Part shown: one piece after another, positions 1 to 49,846 of the stretch
Layout of the letters: every line of letters begins with the position of its first letter
Position numbering within the stretch: the first letter of the stretch is position 1
Origin: a virus
Lineage: Duplodnaviria > Heunggongvirae > Uroviricota > Caudoviricetes
IMG/VR virus record: IMGVR_UViG_2529293147_000015
Length of the DNA stretch: 49,846 nucleotides
Strand: one strand, 5' to 3'
Made by a program: the position numbers and the translations under genes
Notes under the pieces: model-generated
Told to the model about the DNA's origin: nothing
Seen by the model: the letters and a program-made list of their open reading frames with translations, nothing else
The model's database searches: none

Positions 1-585
1 TTATTCCATAACAGGGGTTGCAGGCCACTCAATATCCGGTGCAGTTGATGTATCAACACGGTTCAGCAACACCCGATACTTTTTCCAGGCTTCCAGCAAT
101 GAGGTTTCTTCCTCCGTTGCGATTTCCAGATCTACAGCATCCTGAAGTGGCGCAATATGCTCACTGGCTACCTGCATCAGGCTGTTTTTTGTTTCTTCCG
201 CCTCTCGGATCCGGAACAGTTTTTCTGCTTCTGCATCTTTCACCCAGGCTGTGCCGTTCCACTTCTGAAACTCCCCTTCCGGCGATAACCAGGTAACATT
301 TTCCGGTAACGGACCGAGTTCAGAAATAAATAACGCGTCCCCTGACGCTACGTCATAAACCGTTTTACCCCGATGGTCTTCAACGAGATGCCACGATGCC
401 TCATCACTGTTGAAAACAGCCACGAAGCCTGCCGGAATATCTGGCGGTGCAATATCGGTACTGTTTGCTGGCAGACCTGTATGAGGCGGAATATATGCAT
501 CACCTTCACCAATAAATTCATTAGTTCCGGCCAGCAGATTATAAATTTTTATGGTCCGTGGTTGTTCACTCATTCTGAATGCCAT
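1..585 (-). CDS. tfa: Tail fibre assembly protein Tfa
   Basis: 194-aa [27 protein letters not shown]... ending ...[11 protein letters not shown], matching lambda Tfa as I remember it; stop codon at window positions 1-3. Confidence 0.85.
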
Positions 586-3500
586 TATGCAAGCCTCACA
601 ATGTAGTTAAATGCGATGTTTTTGACGGTGTTTTCCGCGTTACCCGCAGCGTTAACGGTGATGGTGTGTCCATGTGAGCCAATCGAAACAGAGTGCGTAT
701 GAGCACCAATACCGACAGTATGTGCGTGAGCACCTGCAGATGCAGCTGTGCCGCTGACACTATGAGTGTGCGCTCCTGCAGCACTTGTATTCACACTGGC
801 CGCAGACACAACCTTATGTACTGACCCATTTTGTGACCACTGGCTGACTGCTGATGCGCCTGTGACACTATGAGTATGGTTTCCGGCACTTGCGGCTGTA
901 CCGCTCACACTGTGCGTATGCGCCCCGGTGTTATTCGTGGATTTAGTGCCGTAATCAAACGACGATGTGGTTTTCGTCCCCAAATCCGTACTGGATACGC
1001 TGGCGCTGTGGGTGTGCGATTTAATGCCGTCCTGTTCCTGAGACAATACGGCCCGACCACTGGCAGGCTTGCCCTTAATCGTCCAGCTACGCATATCAGG
1101 GATCACGCCTGACGGATAAGCGGCTGCAAGTTTCGGGTATGCAGATTTGTCAAAAGTCTGCCCCTGCATCAGGGCATAACCAGACGGAACGTTATCTGAT
1201 GGCCACGGGATTGGTGCACCGACTGGATAAAACTCTGCAGGAGGATGAGCCGAGGTGTAAAGCTGCGCCCACGGCGACCAGTTTGCGTCGGTCGTATCCC
1301 GTCGTGAACGAATAAATGCCGGAGCATGAGCACCGCTTGTACCACTCCAGCCGATGAGTAACTCACCTTCGCCAACGGCTGTCATCCCTTTCAGGTGAAT
1401 GATATTTCCATACGTTGTTGGATATCCGTTGTTATACACCTCGTATAACTCAAGACCTGCTGCCCCCTGCGTATTGTCTGTCAGCGCGGCTACCCGACCT
1501 TTTGAAGCCAGATTAACTGATGATACTGCTGTTCCACCTGACGGTAGCGCCCCGATCTCTGATGCCGTTGGCTTATTTCTGGAGTTATAGTCCCTTCGCC
1601 AGCCAGGTGAATAATCTGTTCCGTGATTAATATAGGTAAACTGGGCGTTGGTTGTTCCGCCACCGCTGGATGTGGTCGGAGTGGTAATGCGGATCGTCAT
1701 CGCTGACTTTATCCCCATTACTTCAATGACAGCTCCGGCGAGATGAATATTACCGCAGCCAGTATCAGTAATGATTTTATTATTGCCATAAGACCAGGAA
1801 CCCTTGCACATCCAGTATGGATGGTTAAATGCTCCCTGAGAATCCAGCCACTCGATAAACTGTGCAGTCGTCCAGTTTCCTGTTGTTGTGCTTACTGACC
1901 CACCGAAGGCACGGCAGGCACCAATATTTTTCGTAAAGGTGTCTTTGCCAGGGATATCCGCACCGTTCTGATCTTTCTGCAGACGTTTCTCAGCATTGTC
2001 ATTGGCTGCTTTTACTGCCTTTGGCGTTGCCGCCAGCGTTTCAGACGTGCTGTTGGTCGCGCTGCTTAGCTGGATTATCCCTTTCTGTGCTGTCGTTGCA
2101 TCCTGTGCGGTGTATTTCCCGTTAGCCAGGTCATACGCGGCCTTAACGGCTTTTGGTGTTGCCGCCAGTGACTCGGAAGTGCTGTTAGTCGCACTACTGA
2201 GCTGTACTATCCCCTTTTTCGTCGTGCTCGCATCCTCAAGCGCCACAGCGGATGCAATATCCTCTGCCCGTTTTGCCGCTGTCTCAGCGCGCGTTGCTGC
2301 AGATTCCGCCGTACTTTTGCTCTGAGCTGCTGCCTTCGCACTACCAGCAGCCTCTGTCGCCTTCGTGGATGCCGTCGTGGCGCTGCCCTTCGCTGCTGAC
2401 GCCTGTCTGGTCGCCTCATCTTTTGAAGCAGACGCCGATGATGCCGATGACGCCGCCGAACTGGCGGACGATGCCGCTGCCGTTTTTGAGGATTCTGCAC
2501 GGGTTTCCGACGCTTTCGCGTTCGTTTCGGATGTCTTCGCTGCGGAAGCTGACCTCGCTGCTGCGCTGGCCTGTTCAGTGGCTTCGCCAGCCTTCGTTGT
2601 GGCTGTTGAAGCGGATGATGCGGCGCTTTCTGCCGATTTTCCGGCGGCGATGGCACTGGCTGAGGCCTGCCCGGCACTTGTTGACGCGGCACTGGCAGAC
2701 GACGCAGCCGCTGTTTTTGAGCCTGCCGCAGCTGAGGCGCTCTGTCCCGCTGCCGTCTCAGAAGACCTGGCGTTCGTCTCGGACGTTTTTGCCGCCTTCG
2801 CGGAATTTCCTGCCGCCGTTGCCGAGGAAGCTGCGCTACTGGCGCTCAAGGATGCGTTCGTTTCTGATGATTTCGCTGCCTCTTTTGAGGCCGCCGCATC
2901 CCGGGCTGAGGTGGCAGCTTCTGACGCTTTCGTGGTCGCGGTGGATGCAGAAGTGGCGGCTGATTGTTCTGACGCTGCGGCATTCGTTTCTGACGTTTTC
3001 GCCGCACCGGCACTGGTAGCTGCCACGCTTTTTGAGGACTCTGCAGCGGCAGCACTTTTTGAGGCTTCAGTGGCCTTTGTTGATGCCGTTCCTGCGCTGG
3101 AAGACGCTGACTGAGCCGACGAAGCGGCCTGTCCGGCTGACGTGCTGGCTGCACGTGCTGAATCTGCAGCATCAGTCGCATGGGTTGCCGCCTCACGGGC
3201 AGATGTGCTGGCATCGCCGGCTGACTTCTTCGCGGCTGCCGTGTTCTGTGCCACTACGGACGCGTTACGCGCCACCTCTTCCACCATCAGTTCAAAACGG
3301 CGCAGTGCCTCCGGACGGGCATCATCCTCCGTCATGGCACCGAGAAAATCATTCAGCGTACCGGGTTGGGAATCTTCATACACGGTGATGGTCCCGGCAT
3401 GTGACGGCGGGAATCCTTCCACCAACAGAATAACGCTGTACTGACCGTACTCAACGTCCATGCTGTAACGCCCGGCTTCATCCGGATTTTCTGAGGCCAG

Positions 3501-3611
3501 CGTGTTCACCACCACCGTGGTGCTGTTACGTTTTGCTTTCAGCTGGATTGTGCAGTTCTGTACCGGTTTTCCTGTGCCGTCTTTCAGTACACCTGAAATC
3601 TTTACTGCCAT
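585..3611 (-). CDS. stf: Side tail fibre protein Stf (lambda Stf-like); ATG at 3611 preferred over the GTG at 3617 used by the ORF track
   Basis: [26 protein letters not shown]... N-terminus, long Ala/Ser/Thr-rich repeat domain with KTSETNA motifs, HTHS(V/A)SG repeats and C-terminal ...[11 protein letters not shown]; RBS GGGGTGA before the ATG. Confidence 0.8.
2010..2270 (-). repeat. Tandem duplication (~132-bp period, 2 copies) inside stf encoding KGI(V/I)[11 protein letters not shown](S/T)[11 protein letters not shown]
   Basis: ttggcgttgccgccag at 2021 and ttggtgttgccgccag at 2153; duplicated 44-aa block in the translated protein. Confidence 0.6.
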
Positions 3612-3622
3612 ATTCACCCCAC

Positions 3623-3648
3623 AAAAAAGCCCGCCTGAACCGGCGGGC
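3623..3648 (-). terminator. Intrinsic terminator between lom and stf
   Basis: Minus-strand hairpin GCCCGCC-ggttca-GGCGGGC followed by a T6 run. Confidence 0.5.
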
Positions 3649-3675
3649 TGTCATAACACTGTGTTACCTGGCTAA

Positions 3676-4275
3676 TCAGAATTTATAACCGACACCAACG
3701 ATGAAACCGTCAGTGCGCCAGTCACCACTGCCGGAGCCTTCATAAGCAATATCAATGGCCACGGATTCGGTCGGGTTAAACTGCACGCCAGCCCCCCACG
3801 CCAGAGACGTGTTGCTGTGGCGACCGTCATCACTTCCGGTCAGCACATCGTGCTTTTTCCCCTTGTTGTCAGTTACGCGGAGATAATCCCCGGAGAAAGT
3901 CGACACACGGCTGTAAGCCACACCCGCCATCGCATACGCGCTGAACCATTCATTCACGCGCACAGACGGCCCCGCCATTACGCTGAACCAGCGGTTACGA
4001 ACGGAATCTTCATGCCAGCGGGTATCGCTGTAACGGGTCAGCTGGCGATTCTTGTCTCCTGCATAGCTGAATGACGTCACCATCCCCAGTGTGTCCGTAA
4101 ACTCATAACGGTATTTCACGTTAATCCCGTTCAGATCATCACTGCCGGGGACGTTCGTCGAGGCATGAAGATACCCCGCGCTCAGCGTGGACTGATGTTC
4201 AGACGCCCATGCAGGCGCACCGGATACGGCCAGACAAATGGCTGCGGACAAAATGGCGGCATAAAGTTTACGCAT
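3676..4275 (-). CDS. lom: Outer membrane protein Lom (Ail/Lom family) moron
   Basis: MRKLYAAILSAAICLAVSGAPAWA signal peptide, ...GFIVGVGYKF C-terminal beta-barrel signature; position between J and stf as in lambda. Confidence 0.85.
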   Translation of the reverse strand: MRKLYAAILSAAICLAVSGAPAWASEHQSTLSAGYLHASTNVPGSDDLNGINVKYRYEFTDTLGMVTSFSYAGDKNRQLTRYSDTRWHEDSVRNRWFSVMAGPSVRVNEWFSAYAMAGVAYSRVSTFSGDYLRVTDNKGKKHDVLTGSDDGRHSNTSLAWGAGVQFNPTESVAIDIAYEGSGSGDWRTDGFIVGVGYKF

Positions 4276-4297
4276 AATTACCTCTCGCTTTTCTGCA

Positions 4298-4323
4298 ATA
4301 AAAAAGGCACCATTTCTGGTGCC
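4298..4323 (-). terminator. Intrinsic terminator between J and lom
   Basis: Minus-strand hairpin GGCACCA-gaaa-TGGTGCC followed by TTTTTTATT. Confidence 0.5.
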
Positions 4324-4344
4324 CTTATATGGGTTATAACAATT

Positions 4345-7300
4345 TCAACGAATACTGATGCCGGAAGCGGCTTTTTTGGTCACAATCACCGTACAGTCGG
4401 TGATATTGCCTGCCCCCTGATTGCCTTTCTGGAAAATCTTAAACTCCAGAGTGACGCTTCCCCTGCCACTCGGCATATCAATAACTGCACTGTAACTACC
4501 GGGAATGGCCCCTTTAGTTTCTCTGGATGCGATTAATACGCCGTTTTTGCGAACTTCAAAACCATAACCCGTGTATCGCGTGCCTCCTGGGTTATTTCCG
4601 CTCCCCGGATCGTCATACGCTATACCGTTAAAAATAATGGGCGGAATAATAATCTGGCGGTCAAAGTTATGATCATCGCTGATGGTGACTGTAACCGTAC
4701 CGTTTGGTGTTTCCGTGTTACCCCACGTACCGACTTTTTTCGGGAAGGCTTTTGATACAGCTTTAACGAAATCTCCTCTGACCTGGGTCGCCTCCAGCAT
4801 GCCCTTAATCGTACAGTTCTGGTTAATCGTGACATTGTTGAGCGTTCCTGAGTTCGCATTCACACTGCCACTGATATCCGCATTTTTCGCCGTCAGTCTC
4901 CCGTCTGATGTCAGGGAAAATGCCGGAGGATTACCGCCGCTGGTAATGGTGGGGGCCGTCAGGCGTTTCAGGAACACTTCATTCATGAATATCTGATCGC
5001 CCTGACCAACAAACATCGGCTTTGTGTTGCCATTCGCAGGATTAATCATCGCAATCCTGTCTGCTGCCAGCAGCACCTGACTCTGCATGCCGTCAGGGGT
5101 GTTCTCAATACCGGCACCGATACCCGCAATATAAAGGCGTCCGTCCTGCATCTGCTGCAGCTTCACTGCCCACATGCTGTTCAGGTTATTATTTGTATCA
5201 ACCTGAACCTTCTGTATCTGCTGGATCGCTGCACTCTGGTCTTCCAGTTTCTTATTGACGGTCTGTGTTATTTCATTGCTGACATCCGTTATGGACGTCC
5301 TGATTTCAGTCAGGTCAGGCGCAAGCTGACCGTTATCAATCTGCGTCCACAGCTCCTGAGCCAGATGGGTTTTCCCTATCTCGCCTTTGAAAAAATCCAG
5401 ATAGCCTGATGCATCATCACTCGGCTGACCGACAGCCTCCACGAATGCCGATTTGCCAACGGTGTTCACACTGCGAACGTAAAAATAATAATCATGGCCC
5501 GGTTTGATATTGATACTGGCGGCTATCCAGTACAGTGCCGTACCAAGATAACGCGCGCTGGTTTCAACCTGCCTGATATCCGCAATCCGTTTTTCCGAGA
5601 ACCAGAACTCAAACTGTACCGTCGGGTCATAAACCGCAAGATGCGGCGTGGCGGTTATCTGAAAATAGCCCGGCGTCAGCTCAATCCGCGACGGCGCTGC
5701 CGGTGCGGCAATCCGGAACGATACCGACGCCGGATCGCCCTGCTGCCCCCACGCATTTACTGCTCGGACTGTCAGCCTGTAGTTCCCCAGAGCCAGTTGT
5801 GTGAAGCGGTAAGTGGTTTCCGTCGTCCGGGCCGTGCTGACCAGCCGCTCACGGCCGTCATCCGCTGCCACGGTCAGGCGAAGCAGGAAGCTCACGCCCT
5901 TCACCACCTTCGGCGTGTCCCAGCGCGCCAGCACCTGGTATTCCCCGCTGTCTGCGGTGACTTCTGCGGTCAGTGCTGCACCGCTGGCGGCGTGACACCA
6001 TTCACCGTGCCGCTCTGGTCGCCGTCAAAGTGCGCCCCGTTATCCACGATGGCTTCTTTTTCCGGTACATGCTGCACGGCAGTGATGGCATACGTGCCGT
6101 CATCGTTCTCACGGATACTCACACAGCGGAACAGGCGCTGGCGCAGCGTCGGCAGCTTAGCCCCCACACGCTGTATTCGCAACCCGTCAGGAACACGGCT
6201 CACTTTTACCTTCACGCCGTCGGTGACGGACTGGACCTCCACGCTGACCGGATTGCCACTTCCGTCAACCAGGCTTATCAGCGTGGTACCGGAGGATGGC
6301 AGCGTGATTTCACGGTCGAGCGTCAGCGTCCGGGTCTGGCTGTTCACCGCCAGCACGCGCCCGCCGGTGCTGATACCGGCATAGTCATCATCGCAGATTT
6401 CAATGACATCGCCCGGTACATGGCGAAGCCCTTCGCACCCACGCTGAATCCACGGTCTGCGTTTCCAGCAGTTCCGTTTTAATCAGCCACAGCCCGGCGC
6501 GGTGTGCCTGCCCCCGGCTGGTACAGCCAAAGGCATCCATCTTCGTGACGTTACGACCGTAACGGAATGGCCTGCGTGTCCTCCACAAGCTCTGTCGCCG
6601 TCTCCCAGCCGTTTCGGGTCAATCCAGTTCACCTCAACGGCATTATGGCGGTCCTTAGGGCGCTGAAGCTGTAGCGGAACGGCGCGCCATCATCCGGCAT
6701 CACCACATTACTGCGGTTATAGGTCCACACCTTATCTGATGGTCGGTCCTGCACGAACGTCAGCGTCTGCCCGTTCCATACCGGCATACAGCGCATCGCC
6801 GAGCAGAAATCACTGAGCACATCCCACGCCTTCGTGTGTGGTCAGAGCTTACAGGTGATGCGCGGCTCCGTCCGCCAAAGCCGTCCGGCACTGACTGGTC
6901 GCAGTACTGGCCGATGACATACAGCGCCCATTTTCCACATCCGCCGCACCAAGACGTTTCCCCATGCCGTAGCGGGTGGGTCAGCATATCCCACAGACAC
7001 CAGGCCATGTTTTGCTGTATGCGGTTAACGTTCCGTCCCAGATACCGCTGTATTGCGCGTCTGCGGGTTATAGTTCGACGGCACCTGCAGAATCGCCCGC
7101 GAAGATGATAATTACGGCTCACCTGCTGGCTGCCGAACTGCTCCGATCCACCTGCACGCCGACCAGTGCCGTGTTCGGGTAGCACTGTTTCACATCGATA
7201 TTTCGGTGTATGACGACCAGAGCGTTTTGTTCTGCAGCTGGTCTGTGGTGCTGTCCGGCGTCATCCTGCGCATCCGGATATAACGGGCGCGGCGGCAGGT

Positions 7301-7811
7301 TATCCACCACCACCGAGGCCAGATACTGCGAGGTGGTTTTGCCCTTAATGGTGATGTCTTTTTCCGTCACCCAGCCACCGTTACGTTGTATCTGAACCAG
7401 CAGGCGGACTTCCGACGGATTCCGGTCCCCCTTTGAGGTGGTTTCCACCAGTGCCTGCACACCGAAGGTAAAACGCAGACGGTCAATGTTTGCCGACGTG
7501 ATGGTCCGGGTGATCGGCGTGTCATATTTCACTTCCGTACCCAGCACCGTCTCGGAGCCGGAGGATTCAAATCCCTCCGGCGGTGTCTGCTCCTGCTCAC
7601 CGGCCCGGAACACCACCGTGACGCCGGAGATGTTGGTATTCCCCTCAGTGTCCAGCACCGGCGTACTGTTCAGCAGCACGCTTTTTAATCCATCCACCGG
7701 ACCTTCAACCGGCCCTTCGCTGATGGCATCGATCACACTCAGCAACTGCGTGGACTTCAGGTTGTCCTTCGCTTCGCGCGGGGTATGCCCCTTACTGCTT
7801 CCTTTACCCAT
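4345..7811 (-). pseudogene. J: Host-specificity / central tail fibre protein J, interrupted by multiple frameshifts
   Basis: J-like translation is split over ORFs 7119..7811, 6760..7185, 6629..6820, 6400..6588, 5970..6356 and 4345..5934 in different frames; lambda J motifs ([88 protein letters not shown]) appear across frames. Confidence 0.6.
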
Positions 7812-7871
7812 TCCTCACGCTCCATAAATGACAAAACCGCCCGCAGGCGGTTTCACATAAAACATTTTGCA

Positions 7872-8513
7872 TCAGCGACCAATCACCACAACCTGACCAC
7901 CGTCCCCTTCGTCTGCCGTGCTGATCTCCTGAGAAACCACGCGTGACCCCACGCGCATTTCCCCGTACAGAACAGGCAGAACATTGCCCTGGGCAACCAT
8001 GTTATCCAGTGAAGAAAAATAGGTATTCTGTTTGCCGTTATCCGTTGTCTGTGTGCGGGGGGTTTTGGGTTTAGGGGCCAGCATCTGTGCAACACCGCCA
8101 AGCGTCATACTGGCACCGAGAGAAAACAGCAGATTACTCGCCATAATTCCTACCCCCGGCATCCATATAGCAACCGCCATAACAGCCGCCCCCAGCACAG
8201 CCTGAAACACACCGCCACTTTTGGCTCCTGCCAGACGCGGCACGATATGGATCACGGCACCATTTTCCAGCGGCTCATTAAGACGGGCAGACAATTCGGT
8301 TTCACCTGCATCACGCCCGGCAATGCGTACCTGGTACCAGCCGTCGCTCAGTTTCTGACGAAATGCCGGGATCTGCATGGCCAGCGCCCGGATGGCTTCG
8401 GACCCCGTTTTCACTCGAAGGTCGATGCGGCGGCCAAATCGTTGTAAATCCCCGTAAAGGCAGATGCGTGCCATGCCCGGTGACGCCAGAGGGAGTGTGT
8501 GCGTCGCTGCCAT
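7872..8513 (-). CDS. I: Tail assembly protein I
   Basis: 213-aa ORF in the lambda I position, hydrophobic central segment. Confidence 0.75.
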   Translation of the reverse strand: MAATHTLPLASPGMARICLYGDLQRFGRRIDLRVKTGSEAIRALAMQIPAFRQKLSDGWYQVRIAGRDAGETELSARLNEPLENGAVIHIVPRLAGAKSGGVFQAVLGAAVMAVAIWMPGVGIMASNLLFSLGASMTLGGVAQMLAPKPKTPRTQTTDNGKQNTYFSSLDNMVAQGNVLPVLYGEMRVGSRVVSQEISTADEGDGGQVVVIGR

Positions 8514-9154
8514 TTGTCGGTATACCTCTCTCGTTTGCTCAGTTGTTCAGGAATATGGTGCAGCAGCTCGCCATCACCACAGTAAATGGCGGCATGATTC
8601 GGCACCGATGAACCAAAACAGCACAGCAGCACATCGCCCGGCTGCGCCGCTGACAACGGCACCTGATACAGCCCTGTGGCCTCCAGATTATCCAGATAGA
8701 GATTCTGACCGTTACGCCACCAGTCATCCCCGCGATGAAAATCCGGCATCTCAATCCCCGCCAGATGATAAGCATCCCGGAACAGCGTGTAACAGTCCGT
8801 CACCCCGTGCTCAAAGCGCCGCCCGGTGAGATGCGGCACACAGCGGAACTTATGAATCGCCCCCCGGCAGACCAGCCACCACGGCAAATCACTCTGCACC
8901 TGCAGCCGCCGGTCAGCCTCACTCAGCCAGGGCAGACCACCGGGGTGGCTGTGGACCAGCGCCACAATCTCACCCTGCATTTCTGCCTGCAGCCAGTCCT
9001 CCGGCGACATCCGGAAATACGCCTCCGGCTCACCGGAGATATTCACGCAGGGAAAATATCTTTCCCCCTCCGGCGTGCTTACCACGAAGCCGCACGACTC
9101 CGCTGGCGCACATCGCCGGGCGTGCGCCAGAATCGCTGATTCTGTCTCTGTCAT
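8411..9154 (-). CDS. K: Tail assembly protein K (peptidase-like); 3' limit uncertain, overlaps I
   Basis: HSHP metal-binding motif and Cys/His region in the K position between L and I. Confidence 0.7.
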   Translation of the reverse strand: MTETESAILAHARRCAPAESCGFVVSTPEGERYFPCVNISGEPEAYFRMSPEDWLQAEMQGEIVALVHSHPGGLPWLSEADRRLQVQSDLPWWLVCRGAIHKFRCVPHLTGRRFEHGVTDCYTLFRDAYHLAGIEMPDFHRGDDWWRNGQNLYLDNLEATGLYQVPLSAAQPGDVLLCCFGSSVPNHAAIYCGDGELLHHIPEQLSKRERYTDKWQRRTHSLWRHRAWHASAFTGIYNDLAAASTFE

Positions 9155-9159
9155 GGGAT

Positions 9160-9858
9160 TTACTGCGAAAGTTTGTTAATGGAAAGGAAGCCGCCAAAGT
9201 TGCAGACGTTATTGCGAAACTTACAGCCACTCAGGCATTTGCTGCATTTATCCTTCGTGATATCGGACGTCGGCTGGTCATATTCATCCGCGACAGCCGG
9301 ACCGTGATAACCGCACTCATCACCGCGATAGGTCCAGGTGCAGGTGTTGGCCAGCATGATACGTCCCGGAAAAACAGCGCCGTCCGTTTCCGTCGGCGTG
9401 GACAGTACAAAAGAGGCACTCACCGCGCTCAGTTCGCTGCACTGCTCAATGCGCCAGCGGCTGATCACCTCCTGCTCCGGATCGGCGTCACTGTTTCCGT
9501 TGACGAAGTTCACCGCATCCAGAAAACGGGCGTAAACCTTACGCCTGACCACCGTTCCGCCGACCAGACTCTGCAGGTCTTCCGCCATCCCGGTGACCAT
9601 GCCGTGCAGGTTAGAAACCGTCAGTGTCGGACGGGCAGCACTGCCCTTGCCATTCAGTTCAAAACCACTCCCCTGAATGGGATACGCCTGATACTGTCGC
9701 CCCTGCCAGGTGACCGGCTCACCTTTTTCGTTCTGCTCATTACAGAAAAAATAACGTTCTCCACCGACCTCTGTCAGATCGATTTCCCAGAGCACCACGC
9801 TGGCCGACTGCTCCGCACGGGTGCATTCATTCAGTGTTTCCTGCTGTATATCCTGCAT
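9160..9858 (-). CDS. L: Minor tail protein L
   Basis: 232-aa ORF, same length and position as lambda L. Confidence 0.8.
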   Translation of the reverse strand: MQDIQQETLNECTRAEQSASVVLWEIDLTEVGGERYFFCNEQNEKGEPVTWQGRQYQAYPIQGSGFELNGKGSAARPTLTVSNLHGMVTGMAEDLQSLVGGTVVRRKVYARFLDAVNFVNGNSDADPEQEVISRWRIEQCSELSAVSASFVLSTPTETDGAVFPGRIMLANTCTWTYRGDECGYHGPAVADEYDQPTSDITKDKCSKCLSGCKFRNNVCNFGGFLSINKLSQ

Positions 9859-10187
9859 CAGTTCACCACCTGCTCAAAATCTGCCGTTACAGTCACCCAT
9901 AACGCCCCAACGCGTGTCGACCATTTACGACAAACCACCATGACTGGTTTCCAGCCATAAGGCGGCACCCACTGAAACGCCCTGACACCGCCATGCCGCG
10001 CCAGAAAATCCTCCAGTGACTGATGTTCTCCTTTACGTATCCGGATAGTCACACTGTAAACAGACAATAAATTATTCAGTCCTGCCGGTCGCCGCTGTTC
10101 ATAGCCATCCCCCAGCTTTACCGTCAACACCTTCGGTTCCGATGCAACTGTCATATCAGGACGAATTTTCCAGTGAAACGTCTCCAT
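9858..10187 (-). CDS. M: Minor tail protein M
   Basis: 109-aa ORF, same length and position as lambda M. Confidence 0.8.
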   Translation of the reverse strand: METFHWKIRPDMTVASEPKVLTVKLGDGYEQRRPAGLNNLLSVYSVTIRIRKGEHQSLEDFLARHGGVRAFQWVPPYGWKPVMVVCRKWSTRVGALWVTVTADFEQVVN

Positions 10188-13100
10188 TACCGATACACTC
10201 CGCTTAACTGACCGCCATCACGGGACTGCTGTTGCATAAAGTCCGCTGCAGCTTTTTTCCCGAGGTCATAAACCACCTTCAGGGCAGCCGGACCTATCTG
10301 CCCGTTCGTACCGTCGTTATTGATCGCGATGTTGTACTGCGGGGCAAACATCACCATGCCTGAACCACCAATATCCGCCACAACACCCAGCTTACCGTCG
10401 GCACCACGACGCAGTGGCAGAATGGCTTCAGGCCCCGCTTCTCCCATCACCCCCGCGCCTTTTGCAAAGGCAAAAAACGTCGGGCGGTTAACCACTGAGC
10501 CACTGTAACGGCTCAAATCCGCAGACTGATAAACACCGCCATCCGCATTGGGCGTCACACTGGCAGCGGATGCGCTCCCCCAGCCAAACGCCGAACCAAT
10601 CCCCTTCACCGCCTGCATAATGGCCATCTGCGCCATGATTTTTGCCAGGTCGGAAAGAAGCGAGGCGGTAAAGGATTTGAAATTCAGTTTACCTGTCGTG
10701 CAGAACGTCGCCAGTGCATTACCTGCACTGTTAAATGCCGCTGTAAACATCTGCTCAGCAGTTCCTGCCGCATTATCCGCATCTGCCGTAAAATTCTGAA
10801 ACGCCCGCATGGCACCGTTTTTCCAGTCTGCCTGCATCAGTTCCTGCTCCTGCCAGTAGCGTCTGTTTTCGTTCAGTTGCCGGTTAAGACTGTCTGTCAG
10901 CGTCTGCTCAGCATTCCGGTATTCATCTGTGCCATATGTTCCTTTCCGCTTACTGTCACGCTCCAACTGTTCCCGCTGCTGCTGATATTTTTGTTGCAGA
11001 CTGAACTGTGCCTGGTATCGCTGACGCTGTTTATCCCCCATCCCTGTCGTGGCGATATCCAGGTCATGTTGCTGACGCAGAACCCGCTCCTCTTCCGCCA
11101 GCTGGCTGGCAAGCTGAATGGATTTTTTCTTAAGGTCATTCAGCGCCGTCTGCTTCTGCAGCTCCTGCTGTTTTGCATCCAGCAGCGTCAGCGCCTGAAT
11201 CAGTTCATCCTTATGCGCCAGCACGCTTTTTTCATCTGCCGTCAGCTTTTTACCGGCTAAATCACTGATACGCTGCTGCAGGGCCAGAAGCTGCTTATGC
11301 GCTTCCGTCATTTTTTTCGTGGTCAGTCCCGCGGACTGTCTGGCGGCGGCGATCTGCCCCTCCACCTGCGCCTGTTGCTGGCTGTACTGCAGTAATAACC
11401 GGGTGGCCTCATCATTACGGGTGGCAGGCGTTTCTTTCTTAATGGCTTTTTTGTGACGTTTATTTTCACGCTGTATCGCTGCGTCCCTGACCGACTGATC
11501 TGCGTACTGCATGGCATTAATACGCGCAATTTCACGCTGATGTCGTGCCGCTTCCGTTTCGTTCATCCGGTTCAGCGCGGCATTTTCAGCATTCCGGCGT
11601 TTCTTTTGCTCCTGATAATTCCGCTCTGCCTGCTCTTTTGCATCCTGTAAATCTTTCTGGCGCTTTTTCTCCTGAAGTTCATCAAGGCGCTGCTGGTCGT
11701 ATTCCACTGTGGTGGATGCATTTGTCCAGGGCGATTTTTTCGCACGCTGAATTTTTTCCTGCAGCGCCGCAATCTGCGCATCAAGGGAATCATTACGCCC
11801 GATATTCATGGCGGCATCCCAGAACTGCTTCCACCAGTCAGATAAGGTTTGCAGCGTACTGCCCAGCGCATTGAGATTATTATCAATATCAGATGTGCGT
11901 TTACCGGTTTCCTCTGCCAGCGCTGACATGGCGATCCGGGCAGCATCACTGGCACGCCCCTGTTCCCCGAGAACACGGATTTGTTCAAGCTGGGTGGCAG
12001 TCAGGAAATGCAGTTCATTATCCAGCGTCCTGGCTGCATTTACCGGGTCATCCTTCAGTCGCTTAAACTGACTGATGGTGTCGCTGACAGACTGCCCCAC
12101 TGAACTTTCCATTTGCGCGGCAGCTTTCGCCACCATGGCGATATCACCTCCACGAAATGCACCGCTGCCAACCGCCTGAGCCAGCGCACTGGCTGCAGCA
12201 TGTTGCGTGATACCATTCCCGGAAATGGCGCGACTGAGAGTCCACAGCTGTCCGGTAGTGATGCCCGCATAATGCCCTGTCAACGCCAGCTGACGATTAA
12301 ACACCTCCCCCTCCTTCTGACCGTCATACCAGGCCTTTCCCAGCCCGACAACAGCAGCAGTGAGTCCACCGATAACCCCGCCGACAGCCATGCCTTTCGG
12401 GGACATCAGCGCGTCAATCCATCCGGCACGGTTAGCCAGGGTGATCCCGGAGCCACGAAGCGCACCGAAATTACCCCGGGCAATTTCACCTATCAGAACA
12501 CCTATCTCCTGGCGGGCCGCCGCACTTTTCAGCCCCAGCGAATGCGTGACCTTCCCGGCTTTTTCCATTTTGCTGATATACACCTCAGCCGCACTACTGA
12601 CACCCAGCTGCGCGGCTTTTGCCCTGAGCAGCTCCGTGGATGAAAGATTTTGAGCGGATACCTGCTCCTTCAGCCGCCGGATAAAGGCCGTCTTCTGGCG
12701 GGTGGCGGATTCTTCAGCCTGAGCCAGCACGCGGGTTTTTGCCGTCACTTCGGAGATTAACGCCAGATAATCCTGCTGCGCGATGCCACCATTGTTTCTG
12801 GCCTGACGGACCTGCTGCTGAATACGCTGCAGCTCCTGCAGTCCGGCCCCCGCCTGTTTCACACTGTCAATCTGACGATAAAATGCAGCAGCGGCTTTAT
12901 CCTGAGCAGCAGCCAGTGCCGCCGCCTGCGCCTGCTCCTCACGCATTTTCCGGTTCAGGGCATCAAGTCGCTGACGGGTCTGTTCCACATCCTCTGACAA
13001 CGAAACATGCGCCTGCGCATTCCCCGCCAGTGCCTGAGTCTGTTTCACCGCGGTAGTCGCCGCCTGCTTCTGACTCGCTTCAAACTGTCTGACCCGCGCT

Positions 13101-13219
13101 TCTGCGCGCGCCGCTTCGCTGGCGGTACCATTGAGTTGCGCTTTAATACGCGGAAGCTGTTCCTTAAAATCAGCCGTATCAACACTTAAATCAATAACAA
13201 GGTCAGCTATCTGGCTCAA
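10187..13219 (-). CDS. H: Tail tape measure protein H
   Basis: 1010-aa coiled-coil-rich ORF between G/T and M. Confidence 0.85.
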   Translation of the reverse strand: MSQIADLVIDLSVDTADFKEQLPRIKAQLNGTASEAARAEARVRQFEASQKQAATTAVKQTQALAGNAQAHVSLSEDVEQTRQRLDALNRKMREEQAQAAALAAAQDKAAAAFYRQIDSVKQAGAGLQELQRIQQQVRQARNNGGIAQQDYLALISEVTAKTRVLAQAEESATRQKTAFIRRLKEQVSAQNLSSTELLRAKAAQLGVSSAAEVYISKMEKAGKVTHSLGLKSAAARQEIGVLIGEIARGNFGALRGSGITLANRAGWIDALMSPKGMAVGGVIGGLTAAVVGLGKAWYDGQKEGEVFNRQLALTGHYAGITTGQLWTLSRAISGNGITQHAAASALAQAVGSGAFRGGDIAMVAKAAAQMESSVGQSVSDTISQFKRLKDDPVNAARTLDNELHFLTATQLEQIRVLGEQGRASDAARIAMSALAEETGKRTSDIDNNLNALGSTLQTLSDWWKQFWDAAMNIGRNDSLDAQIAALQEKIQRAKKSPWTNASTTVEYDQQRLDELQEKKRQKDLQDAKEQAERNYQEQKKRRNAENAALNRMNETEAARHQREIARINAMQYADQSVRDAAIQRENKRHKKAIKKETPATRNDEATRLLLQYSQQQAQVEGQIAAARQSAGLTTKKMTEAHKQLLALQQRISDLAGKKLTADEKSVLAHKDELIQALTLLDAKQQELQKQTALNDLKKKSIQLASQLAEEERVLRQQHDLDIATTGMGDKQRQRYQAQFSLQQKYQQQREQLERDSKRKGTYGTDEYRNAEQTLTDSLNRQLNENRRYWQEQELMQADWKNGAMRAFQNFTADADNAAGTAEQMFTAAFNSAGNALATFCTTGKLNFKSFTASLLSDLAKIMAQMAIMQAVKGIGSAFGWGSASAASVTPNADGGVYQSADLSRYSGSVVNRPTFFAFAKGAGVMGEAGPEAILPLRRGADGKLGVVADIGGSGMVMFAPQYNIAINNDGTNGQIGPAALKVVYDLGKKAAADFMQQQSRDGGQLSGVYR

Positions 13220-13517
13220 TTCTTATTCCTCCCGCGATACCTTCCCCCAGAAACATCAGCTCTTCATCTGTCCGGACGGGCGCTTCTGTCTCTGAAGGCA
13301 ACAGGCTGAACATATCCGCCGCCACGGTTTTTCCGGAAACCATCTGCACAATCAGCGTTTTCAGTGTGGCAAATTGCGCATCCAGCCACACATCACTGAA
13401 ACTCTGCCGCCGGAAATAATCCCCCCCCTCTCCCAGTTCTGTGGCTGACATTTCTGACAGCATTCGCCGCCAGTCGCCCCGCCGGAACTCCCGGGCCAGC
13501 CGCATGACAAACTGCAT
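13203..13517 (-). CDS. T: Tail assembly chaperone T frame (expressed as G-T fusion by -1 frameshift)
   Basis: ORF in -1 frame relative to G, immediately downstream and overlapping the G 3' end. Confidence 0.6.
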   Translation of the reverse strand: MQFVMRLAREFRRGDWRRMLSEMSATELGEGGDYFRRQSFSDVWLDAQFATLKTLIVQMVSGKTVAADMFSLLPSETEAPVRTDEELMFLGEGIAGGIRIEPDS

Positions 13518-13525
13518 TTCCTGCG

Positions 13526-13915
13526 TCAGGACTTTTCCGGCGTCAGCACCTCCTTCACGTCATCCCCCTCTGTCGCCACTGTCAGTGCCATACCGCTCAG
13601 CGCCAGAATGCTTTCCGCCGCCATCCCCAGCGCATCCCAGGACCATGTCACGCGCACGGAGGAAAAAAGCGCCGCCACATTCTGAGACTGGTCGGCATTC
13701 CACAGCGAACGGGAAACCAGCCAGGCGTTGATGTCCATCCCCATTTCCATAAAAGCAATCTGGCGGGCCCCTTCTTCCATTCCTGCAGAAGCCTCATCAA
13801 ACTGCGCCGCGCGTTCACGGGCATAAGCCAGGTATTCCACACGCTGCAGACCAGACAGTTCATTCAGTACCACCGACTGATTGCCGTAATTAAACGTATC
13901 CTGTTTCAGAAACAT
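13526..13915 (-). CDS. G: Tail assembly chaperone G
   Basis: 129-aa ORF between V and T; ends ...VLTPEKS with candidate slip site at 13529..13540. Confidence 0.7.
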   Translation of the reverse strand: MFLKQDTFNYGNQSVVLNELSGLQRVEYLAYARERAAQFDEASAGMEEGARQIAFMEMGMDINAWLVSRSLWNADQSQNVAALFSSVRVTWSWDALGMAAESILALSGMALTVATEGDDVKEVLTPEKS

Positions 13916-13975
13916 TTCTCTTCTCCCCGAATAAAAAACCCCGGCGAACCGGGGCTGATGATAAACATGGCCCTG

Positions 13976-14749
13976 TTATCCCCGGGTACGTCCGGTACTC
14001 TTCTCCTCAGCAGGGGCCACGGTCACCTTGACCACCTGCCCCGTACGGCCATCACCGCTCATACCCACAATACTGACCGTCCCTTCCTGGCGGGCAGATA
14101 CCGTAGCCACAAGGCCGCTCAGGCTTACCGTTGCTGTCTGCGGATCCGTGGAAAACACCGTGAGCGTTTTATCCGAGGCGTTTTCCGGTACAAGCACAAA
14201 CGTCAGTTTGGACGTTTCACCAGGATGCAGTGTCACCGCCATCGGTGTCACCGTCACACCGGTGACGCTGACCACCTCCTGACACTCTTCCGCCAGGTAC
14301 GGACGCCCAATCCCGGTGATTTTGATGGTCCGGGTCATCACTTCCGTTGACGTCACCGCTTTGCCCAGCGAACTCAACCAGCCACGAAAAACATCAACTG
14401 TGCCGTTGGGGTACAGAATGCGAAACGCACAAACCTCGCCGGAATAAAACAACTCAACCAGTTTTTTCTGTCCGCTGTCGCCCGGACGCCATGCCAGTGT
14501 GGCAGACGTATCGCCAGCGGTTTTCTGGCCCTGAGATGTGCTCTTCCAGTCCGCATTCTCATCATCAAGATACGTGTCGTCTTCCGCATCAGCCGTCATT
14601 TCGCCCGGCTGCAAATCCTTCACCATTGCCAGTCGCAGCCAGTCCGTGTCTGACAATGCAGACGCAAACGGATCTCCCATCCCGGTATACATCCAGAATG
14701 TTGTCCCTGCGCCTTTCGTTTTCTCCAGTGGATTCGGTGTGGACATCAC
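13976..14749 (-). CDS. V: Major tail protein V
   Basis: 257-aa ORF in the lambda V position with C-terminal Ig-like (Big_2-type) region. Confidence 0.85.
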   Translation of the reverse strand: MMSTPNPLEKTKGAGTTFWMYTGMGDPFASALSDTDWLRLAMVKDLQPGEMTADAEDDTYLDDENADWKSTSQGQKTAGDTSATLAWRPGDSGQKKLVELFYSGEVCAFRILYPNGTVDVFRGWLSSLGKAVTSTEVMTRTIKITGIGRPYLAEECQEVVSVTGVTVTPMAVTLHPGETSKLTFVLVPENASDKTLTVFSTDPQTATVSLSGLVATVSARQEGTVSIVGMSGDGRTGQVVKVTVAPAEEKSTGRTRG

Positions 14750-14768
14750 TCCTCCTTACATTATTTAT

Positions 14769-15170
14769 TCAGTTCGTGTAGGCGATCTGATACGTGATTT
14801 CCGCCATCGCCCACGTCGCCATCTCATCATCGCGCTGGTAGTTAAACCCCTGCGGTGTCATGGTGTCGATCAGCCCGGAAAGCGCCGGTATATGCCTCAG
14901 CGCCGGATAAATGCTATTTTCCATCCACTCATCCAGCTCTGAATCCGGTGCCTGCGCACGGATAAACACAGCGATATGCAGAACGGCCTGCCAGTCGTCC
15001 TCATCTGTCATTTTTCCGGTATACCGGGCATCGCTCAGCCAGACCGCCACAGCGGGCAACTCCTGTGCATCAATAAAGGCCGGAAGCCCGTCAAAAAATG
15101 TGGCGCCCTCGCCACACTCCTCACACAGACGTGCCAGTACCGCCTGACGGATTTTTGTATGTCTGTTCAT
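14769..15170 (-). CDS. U: Tail terminator protein U
   Basis: 133-aa ORF, lambda U length and position. Confidence 0.8.
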   Translation of the reverse strand: MNRHTKIRQAVLARLCEECGEGATFFDGLPAFIDAQELPAVAVWLSDARYTGKMTDEDDWQAVLHIAVFIRAQAPDSELDEWMENSIYPALRHIPALSGLIDTMTPQGFNYQRDDEMATWAMAEITYQIAYTN

Positions 15171-15745
15171 CGTGTCAGAAATAACCTCAGTTGCTGCTTC
15201 AGTGCATAACCCAGTTGTTTCGGCATCTCCGTTTCAGCAATATGCCGACTGGCTTCCGTAAATGCCTGCGTCAGCGGTCCGGACAACGGGATTTTCACCA
15301 CATCAATGGGGTAACGATTTTTGCCGTCAATACGCCGCATCACATGCCAGCGACCGTTCGCCAGTTGCTGAATAAACGCATCCCGGAAAAGATATTTGCC
15401 CACCTTCAGCACACTTCCCCGGTACCGTAGCTTTCCGCCACGCCGCGCCAGCCTGACCTGAGCCGCCCCCAGCTTAATGGCTGGCAGGTTGCCCCGGTTA
15501 ATCCGGATACGGGCATACATTTTTCCTGACGGGCTGGCCTTCAATACCCGGACGCGCTGACGCACCGTTTTCAGGGGGATCCCTTTGACGTGGTTGTCAC
15601 CCGCAACGGTATTCTGCGCAACCTGCCGGGTAGCTACCGAGACCGCTTTCTGCGCTACACGGTTTATCGCCCATGCGCTGGCCTGTGGCACCATACGGGT
15701 ATCAAGGCTGTTCAGATTACGGATGGCGTTTTCAAGACCTTTCAT
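15167..15745 (-). CDS. Z: Tail completion protein Z (start at MKGLENAIRNL preferred)
   Basis: 192 aa from the internal ATG, matching lambda Z length; short overlap with FII. Confidence 0.7.
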   Translation of the reverse strand: MKGLENAIRNLNSLDTRMVPQASAWAINRVAQKAVSVATRQVAQNTVAGDNHVKGIPLKTVRQRVRVLKASPSGKMYARIRINRGNLPAIKLGAAQVRLARRGGKLRYRGSVLKVGKYLFRDAFIQQLANGRWHVMRRIDGKNRYPIDVVKIPLSGPLTQAFTEASRHIAETEMPKQLGYALKQQLRLFLTR

Positions 15746-16106
15746 AATATCGCCCAGTACTGATATCACCCCGGGAAGTGTCACACCGTTGCAGGCGGAT
15801 ATAACAGCATCCCCCGTCGTCCGGAGTAATGCGATCCACCCGAAAAAGATCCCCACCAACCTCCAGCGTATCCAGACGGCGCAGTCCCGTAATATCTGCT
15901 GTTTTCACAAACAAAGACGGTGAAGAATCTTCAAACCGTACTCCTCCGGCAACGAAAGAAATTTTTTCAGGATCATCAAAAACCCCCCTGAGTGTTTTTC
16001 CTTCAAGCTGACCGGACGTAATTACCGCCGTAATCCCCATATGACAAAGAATGACCTCGTCAGCCATGGCGACGGCGGCATCAAACGGATTATCGAAATC
16101 TGCCAC
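15732..16106 (-). CDS. FII: Head-tail joining protein FII
   Basis: MADFDNPFDAAVAMADE... with ...DRITPDDGG, matching lambda FII. Confidence 0.8.
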   Translation of the reverse strand: MADFDNPFDAAVAMADEVILCHMGITAVITSGQLEGKTLRGVFDDPEKISFVAGGVRFEDSSPSLFVKTADITGLRRLDTLEVGGDLFRVDRITPDDGGCCYIRLQRCDTSRGDISTGRYYERS

Positions 16107-16119
16107 CTTTCCCCCACAT

Positions 16120-16503
16120 TCAACACATTTTCACGAGGCCACTTTCTGCCATGCTGGCTGCCACCACAGCAGATACACGAAACACTTCTCCCGGACGTAC
16201 AAATTCCACGGGGTTATCCCGTGTGCCGTGGAGTGCATTGACATGTAACATCACCACAGCTTTGACCATGACCATATCCACAGAATTTCGGTTCTCACTC
16301 TCCCCACGTTCGGATCGTGTTTCGTTTTTTTGTTGTGGTTCTTCATCATCCTTATACAGGCCGTCTGAACCATCACTTAATTCTTCTTCCCACTCCGCCA
16401 GACGTTGTTCAAGATCAGCTTTAGAGCCTGAAATATCGGCATCGCGCCCGAGTGCTACCGCCAGCTCCTGAAGACGCGCTGTTATTTCTTCTTTTGTCAT
16501 CAC
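16120..16503 (-). CDS. DNA packaging protein FI-like
   Basis: 127-aa acidic ORF between E and FII. Confidence 0.5.
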   Translation of the reverse strand: MMTKEEITARLQELAVALGRDADISGSKADLEQRLAEWEEELSDGSDGLYKDDEEPQQKNETRSERGESENRNSVDMVMVKAVVMLHVNALHGTRDNPVEFVRPGEVFRVSAVVAASMAESGLVKMC

Positions 16504-16550
16504 ATCTCTCCTGTGCGATAAAGAAAAAGGCGGGAATATCCCACCTGACC

Positions 16551-17579
16551 TTATTTCACCTTAACTACCACAAACGCGTCCGGATCCGGCAACACCATCA
16601 ACGGCGCAGATTGCGTCATGGTATATTCGCACCCCGGGTCCCCCACCTCTAACCAGTGTTTCGGATAACGAATTGCAGAGGTGATCCCTTCACTCAACGC
16701 CTGGTTATCCTGGATTGCGCCATAACAACGGACACCATCCACCTGAGTGTTTCCAAGAATCAGTGTGCCTTCCGGCAGATAGCGCTGCTCATCCCCGCTT
16801 TCATCAACATACGTTGTTTTCGCCACCATGATGGCCAGATCACCGTAATAACCTTTAAAAGAAACCACGGAACCCAGATCTTTCAGCGCGGTTTCCAGTT
16901 CAGATTTTGAGCCACGGCGGGTATCCAGTTTTTCACGAAACAGCTTAAAACCGTTCAGCATACGCCAGACAGTACCGTCCATAATCGCAATATTGATGGT
17001 ACCGGAAGCAAAATCGCAGTACGCATCCAGATCATGCGTCGGATCAAAGGTGTCAACATTCTGTTTTGACCATTCGCGTCCATCTGCCTGCGTTATGTTA
17101 TTGGCGGCAGAACGTCCAAAATCCACTTCCACCGTCTCAAACTGTTCACCGCTCATGGTGTACTTACCCTGCAGAACAGCGCTGACCGCCTGCATTTCTT
17201 CCACCTGCACAATCGCCTGCTCTTCCTGTTTCAGGTTGTCAGTCAGAATACGCAGGCGACGGTAGGCCGGGTCATTAAGACGGGCCGGATCTTCCCCCGG
17301 AAGACGCTCCACCGCCTGCTGATAATCCAGCCGGTGTTTTGGTTTAACATAGCCGGGGCGTAACACGCGGGTTTCACCACCACGACTGCGCAGTACCTTA
17401 CCTGACACAACCGGAGACACATATGCCGCAACCGGTGTTTTTCCAGTGATTTTATCCAGCATCACTTCCTGAGTATGGAAAGTGACCGTACGACGAAAAA
17501 ACAGCTCCAGAAACAGCGCACGGAATTTCACTTTCTGCTCGGTGTAGCCGAGCAACTGACGCGTGGTAAATAACCCCAT
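16551..17579 (-). CDS. E: Major capsid protein E (start at MGLFTTRQLL preferred)
   Basis: Motifs YVSPVVSG, RSRGGET, PGYVKPKH, VEEMQAVSAVLQGKYTM, EKLDTRRGS, MTQSAPLMVLPDPD match lambda E. Confidence 0.9.
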   Translation of the reverse strand: MGLFTTRQLLGYTEQKVKFRALFLELFFRRTVTFHTQEVMLDKITGKTPVAAYVSPVVSGKVLRSRGGETRVLRPGYVKPKHRLDYQQAVERLPGEDPARLNDPAYRRLRILTDNLKQEEQAIVQVEEMQAVSAVLQGKYTMSGEQFETVEVDFGRSAANNITQADGREWSKQNVDTFDPTHDLDAYCDFASGTINIAIMDGTVWRMLNGFKLFREKLDTRRGSKSELETALKDLGSVVSFKGYYGDLAIMVAKTTYVDESGDEQRYLPEGTLILGNTQVDGVRCYGAIQDNQALSEGITSAIRYPKHWLEVGDPGCEYTMTQSAPLMVLPDPDAFVVVKVK

Positions 17580-17648
17580 AATTGACTTTCCTTTAAAAAC
17601 ACAAACGGGCCGCATCACGACCCGTTTTTTCAGTTAATCATTTCACCA

Positions 17649-17984
17649 TCAGGCGTGGCTGATGGCACTTCCCACAAACGCGTTGGCTTTTTTCACCGCA
17701 TCCACCGAATCCGGCCAGACCAGCGATTCGGTGGCAAACGTACCACTTTTGTAGTACGTCAGTGTGGGCTCGGTCCCGGCCAGCGCCAGTACCAGCACCC
17801 CCACAGCCGTTCCGGCTTTCTGACCATCCCATGCCACCAGTTTTCCGCTGGCGTCATCCAGCATCAGTGGCGTCAGTGAAGGCGTGGCAACACTGATACC
17901 ACTGGTACCTGTTGCGGTATATACCGGATCGCTTCCGGCAAAAATGCGCCCGTCCGCGCGCTTTTCTGTGGTGGTTTTAATCAT
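17649..17984 (-). CDS. D: Head decoration protein D
   Basis: TPLMLD...KLVAWDG...YKSGTF motifs of lambda gpD. Confidence 0.8.
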   Translation of the reverse strand: MIKTTTEKRADGRIFAGSDPVYTATGTSGISVATPSLTPLMLDDASGKLVAWDGQKAGTAVGVLVLALAGTEPTLTYYKSGTFATESLVWPDSVDAVKKANAFVGSAISHA

Positions 17985-18024
17985 TTTCTCAGTCTCCTGA
18001 TTTATCTGAATCACGGATCCACGC

Positions 18025-19365
18025 TTACGGCATACTCATCAGCAGTTCTTTTTCCCCGTTCCCGGCAGTTCCGCCACCGGAAACGGCACTGGCGGCATGC
18101 TGTGCCATGAAGCGCTCAAAAAGTGTTACCTGTGACGGTTGCGATACTGATGGCGCAGCTGCCAGCAGCGTTTTCGCCTGCTCCACTGTCATTCCCGGCT
18201 GTTCAGCCAGCGTCCGTGCCAGTTGTTCACGTCCTTTTGCTTCCGGCAACGCAATAATTTGATCGCCGGAACTTGCCGTGCCGGTTGCCGGTGCCGCTGC
18301 CAGTAATGTTTTTGCCTGCTCAACTGACATTCCCTGCTGACCTGCCAGCATCTGCGCCAGTTTTTCGCGTCCTTTCGCCTCCTGACAATTCAGGATCCCC
18401 ATCACGCGCTGATTTTCCTGGGACACCGCTTCAGCAACGGTGAGATTTTTTGGTGTCATCGTATTCTCCTGTGTAACAGAGTCGTTCAGAGCAGAAACCA
18501 TTACATCAACGGCATCTGCAGCATTAATCAGTTGATCAGCCAGGCCTGTATCAATGCCTGCCTGACCGTCATAAACGGCAGCCTCGGTATTCATCACCAC
18601 CTCTGAACTCAGCCCCGTATAAAGTGCCACCTTGTCGACAAACATCCGGCGGGCATCATCAATACGGCGCTGAAAATCCGCACGCACACCTGTCGGCAAC
18701 GCCTGAATACTGTTGCCGTCAACCTTGTGCTGCCCGGAGTAAATCAGCGTGATATCCACGCCTTCCTGTGCCAGTTGTTTCTCGTAACTGGTGTGCGCCA
18801 TCATCACACCAATCGAACCAATTTTTGCCGTCTGCGTGACCAGCCGACGCGTACAGGCCGCCGCCAGCAACATGGCGGCTGAACAGGCCATGTCATTACA
18901 CAGCGCCCACACGGGCTTCTGTTCCCGCAGACGGTAAATCATGTCAGCACAGTCAAACGCCCCGGCAGCCTGACCGCCCGGACTGTCGATATCCAGTAAA
19001 ATGCCGCGTACATCCGGGTCGTTCACCGCTGACTTAAGACGGGCAGTCAGACCGTCATAACTGGTCATACCGGAATATGGCTGCAGGGTACCCATTTTAT
19101 GTACCAGCGTGCCGCTCACCGGCAGAATGGCAATACCATTTTTCACCTGGTAACTCTTTACCGGACGCGGACCACCAGTCATATAATCGGTAACCTCCAG
19201 CTGCATACCATCGGCATCAAGCTGAACGGCCTGCTGCGGAACGGCAAGGCTGCCCGCCCCCATCTCCTTACCCAGTGCGCAAAAGAAAACCCGCGCATAG
19301 GCGGGTTCCAGTAAAAGCGGCTCATTAAATGCCATCGCGGCAATATGTGATAAATTACAGCGCAT
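18025..19365 (-). CDS. C: Minor capsid protein C / prohead protease (scaffold Nu3 expected in-frame at the 3' end)
   Basis: 446-aa ORF between B and D with ClpP/S49-like peptidase region. Confidence 0.8.
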   Translation of the reverse strand: MRCNLSHIAAMAFNEPLLLEPAYARVFFCALGKEMGAGSLAVPQQAVQLDADGMQLEVTDYMTGGPRPVKSYQVKNGIAILPVSGTLVHKMGTLQPYSGMTSYDGLTARLKSAVNDPDVRGILLDIDSPGGQAAGAFDCADMIYRLREQKPVWALCNDMACSAAMLLAAACTRRLVTQTAKIGSIGVMMAHTSYEKQLAQEGVDITLIYSGQHKVDGNSIQALPTGVRADFQRRIDDARRMFVDKVALYTGLSSEVVMNTEAAVYDGQAGIDTGLADQLINAADAVDVMVSALNDSVTQENTMTPKNLTVAEAVSQENQRVMGILNCQEAKGREKLAQMLAGQQGMSVEQAKTLLAAAPATGTASSGDQIIALPEAKGREQLARTLAEQPGMTVEQAKTLLAAAPSVSQPSQVTLFERFMAQHAASAVSGGGTAGNGEKELLMSMP

Positions 19366-20926
19366 CGCCTTTTTCTCCCGTTGTCTGTCGGATCTGCTGT
19401 TGAAACGCGTCCTTTATCCAGACCGGACGCGGAAGACCGGCAGCCTGTCGCTCCTGAGTTTCCCGTAGCTGCTGGCGGAAAATCTCCTGATAGTCATCCC
19501 CCATCAGGGCCAGCTCTTTCTCGTATGTACTCAGGCCGCCTTCAATGCGCATCACCGCTTCCTGCACTTCCTTAAGGCCATCAATCGCCATACGACCGGC
19601 ACCAATCCACTCGGCACGGCACCACCCGGAACGGGCCTCCCAGAATGAGAAACGGGATTTCGGCGGACGGATCACACCACGAATAAGGGCTTCCTCCATC
19701 CAGCAGGCAAACATCTGTGACGCCAGGCGACTGGCCACAAATTTTCGTTTTCCCATAAAATACCGCCACGACTCATTGGCGGATGCCCTGGCACTGGAAT
19801 AACTGACCTGTGAATAATCACGGGAAAGCTGCTCATACGACACACCCAGTCCGGCAGCAATGTAACGTAACAGCGCCTTTTCCAGTTCAGAAAAACCATT
19901 ATCCGCATTCTGGGCTGTCTGCAGATTCAGTGAATCTCCCGGGTAAAGATGCGGAATACGGACCCCGCCCAGTTTTACCGTATTGGTGGCGTAATAACGC
20001 GCGTAGCCTTTCATGATGGTGTTCAGGGGATTTTTACCTCCATCTCCCACCCCGGCGATATATTCAAACGCTTTTTCCGAATCCAGTGTGGATTCAATCG
20101 TGGCGGCATACATGGCGCGAACCACCGCCGACTGCAGTTGCGTGGCCTGCAGTGTGTCGAGCATCTTGAGACGCTCCATTACAGAATAAAACTGGTTGGC
20201 CCCGCGGGTCTGCCCGTCTTCCTGTGGCTGAAACACATGGATCATTCCCGGTCGTCCGGAAGGCAGTGTTGCCGTAATTCGTGTCCATTTACTGACACCG
20301 TAGCCGGGCCAGTCATCATCCTGAACATGGTAGGCCAGCGCTTTTCCGTGTCGGTTTATTTCCCCCCCGGCACGCATAAAACGATCGCTGGTACCATAAC
20401 CGGGTGTACTGACACGCTTCGGGCTGATGGTTTTGAATTTCGTCCGGAATAATGACGTGGATTCCGCATCCCATACGGGCTGGACAAAAATTTCACCGTT
20501 AAACGTATGGACCCCCACCCCTTCACGAATGAATTCGGTAAACGAACGACGCCCTTCCACATCCATCATACCAAACACCGGATCGCAGTATTCCATCCAC
20601 GCCGCCTCAACATCTTCAATAAAAGCATGTGAATCTGCTTCCGACATCCCCAGCCAGCGCCAGTTGGGACGGTAACTCAGACGAAACATGTGCCCGACAA
20701 TATGATCCTTATGAATTTCCACTGCATTCGATGCAATACCGTTGTTACGGACCAGATCATCCGCGCGGGCGTTACCCAGATGAATGGAAGGTAAGAGCGC
20801 CACGTCGGCACTTTCCGGTGCAGGCAGCCATTCTGCCATTTGCCCACCGAACCCGGAACCACCACCAGAATATCCCATGCTTTGCCGTAAAGGCTGCCCA
20901 TGAATATCCACCAGTTCCCCGTTCAC
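19355..20926 (-). CDS. B: Portal protein B
   Basis: 523-aa ORF immediately downstream of W and terminase A. Confidence 0.85.
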   Translation of the reverse strand: MNGELVDIHGQPLRQSMGYSGGGSGFGGQMAEWLPAPESADVALLPSIHLGNARADDLVRNNGIASNAVEIHKDHIVGHMFRLSYRPNWRWLGMSEADSHAFIEDVEAAWMEYCDPVFGMMDVEGRRSFTEFIREGVGVHTFNGEIFVQPVWDAESTSLFRTKFKTISPKRVSTPGYGTSDRFMRAGGEINRHGKALAYHVQDDDWPGYGVSKWTRITATLPSGRPGMIHVFQPQEDGQTRGANQFYSVMERLKMLDTLQATQLQSAVVRAMYAATIESTLDSEKAFEYIAGVGDGGKNPLNTIMKGYARYYATNTVKLGGVRIPHLYPGDSLNLQTAQNADNGFSELEKALLRYIAAGLGVSYEQLSRDYSQVSYSSARASANESWRYFMGKRKFVASRLASQMFACWMEEALIRGVIRPPKSRFSFWEARSGWCRAEWIGAGRMAIDGLKEVQEAVMRIEGGLSTYEKELALMGDDYQEIFRQQLRETQERQAAGLPRPVWIKDAFQQQIRQTTGEKGDAL

Positions 20927-21135
20927 AGCCCCACTCCTGCCGGGCCACGACGCCGTCCGGATACACCCAGCGCACTTTCCAGCTCTTCAATATACTGACG
21001 CAGTTCACCAATTGTCGCCCGCGAATACTGAACCTGACGCCCGTCCTTGCTGACGGAAACCACAGCACGTCCGATCATCAGTTCATGTAACGCCCGGCGG
21101 GCATCGCATAGCATTTCATGCGTATAAATCATCAC
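20923..21135 (-). CDS. W: Head-tail joining protein W
   Basis: 70-aa ORF between A and B. Confidence 0.7.
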   Translation of the reverse strand: MMIYTHEMLCDARRALHELMIGRAVVSVSKDGRQVQYSRATIGELRQYIEELESALGVSGRRRGPAGVGL

Positions 21136-23055
21136 TTATCCTCCACTCAGAGCAGCTGCGATTTCTTCAATAGTCATTTCATCGTCGTCCTGTTCATCTC
21201 TTCTGGCGCGGGCCAGTGCATCCAGATCCAGTTGCCACCGCTGAACGGAAATGCGCAGCGCTGCATAGGCATACACCAGACAGTCCAGAGCTTCATTACG
21301 CCGTTTTCTGGCATCCCACTGGAGTTTCACCCGCCCGTTCACAACTTTTTCAACCAGCTCTTCTGCCACGAGTTGTTTAGCTTCAACATCAGAAAAAATG
21401 TCCGGGTTATCCGGAAAACGGAAGGTATACGGTGCGACTTCACTGGGAGATACCACCGGCAGGGCAAAACGCGCATACAGCATTTCCTTGACGGTATCGG
21501 AACCCACCTCACACAAAAACACCCCACGCTGGTTTCGCTTTTTTGGCATGGTGATCACCGGCTTGCCGTACACCGACGCCCCTTTGATGGGGAGCACAAA
21601 AAAAGTGCCGTGTTTTCTGGATCGCTGATACACAATGTCCTGGTCAATACCACCGGTATCCCAGCAGACGCGGGAAATGGAAATTTCAGTGCCATCTGCA
21701 TGACGGTATTTTTTCCGGATCACGGCATCAACGCGTTTAAGGGTGTCCTCATCTTCCGGTCTCCCCATGATGATCTGCTTGTCAATCAGAAAAGCTTCTT
21801 CGCCAGGAGCCCAGCCCCAGACATAAATCTCATAACGGTTTTTCTGAGAGTCGATCCCTGCGGTCAGGTAAACCACCCGCAGGGGAACCTGCGCATCATA
21901 GTGGCAGACTTTTTCCAGCAACAACTCAAAGCTCAGTTTTTCTGCCACAGCCTCTTCATAAGGCTCCCCCAGCGTGGTGTTAATGAACGTCTTGACGCCA
22001 TTCGGATCCTTCAGTGCATCAAGCCAGTCATAAACAATCTGTACCCAGGTGGTGAACGGGCTGTATGCCGTCCAGATGTGGTACGAGATTGAGCGCGGTG
22101 GCGGGATTTCCTCATCACCGGCGCTGTAAAATGTCAGACCGTCACGCGTCCACATCCCGGTATTGTCACAAATCCACCGCCCGTCGGTCTGGTCAAGTTC
22201 CGACTGCCGGATCACACAGCCATTATGTTCACACAGGTAATACACCGTTTCCGGTTTACCCTTCTCCCATTTCAGGCCAAACGGCGTCGCATCATCGCCA
22301 AACTTCAGATACTGGGCTTCACCACAATGAGGGCAAGGGACATAAAATCGCATGAAATGCGCAGATTCGTTCGCGGCTTTTTCAATCTGGCAAAAACCTT
22401 TAATTTTGGGCGTTGAGCCGCGTATGGATTTAGGCCATACCGAACCTTCGATACGCTTATCGCCAAGCAGGGTTGGTGAACCTTCTTTTTCCACATCCGG
22501 TTCAAACGAGGAGAGTTCGTCATAGCAGACCACATCCACAGATTTTTCACGGTAGTTTTTGGCAGCAGCTCCGCCCAGACACCAGAATCCCACACCGGAG
22601 GAGAAACGTTTCAGGGTAAGCGTGTTGTCCCGATGTTTTCTGCCAAACCACGGAGCCAGCTCCAGTAATACAGGAACGTCTCTTATCGTTGGTTCGACAT
22701 GGGATTTCATAAAATCTTCTGCCGCAGAATCTGTCGGCTGAAAAAGCAGGCTGTTACGGGATTTGTGTTCAATAAAATAAGCCTCCACCCCCAACAGCAT
22801 TTTGGTGTAACCAACACGCGCCGATTTAATCAGATTAACGGTGCGGATCCGGTCATTCCCCATGCTGTTCATGATGGCAACCTGAAACGGCAGTGTTTCC
22901 CATTGCCCGGGAGTATATGAAGACTCTTTTGGCAGATAATAATACTGATCAGCCCACTGAACTGTCGTCAGTGGTACCGGAATATTGAGAGATACAAGCC
23001 CTGTTGCTATCGCACCGGCTGCATTAGCTGCCTTCTGTGCGTCTGAAATCATCAA
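21136..23055 (-). CDS. A: Terminase large subunit A
   Basis: 639-aa ORF (lambda gpA is ~641 aa) downstream of Nu1. Confidence 0.9.
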
Positions 23056-23572
23056 TCCACCCGCCTACGCTCTCACCAGCTTTAGCTGCAACGTTGGAGG
23101 CTTTTGCGATTTCAGTTTTCACCACATCAAGGTGTGACGGTGAAATATCCGGATATTTACGCTGTAATGTCAGCGGCACACGTACAAGTATCCCCGAAAT
23201 CTCCTGTGCCACACGTTGCAGAATGAAGGTAAACAATTCCGTTTCCAGTACCAGCCCTTCTTCGCGGGCATTTTTCAGTTCCTGTGCATCAGCCTGTGCT
23301 TTTGTGAGTCGGTAGCGCTCATAGTCAATGGTGCCGGGTTGTAAATATGATTCCGCAGCCGCACGCAAATCCTCGGTCTCTTTGCGGAGTTTTTCGTTTT
23401 CAATATCGGCTTCGCGCTGCGCATACCACTGAATTGCCATGGCGGTATCAAATACAGATTCAACCCCCTTACTACCACCAGAGACACAAGAGAGCCCCTG
23501 AGACTGCCAGCGTTCAATCGTTCGTGGATCCACGTTGAAAATTTCCGCGAGCTTCTTTTTGTTAACCTTCAT
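23024..23572 (-). CDS. Nu1: Terminase small subunit Nu1 (start at [12 protein letters not shown] preferred)
   Basis: Motifs [38 protein letters not shown] match lambda Nu1. Confidence 0.85.
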
Positions 23573-23699
23573 AAAACATTTCCATATCAAATGCAGGGTC
23601 CGACATGGAAGTGCTCAAAAACGTCTTTTTCGGGCACTTTCATGTCGTACCTTTTACGGATGTGATTTATGAAAAAACAATGAGTTATACACGAGAAGT

Positions 23700-23765
23700 A
23701 CCGACACGCTTTTTCCCGAAAAATTTTCATAAATAGCGAAAATCCGCGCCGCTGCCGCCCCGTGG
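23700..23765 (-). other. cos site (cosN plus flanking cosB-type sequence)
   Basis: Minus-strand sequence GGGGCGGCAGCGGCGCGGATTTTCGCTATTTATGAAAATTTTTCGGGAAAA resembles the lambda cos region, ~130 bp upstream of Nu1. Confidence 0.6.
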
Positions 23766-24201
23766 CAGGCCACCCCACCGGAAGGACCCGCACAAATGAG
23801 AGCGTTTGTCATTAACATTTACAGATAAGATGACGTACATCATTGAAACGCCATTCAGCCATATACCGGCAGCATTCGTAGTTGCACTCCGTAACTCTGC
23901 GACTAAGGTTAAAAACATGGCCCTCTTTTGCCACCGGCAAATCTTCAATGGATTTCCCCTGCCGGTTTTTTATTTTCGTCGATGCATAACATTGCATTTA
24001 CATCAATAGCGGCTATTGTCATTAGTATGTTACATCAATGCATGGGTGGTATTGGCGGTCTTCGCCGGCCGCTTCTGTGTAGCTGCTCCCTGTGACCGGT
24101 TTTTTATTTCTCACATTACAGCAACCCCTTAGAGTGAAGGGCTGCTGTAATGCCTGTTACTCACGAATCAGGCGAGCACTCTTACTATTCATTTCAATAC
24201 G

Positions 24202-24552
24202 CTAATACTGCGGTTTACCATCAATGATGTCTGTCATTACGAACACCTCACCCGGCTGCAGTTCAACTGCACCTTCCGGTAATTTCATACCGGCAAATAC
24301 CGGACAGCCCGGATGGCGATCATCTTCTGTTGCTCCCAGCATTGACTCACCAAACCACGCCGTTGTGGCGCGACCATCAGCAGCCTTGTAGTGGATCAAG
24401 TACTGGTTTTCGCCATCCGCATACTGCGCGCGAGCTTTAACCTCACCCCATTCATCACTGATGCGCATCTCCACCAGTTGAGACAACTCAAACTTAAACG
24501 GGACAGTAGCGGCACCAATTACAATCGGTTTGTTTTCTGTTGTTTCCATCAT
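24202..24552 (-). CDS. Hypothetical protein (moron between lysis cassette and cos)
   Basis: 116-aa ORF from MMETTENKPIV...; no family recognised. Confidence 0.45.
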   Translation of the reverse strand: MMETTENKPIVIGAATVPFKFELSQLVEMRISDEWGEVKARAQYADGENQYLIHYKAADGRATTAWFGESMLGATEDDRHPGCPVFAGMKLPEGAVELQPGEVFVMTDIIDGKPQY

Positions 24553-24723
24553 CGTCTCCTGATATCGAAGCCCGTCGCCGCACCGGGCACTGATCAACAT
24601 TTGAGTATTCGCGGCGAAAGAAAGAATTTATTTTATTGAGTAGCCACAAACACAGAATTTCATGCTTTCCGGACGCTGACGCATCCTTCATTTTTCAGCA
24701 AAATATTCTGCTCTTACAGGCGA

Positions 24724-24906
24724 TCAGTTCTGCATACAATGCCGGACACCGTCGACAATTTTGCAGACCTGAGAAGCTGTATCGAAAAGCTGGCGCGCCT
24801 TATCCAGGCTGACGCATCCCACCAATAAAAAAGGCACCAGTATCGCTACCAGTGCCCATTTCGCCGCCGTTCGCGGCATTCTGTGTGTCCAGTGTTTTCG
24901 CTTCAT
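24724..24906 (-). CDS. Small lipoprotein (possible o-spanin-like or exclusion lipoprotein)
   Basis: MKRKHWTHRMPRTAAKWALVAILVPFLLVGC lipobox; short Cys-containing mature part. Confidence 0.4.
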   Translation of the reverse strand: MKRKHWTHRMPRTAAKWALVAILVPFLLVGCVSLDKARQLFDTASQVCKIVDGVRHCMQN

Positions 24907-24910
24907 CTCA

Positions 24911-25045
24911 CTATCCACCAATCAATCCGGATAAGCTCAATACTCGCCAGGTGGTGGAAATGAAAATGGCAACCAACATTGCTGAAAATGAAAGGCCAAC
25001 AACCACACAGAGAATTCGCGCCAGTTTTATAATGCTATCTGACAT
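24911..25045 (-). CDS. Small membrane protein
   Basis: 44-aa ORF MSDSIIKLARILCVVVGLSFSAMLVAIFIS... with one TM helix, packed between neighbours. Confidence 0.3.
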   Translation of the reverse strand: MSDSIIKLARILCVVVGLSFSAMLVAIFISTTWRVLSLSGLIGG

Positions 25046-25062
25046 ATTTACCCCTGCCCCAC

Positions 25063-25266
25063 TTACGATTTCACAGCAATGATCAATTTTGCCATCCCAT
25101 ACAGCATCGGAGACACAGCGATACCGACAGCCACCCACTTAATGGCAAAAGCCACCGCTCTGCTGATGTCATCAGTTACGGGCGCTTTCAATTCAAGGCC
25201 GTTTTTCATAGTCAACCTCAACAGAATTAGTTTATACTTCCTCATGTTCTCCTTTGCCTTACCCAA
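25063..25266 (-). CDS. Small membrane protein downstream of endolysin
   Basis: 67-aa ORF with C-terminal hydrophobic segment. Confidence 0.35.
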   Translation of the reverse strand: MGKAKENMRKYKLILLRLTMKNGLELKAPVTDDISRAVAFAIKWVAVGIAVSPMLYGMAKLIIAVKS

Positions 25267-25405
25267 GGCCAGAAACAGAAAACCCCGGACTGTTACCGCA
25301 GCCGGGGTTTTTGCTATCTAATGCTATGCCCCTTACTTTTGCTCATCGTAGCCCCAGAAAAGAGCCTGCATGAGTTGAGGGTGTTCAGCACTTCAGTGTC
25401 AGTTT

Positions 25406-25972
25406 TTAAACTGCTACGCGCTCTTTCATCCAGCCGTAAACAAACGACTCGTTAGCCTCCCGTTTCTCTGCCAGCTCCAGATAGCGGTCACCCTGCGTAC
25501 AGTTCAGTGCGGTCAGCATTACCAGCTCTCCATCCCTGCCACGATTTTTCAGATATACCCGTAATGCATTAAGAGTACGCGGCCCGATACGTCCGTCTGC
25601 ATCCATATCCGGATACAGTTTCCCGCGCAGGTTGAAAACGTTCAGCCAGCGTTGAAGCATTTTTGACGCCACGGCTGGCCCCATGTTGACGCCCGTATCA
25701 CACAACTCTGCGGCAATATCAGGGGATAACGCTGCCACCTGGTCAAAACGTGGTCCATACCAGTAGTCCGCCTCGAGTATTTCCAGCGCCTGCCCGCGCG
25801 TCAGGTCACGCATATCGCCGCGATATCCGTGAGCGCGGGCGACTTTTTCTGTAATACCCCATTTTGTCGGTCCGCCTTTATCATCCGGGTGATTGACGTA
25901 ACCGCCCTCTTTTCCCAGAACTTCGTCAAAAATTTCATCTTTCGACTTCATATCAGCGCCTTCGTAATACAA
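25406..25972 (-). CDS. Endolysin, GH108-type lysozyme with peptidoglycan-binding domain
   Basis: N-terminal EVLGKEGGYVNHPDDKGGPTKWGIT motif and C-terminal PG-binding-like region. Confidence 0.8.
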   Translation of the reverse strand: MYYEGADMKSKDEIFDEVLGKEGGYVNHPDDKGGPTKWGITEKVARAHGYRGDMRDLTRGQALEILEADYWYGPRFDQVAALSPDIAAELCDTGVNMGPAVASKMLQRWLNVFNLRGKLYPDMDADGRIGPRTLNALRVYLKNRGRDGELVMLTALNCTQGDRYLELAEKREANESFVYGWMKERVAV

Positions 25973-26231
25973 AGATTTTTGAAACGTTCCCGCGTGCGCG
26001 AATCACCAGCACGCAGAACAGCAGATTAAGCCCCACCGCCAGCCAGTTCACCGCTAACGGGCGACCACACAGATAGCTGAGGGGCACAAAGGCATACAGC
26101 AGCATCAGCAGCCAGGCCAGCCATGACATCAGCGGTTTGTGTCTGGAGTCACGACGACGATAAAAAAAGAGCGTCAGCACGATAACCGTGCATAACGCCA
26201 CATTCAGCAATCCGGGAAGGTTACTTAACAT
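25953..26231 (-). CDS. Lysis membrane protein (holin/antiholin candidate)
   Basis: ~92-aa ORF from MLSNLPGLLNVALCTVIVLTLFF... with 2-3 TM segments, overlapping the endolysin start. Confidence 0.5.
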   Translation of the reverse strand: MLSNLPGLLNVALCTVIVLTLFFYRRRDSRHKPLMSWLAWLLMLLYAFVPLSYLCGRPLAVNWLAVGLNLLFCVLVIRARGNVSKIFVLRRR

Positions 26232-26613
26232 TGCCGCCTCCTCCGCCCCGCAGGCGGGAGAACACACCGGACACCAGTGATGCAATATCCTGCTGGTGGA
26301 TGAACGAGAGAATCTTCACCGACACCACTGACACCAGTACTGCACACAGTGCGTCGACAGGCGCTCCGTCAAACCCTGTGTGCTTTACCAGCCAGGATGC
26401 CAGAACCCCTGCCCCCAGCACGCCGATAATGAACGACACCAGAAAATGCGCCGCCACACGCCAGGCTGAAAGCGCCTGCGGAATTGTTGCCACAAATAAC
26501 GCCCCGGCGAACGCACCAAACACAATCCCGAAATCCGTTCCGGTAAACAGCCCGAATCCCGTCGCCCCACCGAGCGCCGCAGCCGTACCGGAACCGGATA
26601 AGGGTTCAGACAT
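26221..26613 (-). CDS. Putative holin (start at MSEPLSG, RBS AGGAGA)
   Basis: 131-aa Gly/Ala-rich multi-TM protein directly upstream of the lysis genes. Confidence 0.55.
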   Translation of the reverse strand: MSEPLSGSGTAAALGGATGFGLFTGTDFGIVFGAFAGALFVATIPQALSAWRVAAHFLVSFIIGVLGAGVLASWLVKHTGFDGAPVDALCAVLVSVVSVKILSFIHQQDIASLVSGVFSRLRGGGGGNVK

Positions 26614-26705
26614 ACTTTTTTCTCCTGTAAATAAAAAAGGGCCACCAGCGGCCCGTAAAAAACAATACCCCGTCAAAGGCACCCGCAGATGCCTTTTGTG
26701 TGGTG

Positions 26706-26858
26706 TTATTCAGATTTACGCAGTAAAGGCCGGAGCACGACCAGCGCCATCACCACCAGCACACCATCTGCCAGCACCGACATCAGCCGTCCGGTGAAAT
26801 CCACTGCCACTACCAGAAACAGCAGGATGGCAGCCAGCACAAGGCGCGCACTTTTCAC
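26706..26858 (-). CDS. Small hydrophobic protein (GTG start overlapping the stop of the TerB-like gene)
   Basis: 50-aa ORF VKSARLVLAAILLFLVVAVDF...; below ORF-track cutoff; GTGA start/stop overlap. Confidence 0.3.
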   Translation of the reverse strand: MKSARLVLAAILLFLVVAVDFTGRLMSVLADGVLVVMALVVLRPLLRKSE

Positions 26859-27280
26859 AGGTACTGCTCCAGCGGTAGCTGAAGCGCCTGCGCAATTTTC
26901 TTGAGCTGTGCTTCTTCATCCGGACCAATGCCATCCTGGTCAGCGATATCCAGACACAGGCACAGCACATTAACTGCATCATCAGTACCGGCGACATCAG
27001 CCAGCTGACGAAGGGCTTCGGCATTGGCTGAACGCGGGGATGCTTCATAACGGGCGCGGATATTGGCGCTCATCTGGGCAATCTCACCGGAGAACGGCGC
27101 AAAGGCAGGAAGTGCTGCAATGGTTTTCTCCAGTACTGCGATTTCTTTCGCATCACAGGTGCCGTCAGCGTATGCAATGGAATACGCGCCCCAGACGGTC
27201 GCCTCCACTGCGTCGCGGTTCTCCATCTTCTTCACTTCGGTAATGGCCTTGCGGGTTTTCTTTTTGAAAATACCAAACAT
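26855..27280 (-). CDS. TerB-like (tellurite-resistance TerB domain) protein
   Basis: 141-aa ORF with TerB-like pattern ...AYADGTCDAKEIAVLEKTIA...LCLCLDIADQDGIGPDEEAQLKKIAQALQL. Confidence 0.55.
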   Translation of the reverse strand: MFGIFKKKTRKAITEVKKMENRDAVEATVWGAYSIAYADGTCDAKEIAVLEKTIAALPAFAPFSGEIAQMSANIRARYEASPRSANAEALRQLADVAGTDDAVNVLCLCLDIADQDGIGPDEEAQLKKIAQALQLPLEQYL

Positions 27281-27455
27281 CGTGACTTTTCCTTTTAGTG
27301 GGTGAGCCTGCGCCCGGTGGTGACCAGCCCACAGAGAAAGTCACACTGACCATCCCGTAAGCTCACCCCTGAAAGGCTCTGTGGTTTTTTGATATTCGCC
27401 GGGCGTGGCGCGGATATGAAAAAGGCCCGCCGAAGCGAGCCTGGAAAAATAAGCG

Positions 27456-27532
27456 TGGCGCGTTGTACTGGATTCGAACCAGTGACCGATTGCTTAGAAG
27501 GCAATTGCTCTGTCCGGCTGAGCTAACAACGC
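27456..27532 (-). tRNA. tRNA-Arg (anticodon TCT)
   Basis: Clean cloverleaf: acceptor GCGTTGT/ACAACGC, anticodon loop CTTCTAA, T-loop TTCGAAT, 3' CCA. Confidence 0.85.
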
Positions 27533-27549
27533 ATAATGCAGATAATAGA

Positions 27550-27625
27550 TTGCCATCGGGGACCCGAGCCCCACACAGCCAGTTTCGAAAGCTGGCACTC
27601 TCTGTCGATGAGCTAATGGCGGTAT
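27550..27625 (-). tRNA. tRNA-like element, degenerate or unusual (possible Arg, anticodon-loop candidate TCG)
   Basis: TAGCTC D-arm start and hairpin arms present, but D- and T-loops non-canonical and acceptor pairing imperfect. Confidence 0.35.
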
Positions 27626-27629
27626 GTGA

Positions 27630-27705
27630 TGGTGGCCCTTGCTGGATTTGAACCAGCGACCTGGCGATTATGAGTCGCTCGCTCTCACCACTGAGCTAAA
27701 GGGCC
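27630..27705 (-). tRNA. tRNA-Ile2 (anticodon CAT, ileX/ileZ-like)
   Basis: GGCCCTTTAGCTCAGTGGTGAGAGC...CTCATAA...GGTTCAAATCCAGCAAGGGCCACCA. Confidence 0.85.
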
Positions 27706-27754
27706 GGGAGCAGAATAATAATGGTGCGTAATTAATTCTGCAATCTCATCCGTT

Positions 27755-28804
27755 TCAAACGATTAAATCCTGAACTTCCCTGACTGTCTGTTCAAAACGT
27801 CCGGTCTCCAGCTCAACACCAATCGCACAACGCCCCAGTGCCATCGCCGCTTTTACCGTTGAACCTGAACCCATAAAAAAATCCGCAACCAAATCACCAG
27901 GGTGACTGCTGGCCTCAATTATCTGCCGCAACATATCTGCCGGTTTTTCACAGGGATGTTTGCCCGGATAAAACTGCACGGATTTATGCGTCCAGACATC
28001 CGTATACGGAACGGCAGCCGATACGGAAAAATAACGCCGCAAAGATTTATACTCTTCCAGCAGGCTGGCATATTGCCGGTTCAGTTCACTGTATGTGCTG
28101 ACCAGCTGGTGGTGTGGCTTTTCCAGTTCCCCTCGCTGATGCTTTTCTGCCGCAACACGCGCAAACAACGCCTGCAATTTGTTGTAATCCCCCTCGTTCG
28201 GTAATTGCCACTGACTGGTACCAAACCAGTGCGAAGCCATGTTTTTCTTTCCGGTGGCTTCCGCTATCTGTTTTGACGTTATTCCCAGTGATTCACGCGC
28301 ATCACGAAAGTAAGAAATCAGCGGGGCCATGACGTGCTGTTTTAGCTCACGCCCCTTTGCCTCATAGCCGTCATTTTTGGGCTGGTATGGCCCCTGATAA
28401 TGTTCTGCAAACAGAATGCGCTCTGTTGCCGGGAAATACGCCCGCAGGCTTTCCTTGTTGCACCCGTTCCAGCGCCCTGACGGCTTCGCCCAGATAATGT
28501 GGTTCAGCACATTAAAGCGCTGACGCATCATGATTTCGGTGTCAGATGCCAGGCGATGACCACAGAACAGGTAAAGACTTCCTGCGGGCTTCAGTCCCCG
28601 CCAGAACTGCGCCAGACACTGATTCAGCCATTTCAGGTAATCATCGTCGCCCTTCCACTGGTTATCCCAGCCCTCGGGCTTCACTTTAAAGTATGGCGGG
28701 TCTGTGACTATCAGATCGACAGAATTTTCCGGTAAGGTCTGGATAAATTCCAGACAATCAGCGTTGATTAACTCACAACTGGATATTTTTACAGTATTAG
28801 CCAT
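27755..28804 (-). CDS. Orphan DNA N6-adenine methyltransferase
   Basis: TDPPY catalytic motif and FFMGSGST AdoMet-binding motif; no adjacent restriction gene. Confidence 0.85.
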   Translation of the reverse strand: MANTVKISSCELINADCLEFIQTLPENSVDLIVTDPPYFKVKPEGWDNQWKGDDDYLKWLNQCLAQFWRGLKPAGSLYLFCGHRLASDTEIMMRQRFNVLNHIIWAKPSGRWNGCNKESLRAYFPATERILFAEHYQGPYQPKNDGYEAKGRELKQHVMAPLISYFRDARESLGITSKQIAEATGKKNMASHWFGTSQWQLPNEGDYNKLQALFARVAAEKHQRGELEKPHHQLVSTYSELNRQYASLLEEYKSLRRYFSVSAAVPYTDVWTHKSVQFYPGKHPCEKPADMLRQIIEASSHPGDLVADFFMGSGSTVKAAMALGRCAIGVELETGRFEQTVREVQDLIV

Positions 28805-28940
28805 AGATCAATAAGCACTTCTCTGATAGGCTCATACCGCTTTTGCGCAAAGCAGATGGGCCTGAGGTTTGCTTGTGACCACAACGCATGAGCAGATGGC
28901 TGGCAGGTGCCGCTAACACCCACCAGCCGCCCATTACCAC

Positions 28941-28967
28941 AAATTAAAAAACCTTCACCGCGGAAGG
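28941..28967 (-). terminator. Intrinsic terminator upstream of the methyltransferase gene
   Basis: Minus-strand hairpin CCTTC-cgcggt-GAAGG followed by TTTTTTAATTT. Confidence 0.45.
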
Positions 28968-29152
28968 CGTCTGTAACAACCGAACTGATAATCTGCCAGA
29001 CCCGCCATAACAAGCTGGGTCAGTATTAACTGGCAGCGTTCGCGTGAAAGGTAAGTATTCTGCGCAATCTCCCCGACGGTCGCCGGTTCGGTGACGCTTA
29101 ATTCATTAAACACCACTCTGGCAGTTTCGGTCATATCCTGCTGTTTTAGCAT
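28955..29152 (-). CDS. Small hypothetical protein, possibly HTH-like (start at MLKQQDM assumed)
   Basis: 66-aa ORF; alternative upstream start at 29275. Confidence 0.35.
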   Translation of the reverse strand: MLKQQDMTETARVVFNELSVTEPATVGEIAQNTYLSRERCQLILTQLVMAGLADYQFGCYRRLPR

Positions 29153-29274
29153 GTCTTTTTCCCTTTTCTGGTTAACGTGACATACCAATAACTCTTGTCG
29201 AAAAAGCCAGCAAGCTGAAAGACCGGTATTCGCAACCACCAGCACGTTTAACGTACTGCGCCGTTTTTCGGACA

Positions 29275-29297
29275 CAAAAAACCGCCTGGCGGCGGGT
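29275..29297 (-). terminator. Intrinsic terminator (tR'-like candidate) in the Q-late gene interval
   Basis: Minus-strand hairpin CCGCC-gcca-GGCGG followed by TTTTTTGT. Confidence 0.45.
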
Positions 29298-29433
29298 TTA
29301 AGCTGTGTGGCGAAGTAACCACTCTTAACAGCATATTTGATTTTTTACGATTGTAAACATCTGTTCGGCGATGTCTTTTTACGATAAAATTTAGTCGAAC
29401 TTTTCTTGTACGATAATTCACAAGCAGGCCCAT

Positions 29434-29913
29434 ATGAAAAAAATAGCATTGACATTATTAAGTACATTGATCATTACAGGGTGTACGGCTCAATCTTCCG
29501 CAGAAAACAGAAATAGTGATCATTATGCGTATTTAAAGAAATGCGAAAATATCACCTTGGACAACACGCCCCAGCAAGTTAACAAAAATAATTTTTTAAA
29601 GCTTCTATATAAGGGAGAAATGATAATCAACACTACACAATTTATTACTTCCAGCAAGCAAGATATGTTAGTGAGAGTTGGCTGGGATCCCGATATATCA
29701 AAAGCAATCGCTGACTGCGACATCGAGCAAATGATGATCGTTTTAAATGCAGCAAAAGAACCATTTGAAAAACTCAAGGCAAACACAAAATCACCTACAG
29801 AGCGAGAAGCATTAATCAAAACGTATAGCGCATGGGAAAACTACGTAAGTTCTCCATCCAGAGAAAACAAAAATAATTTTAACGAAAAAGCGAGTTATTA
29901 TAAAAACATTTAA
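29434..29913 (+). CDS. Lipoprotein moron, AT-rich, convergent to Q
   Basis: MKKIALTLLSTLIITGC lipobox; visibly lower GC than flanks; upstream TACGAT repeats; downstream inverted repeat ACCCTCTCC-gca-TGGAGAGGGT. Confidence 0.65.
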   Translation: MKKIALTLLSTLIITGCTAQSSAENRNSDHYAYLKKCENITLDNTPQQVNKNNFLKLLYKGEMIINTTQFITSSKQDMLVRVGWDPDISKAIADCDIEQMMIVLNAAKEPFEKLKANTKSPTEREALIKTYSAWENYVSSPSRENKNNFNEKASYYKNI

Positions 29914-29957
29914 TTCATACCCTCTCCGCATGGAGAGGGTATGTGAGTTAAGTTTTA

Positions 29958-30332
29958 TCAGTCCATGTCCAGCTTGATATCAAGCATCATCAACATGCCG
30001 TCAACTATCCCTTCAGCCTTTTGCAACAAACGGCCAACCCAGCAATCCGAACGACCATGCTTTCGTGCTAGCGCCATAAACGTCATGCCCGCCACGTAAT
30101 AATCTACCAGCAAATCGTGTAATTCTTTGTTGTTCTTATTCAACCGGGCCATACAGCCACAAATGATCATTGCGTCATCGTCGGAACATTGCGGACGCGA
30201 TTTAACTTTCGACGGTATTAATCCTTTAAAGCCAGCAGCAATCGATGGCCATGTGACATCCTCATGATTATTTGCCACCCACGCTCCCCAACGCTCAAGA
30301 ACCATCTGAATATCACGTGCCATCGTTACCAC
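29958..30332 (-). CDS. Q: Late-gene antiterminator Q
   Basis: 124-aa [31 protein letters not shown]... with Cys/His cluster, typical of Q-family proteins of E. coli prophages. Confidence 0.75.
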
Positions 30333-30684
30333 CTGTAATTTCGTAAATCTTCACGCCCAGCCGACCACCAGGTACAAGCTGACTGCGCACAATATTAATT
30401 TCATCAAACTGCTCGTCGTCGATAAGCAGTCCCGCATGTGTCAGTGCATCCAGTGGCGCTTTCAGGATATTGTCCAGGTCACGACGGCGCTTATCCGGTG
30501 GCTCCACAATAATCCTGATCGCCAGCCTTCCGGACAGATTTAATTTCAGTCGCTGCTGGCGAACAATGAGCGCCACATCACGGCGATAACGCTCACCGGC
30601 TTTTGATACAAAATATGTACTGCCACGACGTCGCCAGTAGGTGTTCACCGTTGGCGGGTAAGGCAAAACAAACTCTATACGCAT
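30313..30684 (-). CDS. rusA: Holliday junction resolvase RusA
   Basis: RRRDLDN catalytic motif, ~123 aa. Confidence 0.85.
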
Positions 30685-30696
30685 CAGTAACCTCTT

Positions 30697-31746
30697 TTAC
30701 CCGAGCACGCCGGTTGCAAAGGCGTGATCAAGAAAACGAAAAATTAAATCAATCTGGGAACCATGCTTTTCTTCAAATGCCAGCGGATCAGCATGAAGTT
30801 CATTGTGATGCTCCCGGCACAGCGGTAGCGTGAAAATATCGTGGGCTTTTGTCCCCATCCCTCCCTGACCGTGACCAATCAGGTGATGGGGATCGTCGGC
30901 TGGCTTACCACAACATGCACACGGCTGTGTCTTAACCCAGCGCGTGTACTTTTCGTTAACCCAGCGGCGACGTTTAGGTCGCTTCATGAAAGATTCAGGA
31001 GACTCCGGATCAACGGCAATGCTGACCACCGTCTTTTCCTGTGGTGGGTTCTGTTGCTGGTGGGCGTGAGGCGGTAGCACAATATTTTTTGTGCGCTGCT
31101 TCAGTATGCTGGTGGCTGTCTGCTCTCCCGGTATGATGTCGCTTTCACGGTACACAGAGCGGATTTTTTCCGCACGTAACCCCAGAGAACGACGTAATAC
31201 TGCCTCCGGAAGCGCGTCCGCCACCTGATTGCGGACCGCCCACCAGGATAATTCAGCCAGCGATAATTCCCGCTCCTGCGTGCCATTCACTGCATGGCGT
31301 ATGACGTCAATCATCCATGCTGACAGGTTTTGATGAGCAAGTTGCCCGAGTGATTCGGATGTCTGGTCACGCAGCTGGTTGTCGCAGTGCCAGCACAGCA
31401 CCATCGCGCCGGTACCGTAACGATGTATGACGGTTTCACTGTGATGGTAGTCACCATGAGGCCACTGGCAGGATTTAACATGACGCAGGAGCCAGTCAGA
31501 CAGTGCACCAGCGCCGCCGGCAGCACGAATCACCCGCTCATCGCTGAAAAATGGCAGCAGAGATTTGTCTTCCGCCAGCGGCTGGCGAACGGCAGGAACG
31601 ACCCCGGACGGCAGACCGCGCATGCTTTTTGGCTCCGGTTCAACCAGCACTCTGCCGTTATGGAATACCTGCATGGATTCACGACCTGGCTTAACGATAA
31701 CCACCCCAAGTTCCGGCACCAGAACAGGTCGAAGTAATACCCGCAC
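30697..31746 (-). CDS. NinG/DUF968-like phage protein with C-terminal Cys/His (HNH-like) motif
   Basis: C-terminal ...CACCGKPADDPHHLIGHGQGGMGTKAHDIFTLPLCREHHNELH; located in the nin region beside rusA. Confidence 0.55.
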   Translation of the reverse strand: MRVLLRPVLVPELGVVIVKPGRESMQVFHNGRVLVEPEPKSMRGLPSGVVPAVRQPLAEDKSLLPFFSDERVIRAAGGAGALSDWLLRHVKSCQWPHGDYHHSETVIHRYGTGAMVLCWHCDNQLRDQTSESLGQLAHQNLSAWMIDVIRHAVNGTQERELSLAELSWWAVRNQVADALPEAVLRRSLGLRAEKIRSVYRESDIIPGEQTATSILKQRTKNIVLPPHAHQQQNPPQEKTVVSIAVDPESPESFMKRPKRRRWVNEKYTRWVKTQPCACCGKPADDPHHLIGHGQGGMGTKAHDIFTLPLCREHHNELHADPLAFEEKHGSQIDLIFRFLDHAFATGVLG

Positions 31747-31747
31747 G

Positions 31748-32149
31748 TTACCTCCAGATGCGTTGCTGGAATGTGCGGGACGGACGCGGTGGGCGTTCGG
31801 AATAAGGGAGTCTGACGTAGATTATCCAGTGACGATAATCGAGGCTGAGGGCTTTCCTAAACTCATACCCACGTCTGCGGTAGTTATGAATCAGCCATTC
31901 GGCCTGTTCTTCAGTGCAGGGGTCGTGCTGATACCAGTCATATTTGAATGCGTGCGAACACCGCCCGTGCCTGCTGGCACGAACGGTATCAGAATTGTGT
32001 AATTTGGTCTTGTGCGCCATCTGTTTTCTCTGCTGGCGCAGCAGGTGCCAGTTGTTCAGGCTGGCATGTGGATTGTAAACCAGGATGCTCAGAAAAAACA
32101 AAACCCGCCGAAGCGGGTTAAGTGCGGGTGCATTGAGGATGCCTGACAC
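31748..32149 (-). CDS. Hypothetical nin-region protein (start uncertain)
   Basis: ORF with Cys/His-rich basic C-terminal part; 1-nt gap to the downstream gene. Confidence 0.4.
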   Translation of the reverse strand: MSGILNAPALNPLRRVLFFLSILVYNPHASLNNWHLLRQQRKQMAHKTKLHNSDTVRASRHGRCSHAFKYDWYQHDPCTEEQAEWLIHNYRRRGYEFRKALSLDYRHWIIYVRLPYSERPPRPSRTFQQRIWR

Positions 32150-32193
32150 ATCAGAGGTGGCGAGGGATTTCTCCCCCGCCAGGTCTCTTACTC

Positions 32194-32343
32194 CTCAGGT
32201 TCGTAAGCTGTGAAGACAGCGACCTCCGTCTGGCCGGTTCGGATTCGTACCTCGCAGAGGTCTTTCCTCGTTACCAGTGCCGTCACTATGACGGTTAAAC
32301 AGATGACGATCAGGGCGATTAACATCGCCTTTCGCTGCTTCAT
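32194..32343 (-). pseudogene. hok/gef-family type I toxin, C-terminus frameshifted by a 1-nt insertion
   Basis: Reads MKQRKAMLIALIVICLTVIVTALVTRKDLCEVRIRTGQTEV then RCLHSLRT*; removing one C near 32220 restores the canonical ...VAVFTAYEPEE* ending; small upstream ORF (32340..32399) whose stop overlaps the hok ATG. Confidence 0.6.
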
Positions 32344-33062
32344 AGCCCGCTTCTCCTTGACCTTTCGGTCCGTAAGAGGCTAATCTCTATGTGTCGCATA
32401 GATATGGCCTCAGATTAATGTTAAGCGTCTTGCAGGACGCGTAATGTTAACTGGGGCTTTTCTCTATCTGCCTTTGGTGTTCATGCCTGAGGCAGATAGC
32501 CTCAAGCACCCGCAGCAATTCTACTTAACTCCCGTCACCTCGCCAATATAAAATCAATCAGAAAGGCGATCCATAAGAACAACAGCAAGACAATAAATTG
32601 CCATTACAGCCGCAATAGCTAGCGCACATTTGAGAACCAGCACGACAACCTCCTGTATTGGACGTACACCAGTTCTGATAAATATGAGGCTGTCTCATCA
32701 TTGATTCAATATAACTATTGGGTATAGTTTCTGTGATTTTGTTCTGTAGAAATGGAACACAACAACCAGTCACCACCAGCACTTCTTTAAATACGCCAAG
32801 TCCGACGCAAGCTAACCTTCTAGTCCGCTTTGAGCGAGGAGCGGACCAAACCCGGCCAACTGACTCTTAAAGGGGCCGCAGGAATTTTTCGTCTGAACTT
32901 TCGAAGCTCCTCTCCCTGAAGACAGAAAACTTCTGTGTGCTGTGGGAATATTGAATCTTTGCATTAGATATAAATAATTTTATCCCGCCTGAAGTTTACA
33001 TTATTTTATTTATCTGTTTTTCTAAATCAGACTGCACTCCTTACTTAAATCAGGAGCCAGTC

Positions 33063-34262
33063 ATGCCATTTGTTATTTATGTGTTTACTATCAGTGCCTT
33101 TGCGCTCGGACTCGCGGAATTTGTCCCCATTGGGCTGACAGACGTTATGGCTCAGGGGTTGTGTGTGGGTGTGGAGCAGACCGGGGCAGCGGTTACAACC
33201 TATGCACTGGGGGCAACGTTCGCGGCACCCGTACTGTCTGCGCTGACAGCAAGCTGGAGCCGGAAAAATGTAATGCTTACAACTGCCGTTGTGTTTACTG
33301 CCGGTAGTCTGGCGGCCGCGTTTGCAGCCACATTACCTCAGCTCCTGTTAGCGCGGTTCATTGCTGGTCTGGGACACGGCCTGTTTCTGGCTGCGGCATC
33401 CAGTACCGCAGCTCGTCTTGCTGGACCGGGTAAAGCAGGCAGAGCGGTGGCTGTGGTATTTGGTGGCTTTACTCTGGCGATGGCAATCGGCGTACCGCTG
33501 AGTACATGGTTGGGGGGGGTGGTCTCATGGCGTCCAGTTCTCGGCGCTATTGCCGCTTTTGGCGCGTTCGGATTCCTTGGACTGTTGTTCGGTATGAAAG
33601 ATCCCGTACGCAGCGTGCCCGGTGAACATAGTGACTCAGCAATGCAGAATATCGGCATGCTGTTTAACCGTAAGTTGCTGGCCGGCGCGCTGGTTACGGT
33701 GCTGGCGTATGCAGGCTCGTTTACGGCTTACACCTTTATCGCACCTATTCTGACGCAGGTGACAGGGGTTACCGGAGCAACGGTGAGTCTGTTTATGCTG
33801 GTTTACGGTATTACAGCTGCGGTAGGTAATATTCTTGGTGGGAAACTTACCGACAGCATGGGGGTTAATCGTGCCAATATACTCATCATTAGCGGCATTG
33901 TTGTTGTCGTGCTTGGTATGTGGCTGCTGTCATCCTCACCGGTGAGCATGGGCATTCTGGTTGCGCTGCTGGGTATGGTGACATTTGCCGCAGTGCCGGC
34001 ACTGCAGGCCCGTCTGATTGGTGTCGCTGAGCAACATGCTCCTCATGCGCATGGTGTTGCTGCCGGCCTGAATATTGCGGGCTTCAACTCAGGTATAGCG
34101 CTGGGATCAGTACTGGGCAGCATTACTATAAGCCACGCCGGTATCGTGTATACCGGTATCAGCGGTGCGATTGTTTCTCTGCTCGGCCTGCTGTTGCTGC
34201 TTGCACAAATCCGTCGCAGCCACAGTCGTAAATTTCAACAGGTTAAAATCGTAGGCCAGTAA
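33063..34262 (+). CDS. MFS transporter (12-TM efflux type)
   Basis: 399-aa polytopic membrane protein with characteristic Gly-rich TM helices. Confidence 0.8.
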   Translation: MPFVIYVFTISAFALGLAEFVPIGLTDVMAQGLCVGVEQTGAAVTTYALGATFAAPVLSALTASWSRKNVMLTTAVVFTAGSLAAAFAATLPQLLLARFIAGLGHGLFLAAASSTAARLAGPGKAGRAVAVVFGGFTLAMAIGVPLSTWLGGVVSWRPVLGAIAAFGAFGFLGLLFGMKDPVRSVPGEHSDSAMQNIGMLFNRKLLAGALVTVLAYAGSFTAYTFIAPILTQVTGVTGATVSLFMLVYGITAAVGNILGGKLTDSMGVNRANILIISGIVVVVLGMWLLSSSPVSMGILVALLGMVTFAAVPALQARLIGVAEQHAPHAHGVAAGLNIAGFNSGIALGSVLGSITISHAGIVYTGISGAIVSLLGLLLLLAQIRRSHSRKFQQVKIVGQ

Positions 34263-34273
34263 AGGGAGGTTAT

Positions 34274-34966
34274 ATGCTTACCCGTGAAAATATGCTTAAT
34301 GGCACATTTGTCAGGGTGCATGAAGCGCTGCTCCCGGCGAATATGCTCTGGGACGCTGAAAAAATACGCGCATCAATGAACTCTACTCTGGAGGAGCGCC
34401 CGACGGGTGCTCCTTTCTGGATATTTGCCTACGGGTCATTGATGTGGAATCCCGTGCTGGCAATTGAAGAAATGCAACGGGCCCGTCTGAAAGGATGGCA
34501 GCGCAGTTTCTGCATTCGTTTGATATCCGGACGAGCGACTCCTGATGTCCCCGGCAGGATGTTATCGCTCGACGAAGGTGGAATTACCGAAGGGATTGCG
34601 TTCAGACTGCCGGAATCGACTCTTATTAATGAGCTGGAAATTGTCTGGACGCGCGAGATGATAACCGGTCTTTACCGTCCGGTCTGGGCAGACGTTTCGC
34701 TAGGAAACGGTGAGGAAATTCAGGCGCTGGCTTTCGTATCAGACAGACTGCATCCGCATTATGAACAGGACAATCTTACAGCGACCGTAGCATTGAGCAT
34801 CGCATCTGCCCGTGGAGACATTGGCACGAATGCAGATTATGTATGGAAACTGCAGGCCACTCTGGGTGCGTTGGGAATACGGGATGATTACGTGAGTGAA
34901 CTGGCCCTTGCTCTGCATGAGGCTCCCTGTAACGATAAACTTCATCAGCGAGGCGCTTCACTATGA
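34274..34966 (+). CDS. ChaC-like gamma-glutamylcyclotransferase family protein
   Basis: FWIFAYGSLMWNP motif and ...LWTREMITG... Confidence 0.75.
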   Translation: MLTRENMLNGTFVRVHEALLPANMLWDAEKIRASMNSTLEERPTGAPFWIFAYGSLMWNPVLAIEEMQRARLKGWQRSFCIRLISGRATPDVPGRMLSLDEGGITEGIAFRLPESTLINELEIVWTREMITGLYRPVWADVSLGNGEEIQALAFVSDRLHPHYEQDNLTATVALSIASARGDIGTNADYVWKLQATLGALGIRDDYVSELALALHEAPCNDKLHQRGASL

Positions 34967-35844
34967 GCCATCTGAGCCATCTGCGAACGTTTCTTGAGGC
35001 CTATCGCTCTGGCTCCTTTTCAAAGGCGGCAGAACTACTGGGCATCACTCAGCCCGCGGCGTCACAGCATATCCAGTCTCTTGAGACTCTGGTTGGTAAG
35101 CGTCTGTTTATCAGGCAGGCCAGAGGCGTGACGGCAACCGAAGCTGCGGATGAGCTTGCCCGCTCAGTTTCACCCTTCATTGATGGTCTGGAAGAAAAGC
35201 TGTCCTCTTTCCGGTCAGGCTCTGTACACGGGGGAACAATTAATCTGGCAGGACCGCCAGATTTTATTCATTCCCGGCTTGGGACAGTAATGGCTCCACT
35301 AATGAAGGAGGGGTATCGCTTACGCTTTCATACCGGCAATAAGCAACGTATTTATTCCCTTTTGCATGACGGGAGCGCCGATCTCGCTGTTACCGCATCT
35401 ATGCCTGATGACCGTCTGTACGGCTATGCACATCTACTGACTGAACGCATGCTCCTTGTTCATGCTCCCGCCATGTCAGAGATCATCGGATCAGAACCTG
35501 GTGCTGAAACGCTTGCCTCATTACCGCTGATTGCTTATGACGAAGAGTTGCCACTGATTAGAGCGCTCTGGGCCTCCATGTTTCAGAGAGCCCCTGAGAT
35601 GCAGGCTACATTCACCATTCCGGATTTACGTATTATCCGCGACTTGGTCTGTGACGGCCACGGGTGGACAGTGCTGCCGGATTATCACTGTGACAATGAC
35701 CTGAAAAGTGGTCGCCTGATTTCAGTGACCCCTGCAGACCTCGCTCCGACTAATCATCTTTATCTGGTCTGGAACAAAAGGACGGCTAATAACAGCCGAA
35801 CCGCCTATGTTCGGGATTACATTCTTAAAACGTTTCCGCGTTGA
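34963..35844 (+). CDS. LysR-family transcriptional regulator
   Basis: N-terminal HTH (LRTFLEAYRSGSFSKAAELLGITQPAASQHIQSLE) plus substrate-binding domain; start overlaps the ChaC-like stop. Confidence 0.85.
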   Translation: MSHLSHLRTFLEAYRSGSFSKAAELLGITQPAASQHIQSLETLVGKRLFIRQARGVTATEAADELARSVSPFIDGLEEKLSSFRSGSVHGGTINLAGPPDFIHSRLGTVMAPLMKEGYRLRFHTGNKQRIYSLLHDGSADLAVTASMPDDRLYGYAHLLTERMLLVHAPAMSEIIGSEPGAETLASLPLIAYDEELPLIRALWASMFQRAPEMQATFTIPDLRIIRDLVCDGHGWTVLPDYHCDNDLKSGRLISVTPADLAPTNHLYLVWNKRTANNSRTAYVRDYILKTFPR

Positions 35845-35888
35845 TGTTTGAAACGGATGATTGGCGATGCGTATCATAAGTTACGTAT

Positions 35889-35918
35889 GTCCGCTTCTGG
35901 CACAAAGCAGACGCCCAC
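35889..35918. repeat. Direct repeat copy 1 (GTCCGCTTCTGGCACAAAGCAGACGCCCAC)
   Basis: ~30-bp imperfect direct repeat of 39562..39591; the pair brackets the DUF2254 and BCCT genes. Confidence 0.5.
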
Positions 35919-35974
35919 TCTCACGCGAATGCTTTGCCCTTGACTTGCCAACAACCGTATCGCTTGCTCCGCAA

Positions 35975-37267
35975 CTATGGTTTTTTATTAGAACCTTCGC
36001 CACTAAATAAATTATAATAAATTGATTTTATTAGATATCTGTCAGAATCTATATGGTCAGCACGAGTAGCATGCTCTAATGTTTCAAATGCTAGGGTTTG
36101 TGCGGCTTCAGCAAAAATTCCAGGCCAACCCTTACTCAGCATCGACAGTCCTTTAAGTACCCTTATCTGAATTTCCCTCATACTGGCACCATCGCGCGCA
36201 ACAGGTGAGAAAAAGTCTTCAAGTAGATCGTTATTCTGAAGTGGTGCAACATGTACAGAAGGATATTTCACTTCTATTTCATCAGATTTATTCTGCGCGT
36301 AAGCGGAAAGTATACGTACACCTCTGCCAATGACATCAATGGCGGTTCCAGGATCGTTCACTGCGGGGGAAAGGGCTCGGCAGGCTATTTCGGCCATGAC
36401 GCTAAGACAAAATCGGGGGTCCTGAGCAAATGAACGTACATCCGAGACAATAATCGTCTCAAGTAAATCGGTGCTGATTGATGACTCCTGGCCCTGACTC
36501 AGGTACAAAACTGGCGTGGACGGATGTATGAAACTGCCCGGCTGCGCCACGAGGTATACATGACGGGGATCATTGGTCAGCAGCTTGCTGAGTTTCACCA
36601 TATCAACATATTCAACATAGCCAATCTTTTTCGGATAAACTGCAACCGTTCCTTTCGGCTGTTCATTGTTCTCAAGCCAAGGATATCCGCCGAGACAGGG
36701 ATTTCTTGCTCTCGCAATAAATGTTTCGATGGCCGCCTGTTCTACTTTTGCCGTTGTCTCACCAACCCTCCCCAGAGAGGTCAAATGCTGTATCCAGCGA
36801 AGCAATGTGATGAGGATTAAGGCAATGACAACCAGTGTTACAATGAATAAAATGACTCTCCCCCTTTCTCCATAAGCTCCCATATTGAGGGCAATAATCC
36901 CTACCAGACTGAAGAGAAAAGAACCGATGAAGGTGGCCAGTACATTTTGTGTGGTGACGTCTTCAACAACTAAACGAGTAGCTCTGGGAGTCACATTAGT
37001 AGTGGCTGAACCGTAGGCTGTGACCATGATGCTCAGCGAAAATGTGGTCACTGCCAGCATACTCGATGCCAGTATGTTCAGAATGTTATCGACTGCTTCC
37101 GCACCAACCTTCACGGAAACCGACTCAGGTATCATTGATTTAAAAAGAATTGATAAAAGGGCCGTTATTATTGCGACAATTGCGAATAACGTTGCCCTGA
37201 ACCATAGTTTTTTAAATGTCTGCTTCAGCATCCATTTCCAGCGTGAAATCATTCTGCATTCCCTCAT
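35975..37267 (-). CDS. DUF2254-type integral membrane protein
   Basis: 430-aa ORF with N-terminal TM bundle and soluble C-terminal domain. Confidence 0.6.
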   Translation of the reverse strand: MRECRMISRWKWMLKQTFKKLWFRATLFAIVAIITALLSILFKSMIPESVSVKVGAEAVDNILNILASSMLAVTTFSLSIMVTAYGSATTNVTPRATRLVVEDVTTQNVLATFIGSFLFSLVGIIALNMGAYGERGRVILFIVTLVVIALILITLLRWIQHLTSLGRVGETTAKVEQAAIETFIARARNPCLGGYPWLENNEQPKGTVAVYPKKIGYVEYVDMVKLSKLLTNDPRHVYLVAQPGSFIHPSTPVLYLSQGQESSISTDLLETIIVSDVRSFAQDPRFCLSVMAEIACRALSPAVNDPGTAIDVIGRGVRILSAYAQNKSDEIEVKYPSVHVAPLQNNDLLEDFFSPVARDGASMREIQIRVLKGLSMLSKGWPGIFAEAAQTLAFETLEHATRADHIDSDRYLIKSIYYNLFSGEGSNKKP

Positions 37268-37315
37268 ATTGCAGCCGGGATAAATAAATGCCGCCTCTGT
37301 GGCGGCATGTTGCTG

Positions 37316-39319
37316 TTAACGAACCAGATGCAGGAAGTGCAGGTGTTTTTCGTACTGGTCCAGTATGTCATTAATCAGCTGTTCCTGATTCCAGCCCATT
37401 ACATCATAATTTTGGCCGCCCTCTTTGAGATAGACTTCAGCGCGATAATATCGATGTTGTTCACTCTGCTGCTCATCATTATCCAGCGCAGCGAGCGCGA
37501 AGGTCGGTGAGTTATACCCGCGAAGCCTCACTTCATATATATAATTCAGCTCGTTGCCCAAATCGACTTCAAGGCGAATACGATCCTCGGCGGCGTCACT
37601 GATGTGGCTTATCGTTCCCTGCTTGTTAAGTTCCTCCTGAACCAGCGTCATGGCGGGTTGGATAATGTCGTCCATAAAACGTTTCACAAGAGAGCGCTTC
37701 GGCAAATACGCGATATTGCGTAACCTTCTCTGCCAGGGAATTGGGTTACGTGCAGCCGTAGGAGCAATAGTCGCCATGCTAAGGCTTTCACGCTTGGTCA
37801 AATCCCGACGCAGGGCTTTTAACAGTCCGTATATGGATATTAATAAGATAACTGAGAAGGGCAATGCACTCGCTATCGTTACGGTTTGCAACGCACTCAG
37901 CCCCCCTGCGATCAGCAGGGCAATAGCAACAACGCCCATGAGCGATGCCCAGAAAATTCGCTGCCAGACGGGCGTGTTTGCCACCCCACCTGATGCCAGA
38001 GTATCCACAACCATTGCCCCCGAATCAGCAGACGTTACAAAGAAGACGATGACCATCGCCATTGCAATGAATGACAGCACGGAAGAGAACGGGAAATGCT
38101 CCAGGAAATTAAACAGGGCAAGCGCAACATCCTGCTGAACGGTATTGGCGAGGTCAGTGGCGCCCTGGTTCATGATGAGATAGATGGCGCTGTTTCCAAA
38201 CACCGTCATCCACATGAGCGTAAAGCCGGCGGGAACAAACAACACGCCAGTCACGAACTCACGAATTGTCCTGCCGCGGGAAACGCGTGCAATGAACATA
38301 CCTACAAACGGCGACCATGAAAGCCACCATCCCCAGTATAATAATGTCCAGCCCCCCAGCCAGTTGCTCGACTTGGGTTCATACGCGTAAAGGTTGAACG
38401 TTTTACTCACCAGTTCCGACAGATAACCACCCGTATTTTCCACAAATGACTTCAGCAGAAGCACAGTGGGACCCAGGCACAAGACCAGCGCCAGGAGCAA
38501 CACCGCCAGGCCCAGATTAAGCTCAGACAGGATGCGTATTCCCTTGTCCAGGCCGGACACCACCGAAATCGTCGCTAACCCCGTGATGACCACGATCAAA
38601 ATGACCTGTACCGTTTCATTGATGGGCACGCCGAAAAGATGGTTCAAACCGGCATTCACCTGCAATACACCGTAACCCAGTGATGTTGCAACGCCAAAGA
38701 CAGTGCCTATCACGGCGAAGATATCAACCGCGTGGCCTATAGGCCCGTAAATGCGATCGCCGATAATGGGATAGAGCGCAGAACGCAGCGTTAAAGGCAG
38801 ACCGTGACGGTAACTGAAAAAGGCCAGAATCAGCGCCACGATGGCATAAATTGCCCATGCGTGCAGACCCCAGTGGAAGAACGTCAGGCGCATGGCTTCC
38901 TTCGCTGCCGCAACGGTCTCTGGAGTGCCGACAGGTGGCGAAAGATAATGCATCACAGGTTCGGCAACGCCAAAGAACATCAGGCCGATCCCCATCCCTG
39001 CCGAAAAAAGCATCGCGAACCAGGAGTGGTAGCTGAAATCAGGCTGCGCATGGTCTGGGCCCAGCTTTATATCACCGTAACGTGAGAGTCCAAGGAACGT
39101 GACGCTCAGTAAAATCAGGGCCACAGCAAGTATGTAGAACCAGCTGGCATTCGTGAAGATTTGTTGCTGAAGTAGTTTAAAATTTTTGTCGGCGACATCC
39201 GGGAATACGGCGGCAAAGGCGACAAGAAGGAAAATTAGCAAAGCAGATGTAAAGAATACCGCTTTGTTAATCTGGCTTGTAGACTTCTTTGGGGTTGTAT
39301 CATTTTCACTCATAATCAT
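37316..39319 (-). CDS. BCCT-family (betaine/carnitine/choline) transporter
   Basis: 667 aa; BCCT signature around WTLLYWGWWLSWSPFVGMFIARVSRGRTIREF. Confidence 0.85.
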   Translation of the reverse strand: MIMSENDTTPKKSTSQINKAVFFTSALLIFLLVAFAAVFPDVADKNFKLLQQQIFTNASWFYILAVALILLSVTFLGLSRYGDIKLGPDHAQPDFSYHSWFAMLFSAGMGIGLMFFGVAEPVMHYLSPPVGTPETVAAAKEAMRLTFFHWGLHAWAIYAIVALILAFFSYRHGLPLTLRSALYPIIGDRIYGPIGHAVDIFAVIGTVFGVATSLGYGVLQVNAGLNHLFGVPINETVQVILIVVITGLATISVVSGLDKGIRILSELNLGLAVLLLALVLCLGPTVLLLKSFVENTGGYLSELVSKTFNLYAYEPKSSNWLGGWTLLYWGWWLSWSPFVGMFIARVSRGRTIREFVTGVLFVPAGFTLMWMTVFGNSAIYLIMNQGATDLANTVQQDVALALFNFLEHFPFSSVLSFIAMAMVIVFFVTSADSGAMVVDTLASGGVANTPVWQRIFWASLMGVVAIALLIAGGLSALQTVTIASALPFSVILLISIYGLLKALRRDLTKRESLSMATIAPTAARNPIPWQRRLRNIAYLPKRSLVKRFMDDIIQPAMTLVQEELNKQGTISHISDAAEDRIRLEVDLGNELNYIYEVRLRGYNSPTFALAALDNDEQQSEQHRYYRAEVYLKEGGQNYDVMGWNQEQLINDILDQYEKHLHFLHLVR

Positions 39320-39561
39320 TTATTCCATTAATTAAATCCGCACTGGATAGAAGGTACTACCTCTCACAGAGTAGCAAAGTTCAACTGGCTATGCGGGGTT
39401 AATCGGAATGCATGGTGGAATGAGTGCCGATACAAATCATCCTATATTCTAAGGAGTTTTAAGTTACTCAGCCTGCCAATTACTGGGGCATTTAATTTGT
39501 ATGATCTGTATCAAAGCTGGGATATAAGTTAAGTGAAGTATATTAGGCACGAATTACCAGC

Positions 39562-39591
39562 GTCTGCTCTTGGCACAAAGCGGACAACCAC
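39562..39591. repeat. Direct repeat copy 2 (GTCTGCTCTTGGCACAAAGCGGACAACCAC)
   Basis: Matches 35889..35918 at ~24 of 30 positions. Confidence 0.5.
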
Positions 39592-39653
39592 GCTAGCTCT
39601 ACCCTGTGCCACAAAATGTCAATTTGCATCTGAACTAATGCACTTTAATCTCG

Positions 39654-40076
39654 TCACTTCAATAAATACCGAACATCCCCCTGATAAAACGACAATATGC
39701 GCTGCATAACTTCGCTCTTCCGGCACTCGCGACAGATTATGTTTAGGCGACTGTCGTAGCGACGTATTTCTCCGTCAGGTAATGACCAGATAAGGTCCGG
39801 ATCAACCACAACCGGTTTCTTCAGCTTTGCCCTCGATAATTTTTTGCGGGCATTTTGCCAGTCTTTACGAGCCTGTTCAGACGGGAATAACCCGTAGCCA
39901 GAATTGTATACATCGCCACTGGCAACCAGCTCTCTGGCCAGAACGCTCATCAGATATCTTGTTGCCCCAGTTTTAGCTTCCAGTTGTCGTAACGTCTCGC
40001 GCCCACTCTGGCGTACGAGTTCAAGAACCTGCCCTTTAATTTTTTCCCGCTCTTCTTGTGTAAAAACTTTTGCCAC
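39654..40076 (-). CDS. Hypothetical phage early protein, possibly DNA-binding
   Basis: 140-aa ORF downstream of the replication initiator. Confidence 0.5.
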   Translation of the reverse strand: MAKVFTQEEREKIKGQVLELVRQSGRETLRQLEAKTGATRYLMSVLARELVASGDVYNSGYGLFPSEQARKDWQNARKKLSRAKLKKPVVVDPDLIWSLPDGEIRRYDSRLNIICRECRKSEVMQRILSFYQGDVRYLLK

Positions 40077-40116
40077 AAGCCCTCCTGAAAATTACCTCAT
40101 GACCAGAAATTAACAC

Positions 40117-41193
40117 TTACCCCCTGAAGCCCGGCGGAATTTCGTTATCCGGTTCAGAAATATGATTCACACAACGCTGGTTGTTCGTGCCGCTTACCGG
40201 GAGCAACCAGGGGTTCTCAAAATTCCGGTCCGGTCCAAAAAACGTCGTCGCTCGCTGAACAAATTCCGTTCCCGTTTTCCCGGTAGCCGCCAAGTATCTT
40301 GCGTAACGCCTCACGCCATCCAGCATGGCCTCTGGTGGCACCCCCTCGCGTAATCTGGCCTTCCAGGCACTGAAAGCGGATTTCTTCGGGTTTGCCCCAG
40401 CACGCAACGGGTACTCCCGCCAGACCTGTTCGAACACATCCGGATAATCCACTCGTCCCACAGACTGCCCGGTGTTTTCCGGGACTACCCGATCGGCTTC
40501 CCGCTGAATGGCGGAATCGGCTTCAGGGTGCTGCAGTTGGTGTGATTGCTCCGCCCTTGCGGTCATCACCTGCTGCACAGCGCCCGAATCGGCTTTCAGC
40601 GCATACGCTGAATCGGCTTCCGGTGTCGTGCCTGCTGGCTGACCAAGATTGACGGTCTGAACATCCCCTGCCTGGTTCGTGGCGTTTTTTACGCCATGGA
40701 CCATAGTGTTTTGATCTTCTTGATCTGTATCTTTATCTGTATCTTTATCTGTCGTGACTCGTCGTGACATGTGCGTGACATTTCGTGACGCGCCGTGACA
40801 ATCGCCATTTTGTTCCCGCTTTCTTTCCCTCTCTCGCTGCGCCCTCTTGCGCTCTGCAGGAGATTTTGCGGTTTGCGAAATATTGCCGTTGTCCTCTTTA
40901 AGCACCTGGCGTTTTTCCCATCCAGTGATTAAATCACCATCAAGTACCCGCCCCTGCATCGTCTGCAAAATTGAATCAATTACCTCTTCTGTCACGTCGA
41001 GCGCACTTGCCAAATCTTCTGTCGTGACATCAATGTGACCTCGCGTGACATTTCGTGACGCGCTCACCAGGAGGTGGATATACACTGCCATCACTGTTGC
41101 AATTGGCTGCCCTGACACCCTGGCAATTGTTCGCCACTTAGGGTCATTTGGCATGTCATGCCATAATCTGAGCCAGGCGTTAGCCATACTCAC
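40117..41193 (-). CDS. Replication initiation protein (YdaU/DUF1376-like) with internal iterons
   Basis: 358-aa ORF in the O-gene position after Cro-like and YdaT-like genes; internal CGTGAC iterons. Confidence 0.55.
   Translation of the reverse strand: MSMANAWLRLWHDMPNDPKWRTIARVSGQPIATVMAVYIHLLVSASRNVTRGHIDVTTEDLASALDVTEEVIDSILQTMQGRVLDGDLITGWEKRQVLKEDNGNISQTAKSPAERKRAQRERERKREQNGDCHGASRNVTHMSRRVTTDKDTDKDTDQEDQNTMVHGVKNATNQAGDVQTVNLGQPAGTTPEADSAYALKADSGAVQQVMTARAEQSHQLQHPEADSAIQREADRVVPENTGQSVGRVDYPDVFEQVWREYPLRAGANPKKSAFSAWKARLREGVPPEAMLDGVRRYARYLAATGKTGTEFVQRATTFFGPDRNFENPWLLPVSGTNNQRCVNHISEPDNEIPPGFRG
40721..40806. repeat. Putative replication origin iterons, cluster 1
   Basis: Five CGTGAC copies at ~10-11 bp spacing (40753, 40763, 40774, 40785, 40795) preceded by tandem TATCTTTATCTG. 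Confidence 0.55.
41018..41064. repeat. Putative replication origin iterons, cluster 2
   Basis: CGTGAC repeated at 41023, 41044, 41055; CGTGACATTTCGTGACGCGC shared with cluster 1. Confidence 0.5.
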
Positions 41194-41258
41194 CTCTTTT
41201 GATACCGAATCTTTTTACTCACAAATTGCCGGAAGTGATCCGGTATGAATATTGCGAG

Positions 41259-41684
41259 TCAATGCACAGCCACAATATTTCCTGCAGGGCCACCACGATT
41301 CATCTGGTTGAAACCAGCGATCGCCACTGCGACAAAATCATCAGCGTCTCTCACCAGCCGTTCCCGCGTCTCCACCAGCTCCCGAAACCAGGCTGAACTG
41401 TGGCTGCGCATTCGGGCCACCAGCAGAGGCGGCATTGCTTTTTCGATAGCTGGTAACAACGCCTGAATTTTTTTAACCGCATCAGGGGTGTCTTTCTCCA
41501 CCCAGCGGAAAATTTTCTGAGTATTGCGAGCCAGGGCTTCCGGATGGCTGTCGTTATACAGTTCCGGGAACGTCATTCCCAGCTCGAAATACGCTTTGGT
41601 AATTTTCGCAGCCGGAACTTTTTCACCGTCCGGATGCGCCCAGGCATTCATCGCCATGCGGATGTGTTCATGCTTGATTTTCAT
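41259..41684 (-). CDS. YdaT-like protein (CII-like regulator position)
   Basis: 141-aa ORF MKIKHEHI... immediately downstream of the Cro-like gene. Confidence 0.5.
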   Translation of the reverse strand: MKIKHEHIRMAMNAWAHPDGEKVPAAKITKAYFELGMTFPELYNDSHPEALARNTQKIFRWVEKDTPDAVKKIQALLPAIEKAMPPLLVARMRSHSSAWFRELVETRERLVRDADDFVAVAIAGFNQMNRGGPAGNIVAVH

Positions 41685-41983
41685 GAATCAACTCCATCAG
41701 ATAAGCATGCACTACAATCACCTTCAGCATGAACTACATGTGTTTGCCCCAAACGAATGCCGCTCGCATACTCAGGCCAAATAAGCTCCCAATCATGGGG
41801 TCGTAGCTCCGCCCTACTTACTTGGCCTTCCGTCGCAGATTCGATCATAAGGGCGCGTGTTGGAGATATAGCTGCTCGTCCAGACGCCATTTGCGATAAG
41901 TAAGATGGCGATACACCAAGTCTGGCTGCGAATTTCTTAGCATCACCAACCCTCAATGATTTAATAAACTCTTTTAATGTCAT
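41681..41983 (-). CDS. Cro-like HTH regulator (YdaS-like)
   Basis: HTH segment AKKFAARLGVSPSYLSQMASGR; divergent from the repressor gene. Confidence 0.6.
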   Translation of the reverse strand: MTLKEFIKSLRVGDAKKFAARLGVSPSYLSQMASGRAAISPTRALMIESATEGQVSRAELRPHDWELIWPEYASGIRLGQTHVVHAEGDCSACLSDGVDS

Positions 41984-41991
41984 ACCTTCCT

Positions 41992-42070
41992 CGGTTTAGT
42001 GTTTTTTTTGAGAGTTTAGTGTTTAATAAACCATTAAGTCAAGTATTTGCTTGTTTAGTGATTACTAAAG
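41992..42070. promoter_or_regulatory. OR-like operator and divergent promoter region
   Basis: Three GTTTAGTG copies (41994, 42015, 42053) and palindrome GTTTAATAAAC between the divergent Cro-like and repressor genes. Confidence 0.5.
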
Positions 42071-42081
42071 ATAATTACCAC

Positions 42082-42453
42082 ATGCAAAAAAAAGAAATTC
42101 GCCGTTTACGTCTCAAGGAGTGGTTTAAAGATAAAACTCTGCCACCCAAAGAGAAGAGCTACCTATCTCAACTAATGAGTGGGAGAGCCTCGTTTGGAGA
42201 AAAGGCTGCCAGAAGAATAGAGCAAACATACGGGATGCCGGAAGGGTATCTGGATGCGGAATACGCAGAACAACCGGAGGTTTCTCCACCACATGCAGGG
42301 TTAACGTCTAATCAACTGGAATTATTGCAGATTTTTTCAGCCTTCCCTGAGGATGAGCAACGCCAGATAATCAGCGAGTTAAAGCAGAAAAAAGAATCAA
42401 TGGAAGATCTCATAGCGAGATGGATTGCGGCGCAAAAATGCCGCCGCGCCTGA
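42082..42453 (+). CDS. Prophage repressor / regulator (RacR- or PaaR-like)
   Basis: ORF from MQKKEIRRLRLKEW...; divergent to the Cro-like gene and upstream of the TA pair. Confidence 0.55.
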   Translation: MQKKEIRRLRLKEWFKDKTLPPKEKSYLSQLMSGRASFGEKAARRIEQTYGMPEGYLDAEYAEQPEVSPPHAGLTSNQLELLQIFSAFPEDEQRQIISELKQKKESMEDLIARWIAAQKCRRA

Positions 42454-42473
42454 GTTATAAAACCGGAGGAAAC

Positions 42474-42665
42474 ATGAATAGAGCCCTTTCACCAATGGTT
42501 TCTGAATTTGAAACCATTGAACAAGAAAACAGTTACAACGAATGGCTGCGTGCAAAAGTAGCAACGAGCCTTGCAGATCCACGCCCAGCAATTCCCCATG
42601 ACGAAGTTGAGCGCAGAATGGCAGAACGCTTTGCTAAAATGCGCAAGGAACGGAGCAAGCAGTAA
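42474..42665 (+). CDS. Type II antitoxin (small, PaaA/ParD-like)
   Basis: 63-aa ORF MNRALSPMVSEFETIEQENSYNEWLRAK..., RBS GGAGGA, stop 1 nt before the toxin start. Confidence 0.6.
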   Translation: MNRALSPMVSEFETIEQENSYNEWLRAKVATSLADPRPAIPHDEVERRMAERFAKMRKERSKQ

Positions 42666-42666
42666 A

Positions 42667-42945
42667 ATGTTACCCGTGTTATGGCTTGAAAGCGCAGATA
42701 CCGACCTAGATGATATAACTAGTTATATTGCTCGTTTCGACATAGATGCGGCTGAACGCTTATGGCAGCGATTAAGGGGTTGTGTGCTGCCGTTATCCGA
42801 ACATCCGTATTTATACCCACCAAGCGACAGAGTACCTGGCTTGCGTGAGATTGTAGCCCACCCTAACTATATAATTCTATACCGCGTAACAACATCAAGC
42901 GTTGAAGTAGTAAACGTGATCCACGCAAGACGCCAGTTTCCCTAA
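42667..42945 (+). CDS. ParE/RelE-family toxin
   Basis: 92-aa ORF MLPVLWLESADTDLDDITSYIA... ending ...ILYRVTTSSVEVVNVIHARRQFP. Confidence 0.7.
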   Translation: MLPVLWLESADTDLDDITSYIARFDIDAAERLWQRLRGCVLPLSEHPYLYPPSDRVPGLREIVAHPNYIILYRVTTSSVEVVNVIHARRQFP

Positions 42946-43013
42946 CTTTCACTACCAATAGAAACATAACAACCGCAACGACTTTATCAAAAGCGTTGTG
43001 TTTGTTACGCCCT

Positions 43014-43066
43014 GCGGTTTAGTTTTTACTTGACTTAAGTTTAATGTTTATTAAACTAAAAATATC
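43014..43066. promoter_or_regulatory. OL-like operator region
   Basis: Inverted copy of the OR sequence (TTAATAAAC, TTAAGTCAAG shared) upstream of the plus-strand early-left genes. Confidence 0.45.
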
Positions 43067-43155
43067 AACCCACCCCGCCCCACATAATGCAGGGCAATAC
43101 TTCGAGTTACCAGGCAGTGGTCAGGGGTTAAGTAGCCAGCCCGAGGCGTAAGAAC

Positions 43156-43392
43156 ATGACGGCAGGGTTCAACTTTAATAACTATGCAGCAGGTTTTTGT
43201 TCCGCTACCCCGGCGTTAAGGGGAAATGAGGTCAGCATGGATACTATCGATCTTGGCAACAGCGAATCTCTGGTATGTGGCGTGTTCCCCAACCAGGACG
43301 GTACGTTCACCGCGATGACGTATACCAAAAGCAAAACGTTTAAAACCGAAAATGGTGCCCGTCGCTGGCTGGAAAGAAACTCAGGTGAGTGA
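43156..43392 (+). CDS. Hypothetical early-left protein
   Basis: 78-aa ORF, first gene after OL. Confidence 0.35.
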   Translation: MTAGFNFNNYAAGFCSATPALRGNEVSMDTIDLGNSESLVCGVFPNQDGTFTAMTYTKSKTFKTENGARRWLERNSGE

Positions 43393-43393
43393 T

Positions 43394-43522
43394 ATGGATT
43401 TCGACACAATCATGGAAAAGGCTTACGAAGAATACTTCGAAGGTCTTGCCGAAGGCGAAGAAGCTCTCAGCTTCAACGAATTTAAACAGGCGCTTTCCAG
43501 TTCGGCAAAATCTAACGGCTGA
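43394..43522 (+). CDS. Small acidic protein (42 aa)
   Basis: ATG 2 nt after the upstream stop; MDFDTIMEKAYEEYFEGLAEGEEALSFNEFKQALSSSAKSNG; below ORF-track cutoff. Confidence 0.3.
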   Translation: MDFDTIMEKAYEEYFEGLAEGEEALSFNEFKQALSSSAKSNG

Positions 43523-43551
43523 TAAGCGAAACAGCACCGCGAGGAATCAGT

Positions 43552-43767
43552 ATGCAGAAACGAGAACCCGTCATCATCGCGCCAGACTATACCGATGATG
43601 AACTTTATGAGTGGATGCACCAGAAAATTAATGCAGCGCAGGATCTGAAATGGGCCAATGAAGCTAGGGCTAAGCAGGCTGAAAATCTGTCCGCTCTGGA
43701 GCAGGATATCACCAATCTGGAAAAAGCAGCAGCATTAAGCATTGCCAGAATGATTACAGGTTGGTAA
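43552..43767 (+). CDS. Hypothetical early-left protein
   Basis: 71-aa ORF, coiled-coil-like C-terminus. Confidence 0.4.
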   Translation: MQKREPVIIAPDYTDDELYEWMHQKINAAQDLKWANEARAKQAENLSALEQDITNLEKAAALSIARMITGW

Positions 43768-43777
43768 TAAAGGAGTT

Positions 43778-43829
43778 CTCCACGGGTGAGGTGGAGTGCG
43801 TGTGCCGGACACGGGTGAGCATCCGGCAC
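43778..43829 (+). ncRNA. Tandem stem-loops sharing CACGGGTGAG (candidate structured RNA or protein-binding element)
   Basis: Hairpin 1 CTCCAC-gggtgag-GTGGAG (43778..43796); hairpin 2 GTGCCGGA-cacgggtgagca-TCCGGCAC (43802..43829). Confidence 0.3.
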
Positions 43830-44306
43830 TGACAGTTTACTGAAAGGATATTTCCCTGAAAAGTCAGACCATAACGCGAAAGCGCACGGCGAGGTAGCTG
43901 GTTCATAGATAGCCTGTCGTTAAATTTTCGTCGACCGTGCGCTTCCGGTTGTGGCAATCCGCGAAATGGCGCGGCGGTAAGTATGGCGGGGTTATTCCTT
44001 CCCCCGTTGAGGACACCGGGTTGTCAGGTTGACCATACGCTTAAGTGACAACCCCGCTGCAACGCCCTCTGTTATCAATTTTCTGGTGACGTTTGGCGGT
44101 ATCAGTTTTACTCCGTGACTGCTCTGCCGCCCTTTTTAAAGTGAATTTTGTGATGTGGTGAATGCGGCTGAGCGCACGCGGAACAGTTAAAACCAAAAAC
44201 AGTGTTATGGGTGGATTCTCTGTATCCGGCGTTAATTGTTAACTGGTTAACGTCACCTGGAGGCACCAGGCACCGCATCACAAAATTCATTGTTGAGGAC
44301 GCGATA

Positions 44307-44495
44307 ATGAAAACGTTATTACCAAACGTTAATACGTCTGAAGGTTGTTTTGAAATTGGTGTCACTATCAGTAACCCAGTATTTACTGAAGATGCCATTA
44401 ACAAGAGAAAACAAGAAGGGGAGCTATTAAATAAAATATGCATTGTTTCAATGCTGGCTCGTTTACGTCTGATGCCAAAAGGATGTGCACAATGA
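44307..44495 (+). CDS. Small hypothetical protein
   Basis: 62-aa ORF from MKTLLPNVNTSEG..., RBS GAGGA. Confidence 0.35.
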   Translation: MKTLLPNVNTSEGCFEIGVTISNPVFTEDAINKRKQEGELLNKICIVSMLARLRLMPKGCAQ

Positions 44496-44683
44496 ATTCA
44501 GCATTTGCGCTTGTTCTGACAGTTTATCTTGTTTCCGGAGAGCCAGTTGATATTGCAGTCAGTGTTCACAGGACAATGCAGGAGTGTATGACTGCAGCAA
44601 CCGAACAGAAAATTCCCGGTAACTGTTACCCGGTCGATAAAGTTATTCACCAGGATAATAACGAAATCCCGGCAGGTCTTTAA
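44492..44683 (+). CDS. Small secreted or membrane protein
   Basis: 63-aa ORF MNSAFALVLTVYLVSG... with signal-peptide-like N-terminus; ATGA overlap with the upstream gene. Confidence 0.4.
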   Translation: MNSAFALVLTVYLVSGEPVDIAVSVHRTMQECMTAATEQKIPGNCYPVDKVIHQDNNEIPAGL

Positions 44684-44775
44684 AACAGTTCCGTAATAAA
44701 TATCCGGTTTCATTCTTATATGCCAGCAATGGCAGGGATTTATTCACCCTTAAATCTGTAATGAGGTAAAACAAA

Positions 44776-47247
44776 ATGAGTAAAGTCTTTATTTGCGCCG
44801 CCATTCCGGACGAACAGGCAATAAAGGAAGAAGGTGCAGTCGCTGTAGCCACAGCCATTGAAGCTGGCGACGAACGCCGTGCTCGAGCAAAATTTCACTG
44901 GCAATTCCTGGAGCATTATCCGGCTGCTCAGGACTGCGCTTATAAATTTCTTGTTTGCGAGGATAAACCCGGTATACCCCGCCCTGCCCTCGATTCCTGG
45001 GATGCTGAATATATGCAGGAAAACCGCTGGGATGAGGAGTCTGCTTCCTTTGTCCCGGTTGAGACTGAATCAGATCCGATGAACGTCACTTTTGACAAGC
45101 TGGCCCCTGAAGTACAGAACGCTGTCATGGTTAAGTTCGACACATGTGAAAACATCACCGTTGATATGATTATTAGCGCGCAGGAATTGTTGCAGGAAGA
45201 CATGGCAACATTCGACGGACATATCGTTGAAGCGTTGATGAAAATGCCAGAAGTTAACGCCATGTATCCGGAGCTTAAGTTGCACGCCATTGGGTGGGTT
45301 AAGCATAAATGTATTCCTAGTGCTAAATGGCCCGAAATTCAGGCAGAGATGCGCATCTGGAAAAAACGTCGCGAAGGTGAACGCAAGGAAACCGGAAAAT
45401 ACACGTCTGTTGTTGATCTCGCCCGCGCCAGAACCAATCAACAGTACACTGAAAATTCAACAGGAAAAATCTGCCCGGTCATTGCTGCCATTCATCGCGA
45501 ATACAAGCAGACATGGAAAACACTGGATGACGAACTGGCCTACGCTCTCTGGCCTGGTGATGTGGGTGCCGGAAACATTGACGGCAGCATCCATCGCTGG
45601 GCAAAAAAAGAAGTTATCGACAACGACCGCGAAGACTGGAAGCGTATCTCGGCATCAATGCGCAAACAGCCTGATGCCCTTCGCTACGACCGCCAAACTA
45701 TTTTTGGCCTTGTCCGTGAGCGTCCGATCGACATTCACAAAGATCCCGTAGCACTGAACAAATATATCTGCGAATACCTGACGACAAAGGGCGCGTTTGA
45801 GAATGAAGAAACAGACCTGGGCACTGTTGATGTTCTCCAGTCATCAGAAACACAAACTGATGCAGTGGAAACTGAGGTATCTGATATCCCAAAAAATGAA
45901 ACCGCGCCGGAAGCTGAACCATCTGTAGAGCGTGAGGGGCCGTTCTATTTCCTCTTCGCAGATAAGGACGGAGAAAAATACGGTCGCGCAAACAAACTTT
46001 CTGGTCTGGATAAGGCACTGGCTGCTGGCGCCACTGAAATCACAAAAGAAGAATATTTTGCCCGAAAAAATGGCACATACACGGGCTTACCGCAAAATGT
46101 AGATACCGCTGAAGATTCAGAACAACCAGAGCCGATAAAAGTTACCGCTGACGAAGTAAACAAAATTATGCAGGCAGCCAATATCAGCCAGCCTGACGCC
46201 GATAAGTTGCTTGCTGCATCACGTGGTGAATTTGTTGAAGGGATTAGTGACCCGAATGATCCGAAATGGGTTAAGGGGATCCAGACCCGCGATTCTGTGA
46301 ACCAGAACCAGCATGAATCGGAACGGAACTACCAAAAAGCGGAACAAAACAGTCCAAATGCGTTACAAAACGAGCCAGAAACGAAACAGCCTGAACCAGT
46401 GGCGCAACAGGAAGTGGAAAAAGCCTGCACCGCTTGCGGTCAGACCGGCGGCGGCAACTGCCCTGATTGTGGCGCGGTGATGGGCGACGCAACATACCAA
46501 GAAACATTCGATGAAGAGTATCAGGTTGAAGTTCAGGAAGATGATCCGGAGGAAATGGAAGGCGCTGAACATCCACACAAGGAGAACACTGGCGGCAATC
46601 AGCATCACAATAGCGATAATGAAACTGGCGAGACGGCAGATCACCCAATTAAGGTGAACGGTCATCACGAAATCACATCCACCAGCAGGACGTGTGACCA
46701 TCTAATGATCGACCTTGAAACCATGGGAAAAAATCCTGATGCCCCGATCATCTCAATAGGTGCAATATTTTTCGATCCGCAAACCGGAGATATGGGACCG
46801 GAATTTAGTAAGACTATCGATCTGGAAACTGCTGGCGGAGTCATTGATCGGGACACCATTAAATGGTGGCTTAAGCAATCACGCGAAGCGCAATCTGCCA
46901 TTATGACCGATGAAATCCCGTTAGATGATGCACTGTTACAATTGCGGGAATTTATCGACGAAAACTCCGGTGAATTTTTTGTTCATGTCTGGGGAAATGG
47001 AGCCAACTTCGACAACACGATTTTGCGCCGTTCATACGAACGGCAGGGGATCCCCTGCCCGTGGCGTTACTACAACGATCGCGATGTACGCACAATCGTT
47101 GAGCTGGGGAAAGCCATAGACTTCGATGCCAGAACGGCTATTCCATTCGAAGGTGAGCGCCATAATGCACTTGATGACGCCCGTTACCAGGCAAAATACG
47201 TTTCAGTTATCTGGCAAAAACTGATCCCGAGTCAGGCTGATTCTTAA
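44776..47247 (+). CDS. Prophage exonuclease with C-terminal DnaQ-like (DEDD) 3'-5' exonuclease domain
   Basis: 823 aa; C-terminal motifs DLETMG, HVWGNGANFDNTIL, HNALDDARYQA; sits in the exo/recE position upstream of xis-int. Confidence 0.7.
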   Translation: MSKVFICAAIPDEQAIKEEGAVAVATAIEAGDERRARAKFHWQFLEHYPAAQDCAYKFLVCEDKPGIPRPALDSWDAEYMQENRWDEESASFVPVETESDPMNVTFDKLAPEVQNAVMVKFDTCENITVDMIISAQELLQEDMATFDGHIVEALMKMPEVNAMYPELKLHAIGWVKHKCIPSAKWPEIQAEMRIWKKRREGERKETGKYTSVVDLARARTNQQYTENSTGKICPVIAAIHREYKQTWKTLDDELAYALWPGDVGAGNIDGSIHRWAKKEVIDNDREDWKRISASMRKQPDALRYDRQTIFGLVRERPIDIHKDPVALNKYICEYLTTKGAFENEETDLGTVDVLQSSETQTDAVETEVSDIPKNETAPEAEPSVEREGPFYFLFADKDGEKYGRANKLSGLDKALAAGATEITKEEYFARKNGTYTGLPQNVDTAEDSEQPEPIKVTADEVNKIMQAANISQPDADKLLAASRGEFVEGISDPNDPKWVKGIQTRDSVNQNQHESERNYQKAEQNSPNALQNEPETKQPEPVAQQEVEKACTACGQTGGGNCPDCGAVMGDATYQETFDEEYQVEVQEDDPEEMEGAEHPHKENTGGNQHHNSDNETGETADHPIKVNGHHEITSTSRTCDHLMIDLETMGKNPDAPIISIGAIFFDPQTGDMGPEFSKTIDLETAGGVIDRDTIKWWLKQSREAQSAIMTDEIPLDDALLQLREFIDENSGEFFVHVWGNGANFDNTILRRSYERQGIPCPWRYYNDRDVRTIVELGKAIDFDARTAIPFEGERHNALDDARYQAKYVSVIWQKLIPSQADS

Positions 47248-47319
47248 TGTTCAACTGTCGCCGGTTGTGACTGGTATTCTGCAACCGGCGCTCGTCTAAT
47301 GTAAGAGATAAAGAAATCG

Positions 47320-47571
47320 ATGAGCGAAGTAATCATGATTGTCTCTCCCGGCAAATGGGTATCCGAAGAGCAGTTAATTGCGCTGAAAGGAATAAAAAAA
47401 GGTACGTTAAAAAAGGCCCGGGAAAAATCGTTTATGGAAGGAAGGGAATATAAGCATGTCGCTCATGACGGTATGCCATGGGATAACAGCCCATGCTTTT
47501 ACAACCTGGAAGAAATTGATCGCTGGATTGAGCGCCAGGCATCAGCAAGACCAAGACGTCATCTTACTTGA
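47320..47571 (+). CDS. xis: Excisionase (Xis)
   Basis: Small basic ORF immediately upstream of int. Confidence 0.65.
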   Translation: MSEVIMIVSPGKWVSEEQLIALKGIKKGTLKKAREKSFMEGREYKHVAHDGMPWDNSPCFYNLEEIDRWIERQASARPRRHLT

Positions 47572-47590
47572 CTAAAAGCCACACTAACTA

Positions 47591-48886
47591 ATGAGAGAAG
47601 TTGAAATGAAATATCCGACAGGCGTGGAAAACCATGGAGGGAAATTACGTATCTGGTTTGTTTATAAAGGCGTAAGAGTCAGGGAAAACCTGGGGGTTCC
47701 TGACACAGCAAAAAACAGGCGCGTTGCAGGCGAGCTACGCGCCTCTGTTTGTTACGCAATAAAAACTGGTGTTTTCGACTATGCAAAACAGTTTCCCTCC
47801 TCACGCAATCTGGAAAAATTTGGTGAGACCCGACAAGATTTAACCATAAAAGAACTGGCTGAAAAATTTCTGGCACTGAAAGAAACTGAAGTCGCAAAAA
47901 CATCACTCAACACATACCGTGCCGTCATCAAAAATATCCTGAGCATAATCGGTGAAAAAAATCTTGCCTCATCGATTAATAAAGAAAAATTACTGGAGGT
48001 TCGTAAAGAGCTACTGACTGGATACCAGATCCCCAAAAGTAACTATATTGTTACACAACCAGGAAGATCGGCTGTAACTGTAAATAATTACATGACAAAT
48101 CTTAACGCCGTGTTCCAGTTTGGTGTTGATAACGGTTACCTGGCAGATAACCCGTTTAAGGGGATCTCGCCATTAAAGGAATCAAGAACCATTCCGGATC
48201 CTCTTTCGCGGGAGGAATTCATCCGTCTTATCGATGCGTGCAGAAATCAGCAAGCCAAAAATTTATGGTGTGTTTCTGTTTATACTGGCGTTCGCCCTGG
48301 TGAGCTGTGTGCACTTGGATGGGAGGACATAGATCTGAAAAATGGAACAATGATGATCAGGAGAAATTTAGCAAAAGACCGTTTCACGGTACCAAAAACA
48401 CAGGCGGGAACCAATCGGGTCATTCATCTTATTAAGCCAGCAATCGACGCTCTCCGGAGTCAGATGACATTAACGAGACTGAGCAAAGAGCATATCATTG
48501 ATGTTCACCTCAGAGAGTATGGCAGAACAGAAAAACATAAATGCACCTTTGTTTTTCAACCTGAAGTGTCAGCGAGAGTAAAAAATTATGGTGACCATTT
48601 TACCGTTGACTCAATAAGGCAGATGTGGGACGCAGCGATAAAACGTGCCGGACTCCGCCATCGAAAATCATATCAGTCGAGACATACTTATGCCTGCTGG
48701 TCGCTGACAGCTGGTGCTAACCCGGCATTTATAGCAAACCAGATGGGCCATGCAGATGCGCAAATGGTATTTCAGGTATACGGAAAATGGATGTCTGAAA
48801 ACAATAATGCACAGGTAGCTTTGTTAAATACACAGTTAAGCGAGTTTGCCCCAACCATGCCCCATAACGAAGCAATGAAAAATTAA
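47591..48886 (+). CDS. int: Tyrosine integrase (alternative start at 47606, MKYPTG)
   Basis: N-terminal arm-binding-like region GGKLRIWFVYKG; C-terminal catalytic region with HTYACW...GHADAQMVFQVYGKWM. Confidence 0.9.
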   Translation: MREVEMKYPTGVENHGGKLRIWFVYKGVRVRENLGVPDTAKNRRVAGELRASVCYAIKTGVFDYAKQFPSSRNLEKFGETRQDLTIKELAEKFLALKETEVAKTSLNTYRAVIKNILSIIGEKNLASSINKEKLLEVRKELLTGYQIPKSNYIVTQPGRSAVTVNNYMTNLNAVFQFGVDNGYLADNPFKGISPLKESRTIPDPLSREEFIRLIDACRNQQAKNLWCVSVYTGVRPGELCALGWEDIDLKNGTMMIRRNLAKDRFTVPKTQAGTNRVIHLIKPAIDALRSQMTLTRLSKEHIIDVHLREYGRTEKHKCTFVFQPEVSARVKNYGDHFTVDSIRQMWDAAIKRAGLRHRKSYQSRHTYACWSLTAGANPAFIANQMGHADAQMVFQVYGKWMSENNNAQVALLNTQLSEFAPTMPHNEAMKN

Positions 48887-49139
48887 TTTAATATTTATCA
48901 AATAGTTGACACGTATGACTCTTGAAATCCATAATTCACAGATGTTTTTTCTCATTCTGTGGTTTCCTTGGCGCTTTCTAGGTTTTTTCAGATAGTTACA
49001 TTTTTTCAAAAGCATCCTGAGTTCGATCTTACTATCTATCTGTGGCCTATTTCTGTCCCATATATGCCCCAAAAAACACCCCAACAGATAAGCAATCTTT
49101 TCATGGTGTTACGCGTAAAAACAATAACGGCTTGAAATT

Positions 49140-49300
49140 ATTCAATACACTCTCGAAAGTGCATCAGCCAACCGCAGAACGTTATTGCATACAACGTTTC
49201 TGCGGCATATCACGAAACGATTACTTAATGACTGGGACTTCAGACCACTCAATATCCGGTACAATTATGTATCAACGCAGTTTAACAACACCCTATATTT
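49140..49300 (-). pseudogene. Degenerate 3' remnant of a second tfa gene beyond the int-proximal prophage end
   Basis: 49221..49300 is ~75% identical to window 1..85; minus-strand translation KYRVLLNCVDT* hits a premature stop. Confidence 0.5.
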
Positions 49301-49648
49301 AATCCAGAGTGCGAGCAACGTTGTCCCTTTCTCTTTTGCACTCTTAAAATATACGATTACTTAAGTGAAGATGCTTGACGAATCGCCAAATAAAACATCT
49401 TCATCAGCATAAAAATCCATATATGATTGAAAATTTAGTCATTAATACCATTCATATCTGAATACTAACCTAATACGCTTACTAACCGTGAGAAATCTTT
49501 TTTTTCGACTTAATCACTCGAAATAAACTTTCACTCAATTGAAAACAATTAGCTACAATTATCATTGCAATATCAAATCAAACATAACAACTTGCATAAA
49601 TTCTCATGGGATACAGCATCAGTTGTGCCAAACACATAAGGAATTGAA

Positions 49649-49846
49649 ATGGACGGAGAAAGCTTTAACTTTGATGACAATGATATTGAATTTATTGCTT
49701 CAATGTATGCATCATGTAAATTATCAGGAAGTATCGCCCCCATAATGCATATAATGGTTAGCATTCCAAAAAATAAGAAAAAACAATTCTACGAACGAGT
49801 TGAGCATTATTGTAGTTTATATTCCAATAAAAACCCACCTTCTTAA
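49649..49846 (+). CDS. Hypothetical protein in AT-rich flanking DNA
   Basis: 65-aa ORF in a ~30% GC region; no recognisable family. Confidence 0.25.
   Translation: MDGESFNFDDNDIEFIASMYASCKLSGSIAPIMHIMVSIPKNKKKQFYERVEHYCSLYSNKNPPS

Follow-up and report, generated by a model that had tools for sequence, protein, structure and literature searches.

Introduction

The hotspots of SXT/R391-type ICEs combine nucleotide-precise borders with unrelated contents (PMC2791158), a precision that has been without explanation since 2009. Hotspots of P2 and P4 elements are likewise rich in defence genes, and a 2026 survey left the choice open, for them, between transposition, homologous recombination and illegitimate recombination (PMC13586616). 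Both sets of studies described hotspots without a site or a dedicated recombinase, and it is an open question how cargo and defence genes move among prophages, satellites, ICEs and plasmids that have no common flanking homology. Two site-specific systems are close to the material considered here. In the XerC-like/dif-like system of Tn6022 the recombinase gene is followed directly by its own site, as was shown experimentally (PMC11014353), and the sfx sites of the R64 shufflon have the spacer GTGCCAA together with one conserved and one variable arm (PMC4176322).

Here we describe a window of 49,846 nucleotides (the whole stretch of viral DNA that was analysed), which is a Qin-like lambdoid prophage of E. 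coli. Within it, short repeats surround cargo genes, and we argue that these repeats probably serve as recombination sites in a cassette system that resembles integrons or dif modules and has a putative catalyst of its own. With a short recombinase acting at a compact, recognisable site, the mobility question could be tested directly.

Results

Three repeat copies and the cargo hotspot

A sequence-only reading of the window had reported a 30-bp direct repeat with copies at 35889-35918 (GTCCGCTTCTGGCACAAAGCAGACGCCCAC, copy A) and 39562-39591 (GTCTGCTCTTGGCACAAAGCGGACAACCAC, copy B). These positions proved right. The copies are identical at 24 of 30 positions (79% across 33 nt), each contains the reported inverted repeat GTCYGCT...AGCRGAC, and they enclose the two minus-strand genes, DUF2254 and BCCT, that had been named and on which open reading frames and Pfam agree. 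While the idea that the copies are cassette ends found support, the picture of a two-copy arrangement was not, as a third, inverted copy (C, GTCCGCTCCTCGCTCAAAGCGGAC) had been missed; its 6-nt centre differs from that of A and B. When a degenerate 24-nt pattern was scanned against 100 dinucleotide-preserving shuffles, three matches were obtained in the window compared with 0.00 expected. A looser scan (up to 7 mismatches) and half-site scans detected no extra copies in the window. Site C is oriented opposite to site B and belongs to an inverted pair of 37 nt (Table 1).

Table 1. Coordinates of the sites, cassettes and neighbouring genes in the window
Feature	Position	Strand	Description
hokD toxin gene (51 aa)	32188..32343	-	Left backbone, conserved; ORF, annotated hokD in matching record
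sok antisense RNA	32341-32511		Rfam, 104.8 bits
Site C	32823..32846	-	Left boundary of cargo region; minus strand GTCCGCTCC-TCGCTC-AAAGCGGAC; plus-strand core GAGCGA
Cassette 1	32847..35888	+	MFS, ChaC-like and LysR genes; ORFs, Pfam, annotation
MFS transporter	33063-34262	+	Cassette 1
ChaC-like gamma-glutamylcyclotransferase	34274-34966	+	Cassette 1
LysR regulator	34963-35844	+	Cassette 1
Site A	35889..35912	+	GTCCGCTTC-TGGCAC-AAAGCAGAC; internal junction of cassettes 1 and 2
Cassette 2	35913..39561	-	DUF2254 and BCCT genes with BCCT upstream region
DUF2254 membrane protein	35975-37267	-	Pfam DUF2254
BCCT transporter	37316-39319	-	Pfam BCCT
Region upstream of BCCT gene	39320-39561	-	Part of cassette 2
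Site B	39562..39585	+	GTCTGCTCT-TGGCAC-AAAGCGGAC; right boundary of cargo region
DUF977 gene	39654..40076	-	Right backbone, conserved; prophage replication module; ORF, Pfam, annotation

Sites C (32823) and B (39562) delimit a cargo hotspot that reaches from hokD to the DUF977 gene, with 3673 bp between sites A and B. In other prophages the hotspot holds at least 18 alternative gene sets, mostly defence candidates, and 38 loci with the same anchors displayed 18 cargo sizes ranging from 984 to 6715 bp. Across these loci the backbone-facing half of each site was fixed and the cargo-facing arm followed the cargo. In the window, the arm AAAGCGGAC and flank tagaaggttagct of site C form part of the backbone, as do the core, right arm and flank aaccacgctagctctaccct of site B. 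At site A the left arm changes with the left neighbour, and the core, right arm and flank gcccactctcacgcg move with DUF2254. Copy A, rightly taken by the sequence-only reading as one end of the DUF2254-BCCT unit, at the same time closes off another cassette, MFS-ChaC-LysR, on its right-hand side. Reading the repeats as cassette sites explains the presence of transporter and metabolic genes in a slot usually filled by defence. Literature searches found no description of the hokD-DUF977 hotspot of Qin/Rac-like lambdoid prophages.

All copies are intergenic. A and B each lie 57-92 nt past a minus-strand stop codon, A sits between the convergent LysR and DUF2254 genes, and site C is more stably folded than shuffled sequence (z = -2.3). 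This placement would suit a regulatory or transcript-level element at gene 3′ ends (terminator, insulator, mRNA-stabilising hairpin or regulator site) that selection has put at the borders, and the sequence-only reading had named a shared regulatory or RNA element as one option. We regard it as highly improbable. None of the three copies is terminator-like (post-stem sequences gcccac, aaccac and tagaag, with no T-tract), on neither strand do the A and B hairpins exceed shuffled sequence in stability (z = +0.56 to -1.17), and site C stands upstream of genes on either side. In addition, some functional-looking junction copies have lost one whole arm, and an element of this kind leaves unexplained the empty and occupied pair described below. 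The suggested comparison with Rfam, run at gathering thresholds, returned only sok, DicF, IS009 and two tRNAs, all away from the repeats.

Specific candidates of this type were also considered. An intrinsic terminator or RNA hairpin was rejected on the missing T-tract and the ordinary folding energies of A and B. A sigma-54 promoter at TGGCAC was rejected by eye because the spacing to the -12 GC element is wrong, and a nut/boxA reading of TGCTCTT in copy B was rejected because this arm varies among copies and the strand is wrong for the early operon.

Relatedness switches within the sites

Comparison of related loci shows a family of sites of 24-28 bp, inside which relatedness between genomes breaks. 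Each site consists of 9-nt inverted arms (11 nt with flanking AT in many copies; consensus GTCCGCTnn / nnAGCGGAC) around an invariant 6-nt core, of which there are two kinds, TGGCAC and GAGCGA. In change-point mapping, relatedness switched within the 24-bp site in 263 of 289 pairs at TGGCAC sites and in 328 of 353 pairs at TCGCTC sites (140 sites analysed for the latter), that is in 91-93% of comparisons and mostly at the core (149 and 232 pairs, respectively), although the pairs are phylogenetically non-independent. Approximately 30% of breakpoints fell in the arms; moreover, the core is the sole invariant stretch, so recombination by short homology would tend to map there too. The two halves of one copy were inherited separately, each with its own neighbour, and half-sites with a single recognisable arm still served as junctions.

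The edges of homology around the window's cassettes agree with individual sites: a copy of cassette 2 found elsewhere starts at 35893, the right backbone starts at 39562, and the hokD-side backbone homology with other prophages stops at 32837-32846. The DUF2254-BCCT unit was at least 99.8% identical next to four unrelated left cassettes, with homology beginning at site A, and cassette 1 was never observed without cassette 2 in E. coli. A relative of cassette 2 (~94% identical) with its own motif occurs at a non-phage chromosomal locus, where it is interrupted by IS600 139 bp short of the position of site B.

The sequence-only reading had proposed a search for loci with a single uninterrupted repeat. 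For DUF2254-BCCT the outcome was negative, with 0 matches at a coverage of at least 80% when three synthetic queries were run against 5426 complete E. coli genomes; the unit was apparently inserted once and long ago. At a sister locus the outcome was positive: E. coli Nissle carries one GTCCGCTCCTGGCACAGAGCGGAC, while strain WP3-W18-CRE-03 carries two identical direct copies around a 4811-bp insert, and the flanks of the pair match on both sides. Genome alignments show an empty and an occupied form of this locus, and show that cargo between sites is interchangeable. The breakpoints within the repeats, the four neighbours of the DUF2254-BCCT unit and this pair support the earlier suggestion of cassette ends or a recombination scar.

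The consequences of exchanging site halves were evaluated in a half-swap test. The stems of A and B contain mismatches (5-7 of 9 pairs; -2.0/-4.2 kcal/mol in the window) compared with the reciprocal hybrids, which are better palindromes (6-8 of 9 pairs; -6.2/-7.5 kcal/mol, likewise for the window). A single base pair, position 4 with 21, is essentially responsible for this contrast, and the mixed forms also equal G.T wobble pairs on one strand. The reconstructed empty site is identical to a real B site present in other prophages.

A small tyrosine recombinase gene is linked to the sites

Locus comparisons across taxa show that a gene encoding a protein of 200-211 aa is linked to the sites. By its catalytic residues and predicted fold the protein belongs to the tyrosine recombinase superfamily. 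H150, R153, H176 and Y185 (catalytic H-x-x-R, H and Y) are invariant, the box-I Arg is missing only from a single distant member, and Pfam Phage_integrase matched with 63.9 bits. Foldseek matched the predicted structure, for which one of five AlphaFold models was confident, to XerA, Cre, XerH, IntI and lambda Int with a probability of 1.00. The protein is essentially a catalytic domain only, and in the model the N-terminal core-binding domain of all solved relatives appears to be absent. Searches of NCBIfam and PDB sequences for a named family gave only far-below-cutoff Xer, invertase and integron matches, and literature searches (sequence strings; tyrosine-recombinase, cassette and hotspot topics) found no earlier description of the motif or the protein.

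On its 3′ side the gene is followed by the stop codon, a hairpin, GTGCCA and a variable arm, and then by ~24 different partner DNAs; its 5′ side comprises an arm, TCGCTC and a conserved leader. Relatives at 50-60% identity have the same layout, with GTGCCA or CGGCCA as the 3′ core and GGGTCA as the 5′ core. In E. coli (strain Nissle has the copy WP_001305361.1), Proteus, ICEs, and marine and soil bacteria, down to ~50% protein identity, the gene had sites of both core types at its ends, with the exception of loci L285-289, where the 3′ site is missing, and of the Providencia and Idiomarina copies, where the 5′ site is missing. In 912 E. coli genomes, at several loci, the homology of the ~700-bp recombinase unit extends no further than its two sites; 17% of complete E. 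coli genomes carry the recombinase. Recombinase and sites are also present in a traF-proximal ICE hotspot and in P4-like elements; on inspection, identity of the SXT gene s073 with the recombinase was not established. Loci selected solely by the recombinase gene contained 1.0 motif per 10 kb, whereas none occurred in the 41.8 kb of window sequence beyond the hotspot or in shuffles.

The window itself encodes no member of this recombinase family, and the enzyme would have to act there in trans; the gene was not found in most of the hokD-DUF977 loci compared. A tblastn search detected no recombinase near 120 alpha-, beta- and gammaproteobacterial loci obtained by pattern scan, so that in those taxa the link rests on separate recombinase-centred loci.

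The absence of the gene from most hotspots would be expected if the repeats were a conserved linker, a short patch of homology at module borders through which general or phage homologous recombination (RecA, RecET, Red/Bet-Exo) swaps cargo with no dedicated enzyme, the recombinase gene being an ordinary cassette. In line with such a linker, these prophages encode exonuclease/RecT-type functions, the WP3-W18-CRE-03 insert is flanked by identical 24-bp copies, and part of the breakpoints lie in the arms rather than the core; bet/exo recombination has also been proposed for the precisely bordered SXT/R391 hotspots (PMC2791158). We nevertheless consider it unlikely, since it leaves unexplained why the geometry of a tyrosine recombinase site (arms and a 6-nt spacer) is kept from E. 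coli to soil bacteria, why two core types stay separate, and why the recombinase gene retains one end of each type amid changing surroundings. The use of one-armed half-sites as junctions likewise argues against a linker.

Distribution of the motif

Copies of the motif turn up at numerous unrelated loci in numerous taxa, from E. coli to soil bacteria. In E. coli the copy number is low (median 1, maximum 6 detectable places per genome). High density was confined to high-GC alpha- and betaproteobacterial contigs, where the family reaches 5 copies per 10 kb, with as many as 14 in 8 kb, arranged as tandem BIME-like arrays; in Enterobacterales two subtypes alternate in orientation 12-18 nt apart, and at one locus (L195) an IS110-family transposase adjoins a B site with a replaced cargo-side arm. 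These three observations would fit a REP/BIME-like or MITE-like self-transposing palindrome, or an IS target, found at borders because intergenic gaps tolerate it. Such an origin is highly improbable given that E. coli does not hold tens to hundreds of copies per genome, that copies lie exactly on homology breakpoints and are not just intergenic, and that each half of a copy follows its own neighbour in inheritance. Furthermore, inspection of annotated loci revealed no Y1/RAYT transposase, and the GTAG head that REPs typically carry is missing.

The sequence-only reading had counted both a dispersed motif and the lack of an empty site against its own proposal. The motif is indeed dispersed and the window's cassette has no empty site in the 5426 E. 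coli genomes, yet neither point refutes the cassette idea, because dispersal is what a family of recombination sites should show and this insertion looks like one old event.

Discussion

We propose a model in which the three repeats would be core-type recombination sites with 9-11-nt inverted arms and a 6-nt crossover core. Most likely, the DNA that brought in DUF2254-BCCT was circular or carried a site in some other form, and we infer a circle. Crossover in the TGGCAC core of a resident site would have left a direct repeat of two hybrid sites, A and B, after which site A may have acted as the boundary for swapping cassettes on its left. The proposed enzyme is the widespread tyrosine recombinase of ~200 residues, whose own gene is a cassette with one site per core type; we infer that this recombinase catalyses the exchanges.

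More tentatively, the recombinase, its 24-28-bp sites and at least two non-interchangeable cores may constitute an undescribed, widespread system that builds and exchanges arrays of cargo and anti-phage defence genes in lambdoid prophages, P4-like satellites, SXT/R391-type ICEs, plasmids and genomic islands of Proteobacteria, with a site family amplified to REP-like numbers in soil Alpha- and Betaproteobacteria. It would then be the missing mechanism for nucleotide-precise hotspot borders and for how defence systems pass from one mobile element to another, unrelated one; such a system could explain how both defence and cargo genes travel. If this is true, the 24-bp site would be a marker for annotating cassette borders and finding defence genes, and genome engineering might gain from the system a small new recombinase whose sites are heterospecific.

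The arrangement resembles an integron in that imperfect palindromes delimit cassette arrays, the cargo is rich in defence genes, and insertion of a circular cassette would yield a duplicated, hybrid site; where the tyrosine recombinase gene is present, the asymmetric site that it adjoins may be a primary one. However, the recombinase has ~200 aa compared with ~320-340 aa for IntI, and with NCBIfam integron integrase models it reached 17.2-17.5 bits where 265-435 are required. The sites are 24-28 bp long with a 6-nt core and no GTTRRRY, whereas attC sites span 57-141 bp with R″/L″/L′/R′ boxes and GTTRRRY. There are two core types, and cassettes are often multi-gene, with genes in both orientations. 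Where the recombinase occurs, many different partners directly follow its 3′ GTGCCA, as they would at a primary insertion site; most arrays, the window included, have no recombinase gene.

With Xer/dif, pdif and Tn6022 modules the sites share inverted arms of ~9-11 nt around a 6-nt centre, and modules lying between alternately oriented sites. The protein is not an XerC/D orthologue (44.7 bits with the XerC model, cutoff 335, and 27.5 bits with the XerD model, cutoff 330) and, as modelled, is missing the N-terminal core-binding domain. The arm sequences are unlike the E. coli dif consensus, and no sign of FtsK or host Xer involvement was seen in this analysis.

The shufflon shares the hexamer GTGCCA, the reverse complement of TGGCAC, which may be coincidence, and the recombinase gene's own 3′ site also has one conserved and one variable arm. 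The 12-nt sfx right arm TCCGGTACGTGG is unrelated to AAAGCGGAC. Rci, a larger protein of ~380 aa, is known only to carry out inversions within one gene, while the genome comparisons reported here indicate that unrelated DNA was inserted and replaced. FimB and FimE are similar in size (~200 aa), in consisting of a catalytic domain with almost no N-terminal domain, and in acting at short inverted repeats; models of tyrosine-type DNA invertases gave 27.4 bits (cutoff 222) and 19.2 bits (cutoff 221). In the FimB/FimE system one promoter segment is flipped, whereas the sites described here join unrelated segments.

Inverted copies of a palindromic site bracket the prophage cargo

The window is from E. 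coli, and its Qin-like lambdoid prophage is integrated beside rspB/ynfA. Its early-right genes lie on the minus strand in the order cro-like regulator, YdaT, replication protein, DUF977, cargo, hokD/sok, DUF968, RusA and Q antiterminator, and Rfam models for DicF, sok and IS009 matched in the window. A region of the window was 100% identical to E. coli strain AR_452 (NZ_CP030331), with differences outside 30343-41695 and 43062-48938; the prophage is thus a mosaic of at least two backbones.

The sequence-only reading had placed two copies of a direct repeat around the DUF2254 and BCCT transporter genes. Both copies (sites A and B) were found where it put them, flanking these two ORFs, with 24 of 30 positions identical (79% over 33 nt). 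Its two-copy picture proved incomplete, since a degenerate 24-nt pattern matched three times in the window (0.00 expected from shuffles) and the third match, site C, had been overlooked. Site C has the same arms as A and B around a different 6-nt centre; looser scans of the window revealed no further copies or half-copies. Sites C and B form an inverted pair (37 nt) enclosing the entire cargo region, and site A is internal to it, between the convergent LysR and DUF2254 genes.

Coordinates of features in the window and of two related loci in other genomes
Feature	Position	Strand	Sequence, accession or source
IS009 RNA	44-242	-	Rfam
Two prophage-borne tRNA genes	27459-27705	-	Rfam
Site C	32823-32846	-	GTCCGCTCCTCGCTCAAAGCGGAC; degenerate-pattern match
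MFS transporter, ChaC-like gamma-glutamylcyclotransferase, LysR regulator	33063-35844	+
Site A, left copy of the sequence-only reading	35889-35918	+	GTCCGCTTCTGGCACAAAGCAGACGCCCAC
DUF2254 membrane protein	35975-37267	-	Pfam
BCCT transporter	37316-39319	-	Pfam
Site B, right copy of the sequence-only reading	39562-39591	+	GTCTGCTCTTGGCACAAAGCGGACAACCAC
DicF RNA	44081-44132	+	Rfam
K-12 MG1655 Qin copy of the motif (hit H77), under annotated ydfV	2049274-2049301		NZ_CP009685
74-bp piece of recombinase cassette, Klebsiella plasmid	218005-218078		NZ_CP035384

Homology to other genomes breaks at all three sites. DUF2254-BCCT copies elsewhere in E. coli (~94% identity) start at position 35893, within site A; backbone homology starts at 39562, the first base of site B; and the hokD-side backbone shared with hundreds of other prophages stops matching at 32837-32846, where site C has its outer edge. 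The entire cargo, 32847-39561, is therefore bracketed by the inverted sites C and B.

In other Qin/Rac-like prophages the hokD-DUF977 interval holds quite different genes. Cargo of 18 different sizes, from 984 to 6715 bp, was present at 38 fetched loci with both backbone anchors, and none of the 38 was empty. Across the lambdoid prophages compared (window 32847-39561; loci L003-L008 and L129-L248 from other genomes) at least 18 alternative gene sets occupy the interval, a cargo hotspot on which no paper was found. Six of ten sampled cargo proteins matched PADLOC defence or defence-candidate families (PDC-S33, PDC-S15, PDC-S06, ThsA-like SIR2, PDC-S39 and a CARF-associated deaminase-like protein); as hotspot cargo is mostly defence-like, the transporter and metabolic cargo of the window is atypical for the slot. 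The backbone-facing half of the site was constant in every locus (core, then AAAGCGGAC, then flank). The cargo-facing arm varied along with the cargo, and a few copies lacked that arm altogether.

At locus L195 (2891-bp cargo class), an IS110-family transposase gene adjoins the B site at cargo position 2936, and the cargo-side arm is replaced (GACTATATT directly before TGGCAC). This element may be an insertion sequence targeting the site; some IS110/IS1111 elements target integron attC sites or REPs.

Homology switches at an invariant core

Over all copies, the site consists of 9-nt inverted arms (GTCCGCTnn and nnAGCGGAC, often 11 nt via flanking AT) with six invariant nucleotides between them, which read TGGCAC in one type and TCGCTC (reverse complement GAGCGA) in the other. 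Likelihood change-point analysis was applied to unique sites sharing one flank and not the other. With the TGGCAC core (158 unique sites, 289 pairs) the switch fell inside the 24-bp site in 263 pairs (91%) and in an interval bracketing exactly the core in 149; with the TCGCTC core (140 unique sites, 353 pairs) the respective numbers were 328 (93%) and, within the core ±2, 232, the pairs in both sets being phylogenetically non-independent. As read from sequence, the sites are built, and behave, like tyrosine-recombinase core sites. Because the core is the sole invariant stretch, switches produced by short-homology recombination would be expected to fall there as well. That cargo is exchanged through general or phage homologous recombination, with the motif as a conserved linker, is considered unlikely.

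The motif is widespread but low-copy in E. coli

Judged from its information content, the 24-nt pattern should match by chance ~2 times in 596 Gb. It occurred at at least 120 loci in one-genome-per-species contigs and at least 120 in viral contigs, the matches listed including Pantoea, Serratia, Citrobacter, Klebsiella, Mixta, Rahnella, Pseudomonas, Nitrosomonadaceae and many soil Alphaproteobacteria. Enterobacterales often carry the two subtypes 12-18 nt apart in inverted orientation. High-GC contigs contain the motif family in BIME-like arrays, as a REP/MITE-like element might, at a density of 5 copies per 10 kb that rises to a maximum of 14 per 8 kb. In E. coli the motif is detectable at a median of 1 place per genome and at no more than 6, the K-12 copy being in Qin, and such an element is an improbable explanation. 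Likewise very improbable is a transcript-level or regulatory element, as which the repeats had also been proposed. The suggested Rfam search gave no match at the repeats, where no T-tract was present either, and the A and B hairpins exceeded shuffles in stability on neither strand (z = +0.56 to -1.17); that of site C alone did so (z = -2.3). On the Rfam result, the missing T-tract and the low copy number, the RNA element, terminator or REP reading was rejected for E. coli.

High-GC alpha- and betaproteobacterial contigs (L010-L128) contain tandem arrays of atGTCCGCTATTGGCACAAAGCGGACat, about 20 nt, then atGTCCGCTTTCGGGG and so on, often directly after stop codons. In a 2192-bp cargo, an ORF starting MVVRFVPIADI continues through the motif without a break; the palindrome may have given rise to artefactual calls of some short genes or N-termini at such junctions.

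The DUF2254-BCCT unit carries the marks of a probable insertion

The spacing from A-type to B-type site in the DUF2254-BCCT unit was always 3673 bp. The unit lies beside four unrelated left cassettes (in the window and loci L231, L185 and L157), among which it is at least 99.8% identical, with homology beginning at the first bases of site A. The stem contains a C.A mismatch in site A and a T.G mismatch in site B. Half-swapping A and B yields two better palindromes (-2.0/-4.2 to -6.2/-7.5 kcal/mol for hairpins of the window DNA), with a gain in the same direction in all four arrangements, and prophages with a 1442-bp cargo have the reconstructed empty site, GTCCGCTTCTGGCACAAAGCGGAC, as their actual B site. 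Integration of a site-bearing circle through a central crossover would produce this pattern, a reading that hinges mainly on one base-pair position. A and B would then be hybrid sites left by insertion of the unit into the TGGCAC site of the hotspot. The predicted junction of the 3673-bp circle is ...cgaattaccagcGTCTGCTCT-TGGCAC-AAAGCAGACgcccactct..., and loss of the unit is predicted to leave ...acgtatGTCCGCTTC-TGGCAC-AAAGCGGACaaccacg....

An empty site for this unit, for which a search had been proposed, was not matched at ≥80% coverage in 5426 complete E. coli genomes by synthetic queries built for three of the left cassettes; the insertion thus looks like one older event, with left cassettes later exchanged at C and A. 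The empty and occupied configurations were present at a sister locus. E. coli Nissle has a single GTCCGCTCCTGGCACAGAGCGGAC flanked by a hypothetical gene and a gene for a YeeP-like GTPase. Strain WP3-W18-CRE-03 has both of these flanks, each bearing an identical copy of this 24-mer, on either side of a 4811-bp insert carrying a reverse-transcriptase-like gene. The unit also occurs on the chromosome at a non-phage locus (acuR, motif, DUF2254-BCCT, IS600), where it has its own diverged motif, GTTTGCTTTTGGCACAAAGCATAC, again at a junction with alternative partners.

A candidate enzyme, a short tyrosine recombinase, is bounded by the same sites

Hotspot cargoes at L133 and L240 share a ~709-bp segment with motif-like edges, encoding a 202-aa protein whose sole Pfam domain is Phage_integrase; no NCBIfam model scores it near cutoff. 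More than 8000 close homologues (77-95% identical) occur in Enterobacterales, Morganellaceae, Idiomarina, Cycloclasticus and Pseudoalteromonas; the E. coli Nissle copy of the recombinase is WP_001305361.1. The family forms 569 clusters (50% identity, E ≤ 1e-30), mostly of 200-211 aa, with invariant catalytic H-x-x-R, H and Y residues. The predicted structure (pLDDT 80, but only 1 of 5 models confident) matches catalytic domains from XerA, Tn1549 Int, Cre, XerH, IntI and lambda Int, with 15-20% sequence identity; these proteins are all larger and have an extra N-terminal domain that the recombinase lacks.

In unrelated contexts, 85 copies of the gene share the same 3′ end: stop, GC-rich hairpin, GTGCCA (the reverse complement of TGGCAC), NNAGCRGAC-type arm, then unrelated DNA, with ~24 different partners after an identical cassette end. 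On the 5′ side are an arm, TCGCTC and a conserved leader. These contexts include prophages, P4-like elements, plasmids, a site next to gcvP in Idiomarina, the traF-proximal hotspot of an SXT/R391-type ICE and Proteus islands with TIR, SMC and SIR2 genes. In relatives at 55-70% identity the hairpin differs and is followed by CGGCCA and a GAAGCGGAT-type arm, and high-GC soil relatives (~50% identity) have GTGCCA and an arm downstream and ATGTCCGCTTT-GGGTCA upstream. Of 5426 E. coli genomes, 912 contain the ~700-bp unit, which lies at several positions and has its two sites as the limits of homology. Loci chosen solely by the recombinase gene contained 1.0 motif per 10 kb, versus 0 in shuffles and 0 in the 41.8 kb of non-hotspot sequence in the window.

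Taken together, these results point to a model in which the repeats probably act as recombination sites in a cassette system resembling integrons or dif modules, with the short recombinase working in trans. No protein of this recombinase family is encoded in the window. The enzyme would catalyse directional exchange through a circular intermediate.

Exceptions to the two-site rule are loci L285-L289, L277-L284 and L263. One marine clade keeps the hairpin and has TTTTGTACGT in place of GTGCCA; in the copies from Providencia and Idiomarina no upstream site is recognisable. Relatives in high-GC metagenomes are mostly on contigs <2.5 kb, as expected of multi-copy elements. More than 500 large Klebsiella plasmids carry a 74-bp piece of the cassette leader and 5′ site without the gene (~96% identity). 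In an SXT/R391-like ICE (L269-L275) the recombinase lies between arsenic-resistance genes and traF, its 3′ site being followed directly, depending on the contig, by mer genes, a class-1-like integron integrase with dfr/qac, or traF. In the window, the backbone right of site B (39586-39611) reads AACCACGCTAGCTCTA-CCCTGTGCCA; here GGACAACCA is similar to GGGACAACCA, at the inner 5′ end of the recombinase cassette, and CCCTGTGCCA to CAGCCCTGTGCCA, at the 3′ end of that cassette. The stretch may be what remains of a recombinase cassette that was deleted.

Comparison with known systems

Precise borders of SXT/R391 ICE hotspots were reported in 2009 without a mechanism (PMC2791158), and the exchange mechanism at P2/P4 hotspots was still called unresolved in a 2026 study (PMC13586616). 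No description of the motif or protein was found in the literature covered, which excludes most subscription journals, and an earlier description is possible. Among described systems the closest are integrons, Xer/dif modules (Tn6022 among them, whose XerC-like gene has its own downstream dif-like site; PMC11014353), the R64 shufflon, and FimB/E invertases, which the recombinase resembles in size. The present system fails tested defining features of each. The R64 shufflon has the sfx spacer GTGCCAA and an unconserved left arm (PMC4176322); this spacer contains the hexamer GTGCCA of the present core, and a variable arm is likewise common to both.

Follow-up and report, generated by a model that had tools for sequence, protein, structure and literature searches.

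Where does this lambdoid prophage begin to replicate its DNA, and does that site lie inside the gene for its own initiator? The question is raised by a gene on the minus strand of the window, that is, the whole 49,846-nucleotide stretch of DNA that was analysed, in which one short sequence recurs in two separate clusters. A sequence-only reading of the window had proposed that these repeats mark the likely origin. Our results support this proposal by the position and phasing of the repeats, the freezing of synonymous sites around them, the concerted switch of the repeated sequence between classes of homologues, and the adjoining AT-rich run. We estimate a probability of roughly 0.77 that a Qin-like lambdoid prophage has its replication origin here, inside its own initiator gene, and that this origin is built from iterons and an AT-rich unwinding element and bound by the product of that gene. 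A theta-type phage origin is the most economical reading of the region.

The gene that carries the repeats is the following.

40117..41193, minus strand: replication initiator or replisome-organizer gene, taken from the ORF list and identified by PHROG 3729, "replication initiation protein".

The product of this gene matched the PHROG 3729 profile over its full length (E 1.3e-256, residues 3-358 against model positions 1-356 of 356). The open reading frame begins at GTG 41193 and would give a protein of 358 aa. The true start is probably ATG 41187, giving 356 aa, because this codon is preceded by the Shine-Dalgarno sequence AGAGGTGA and is the annotated start in RefSeq and in phage Tritos, in both of which the CDS is 1071 bp. 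The earlier description of a 358-aa replication initiator gene was thus right about the initiator, as judged by homology, and probably two residues too long. Genes that are 98-99% identical are present in the E. coli phages Tritos, Evi, and vB_EcoS-689R5, where they are annotated as replication proteins. Relatives are named "phage replisome organizer" (NCBI) or "DNA replication protein O" in the sources, and older RefSeq records label the gene "hypothetical protein". An origin feature was found in none of the annotated records examined.

The surroundings of the gene are those of a Qin-like lambdoid prophage integrated beside rspB, as is shown by identical DNA from complete E. coli genomes. Genes for Cro/YdaS-like and CII/YdaT-like proteins precede the initiator gene on the same strand and a DUF977 (Ren-like) gene follows it, while a CI-like repressor gene nearby is transcribed divergently. 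The prophage also contains dicB, ydfABC, an exonuclease gene, xis, and int, and an insertion of cargo genes (a BCCT transporter, DUF2254, and others) follows its replication module. No Rfam family matched within 39300-42600, no DnaA box with at most one mismatch was found between 38444 and 45614, and promoter and terminator scans of the region stayed at chance level.

The repeated core reads GTCACG on the gene strand and CGTGAC on the plus strand. A pattern search of the window placed its copies in the initiator gene as follows.

40753..40799, minus strand: zone 1, the promoter-distal iteron array, with five copies of GTCACG (40794-99, 40784-89, 40774-79, 40763-68, and 40753-58).
41023..41059, minus strand: zone 2, the promoter-proximal iteron array, with GTCACG at 41054-59, 41044-49, and 41023-28 and a degenerate GTCACA at 41034-39.
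40991..40996, plus strand: a lone inverted core (CGTGAC on the gene strand), 32 bp downstream of zone 2, encoding part of D66-V67-T68.

On the plus strand, the zone 1 copies of CGTGAC start at 40753, 40763, 40774, 40784, and 40794, a spacing of 10/11/10/10. The five units at about one helical turn that had been claimed for 40753..40800 were therefore found, and so was the tandem said to adjoin them, a 12-nt sequence, TCTTkATCTGTa, present three times at 40718-40753. In the second cluster, CGTGAC starts at 41023, 41044, and 41054, and TGTGAC, with one mismatch, at 41034. Both clusters contain the exact 20-mer CGTGACATTTCGTGACGCGC, at 40774 in the first and at 41044 in the second, a distance of 270 bp. 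This agrees with the earlier view of a second cluster about 270 bp away that shares sequence with the first, and its composition can now be given more exactly: three units are perfect, one is degenerate, and one is inverted. The window gene thus has five direct-repeat units in zone 1 and four in zone 2, and the distance between the two arrays is about 230-260 bp. Each unit consists of a 6-bp core and a 4-5-bp variable spacer, all in a single orientation and without dyad symmetry; conservation within a unit is limited to the core, and the spacers vary. Zone 1 encodes the linker CHGASRNVTHMSRRVTT, a segment of predicted disorder. Zone 2 overlaps codons 45-58 of a winged-helix domain, covering the end of helix 31-47, the next loop, and the start of helix 58-65.

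The concentration of the core in this gene is high. Nine of the 31 exact matches in the whole 49.8-kb window fall inside 310 bp, and zone 1, with five copies per 50 bp, is the densest cluster of any one hexamer in the window. In 100 first-order Markov simulations of the window, no hexamer exceeded three copies per 50 bp.

To follow the repeats through homologous genes, one genome per species was scanned, which gave 52 loci from Gamma- and Betaproteobacteria and a few other groups. A scan of IMG/VR with the N-terminal alignment returned near-identical E. coli copies only, and the diversity described here was taken from the species-level scan; positions in homologues are counted from the conserved MANxW start. 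In about 42 of the 52 loci, one hexamer was present at least twice in both zones, at fixed positions in the gene. Successive units were separated by 10 bp in 137 cases and by 11 bp in 32, and all three reading frames were occupied. In roughly 25 species, here called class A, GTCACG lies at 128/138/148/159 in zone 2, with two to five further copies at about 386-430 in zone 1, and many class-A homologues have an inverted copy at relative position 191. At the DNA level, window positions 40721-41176, which comprise the N-terminal half and the repeats, are about 70% identical to genes of Pseudomonas and Aeromonas phages. In these phages, the same hexamer occurs in both places about 260 bp apart, with ATCTTTATCT beside the distal array.

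Diverged homologues that lack GTCACG have another hexamer in both zones: CGAACG/GAACGC in 12 loci, GTAACG in four, and TGTAAC in one. ACTACG, found in two loci, was seen in zone 1 only. The core therefore switches between subfamilies, yet it always matches across both arrays of one gene.

The module is very common. Of 5426 complete E. coli genomes, 2078 contain it, and a single genome can have as many as six copies; more than 580 IMG/VR stretches also encode it. It is also present in phages and prophages of Pseudomonas, Aeromonas, Bordetella, Serratia, and many other Proteobacteria. In the plasmid collection, it occurred only in large E. coli records and in two phage-sized Pseudomonas records, with no minimal replicon among them.

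Since both zones of the window gene encode the same pentapeptide, the repeats could in principle be the shadow of a peptide motif (SRNVT...SRNVT or NATER...NATER), or a product of chance, with no function as DNA. Chance is excluded by the Markov simulation described above. As for the peptide, the 10/11-bp period shifts successive cores between reading frames, and in homologues whose zones lie in different frames (loci L126, L132, and L118) one DNA core encodes different peptides. Synonymous sites were then compared in 23 class-A genes, whose proteins are 60-74% identical to that of the window, using conserved codons that are at least threefold degenerate. The third-position entropy was 0.15 bit in core codons and 1.72 bit in the 28 other codons of the domain. 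In zone 2, V49 was GTC in 23/23 genes, T50 was ACG in 23/23, G52 was GGT in 22/22, and V56 was GTC in 22/22, whereas the third position of R51, between two cores, was free (1.75 bit). V67, in the inverted copy, was GTG in 19/19. In class B (CGAACG), the corresponding entropies were 0.11 and 1.29 bit. Synonymous positions are thus frozen within the cores and free beside them. Since the zones also differ in frame in some genes, a coding by-product is excluded, and the DNA sequence itself is the object of strong selection. These results indicate that the arrays are functional elements at the DNA level, and that the explanation by peptide or chance is effectively refuted. In addition, the one-turn period argues for recognition on duplex DNA.

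Directly beyond zone 1 in the direction of transcription lies an AT-rich run.

About 40705..40752, minus strand: AT-rich run, candidate DNA-unwinding element, (GATAAA/GATACA)n, purine-rich on the gene strand, encoding DKDTDKDTDQEDQ.

This run holds the three 12-nt tandem units and two GATC sites, and the GC minimum of the window gene (0.325) is at 40700-40759. As shown by the homologues, the association with zone 1 is a general one. In 37 of 41 homologues, the lowest-GC 30-mer starts between -10 and +60 nt relative to where zone 1 ends, and the AT-rich run after zone 1 holds even in genes of 60-68% GC. The run in homologues is (GATAAA)n or (GATACA)n, with a purine-rich coding strand that encodes DKDK or DTDT. 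In another E. coli strain, the AT-rich run is 18 bp longer, the insertion is in-frame, and every iteron is intact. We also compared (GATAAA)n with the DnaA-trio pattern, 3'-[G/A]A[T/A]-5'. Half of the trinucleotides at most fit in any register, as judged by eye, and this candidate was dropped.

Four of the homologues (loci L111, L113, L120, and L123) have zone 1 and the AT run and no zone 2. Therefore, zone 1 and the AT run together are probably the core origin, and zone 2 is probably an accessory element for cooperativity or control.

The loss of zone 2 also bears on a second explanation, by which the arrays are operator or control sites, acting in autoregulation, as a transcription roadblock, or in titration or handcuffing between co-resident prophages, while replication initiates elsewhere. 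Zone 2 is located inside the coding region of a structured domain, at a distance of 230 bp from the AT-rich run, and these lineages can do without it, as might be expected of a control site. The six copies of the module that one E. coli genome can contain would make cross-talk possible, and iteron DNA supplied in trans is reported to inhibit lambda replication (PMC3349717). However, the lowest-GC, purine-skewed run is almost always directly after zone 1, and a pure operator would not need one. The neighbouring genes vary between relatives, and no other candidate binder travels together with the repeats. Moreover, a control role of zone 2 would fit an origin inside the gene and does not require initiation elsewhere. 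We consider it unlikely that the arrays are control sites only.

The variation of the neighbouring genes can be seen in the gene downstream of the initiator. The partner encoded there is a Toprim-DnaB primase-helicase in Pseudomonas phage phita81A and a DnaC/IstB-like ATPase in Aeromonas phage pAEv1818; in Shigella phage 75/02 Stx it is DnaC, and the window prophage has no helicase or loader gene after the initiator. Across the loci compared, the N-terminal domain of the initiator is the sole protein module that always accompanies the repeats. The parts of the protein are encoded as follows.

40894..41187, minus strand: coding region of the conserved N-terminal winged-helix domain (about residues 3-100), the presumed iteron-binding module.
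40810..40860, minus strand: coding region of a basic helix between the winged helix and zone 1 (residues 112-128, ERKRAQRERERKRE).
40117..40716, minus strand: coding region of the exchangeable C-terminal domain with a DnaT-like tail (residues 160-358).

In the AlphaFold2 model of the protein (core pLDDT 85-96), three helices and a loop lead into a helix-turn-helix and a beta-hairpin wing, after which comes the basic helix 112-128; the sequence of this helix differs from one iteron class to another. The winged-helix model is closest to the N-terminal domain of DnaD. For residues 131-146, the segment of zone 1 and the AT-rich run, pLDDT is below 50, which predicts disorder. The helix in the "recognition" position of the winged-helix model is acidic.

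No Pfam family matched the whole protein at E <= 0.01. When the limit was relaxed to E = 10, no lambda O family appeared, and the matches were weak ones to Phage_rep_org_N and HTH_Crp_2 alone. Phage_rep_org_N (PF09681) scored 15.9 bits (E 0.014), under its gathering threshold of 23.3 bits, and residues 7-125 align to model positions 1-119 of 121, end to end. The resemblance to DnaT is confined to the last 24 or so residues and consists of weak matches, to an NCBIfam model (E 7.5e-4, well below the cut-off) and to PDB 6aep (E 0.003). Pfam DnaT (PF17948) gave no match in the window protein; relatives with the same N-terminal domain have PF17948 or PF09524 at the C-terminal position. The presumed role of the C-terminal domain is recruitment of the helicase and primosome of the host.

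Over its C-terminal half, residues 160-358, the window protein shares 63% identity with the initiator of Shigella phage 75/02 Stx, while the N-terminal halves of the two proteins are unrelated. We therefore place a mosaic junction at the AT-rich linker, and by these alignments the C-terminal half is a unit that recombines independently. The same search gave no comparable hexamer array in the unrelated N-terminal half of 75/02 Stx.

A junction between modules at the AT-rich run would also suit a recombination signal, and the arrays could more generally be bound by a different protein, as a centromere-like partition site with ParR-type 10-11-bp repeats or as a packaging signal. Centromeres of the parC type in plasmid R1 consist of two sets of short direct repeats with one-turn spacing, and the two arrays in the window gene resemble them. 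However, no partition genes are adjacent, and the element is an integrating lambdoid prophage with int and xis. The repeats are tied to the N-terminal domain of the initiator in every relative, and the terminase region is far off. Binding by a different protein is very improbable.

We return to the reading of the region as an origin bound by the initiator. We infer that the N-terminal domain acts as the binder, that the AT run is where unwinding takes place, and that the site fires as an origin. Short, non-palindromic cores phased by one turn suggest that monomers form head-to-tail filaments along one face of the DNA. In the proposed mechanism, the N-terminal winged-helix domain would bind the GTCACG cores head-to-tail, with all sites on the same DNA face owing to their one-turn spacing. 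Four or five protomers could load on each array, and the arrays would be held about 230-260 bp apart. The nucleoprotein complex would then destabilise the (GATAAA)n run just past the promoter-distal array, after which the variable C-terminal domain would bring in the replicative helicase. We propose the host machinery for helicase recruitment in this prophage, since the initiator gene is not followed by a phage gene for a helicase or loader. The second array may serve cooperative complex formation or control.

A more far-reaching and rather unlikely extension concerns how specificity evolves. The origin would be bipartite, with its promoter-proximal array written in the initiator's own winged-helix codons, so that origin specificity and initiator sequence interlock. 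A class switch would then rewrite a surface loop of the binding domain, the arrays would evolve in concert, and orthogonal incompatibility classes would let related prophages coexist. In its strongest form, the loop would help to recognise the iteron. The iteron-encoded loop (residues 46-57) as specificity determinant is weakened by locus L120, which has GTCAC units in zone 1 together with a loop that is not of class A, and also by the change of zone 1 peptides with the frame. We rejected the idea that the iteron class is determined by a single basic-helix residue (Q, W, or Y), since locus L109 is of the Y type and has GTCACG cores. No residue rule that tracks the iteron class was found.

For ori-lambda, the presence of iterons and an AT-rich tract inside gene O has been established experimentally (PMC7466680). 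As in ori-lambda and the Stx phages, the putative origin of the window lies in the middle of the initiator gene, with direct repeats followed by an AT-rich tract along the direction of transcription (PMC7466680, PMC8508860). The site would also correspond in its position in a linker, which joins an N-terminal domain for origin binding to a C-terminal domain for helicase recruitment; modules recombine there, so that the N-terminal domain is inherited along with the iterons (PMC7466680, PMC8508860). To this extent the analogy with ori-lambda drawn by the sequence-only reading is apt. It does not extend to the protein, which has no detectable homology to lambda O, or to the form of the repeats: the window gene has 6-bp cores every 10-11 bp without a dyad, whereas lambda has four to six 19-bp iterons with an internal dyad that are bound by O dimers. 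Furthermore, unlike in lambda, the repeats form two arrays separated by about 260 bp, the promoter-proximal one overlapping codons of the DNA-binding domain, and the initiator gene is followed by the DUF977/Ren-like gene rather than by a P-type loader gene.

The oriL of phage SPP1 lies in gene 38, which encodes the replisome organizer G38P, and its direct repeats and AT-rich unwinding element within the initiator gene are likewise established (PMC6316719). The end-to-end alignment to Phage_rep_org_N and the predicted DnaD-like winged-helix fold are features that the window protein has in common with G38P. On the other hand, the Pfam score is sub-threshold here, and the host bacteria belong to the Proteobacteria instead of the Firmicutes. 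In SPP1, a second copy of the origin is 13 kb distant, as against a second array at 260 bp here, and the phage encodes its own loader and helicase.

Short iterons in two sets occur in other elements. The SaPI origins and the ori and crr of phage P4 have iterons of 6-8 bp in two sets that are bound by the element's own initiator, and the bipartite cis elements cooperate. In SaPI, the AT-rich region has one iteron set on either side, and both sets are outside the rep gene; in P4, kilobases separate the two cis elements. The initiators of SaPI and P4 are helicase or primase fusions, to which the window initiator is unrelated. Winged-helix proteins of the PhoB/OmpR type bind tandemly and head-to-tail to 10-11-bp direct repeats on one DNA face; they are transcription factors acting at promoters. 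The arrays are like PhoB/OmpR sites in having a short conserved core and a one-turn period, with no homology implied.

An origin inside a phage initiator gene is thus a known kind of element, and what is new here is an uncharacterised and very widespread family, which extends the principle of lambda and SPP1 and does not overturn it. We found no description of these repeats or of the origin of this initiator family in open-access full texts, a body of literature that cannot prove absence. The "iterons" of the Pf-5 paper concern an unrelated island. The comparative evidence is unusually clear, and the bipartite, class-switching layout is of interest in itself. Placing the origin would help to predict which prophages can still replicate, to build phage-derived replicons, and to interpret replication-dependent amplification of toxin or cargo genes. 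The iteron classes offer a route to study how the specificities of initiators and origins diversify. Finally, the freezing of synonymous sites is a clean case of a cis-element constraining coding sequence, which matters for codon-based evolutionary analyses and for recoding projects.

One more element was observed directly after the AT-rich run.

40673..40703, no strand assigned: imperfect inverted repeat with 13-nt arms and a 5-nt loop.

This repeat may perhaps be part of the origin, as a weak suggestion. Across 39 loci, hairpins at its position were modestly enriched, with 6.77 vs 6.07 paired bases.

The AT-rich run beside zone 1, the promoter-distal cluster of GTCACG iterons in the initiator gene, was compared with the homologous locus of E. 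coli ECL27977 (L138, 91-250). The elements of this region in the window are as follows:

40718-40753: AT-rich tandem adjoining zone 1, length-polymorphic
40713-40727: two GATC (Dam) sites, TTGATCTTCTTGATCTG, within the AT-rich run
40673-40703: imperfect inverted repeat with 13-nt arms and a 5-nt loop, directly downstream of the AT-rich run in the gene direction

We found that the tandem of ECL27977 was longer by an in-frame 18 bp, ATCTGTATCTTTATCTGT, and that the five zone 1 iterons were all intact despite this expansion. In E. coli, unwinding of the AT-rich run could be modulated by GATC methylation or by SeqA. In ori-lambda, a palindrome lies beside an AT-rich tract, and the inverted repeat at 40673-40703 is reminiscent of this arrangement. 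Across 39 homologous loci, hairpins in the equivalent 120 nt had 6.77 pairs versus a background of 6.07, which is only a slight excess. At the loci with class B iterons (CGAACG), a conserved peptide, ARxSR(L/M)P, is specified by the hairpin sequence as well, which complicates the reading of the hairpin.

The initiator contains a segment whose sequence varies with the iteron class in homologues:

40810-40900: basic helix after the winged helix, residues 99-128

In class A (GTCACG), this region reads AKSAAERKRxQRERE and has a 9-residue insert, GNPETGAKS; in class B it reads SAERAKxWRExxK. The Q/W position is occupied by Y or F in classes C and D. No specificity code linking the basic helix to the iteron class could be derived from the homologues compared, because one locus, L109, is an exception to the class rule. 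With regard to the gene start, the mechanical ORF begins at GTG 41193 and gives 358 aa. This GTG falls within the Shine-Dalgarno sequence AGAGGTGA belonging to ATG 41187, and the 356-aa product from that ATG is the one annotated in RefSeq and in the phage Tritos record.

In two homologous loci, L125 (a Serratia MAG) and L134 (Pantoea sp.), a GIY-YIG-like segment (YVYYVATT...VGISxNPWAR, about 320-470 nt past the gene start) replaces the usual linker and is fused to the same N-terminal domain. Their ACTACG repeats, spaced at 10-11 bp, overlap codons of the GIY motif. The fusion may be a nuclease-type initiator variant or an inserted homing endonuclease.

The same N-terminal module was also found in CP137943.1 and CP124671.1, P. 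aeruginosa records of about 50.9 kb that were deposited as plasmids and are phage-sized. These may be phage genomes replicating extrachromosomally, which, if true, would fit an autonomous replicon. Of the complete E. coli genomes, 38% contained the putative 494-bp origin-recognition module, and a single genome could hold as many as six copies; this abundance and multiplicity raise the question of cross-talk or titration among prophages that share both a host genome and an iteron class.

The prophage also carries non-phage genes, as seen with the L004 record:

about 30000-39400: cargo block between the replication module and the hokD/antiterminator region
37316-39319: BCCT transporter, part of this block

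The cargo genes encode this BCCT-family transporter, a DUF2254 protein, a LysR regulator, a gamma-glutamylcyclotransferase, and an MFS transporter.

Follow-up and report, generated by a model that had tools for sequence, protein, structure and literature searches.

The window (the whole stretch of DNA that was analysed, 49,846 nucleotides) carries a phage-type repressor gene with a toxin-antitoxin pair behind it and two regulator genes reading away from it on the other strand. The genes, together with one ribosome-binding site read from the sequence, are as follows.

41259-41684, minus strand: ydaT, CII analogue, 141 aa
41681-41983, minus strand: ydaS, Cro analogue with an HTH, 100 aa
42082-42453, plus strand: paaR2, CI-analogue repressor, 123 aa, ORF beginning MQKKE
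42465-42469: ribosome-binding site of paaA2, GGAGG
42474-42665, plus strand: paaA2, antitoxin without a DNA-binding domain, 63 aa
42667-42945, plus strand: parE2, ParE-family toxin, 92 aa

The first gene of the rightward set, paaR2, is separated from paaA2 by 20 nt on the same strand. The antitoxin stop codon ends at 42665 and the toxin ATG lies at 42667, leaving the 1-nt gap that the original prediction had described between a 63-aa antitoxin and a 92-aa ParE-like toxin.

Protein comparisons were made against structure, family and phage databases. The 92-aa toxin was 100% identical to ParE2 of PDB 5CW7/5CZE, matched Pfam ParE_toxin (PF05016) at 60.9 bits (cut-off 23), and was related to Caulobacter ParE1 (PDB 3KXE) at E 4e-5; the relationship to ParE, proposed earlier as a point to be checked by alignment, was thereby confirmed. 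The 63-aa antitoxin was 100% identical to PaaA2 of PDB 3ZBE/5CW7, and its sole Pfam match was PF21217 (PaaA2, 70.7 bits). YdaS matched Pfam YdaS_toxin (46.2 bits) as well as HTH_3, and YdaT matched YdaT_toxin (38.7 bits) and PHROG 163, "CII-like transcriptional activator" (E 4e-45). The ParE_toxin, PaaA2, YdaS and YdaT matches in Pfam all exceeded their cut-offs. A ParE-family toxin, an adjacent PaaA2-family antitoxin and a separate paaR gene in front of them are the components of an RAE2-type three-component system.

Residues 1-65 of PaaR2 were identical to PDB 7NKV/8C3K ("Phage repressor protein CI"), and the protein was placed in PHROG 5736 (transcriptional regulator, E 2e-39). No Pfam domain was matched by PaaR2, and in NCBIfam only a sub-threshold match to the DicA C-terminus was returned; by BLASTP, the C-terminal half resembled the DicA C-terminus (30% identity over 64 aa, E 2e-7). 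An S24 autopeptidase domain was not found in this 123-aa protein, given the lack of a Pfam match and the DicA-like C-terminal half. Because this C-terminal domain is missing, PaaR2, which acts like CI, is nonetheless no member of the CI/LexA family. The similarity to RacR that had been suggested for the repressor was not significant (BLASTP E 0.054, 15/57 identities).

Operators, promoters and RNA features around these genes were located by pattern searches, a promoter scan, RNA folding and reading of the sequence.

41674-41691, unstranded: YdaT operator OM, TTGATTTTCATGAATCAA, at the ydaS stop and ydaT start
41984-42081, unstranded: OR-like divergent control region, 98 bp between the divergent ATGs
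42014-42031 and 42053-42070: 18-bp quasi-palindromes in the OR-like region
42013-42042, minus strand: PR-like promoter from the promoter scan, TTGACT-18-TAAACT, predicted to drive ydaS-ydaT
42047-42081, plus strand: PRM-like promoter read from the sequence, -35 TTGCTT at 42047-42052 and -10 GATAAT at 42070-42075
42967-43007, plus strand: hairpin after parE2, possible operon-end terminator or stabiliser
43015-43062, unstranded: OL-like region 3' of parE2, overlapping the PL-like promoter
43017-43034 and 43039-43056: 18-bp quasi-palindromes in the OL-like region
43030-43057, plus strand: PL-like promoter from the promoter scan, TTGACT-16-TAAACT

As had been noticed, the repeats of the OR-like region recur beyond the toxin gene, and the two clusters (41984-42081 and 43015-43062) bracket the repressor and the 63-aa/92-aa pair. 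The claim that the repeats are inverted holds for one part of them. A perfect 12-nt inverted copy of TTAAGTCAAGTA (42034-42045) lies at 43027-43038, and an inverted copy of TTTAATAAAC (42022-42031) lies at 43046-43055. In contrast, the two clusters share their GTTTAGT half-sites in direct orientation, as they do a block of 13 nt (CGGTTTAGTGTTT at 41992 and CGGTTTAGTTTTT at 43015), and the OL-like stretch (43015-43062) also has a direct copy of CGGTTTAGT(G/T)TTT. The two inverted blocks are out of common register, the spacing of the shared hexamers being 18 nt in one promoter and 16 nt in the other. The relation of the two clusters is mixed, not purely inverted. The promoter core is inverted between them because PR and PL fire divergently with identical hexamers, TTGACT and TAAACT being common to both promoters.

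Exact copies of GTTTAGTG numbered three in the whole window (41994, 42014 and 42053, all on the plus strand), and these fall within 67 nt inside the 98-bp divergent gap; copies with one mismatch were present at 43017 and 43039. The operator pattern GTTTAGTNNTTANTAAAC, searched with at most two mismatches on both strands of the 49.8 kb, was found only at 42014, 42053, 43017 and 43039, that is, twice in each cluster and nowhere outside them. Five matches were counted for this pattern compared to 0.05 expected from shuffles, and five were reached in 0/100 shuffles. An exact inverted match of 12 nt linking the two intergenic regions arose in 4/2000 mononucleotide shuffles; among 229 real 210-nt slices taken from the window none attained it, the longest such match being 9.

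By its position, transcription from the PRM-like promoter is expected to begin at the A of the paaR2 ATG, which would give a leaderless transcript for this copy. The pattern TTGATTN6AATCAA had a single match in the window, at the ydaS/ydaT junction (41674-41691). Downstream of parE2, the RNA fold of 42940-43030 had an energy of -20.4 kcal/mol (z -3.27), and 0/200 shuffles were as stable. The hairpin at 42967-43007 has no canonical U-tract and may end or stabilise the operon transcript. Taken as a whole, the layout is that of a lambdoid immunity region in which the repressor and cro-like genes diverge, repeated operators overlap two promoters, another operator cluster covers a PL-type promoter beyond the repressor operon, and a CII-type gene (ydaT) follows the cro analogue with its own operator motif at the ydaS/ydaT junction.

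The module was compared with prophage Sp12 in the genome of E. coli O157:H7 Sakai; Sp12 and CP-933P are identical according to the literature (PMC8630535). Gene order, sizes and spacing in Sp12 are equal to those in the window, and the leaderless-type start context of paaR2 and the YdaT operator are the same. No residue differences were found in PaaA2 or ParE2, and parE2 had no nucleotide differences. PaaR2 matched ECs_2279 of Sakai at 121/123 residues, the linker having E66 and V67 here versus G66 and G67 in Sakai (E66G, V67G). YdaS matched at 99/100 residues, whereas 23/141 residues of YdaT differ (16%), mainly in the C-terminal half. The OR-like region is identical to that of Sp12 save for a run of T8 here versus T7 and one substitution at 42011; the run is 1 nt longer, so the spacing between two repeats is shifted, and a T8 run is also present in an ST131-like genome. 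The DNA of the PRM-like region is identical to Sp12, and the OL/PL element is base-for-base identical across its whole length. Both operator regions are thus conserved in Sp12 (OL exactly, OR nearly) while the DNA beyond them diverges. The resemblance to the PaaR-PaaA-ParE systems of O157 prophages that had been proposed turns out to be identity for toxin and antitoxin and near-identity for PaaR2. Judged from these alignments, the stretch is the already published PaaR2-PaaA2-ParE2 immunity region (RAE2) itself, in a near-identical copy.

Outside 41263-43226 the window departs from Sp12 and follows another lambdoid mosaic, the closest backbone relative being the enterotoxigenic E. coli (ETEC) prophage L003. 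That prophage sits between ydfJ and rspB, which we take to be the Qin site. The flanks are 97.7% identical to it over 30343-41695 and 99.3% identical over 43062-48938, and the segment in between (approximately 41692-43061, comprising ydaS, OR, paaR2, paaA2, parE2 and OL/PL) is unrelated to it. The breakpoints of this cassette lie at the ydaS/ydaT junction and just past the PL -10. At the repressor position, the ETEC prophage encodes a protein with 23% identity to PaaR2 (E 8e-9), and no toxin-antitoxin pair is present there. As read from this alignment, the window and the related prophage differ by a clean mosaic swap of the 1.37-kb immunity cassette. Since the ETEC prophage lacks the pair and the cassette is unrelated between near-identical flanks, the toxin-antitoxin genes move together with immunity specificity as one cassette.

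Rightward of the PL-like promoter, the window continues into the first part of a PL operon of the Qin dicBF type. The names ydfB, ydfC and dicB were taken from the L003 annotation of the 99.3%-identical region.

43237-44495, plus strand: PL operon, first part
43237-43392, plus strand: DUF1391 gene (Pfam DUF1391, 94.5 bits)
43394-43522, plus strand: ydfB-like gene
43552-43767, plus strand: ydfC-like gene
44081-44132, plus strand: DicF RNA (Rfam, 76.7 bits versus a gathering score of 48)
44307-44495, plus strand: dicB

An integrase ORF (47591-48886, 431 aa) is full-length in the window, whereas the integrase of Sp12 is a pseudogene. The window also differs from Sp12 in having an attP-like junction at 48921-48938 (core GAAATCCATAA), where the arm on the int side joins DNA from the opposite end of the ETEC prophage. 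The backbone also looks structurally complete.

The module was present in 633 of the 5426 complete E. coli genomes searched, with a best match over the module alone of 99.2%, and in one phage record, phage Evi. No complete E. coli genome reached 80% coverage of the window's right half, and no phage record matched the whole backbone, the best records covering 42% and 56% of its two halves. An origin of the window from O157:H7 itself was considered and ruled out: the genome set included Sakai, but Sp12 matches only at approximately 86-95%, and in patches, outside the module.

The biology of the system was established with CP-933P, a cryptic prophage in which RAE2 (paaR2-paaA2-parE2) lies with ydaS-ydaT (Hallez et al. 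2010; PMC8630535; PMC9986795). There, EMSA, DNase I footprints, gfp reporters, 5' RACE, bistability and mini-F stabilisation experiments were used (PMC8630535). Jurenas et al. 2021 (PMC8630535) showed PaaR2 to be the functional counterpart of lambda CI, so the proposed second role of the regulator, as prophage repressor, had already been demonstrated experimentally for CP-933P in 2021. The paaR2 mRNA is leaderless in CP-933P by 5' RACE and by the N-terminal protein sequence MQKKE (PMC8630535). PaaR2 and YdaS both footprint a 97-bp intergenic region with 18-bp GTTTAGTAA-type inverted repeats, of which Jurenas et al. count four as operators in OR; the footprints place PaaR2 on this region without narrowing its binding to one recognition sequence (PMC8630535). 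PR933P and PRM933P are subject to repression by both proteins, while PRM is activated when PaaR2 is low. Beyond parE2, PL933P has the same -35 and -10 as PR and three OL operators (OL1-3), and it is repressed approximately 100-fold by both PaaR2 and YdaS (PMC8630535).

In the same work YdaS was equated with Cro and YdaT with CII, YdaT activating a PRE-like promoter, and the CP-933P locus was found to be bistable (PMC8630535). The YdaT operator was footprinted for CP-933P as TTGATTN6AATCAA at the ydaS/ydaT junction (Prolic-Kalinsek et al. 2023, PMC9986795). Co-transcription of paaR2-paaA2-parE2 and neutralisation of ParE2 toxicity by PaaA2 were shown with toxin and antitoxin proteins identical to those encoded here, and the cassette stabilises a mini-F plasmid via post-segregational killing; no activation of ParE2 was seen in either state of the switch (PMC8630535). 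PaaR2 has no peptidase motif, and no response to mitomycin C was observed (PMC8630535). According to published work, PaaA2 is degraded by ClpAP and ClpXP, and ParE2, whose target is probably a topoisomerase, is nucleoid-associated and triggers the SOS response. The pair had also been predicted to occupy the slot held by rexAB in lambda; it is co-located behind the repressor here, and replacement of rexAB by paaA2-parE2 is stated in the 2023 paper (PMC9986795).

The locus is almost certainly the immunity region of a lambdoid phage or prophage that runs on the PaaR2/YdaS/YdaT switch, with paaA2-parE2 co-transcribed behind the repressor. The basis for this in the window is protein and DNA identity together with a non-random operator architecture. 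Binding, repression, leaderless start, bistability and post-segregational killing are carried over from CP-933P, and this copy would be expected to behave likewise. PaaR2 would be translated from a leaderless PRM transcript and bind the GTTTAGT-type repeats in OR (41984-42081) and OL (43015-43062). On OR it would silence PR, keeping ydaS-ydaT and the replication genes off, and on OL it would silence PL, keeping off the dicBF-type kil operon (DUF1391/ydfB/ydfC, DicF and dicB), exonuclease, xis and int. At low levels PaaR2 would stimulate its own PRM. YdaS, as the Cro analogue, would compete for the PaaR2 sites, giving two heritable states and a bistable switch, and YdaT bound to TTGATTN6AATCAA at 41674-41691 would activate a PRE-like promoter whose transcripts run back through paaR2-paaA2-parE2. 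With paaA2-parE2 placed in the operon of the repressor, a lysogen would go on producing labile PaaA2 and stable ParE2. After loss of the cassette, PaaA2 would be degraded by ClpAP/ClpXP and the remaining stable ParE2 would poison the cell, so that the pair would act as an addiction module for the immunity cassette.

An alternative is that paaA2-parE2 is mainly a device for superinfection exclusion or abortive infection, a Rex analogue in which an incoming phage causes loss of PaaA2 and ParE2 kills the cell. Many type II toxin-antitoxin systems defend against phages, and the pair, like rexAB in lambda, is placed behind the repressor and co-transcribed with it. The authors of the CP-933P study also leave the role of paaA2-parE2 open (PMC8630535). 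However, a PADLOC defence-model search of PaaR2, PaaA2 and ParE2 returned zero matches, the literature searched (since 2022) yielded no anti-phage report for PaaA2 or ParE2, and the sole demonstrated phenotype is post-segregational killing with plasmid stabilisation (PMC8630535). As the main function, exclusion is accordingly considered improbable. An exclusion role and an addiction role of the pair are not mutually exclusive.

It is far harder to credit that PaaR2 is dedicated to the toxin-antitoxin operon and regulates nothing else, equivalent to the split-off DNA-binding domain of an antitoxin, with the true prophage repressor encoded elsewhere. PaaR2 was first described, in 2010, as a toxin-antitoxin operon regulator, and the split-antitoxin idea is mentioned by the 2021 authors (PMC8630535). 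Yet the same operator motif and hexamers are present at PL, which drives dicBF/exo/xis/int and not the toxin-antitoxin genes, and paaR2 lies at the cI/dicA position with a C-terminal half homologous to DicA. The related prophage with near-identical flanks has a distantly related protein at the repressor position without any toxin-antitoxin pair, and no other repressor candidate was found between the replication genes and int. Repression of PR and PL by PaaR2 in published reporters effectively refutes this reading (PMC8630535). Least probable of all, to a degree that leaves it practically no weight, is that the similarity of OR and OL is a chance match in AT-rich intergenic DNA. Both regions are indeed AT-rich, and one-mismatch copies of GTTTAGTG are not enriched across the window (31 found versus 31.7 expected), but the clustering of all three exact copies, the confinement of the 18-bp motif to the two regions, the real-sequence controls for the 12-nt inverted match and the conservation of both regions in Sakai Sp12 stand against it. 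Chance was refuted by the shuffle and real-sequence controls.

Within the reading of the locus as a PaaR2/YdaS/YdaT immunity region, it is conceivable, though rather doubtful, that the cassette serves a live, excision-competent temperate phage, unlike the decayed CP-933P. This is suggested by the complete-looking backbone, the full-length integrase ORF and the attP-like junction. If true, a repressor without an autocleavage domain would be running the lysis-lysogeny decision by an unknown induction route, and a ParE toxin would police loss or replacement of a 1.37-kb cassette whose edges match mosaic breakpoints exactly; the toxin could also exclude superinfecting phages. A sharply bounded cassette that moves between lambdoid backbones fits the published idea that the pair guards the immunity region against replacement. 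The case also confirms that a toxin-antitoxin pair embedded in a lambdoid immunity region can be recognised, together with that region, by a reader who has only the raw sequence.

The immunity region resembles that of lambda in its divergent PR/PRM with multiple operators, the second operator cluster at PL, a presumably leaderless repressor mRNA, accessory genes co-transcribed behind the repressor, and Cro-like and CII-like genes on the other side of it. It differs from lambda in sharing no sequence similarity with it, in having a repressor devoid of the S24 autocleavage domain, in its 18-bp GTTTAGTAA-type operator repeats, and in carrying a ParE toxin-antitoxin pair in place of RexAB. Qin dicA-dicC/dicBF of E. 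coli K-12 shares the PL-side operon (DUF1391/ydfA, ydfB, ydfC, DicF and dicB) and has a DicA C-terminus related to the C-terminal half of PaaR2, whereas the N-terminal DNA-binding domain of DicA and its operators differ and no toxin-antitoxin pair follows dicA. The racR-ydaS-ydaT region of Rac has the same divergent repressor layout, with YdaS and YdaT of the same families, but similarity between PaaR2 and RacR is undetectable and racR is not followed by a toxin-antitoxin pair. Finally, canonical two-gene parDE systems (Caulobacter ParE1 and V. cholerae ParDE2) share the toxin fold and family (PF05016); there, unlike here, transcription is under toxin-antitoxin autoregulation, whereas PaaA2 lacks a DNA-binding domain and a separate phage repressor takes over the control of transcription.

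Relative to the ETEC prophage located between ydfJ and rspB, the closest backbone relative of the window, the whole immunity cassette at 41692-43061 was a sharp-edged mosaic replacement. The replaced block carried ydaS (the Cro analogue), the control region OR, the repressor gene paaR2, the antitoxin and toxin genes paaA2 and parE2, and the operator/promoter element OL/PL, and the flanks of the two phages were 97.7% and 99.3% identical.

Within OR, at 42002-42011, the T-run comprised eight residues in both the window and an ST131-like genome versus seven in E. coli O157:H7 Sakai. An A/C substitution at 42011 also distinguished the window from Sakai, and jointly these two differences changed the spacing of the first two GTTTAGTG repeats in OR from 19 to 20 nt.

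Beyond the cassette, an operon of the Qin dicBF type was found on the PL side, with the following features:

43237-44683, dicBF-type stretch of the operon, including a DUF1391 gene, a ydfB-like gene, a ydfC-like gene and a DUF1482/ydfD-like ORF
44081-44132, DicF small RNA (Rfam, 76.7 bits)
44307-44495, dicB

Further features were annotated to the left of the immunity cassette:

44-242, minus strand, match to the IS009 RNA family (Rfam, 229 bits), within the gene for tail-fibre assembly, at the window's left edge
27456-27705, minus strand, two phage-borne tRNA genes, Arg (tct) and one with a CAT anticodon
32341-32511, minus strand, sok antisense RNA (Rfam, 104.8 bits), part of a type I toxin-antitoxin system, hok/sok
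33063-39319, block of non-phage cargo genes

The tRNA genes were located upstream of the lysis region, and the one with the CAT anticodon was called Met by ARAGORN versus Ile in the annotation of homologous prophages. The hok/sok locus is a second toxin-antitoxin system of the same phage, beside paaA2-parE2. The cargo block had the hok/nin region on one side and the replication genes on the other, and encoded an MFS transporter, a gamma-glutamylcyclotransferase, a LysR regulator, a DUF2254 protein and a BCCT transporter, all assigned by homology to the annotation of the ETEC prophage.

An attP-like junction was present after the integrase gene at 48900-48960, with an 11-bp core (GAAATCCATAA) at about 48924-48934. 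Across this core, DNA 3′ of the integrase gene ran on into sequence from the opposite, ydfJ-side end of the related ETEC prophage, and by this arrangement the window has the look of phage DNA in excised, circular or tandem form, not of a boundary between prophage and host.

Lastly, PaaR2 (gene 42082-42453) was compared with DicA, the Qin prophage repressor. No likeness was detectable between their N-terminal DNA-binding domains; residues 56-119 of PaaR2, in the C-terminal half that is presumably the oligomerisation part, were homologous to the C-terminus of DicA (30% over 64 aa, E 2e-7).

Follow-up and report, generated by a model that had tools for sequence, protein, structure and literature searches.

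The stretch of DNA analyzed here, referred to as the window, is a 49,846-nucleotide viral sequence (Caudoviricetes; IMG/VR record IMGVR_UViG_2529293147_000015). An earlier note, drawn from its letters alone, described an open reading frame (ORF) of 823 codons in the position of recE or exo, with DnaQ-like motifs in the last ~180 residues, an unassigned acidic N-terminus of ~600 residues, and no gene for a single-strand annealing protein (SSAP) beside it. The ORF was recovered exactly as described. It starts with an ATG preceded, ~10 nt upstream, by a GAGG ribosome-binding site, and its boundaries are those given to its relatives in RefSeq and GenBank; a promoter and terminator scan around it yielded nothing above shuffled expectation. 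The gene is an intact orthologue of ydfE, which in E. coli K-12 is a pseudogene, truncated by IS2. It lies in an early-left operon of the order dicB - ydfD - window gene - xis - int (Table 1), and its slot is indeed the one that holds a RecE-type gene and recT in sibling prophages. This is a common and already catalogued E. coli prophage gene and an ordinary mosaic: it is covered by PHROG 2082 and by the Pfam families YdfE_N, YdfE_C and Rv2179c-like, and genes of this type are annotated as 'exonuclease' or '3'-5' exoribonuclease domain-containing protein'. A literature search on YdfE retrieved no functional study, and one on Rv2179c in connection with phages gave nothing relevant.

Table 1. 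The ydfE-type gene, the parts of its product and its operon neighbors, in window coordinates
Feature	Position	Strand	Residues	Description and basis
dicB	44307..44495	+	62 aa	Upstream, same early-left operon; Pfam PF05358; synteny with L002
ydfD (DUF1482)	44492..44683	+		Directly upstream; Pfam PF07358; synteny
ydfE orthologue, intact	44776..47247	+	823 aa	RecE-type N-terminal scaffold plus predicted DEDDh 3'-5' exonuclease head
D1	44776..45390	+	1-205	Alpha/beta fold of YdfE_N type; remotely homologous to Exonuc_VIII (PF06630)
D2	45508..45795	+	245-340	Helical; AF2 pLDDT 92-98; phmmer mapping; BLASTP to RecE
D3	45928..46080	+	385-435	Small beta-beta-alpha-beta-alpha module; AF2 pLDDT 86-96
Linker	46081..46695	+	436-640	Acidic, mostly disordered; AF2 pLDDT < 50; charge profile
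Conserved peptide motif GEFVEGISDPNDPKW	46225..46269	+	484-498	Within the disordered linker
CxxC-x7-CxxC cluster CTACGQTGGGNCPDCG	46426..46473	+	551-566	Putative zinc ribbon; common with K-12 RecE
Mosaic junction	46642..46644	+	codon ~623	blastn of the window against L004/L005
DEDDh 3'-5' exonuclease domain (predicted)	46699..47214	+	642-813	Rv2179c-like/DexA-like; dN/dS 0.14-0.16
Excisionase (DUF1233)	47320..47571	+		Directly downstream; RecE-type siblings have recT there
Tyrosine integrase	47591..48886	+

The DnaQ-like motifs belong to a genuine DEDDh domain, hereafter the head, which matches Pfam PF16473 (Rv2179c-like) over nearly the whole model (positions 2-177 of 177; E 6.9e-67, 225 bits for a cut-off of 27). 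Its motifs are DLET (D646, E648), NGANFD (D746) and HNALDD (H796, D801), and these five residues are invariant in the family representatives. The closest solved relative of the head, both by sequence and by fold (E 6e-6 and 9e-5), is the 3'-5' DNA exonuclease DexA of T4 (PDB 8KEL). The catalytic pentad is identical in the two proteins, with D646, E648, D746, H796 and D801 aligned to DexA D7, E9, D119, H186 and D191, although overall identity is only ~20%, and DexA is a stand-alone protein of 227 residues, with extra loops and without an N-terminal scaffold. When the full-length AF2 model was submitted to Foldseek, matches were to the DEDD domain only. AF2 confidence in this domain is moderate (pLDDT 55-86), because few sequences in the alignment bear it.

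The N-terminal region is acidic, as the earlier note held (pI 4.69 and a net charge of -51 over the N-terminal 640 residues), and the cysteine cluster is present, but it can no longer be called unassigned. The domain search and structure prediction proposed for it revealed folded domains and homology to RecE. NCBIfam PRK09709 matches residues 246-623 at model positions 271-600 (score 278, with an equivalog cut-off of 1269), and BLASTP aligns residues 278-627 with residues 293-592 of K-12 RecE, cysteine cluster included. With hhalign, residues 1-205 show remote homology to the Exonuc_VIII N-domain of RecE (94.7%, E 5.6e-8). Precomputed Pfam assignments on proteins with 87-96% identity to the window protein report YdfE_N and YdfE_C (PF27430 and PF27432), families that newer Pfam names after ydfE. 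By homology, then, the protein has the N-terminal, non-catalytic region of RecE in full, as its first ~625 residues.

Three folded modules make up this scaffold. D1 is predicted with high confidence (AF2 pLDDT 93-98), and structural comparison found no close relative of it among solved or viral structures. D2, which K-12 RecE has too, is the module that family members share most widely. D3 is the smallest, and is followed by the acidic linker, whose residues 470-627 have about 85% identity to RecE residues ~440-592 (BLASTP). The conserved peptide of the linker, GISDPNDPKW, occurs in 18 of the 47 long family representatives, in every head class and also in K-12 RecE; the CxxC-x7-CxxC cluster is present in 6 of the 47, in a part of the model where AF2 confidence is low. 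Purifying selection acts on each of the four folded domains, with dN/dS of 0.03-0.17 (D1, 0.07-0.17; D2, 0.11-0.14; D3, 0.03-0.05) versus 0.4-0.7 in the linkers (0.39-0.69 in the acidic one).

RecE, the exonuclease VIII of the Rac prophage, is the partner of RecT. It resembles the window protein in operon position, D1 (remotely), D2, acidic linker, GISDPNDPKW peptide and paired CxxC motifs. The two differ at their C-termini: the PD-(D/E)XK 5'-3' nuclease domain of RecE (residues 564/606-866; DUF3799) has no Pfam match in the window protein, and a tblastn search with it over the whole window gave nothing below E 1. They differ also downstream, since RecE has an adjoining recT whereas the window gene is directly followed by xis and int, and in polarity, which is predicted to be 3'-5' for the window protein and is 5'-3' for RecE. 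Sibling prophages encode 900-residue proteins that are 96% identical to a 640-residue N-terminal query over its first ~98%, but that carry DUF3799 and are followed by RecT-Lar-DUF1187-xis-int. At the DNA level, identity with two such RecE-type loci (L004 and L005) ends at 46642, inside the interdomain linker. The architecture is therefore that of a mosaic exchange of the head, in which recT was lost as well.

The lack of an adjacent SSAP gene held up under ORF, tblastn and PHROG checks of the window. Between the repressor (41977-42453) and the window gene, no + strand ORF exceeds 124 residues, and those present encode PaaA2/ParE, DUF1391, DicB and DUF1482. Searches of the whole window by tblastn with RecT, lambda Bet, P22 Erf and Rad52-like SSAP queries, and with lambda Exo, Gam and Abc2, returned no match (all E > 0.2), and ten further ORFs of intermediate length, scanned against PHROG, included no annealase. 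The window does contain RusA. The missing recT is attributable to the mosaic exchange rather than to an unnoticed gene.

RecE-type and DEDD-type proteins are not the only carriers of this scaffold, which has three heads in all: DEDD, PD-(D/E)XK and what is probably a Rad52-like annealase. Proteins of the third class, found in lambdoid or ZF40-like prophages (phrog_2489, 'exonuclease'), have D1, D2, D3 and sometimes GISDPNDPKW, as in the window protein, and their genes occupy the same slot before xis-int, flanked by Gam and Sipho_Gp157. Their C-terminal ~300 residues give sub-threshold matches to PF04098 in 8 of 14 members, and stand-alone homologues of this domain were annotated by their depositors as RAD52-like or SSAP; a profile search of the domain against PDB sequences found no Rad52 match, only spurious ones at E ~0.3. 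The sub-threshold matches, depositors' annotations and Gam/Gp157 context make a Rad52-like annealase the likely identity of this domain.

The gene is extremely widespread. It is matched, in whole or in part, in 4800 of 5426 complete E. coli genomes (about 88%), and at least 80% of it is matched in 3537 of them, with a median of 2 matching places per genome and up to 10. Some records hold frameshifted or IS-interrupted copies, and intact copies reside in the functional phages HannyBb, Tritos, mEp460 and Evi.

Our preferred reading, to which we give a probability of roughly 60%, is that the window gene encodes a RecE whose head has been exchanged: a 3'-5' DNA exonuclease, tethered by the RecE scaffold, that arose by mosaic swap and does not belong to a recombinase pair of exonuclease and annealase. 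Lambdoid prophages would have recombined within the interdomain linker, so that a DEDDh domain of the T4-DexA/EcD type (EcD is described below), followed directly by xis-int, took the place of the RecE PD-(D/E)XK domain and of recT-lar-ydaC. The product would be expressed from the early-left operon; its head would most likely digest DNA from 3' ends, in the 3'-5' direction and with a need for Mg2+, and the scaffold would bring it to the target that it recognizes in RecE, perhaps to process the ends of phage or foreign DNA. Some observations run against this reading. Annealases and RecA use 3' tails, which a 3'-5' exonuclease destroys, and a role in favor of recombination is not obvious. Moreover, PF16473 includes a true RNase (Rv2179c, or RNase AS), and the confidence of the DEDD-domain model is, as said, only moderate.

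A bolder version, in our view less likely than not, is that the N-terminal region of RecE serves autonomously as a targeting platform that can be exchanged among three DNA-end effectors, and that its DEDD version has a role outside recombination. If this were true, the DEDD version may trim or destroy the 3' ends of foreign or own linear DNA, possibly in defense or in protection from RecBCD, and the target of the scaffold would be directly testable through comparison of the three natural chimeras. Host SSB, the replisome and DNA ends can be proposed as targets, speculatively.

Among the alternatives, the one that fares best, although we consider it rather unlikely, is a prophage defense nuclease acting in superinfection exclusion, of the 'HREX' kind, which would digest incoming phage DNA with modified bases (5hmC of T-even phages or other modifications) and spare that of the host, the scaffold being a mere carrier. 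It draws on EcD, an E. coli DexA homologue with HREX anti-T4 activity, which digests T4 DNA but not unmodified double-stranded DNA in vitro and protects cells from T4 when present on a plasmid (PMC12153337). The EcD sequence was recovered via its published primer, which identified a 189-residue protein that belongs to PF16473 (E 1.6e-48). Its identity to the window head, whose catalytic residues are intact, is 38% over the whole domain (E 9e-38). EcD is not the head of the window gene: the primer is absent from the window, and EcD is encoded by a separate, stand-alone gene in the early region of a P2-like prophage. The wealth of host-directed accessory genes in the window operon (dicB, DicF, ydfD, ParE) also fits a defense role. 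However, the residues linked to this activity differ. In DexA, W152 and D169 are implicated in 5hmC recognition and D90 in tetramerization (PMC12153337). The Trp/acidic pair is W132/E145 in EcD but Y766/K779 in the window head, and the tetramer-forming D90, whose loss characterizes HREX and which aligns with A78 in EcD, in agreement with that study, is retained as D718. Furthermore, PADLOC produced only a generic Cas-associated DEDDh match and no defense-system model for the window protein, and other heads on the same scaffold are recombination proteins, with the gene lying in a recombination slot.

That slot, together with the scaffold shared with RecE and the Rad52-like fusions, invites a somewhat less probable alternative: an end-processing nuclease in recombination that would work with an annealase in trans, such as the RecT encoded by a Rac-type prophage in the same cell, or with host RecA/RecFOR, through RecE-like contacts of the scaffold. 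Several lambdoid prophages per E. coli genome are typical, as the number of matching places indicates, RusA is at hand in the window, and linear-linear recombination is reported to be enhanced by RecE in its full length, with the scaffold (PMC11611040, citing Fu 2012). Yet the predicted polarity is opposite to that of every characterized phage recombination exonuclease, 3'-5' digestion would remove the tails on which annealases and RecA load, and the complete genome of phage Tritos, which carries a gene of this type, has no annotated annealase.

Improbable in our view is an exoribonuclease, like RNase AS/Rv2179c or a nanoRNase, acting on the 3' ends of host or phage RNA or on short oligonucleotides. 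The best Pfam model is named for RNase Rv2179c, relatives are called '3'-5' exoribonuclease' in RefSeq, and Foldseek also matches Orn, ERI-family RNases and RNase AS. Rv2179c, the Mycobacterium tuberculosis founder of PF16473, has the DEDDh fold of the head; however, it is a stand-alone bacterial RNase and a far weaker structural match (E 0.04-0.07) than the DNA exonuclease DexA, while EcD, the closest characterized E. coli relative, acts on DNA and the scaffold is otherwise joined to DNA enzymes. Finally, a decaying, functionless chimera, the relic of an illegitimate recombination event in a defective prophage, as the truncated K-12 ydfE and the damaged copies in some records might suggest, is rejected on dN/dS and scarcely credible given the intact catalytic residues, the intact gene in thousands of genomes and in viable phages, and a junction placed neatly within a linker.

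The labels 'exodeoxyribonuclease VIII' and 'ds DNA exonuclease' on this gene are wrong on the catalytic domain and on its predicted polarity. The related 'exonucleases' of phrog_2489/7838 probably end in a Rad52-like annealase. The relationship of the window head to EcD, a 38%-identical prophage relative with reported anti-T4 activity, makes a defense role of this near-universal prophage gene worth considering. One conserved scaffold with three natural DNA-end effectors offers a handle on the function of the N-terminal region of RecE, which matters for recombineering since it is the full-length enzyme that is reported to enhance linear-linear cloning.

The gene described here joins a RecE scaffold (the N-terminal ~640 aa) to a catalytically intact DexA-like DEDDh domain, lies in an early-left operon context with no annealase, and is under purifying selection. 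The ORF call and the PF16473 match (Rv2179c-like 3'-5' exoribonuclease) bear out the C-terminal DEDD domain described in an earlier note based on sequence alone; the frame follows a GAGG ribosome-binding site, and RefSeq and GenBank annotate the same boundaries in near relatives. PF16473 is the sole strong Pfam domain, accompanied by a weak RNase_T match, and its DEDDh motifs are intact (DLET, D646/E648; NGANFD, D746; HNALDD, H796/D801), the five residues showing no variation among family representatives. The N-terminal 640 aa are indeed acidic (pI 4.69, net charge -51) and contain the reported Cys cluster, CTACGQTGGGNCPDCG.

Features of the window gene, its operon and other window regions
Feature	Position	Strand	Remarks
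RusA-like Holliday-junction resolvase; HNH/DUF968 (YdfU-like) protein	30313-30684; 30697-31746	-	adjoin Q
Three ORFs	in 33063-39319	+	399, 230, 293 aa
Two ORFs	in 33063-39319	-	430, 667 aa; after the + strand ORFs
cI-like repressor	41977-42453		first in listed operon order
PaaA2-type antitoxin (PF21217), ParE toxin (PF05016)	42420-42945	+	directly 3' of repressor, inside early-left operon
DUF1391			between PaaA2/ParE and DicF
DicF antisense sRNA	44081-44132	+	RF00039 (Rfam), 76.7 bits, E 5e-16; upstream of dicB
dicB, ydfD			in this order, downstream of DicF
Window gene	44776-47247	+	ATG start, 823 aa
D1	aa 1-205		alpha/beta; pLDDT 93-98; dN/dS 0.07
D2	aa 245-340		helical; pLDDT 92-98; dN/dS 0.14
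Linker	aa 341-384		dN/dS 0.69
D3	aa 385-435		beta-beta-alpha-beta-alpha; pLDDT 86-96; dN/dS 0.03-0.05
Linker	aa 436-640		dN/dS 0.39-0.46
Cys cluster	aa 551-566		
PF16473 (DEDD domain)	aa 642-813		Pfam E 6.9e-67; dN/dS 0.16
xis	47320-47571		next after window gene
int	47591-48886		after xis

The N-terminal region had been considered unassigned, which did not hold: to judge from homology, it is the N-terminal region of RecE. The NCBIfam RecE equivalog PRK09709 aligns with aa 246-623 (model positions 271-600), its score of 278 falling far under the cut-off of 1269 because the nuclease part is absent. BLASTP aligns aa 278-627 with K-12 RecE 293-592, at ~85% identity beyond aa 470, and this alignment spans both the Cys cluster (CNACGQTGGDNCPDCG in RecE) and the peptide GEFV[ED]GISDPNDPKW. 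Near-identical proteins, found among 5.8 billion, carry precomputed matches to PF27430 and PF27432, named YdfE_N and YdfE_C in a separate annotation; the Pfam copy used for our domain search predates both. K-12 ydfE, in the Qin prophage, is an IS2-truncated pseudogene of the window gene in the same context (dicB-ydfD-ydfE-int). BLAST gave no alignment between aa 1-205 and K-12 RecE; hhalign matched them over nearly the full length to the RecE Exonuc_VIII domain (PF06630; probability 94.7%, E 5.6e-8, 188 columns). The domain search that the note proposed thus finds known domains, Exonuc_VIII remotely, and structure prediction with AlphaFold2, from an alignment of 64-69 sequences, yields three folded domains with high confidence (D1 to D3). 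The region is therefore assigned; according to a 2023 review (PMC11611040), the function of the RecE N-terminal domain is unknown, the nuclease domain alone suffices as a genetic substitute, and full-length RecE boosts linear-linear recombination.

The N-terminal 640 aa find their best matches in proteins of 900 aa, 96% identical across ~98% of the query, which end in PF12684 (DUF3799, the RecE-type PD-(D/E)XK domain), not PF16473. Two sibling loci at the Rac attachment side (ttcA) have the order dicB - DUF1482 - [YdfE_N/YdfE_C/DUF3799, 900 aa] - RecT - (Lar) - DUF1187 - xis - int. By blastn, the window is 93-97% identical to them from 5' of dicB to 46642 (codon 623), after which identity is lost until a weak int match. 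This junction falls within the disordered linker, a few residues ahead of the end of K-12 RecE similarity (aa 627, RecE 592), so that one mosaic exchange explains both the changed nuclease head (the C-terminal catalytic domain) and the missing recT. The window gene arose by a domain swap at a linker; as prophage genes go it is ordinary, and it is both ubiquitous and already in the catalogues.

The early-left operon, in which this gene is third from the end, is of the Qin/DicB type, as DicF confirms. The absence of an adjacent SSAP gene, also claimed previously, was confirmed at several levels. Between the repressor and the window gene, the + strand has no ORF exceeding 124 aa, and tblastn across the 49.8-kb window with K-12 RecT, lambda Bet, Exo and Gam, P22 Erf and Abc2, a Rad52-like SSAP, Gp157 and the RecE C-domain gave no annealase or partner-gene match (best E 0.26), hence no overlooked recT-like gene. 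Scanned against PHROG, ten further ORFs of medium size included RusA, Q, the HNH/DUF968 protein, a methyltransferase, a replication initiator and a Ren-like protein, and no annealase. Moreover, phage Tritos carries the window gene at 98.3% identity, and its complete genome also has no annotated annealase. Integrase and RusA are the only recombination functions recognised among the annotated window ORFs. The PaaA2/ParE pair also occurs in L004, a RecE-type sibling locus. Separately, a block of apparently non-phage genes on both strands (33063-39319) separates the Q/RusA region from the replication genes; the closest E. coli records matching 27422-49846 annotate an MFS transporter, a DUF2254 protein and a BCCT transporter, names not tied to single ORFs. 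The block could be cargo of the prophage; alternatively, the window could comprise two adjacent elements.

Nei-Gojobori comparisons with the genes of phages mEp460 and Evi gave a dN/dS pattern that parallels the AlphaFold2 domain map, and the low values in D1, D2, D3 and the DEDD domain argue that every folded part is maintained by selection. Across 5426 complete E. coli genomes, matches to the gene turn up in 4800 (covering at least 80% of it in 3537), at up to 10 places per genome, and isolated phages carry it too. A frameshifted copy (L087:3001-5468, phage PPompW_EH1846, among PPompW phages), an IS3-interrupted one (strain 20AR1039, hit H26, NZ_CM132269.1) and the IS2 copy in K-12 show that some lysogens, at least, can do without it.

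When 1.84 billion representatives were searched exhaustively with HMMER, only 253 clusters had the N-terminal region; the family is therefore narrow. Among 48 representatives of at least 450 aa, 7 have a DEDD head, 11 a RecE-type head and 14 a third C-terminal domain of ~300 aa with the signature KKSLTDAxKKALSxLGFSADVWLGLYD. Pfam Rad52_Rad22 matches the motif region below threshold in 8 of these 14 (best E 0.003), and homologues that phages encode as separate proteins bear the annotation 'RAD52-like annealing protein' (38.5% identity, E 7e-43) or 'single strand-annealing protein'. Within prophages, a Gam homologue precedes the fused gene and an overlapping Sipho_Gp157 gene comes after it, then xis-int. 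The third-class proteins are thus probable annealase fusions, and their PHROGs label, 'exonuclease' (phrog_2489/7838), is probably an error on a wide scale, since such fusions are encoded on more than 572 viral contigs. Examples of 680-814 aa are found at loci L007 (3579-5927), L015 and L046 and in proteins P0129, P0134 and P0137. There are two forms of D1, the YdfE_N type and the Exonuc_VIII type, which recombine independently of the head; the GISDPNDPKW peptide occurs across head classes in 18 of 47 long representatives, and the Cys cluster in 6. One 703-aa protein (P0200) has the RecE N-region in-frame with RecT, apparently through deletion of the nuclease domain, and two others (P0126, P0133) end in a small conserved module, LTxxQxLTIAAxxGLCANPA (phrog_26058), which may be a fourth head.

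As for the DEDD head, T4 DexA is a 3'-5' DNA exonuclease (database annotation; PMC12153337), and its E. coli homologue EcD leaves unmodified dsDNA uncut at 25 °C, degrades the genome of T4, which contains 5hmC, and, expressed from a plasmid, protects cells against T4 (PMC12153337). Using the published EcD primer, we recovered from viral contigs a 189-aa protein that we take to be EcD, because its A78 aligns with DexA D90 as that paper describes. EcD falls in PF16473 (E 1.6e-48), and the window head is 38% identical to it (E 9e-38), all catalytic residues aligning; from these alignments, the head is most probably a 3'-5' DNA exonuclease. It cannot be classed as an EcD-type 5hmC-specific enzyme: at the proposed 5hmC readers (DexA W152/D169, EcD W132/E145) it has Y766/K779, and the DexA tetramerisation residue D90 is kept as D718, whereas EcD has A78. 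EcD itself lies in a P2-like early region (int, C-like repressor, cox, EcD, Dam-class methyltransferase, DUF4406), at L113:6401-6970 (- strand) and also at L092, L097, L107 and L110, between cox and the methyltransferase. This published anti-T4 nuclease appears to be a P2-like prophage gene; in the paper it is described as a defence gene of bacteria, and the word 'prophage' is absent from the text (PMC12153337).

Since one scaffold is joined to three enzymes acting on DNA ends or ssDNA, we infer that the window protein would degrade DNA from 3' ends, the scaffold carrying the head to the same target as the RecE nuclease or Rad52-like domain. Trimming the ends of phage or foreign DNA is a candidate role. 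Defence against phages with modified DNA is an unlikely one; RecE degrades retron msDNA, thereby triggering retron toxin-antitoxin systems (bioRxiv 10.1101/2020.06.22.160242), so nucleases in the RecE slot do interact with host defence, with no direct bearing on the DEDD version. Cooperation with annealases supplied in trans is somewhat less likely still. As an observation the earlier finding is accurate, and it is largely explained; a modest interest is left in the three-headed scaffold and in a putative EcD-like defence role.

Follow-up and report, generated by a model that had tools for sequence, protein, structure and literature searches.

The closest described counterparts of the locus analysed here are found in phage lambda, in the DLP12 and Qin prophages of E. 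coli K-12 and in the phages related to mEp460. In lambda the tail-fibre-assembly gene tfa (orf-194) is intact and is directly followed on its 3' side by a spacer of 15 bases and a hairpin at 22573-22606, in the order TAA TCGTTTTGTGATATG CCGCAGAAACGTT GTATGAAAT AACGTTCTGCGG, which places the hairpin between tfa and ea47. No feature is annotated at the hairpin in the lambda record. DLP12 carries an intact tfaD, ybcY on the opposite strand and a truncated tfaX oriented like tfaD, with a variant of the lambda hairpin located 3' of its tfaD gene; the hairpin also lies 3' of the intact tfa of Salmonella phage SPF_0923. Qin and the phages mEp460_ev081, Tritos, HannyBb and PhiR42_1 have in common with the locus described below an integrase (~97% identical DNA in the phages), an 11-base att core and the target gene ydfJ, and integration of Qin at the 5' end of ydfJ has been described (PMC6379469). 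A further point of comparison is the lambda sib/tI element, a hairpin that is located a few hundred bases downstream of int, past attP, and that is unlinked from int by integration.

The window, by which is meant the whole stretch of 49,846 nucleotides of the IMG/VR virus record IMGVR_UViG_2529293147_000015, reads from an integrase gene across an att site into tail-fibre-related DNA. It very probably contains the attP of a ydfJ-targeting phage of the Qin/mEp460 type, followed by an arm in which a lambda-type tfa end, its spacer and its hairpin persist as a scar. The features of the window referred to in the text are as follows.

1..582, minus strand: intact tail-fibre-assembly gene tfa (Pfam Caudo_TAP, E=5.1e-45), the reference copy for the stub
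27456-27532, minus strand: tRNA Arg (tct), called by ARAGORN
27630-27705, minus strand: tRNA with a CAT anticodon, called Met by ARAGORN, its counterpart in strain 3R being called Ile by RefSeq
47606..48886, plus strand: tyrosine integrase gene int of the Qin/mEp460 type (Pfam Arm-DNA-bind_2, E=5.5e-24; Phage_integrase, E=3.8e-18)
48847..48864, plus strand: candidate arm-type Int repeats of the P' (int-side) arm, inside the 3' end of int, TGCCCCA-N4-TGCCCCA
48925..48935, no strand: att core GAAATCCATAA in attP configuration, from junction comparison
48936..49075, no strand: far (P) arm of attP, part of a stretch with 85% identity to ~290 bases of K-12 Qin that begin at ydfJ'
49054-49071: second repeat, TGTCCCA-N4-TGCCCCA, at the end of the P arm, from a motif scan
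49076..49171, no strand: linker from attP to the hairpin, common to Qin and mEp460 and, from 49114, also to SPF_0923
49172..49205, no strand: hairpin of 12 pairs with a bulged T, the same element as 3' of tfa in phage lambda
49206..49220, minus strand: 15-base spacer from the old tfa stop codon to the hairpin, matching the lambda spacer at 14/15 bases
49221..49339, minus strand: dead stub of a lambda-type tfa, its last ~39 codons, from alignment, blastn and Caudo_TAP
49340..49846, plus strand: AT-rich accessory DNA (~28-33% G+C, from composition) between the stub and the functional tfa
49649-49846, plus strand: orphan ORF of 65 codons within the AT-rich DNA (RefSeq hypothetical protein WP_000348576.1)

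The original prediction held that just beyond the integrase lies what is left of another tfa gene, oriented like the intact copy and marked by indels and a premature stop, and formal alignment bears this out. Aligned directly with window 1-140, window 49200-49340 shows 77% column identity with one 1-base gap, both stretches being in the same orientation, and a blastn search of 49150-49450 against the remaining window returns a single significant match, 49228-49339 to 8-120, at 74% identity (E=1.3e-14), all remaining matches within the window having E values of about 6. On the minus strand the stub translates as AKEKGTTLLALWIKYRVLLNCVDT up to a stop and then, in another frame, as VPDIEWSEVPVIK up to a second stop. 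It is a 1-base deletion that brings in the premature stop at 49265-49267, the original stop codon being located at 49221-49223. Once the frame is repaired, the resulting 39-residue peptide matches positions 96-130/131 of Caudo_TAP with E=2.3e-10 and 41 bits, where the cut-off of the profile is 22.1 bits. The stub retains ~39 of the ~193 codons of tfa and the 5' part of the gene is absent. The stretch 49221-49339 matches the family profile but does not hold a complete uninterrupted tfa frame, and it is a dead fragment of a pseudogene and not a gene, one that does nothing. Within the phage collection, lambda and its close relatives have the nearest intact genes, their tfa being 77-79% identical to the stub.

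Among 5426 complete E. coli genomes the stub together with its frameshift is identical across hundreds, and since the frameshift is common to so many assemblies a sequencing error is unlikely and the frameshift is taken to be an inherited feature of the arm. By megablast the arm that carries the stub is present at an identity of at least 99% in about 560 of the 5426 genomes; it is therefore routine in this phage family, and the stub is not evidence of any particular neighbouring relic.

Two other readings of the stub have been weighed. The similarity between 49221-49300 and 1-85 might merely reflect an att core or a terminal repeat, a reservation that the original prediction had itself expressed, and the proximity of the two similar stretches to the two ends of the window is the one observation in its favour. 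The probability of this reading is practically nil, as the core at 48925-48935 is a separate element of 11 bases at a distance of ~290 bases, and as the stub translates to the C-terminus of Caudo_TAP and matches the tfa genes of lambda and of many other phages. Somewhat less remote, and still very improbable, is the proposal that a small RNA belonging to Rfam family IS009 (RF02111) is produced from the stub region. A cmscan match at 49263-49454 on the minus strand extends over the whole length of the model with E=4e-8, but its score of 40.8 bits falls short of the gathering score of 117, true matches of the family fall within tfaD and tfaQ coding sequence in K-12, and the well-aligned part of the model corresponds to tfa coding sequence. 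The IS009 match in the window is read as tfa homology. An Rfam scan of 48700-49846 gave as its sole matches this sub-threshold one and mir-263 at E=0.18, the latter due to chance.

Although listed as an RNA gene, IS009 maps wholly within the tfa coding sequence in K-12 (tfaD, L011 5857-6055; tfaQ, L003 5345-5543), so that it flags any tfa-like DNA, pseudogene stubs included. An origin of the stub in an invertible tail-fibre segment of the Pin/Gin type was considered and rejected, as stub and functional tfa point the same way and the arm is without a recombinase; Qin and mEp460 have pin at the place where the arm of the window has none.

The int gene of the window is 97% identical at the DNA level to that of phage mEp460_ev081 and is of the Qin/mEp460 type, which integrates into ydfJ. 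The exact Int protein proved to be widespread when looked up, with only ordinary single lysogens returned, and rspB, a gene located beyond ydfJ, normally comes next (8/8 places read). The att core GAAATCCATAA is found in the window and also at the ydfJ'/arm and int/'ydfJ junctions of both strain 3R and K-12 Qin. In strain 3R the ydfJ' side reads ...AACTG GAAATCCATAA TTCACAGATG... and the int side reads ...ACTCTT GAAATCCATAA ATTCAAGCGC..., while the window reads ...ACTCTT GAAATCCATAA TTCACAGATG..., that is, with the int-side flank to the left of the core and the arm flank to its right. In this comparison, which took in the window, strain 3R, K-12 and KSC9, the combination of int-side flank, core and arm flank makes the window junction a complete attP and not a host junction, the core being present in all of the junctions and having phage flanks on both sides.

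A search for att core repeats and a comparison with strains lacking the prophage had been suggested as checks in the original prediction. The first yields the 11-base core at 48925-48935, common to all junctions. As to the second, the predicted attB, obtained by joining the host flanks in silico, is intact inside ydfJ at 100% identity in 2012 of the 5426 genomes, in agreement with the published integration of Qin at the 5' end of this gene (PMC6379469). K-12 Qin itself matches window 48921-49205 at 85% at its ydfJ' end and window 48888-48938 at its intQ end. When 48888-49846 was compared by megablast with the 5426 E. coli genomes, 48921-49846 was found to adjoin a 5'-truncated ydfJ directly in about 560 of them, and only 2 also have the 33 bases that link the arm to int.

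The window contains the pattern TGYCCCANNNNTGCCCCA (TGYCCCA-N4-TGCCCCA) two times only, once at 48847-48864 and once at 49054-49071, where 0.05 occurrences would be expected. The two repeats lie one on either side of the core and both are invariant in diverged attP regions; in the most diverged lineage, represented by the loci L109, L131, L133 and L134, homology is kept up to the second repeat and is lost right after ~49075. The repeats are candidate arm-type sites for the integrase, whose binding there is suggested by their placement and invariance, and the functional attP would then extend over 48847-49075, with the hairpin about 100 bases outside it.

A sigma-70-like promoter is present on the plus strand at 48906-48935 (TTGACA, a spacer of 18 bases and CATAAT; 11/12 consensus). 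It spans the int-side arm and the core and points outward over att, which in a single lysogen would direct it toward the 5' fragment of ydfJ. The region contains 5 sigma-70-like sites where 6.5 are expected, and this one may be due to chance.

The arrangement of int, attP and arm in the window is also that of free phages, as in mEp460_ev081, Tritos, HannyBb and PhiR42_1 the three are contiguous up to 49205 at 96.5-97.3% identity. Strain 3R contains a full 49-kb prophage of the Qin type in ydfJ, in which the arm is situated at the opposite end from the int of the same prophage. The window is colinear with this 49-kb prophage apart from a circular permutation at att: its stretches 23-9884 and 30343-48938 run in the order of the 3R prophage, and 48921-49846 corresponds to its first 926 bases beside ydfJ'. 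Both cos and att are in the joined state in the window, which requires that prophages stand in tandem or that the phage genome is circular or concatemeric. Judged by its junctions, the window reads through a boundary between phage and phage and not through one between prophage and host; it spans the stretch from the tfa stop codon to 49846, and any second prophage body or outer host junctions would lie outside its ends. The int of one prophage joined through an attP to the tail-end arm of the next is what defines a tandem array, and the window junction has this form, but a circular or concatemeric phage genome fits the window equally well.

Junctions of the attP type are rare, having been found in 2 complete E. 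coli genomes, FXCREC035 and ET791, and in 4 IMG/VR contigs, with 0 matches to the junction pattern among GTDB species representatives. None of the complete E. coli genomes contains the window in full; its left half is covered at best to 90%, with 92.7% identity, and its right half to 73%, with 98.1% identity. In both FXCREC035 and ET791 a further copy or relic of a prophage follows in tandem beyond the junction. The two ends of the window can be joined in the manner shown by one of these four contigs, L028, in which the orphan ORF is linked to tfa and stf via 837 bases; in strains 3R and KSC9, as in L028, ~820-840 bases follow the orphan ORF before tfaQ is reached.

These junctions bear on the view taken in the original prediction, in which the stub belongs to a separate, older relic and an intact phage has integrated beside it, giving a tandem lysogen at the ydfJ att site. 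This view is credited with slightly less than an even chance. In both complete genomes with the junction, the DNA to the right of int includes a prophage copy or relic, and in the ~560 genomes the arm ends a Qin-type prophage that is often itself a relic, as in KSC9. Moreover, the arm of L028 is 99.6% identical to that of the window and its int only 83% identical at the protein level, as expected for two phages in tandem. On the other hand, the full-length single prophage of 3R has arm and int in one phage, int and arm are contiguous in free phages, and the window alone is compatible with tandem and circular forms alike. A tandem event would not produce the stub, and on the identity of the stub the two views are not true rivals. 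What endures of the original view is that phage DNA continues beyond the int-side att; its attribution to a particular neighbouring or recombined relic gives way to the reading of the arm as the phage's own.

FXCREC035 (L005/L006, NZ_CM135826.1, ~3.23-3.27 Mb) contains a Qin-type relic at ydfJ in two head-to-tail copies with the same IS1 insertions, and the arrangement in ET791 resembles it. The doubled relic of FXCREC035 is either a true tandem duplication, by att or homologous recombination, or an assembly artefact.

The palindrome that the original prediction had placed at 49172..49205 is found at exactly these coordinates, where its stem consists of 12 pairs and a bulged T instead of the 13 bp proposed. 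The hairpin is formed by CCGCAGAACGTT (49172-49183), a loop of 9 bases, ATTGCATAC, and AACGTTTCTGCGG (49193-49205). Its 12 pairs, 6 of them G-C, give folding energies of -14.4 kcal/mol on the plus strand and -17.7 on the minus strand, with z-scores of -1.33 and -2.25, respectively. About 1% of the 38-base windows in this sequence fold as strongly, so that the energy alone is unremarkable, and it is conservation, not energy, that sets the hairpin apart. It is identical to lambda 22573-22606 at 33/34 bases and its spacer at 14/15, the order in the window being TAA TCGTTTCGTGATATG CCGCAGAAACGTT GTATGCAAT AACGTTCTGCGG. The 97% identity of the hairpin to lambda compares with 77-79% for the adjoining stub. 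This high identity could reflect recent exchange instead of selection.

The conservation extends well beyond lambda. SPF_0923, whose tfa is intact, matches window 49114-49307 at 82%, and at least 120 contigs with the hairpin were recovered in a pattern scan of IMG/VR. Among the matches listed, 64 hairpins are followed by CATA..., and in 63/64 a tfa end is found within 650 bases; 57 of the 64 abut the tfa end within 25 bases, and 6 more have it further off, mostly in the form of the stub type of the window. Another 54 of the matches listed have no tfa nearby and a T-rich tail in the int sense; in 42 of these, or 42/120 of the matches listed, the tail has at least 5 T in 8 bases, 11 more having shorter T-rich tails. 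The 23 distinct hairpin variants among the matches listed have 96.4% of cells paired, against 27-49% when the partners are slid. Covariation amounts to one compensatory pair, C-G to A-U, with U-G also seen, and its support for pairing is modest because the search pattern fixed part of the 5' arm. Wobble pairs among the variants favour either strand, and neither is singled out by them.

The hairpin also marks the limits of homology. Beyond it lambda has no homology with the window, so that the common block ends at the hairpin, while Qin and mEp460 match the window as far as the hairpin and show no relation to it past that point. The lambda match ending at one edge and the Qin/mEp460 match at the other, the hairpin is a shared joint at mosaic boundaries. 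In a different prophage, that of E. coli AR436 (L136, ~2940-3000), a tfa gene that matches window 1-582 at 99.9% identity precedes a decayed hairpin, CCAGCAAGTTCTTGTATATGACGTGACTGTGG, past which lies unrelated DNA with a DEAD/DEAH helicase gene. The presence of the same tfa allele in the AR436 prophage indicates that the tfa cassette moves between prophages.

As to function, the stem of the hairpin would suit an intrinsic terminator, being a G+C-rich stem-loop, but the T/U-run expected directly after it is missing: the tails are CATATCAC on the plus strand and TTGGCTGA on the minus strand, neither with a T-run. A terminator scan did not call the window hairpin. The missing T-run and the missing call make classical intrinsic termination doubtful for the window copy. 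The library searched yielded nothing usable about sib, about a terminator that might follow lambda tfa or about what the lambda hairpin does. Most likely the hairpin would work in RNA at the end of the late (tail-fibre) operon, where this meets int-sense transcription, as a terminator or as a stabiliser of the 3' end.

A rather unlikely alternative is that the hairpin serves int in the manner of lambda sib/tI, its link to int existing solely in free phage and tandem arrays and being broken by integration. Were this so, and the chance is put at about one in five, the termination or stability of int mRNA would differ before and after integration. In its location the hairpin does resemble sib/tI. 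It starts 286 bases past the stop codon of int and at a distance of ~240 bases from the core, downstream of int and beyond attP in a position that integration separates from int, and no other strong hairpin lies between int and the accessory genes; the geometry is similar in lambda, where the tI hairpin at ~27536-27585 lies ~230-275 bases after int and 150-195 beyond the core. A T-run in the int sense also follows the hairpin in Qin, mEp460 and many of the variants. Yet the int-sense tail of the window copy, CATATCAC, is without one, a stem of 12 pairs is short for a substrate of RNase III, and there is no sequence similarity to lambda tI. Furthermore, lambda, DLP12 and SPF_0923 have the hairpin 3' of tfa and well away from any attP, which points to tfa as its primary association. 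A combination of roles is rated as still less likely, namely that the hairpin is a dual-purpose element maintained by selection in many lambdoid phages, which forms an RNA 3' end between convergent late and int-sense transcription, exerts a sib-like control of int, dependent on the state of integration, where it is near attP and in addition serves as a short-homology linker for module swaps that leave stacked tfa stubs behind.

The preferred reading, in which the hairpin belongs with the end of a tfa operon, may be set in a history of the arm, the order of events in which is inferred from the observed homologies, att assignments and frameshift and from the observed conservation and pairing of the hairpin. 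The window runs from int through attP into the non-essential arm of the phage itself, a counterpart of the lambda b region, which a single lysogen has at the other end of the prophage, beside the tail-fibre genes. The ancestral order was probably stf, tfa, spacer, hairpin and att arm, and the arm would still start with a lambda-type ancestral unit made up of the 3' end of tfa, the 15-base spacer and the hairpin. AT-rich accessory DNA and a new stf-tfa cassette would then have arrived, by which the old tfa was presumably cut to its last ~39 codons, and the stub may later have gained its frameshift. The hairpin would have remained nearly unchanged, acting in RNA between the convergent late (tfa-sense) and early-left (int-sense) transcription, while its 34 conserved bases might double as a common joint for the exchange of modules. 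The orphan ORF at 49649-49846 has no Pfam or PHROGs family match and is probably an accessory gene that was picked up with the arm.

Strain 3R has a second, shorter stub of a tfa 3' end (L007, ~1830-1930), ending in ...EWPAVPVG and a stop and lying in the same orientation. It is positioned ~130-230 bases past what corresponds to the right end of the window, between the orphan ORF and the functional tfaQ, and the DNA between the two 3R stubs is AT-rich. The second stub implies that accretion occurred more than once, leaving stacked tfa remnants in the arm. The succession tfaD, ybcY and tfaX of K-12 DLP12 presents a comparable architecture.

Elsewhere in the window, 33063-39319 in the early region contains five large ORFs and is the counterpart of a cargo block in the strain 3R prophage that encodes an MFS transporter, a gamma-glutamylcyclotransferase, a LysR regulator, a DUF2254 protein and a BCCT transporter. 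A cargo of metabolic and transport genes such as that of 33063-39319 is unusual for a lambdoid phage. The two tRNA genes at 27456-27532 and 27630-27705 are located upstream of the antiterminator and lysis region.

For the annotation of prophages, a tail-fibre stub beside an integrase signals the crossing of an attP and not a host junction, which shifts calls of prophage boundaries, and it flags either a tandem lysogen or an episomal phage genome. An att core, likely arm sites and the limits of attP are now available for the very common family of E. coli prophages that target ydfJ, as is a small conserved hairpin at the end of the tail-fibre operon that carries no annotation in the lambda record examined. 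All of the parts are of known kinds and constitute ordinary scars of lambdoid module swapping, and they leave current understanding unchallenged.

Overall, the locus combines elements that the described systems hold separately. It has the tfa end, 15-base spacer and hairpin of lambda, but in lambda tfa is intact and ~5 kb of the b region lies between the hairpin and attP, compared with ~240 bases from hairpin to core in the window. DLP12 likewise has a truncated tfa next to an intact one, but its tfaX has an open frame of 61 codons and is without the C-terminal end, whereas the stub of the window is a frameshifted C-terminal end, and the accessory genes and the integration site of DLP12 are different. 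With Qin and the mEp460 group the likeness extends along the arm through the hairpin, at 85-90% identity. Their variant of the hairpin shows C-G at the pair that is A-T in the window and is followed by TTTTTC, and past it they carry ynfT/ydfK and a Pin-type serine recombinase in place of the tfa stub and the orphan ORF. Finally, the lambda sib/tI element is matched in position, whereas the window copy differs from it in sequence, in its shorter stem and in having no T-run, and a role for RNase III at the window hairpin could be proposed only by analogy.
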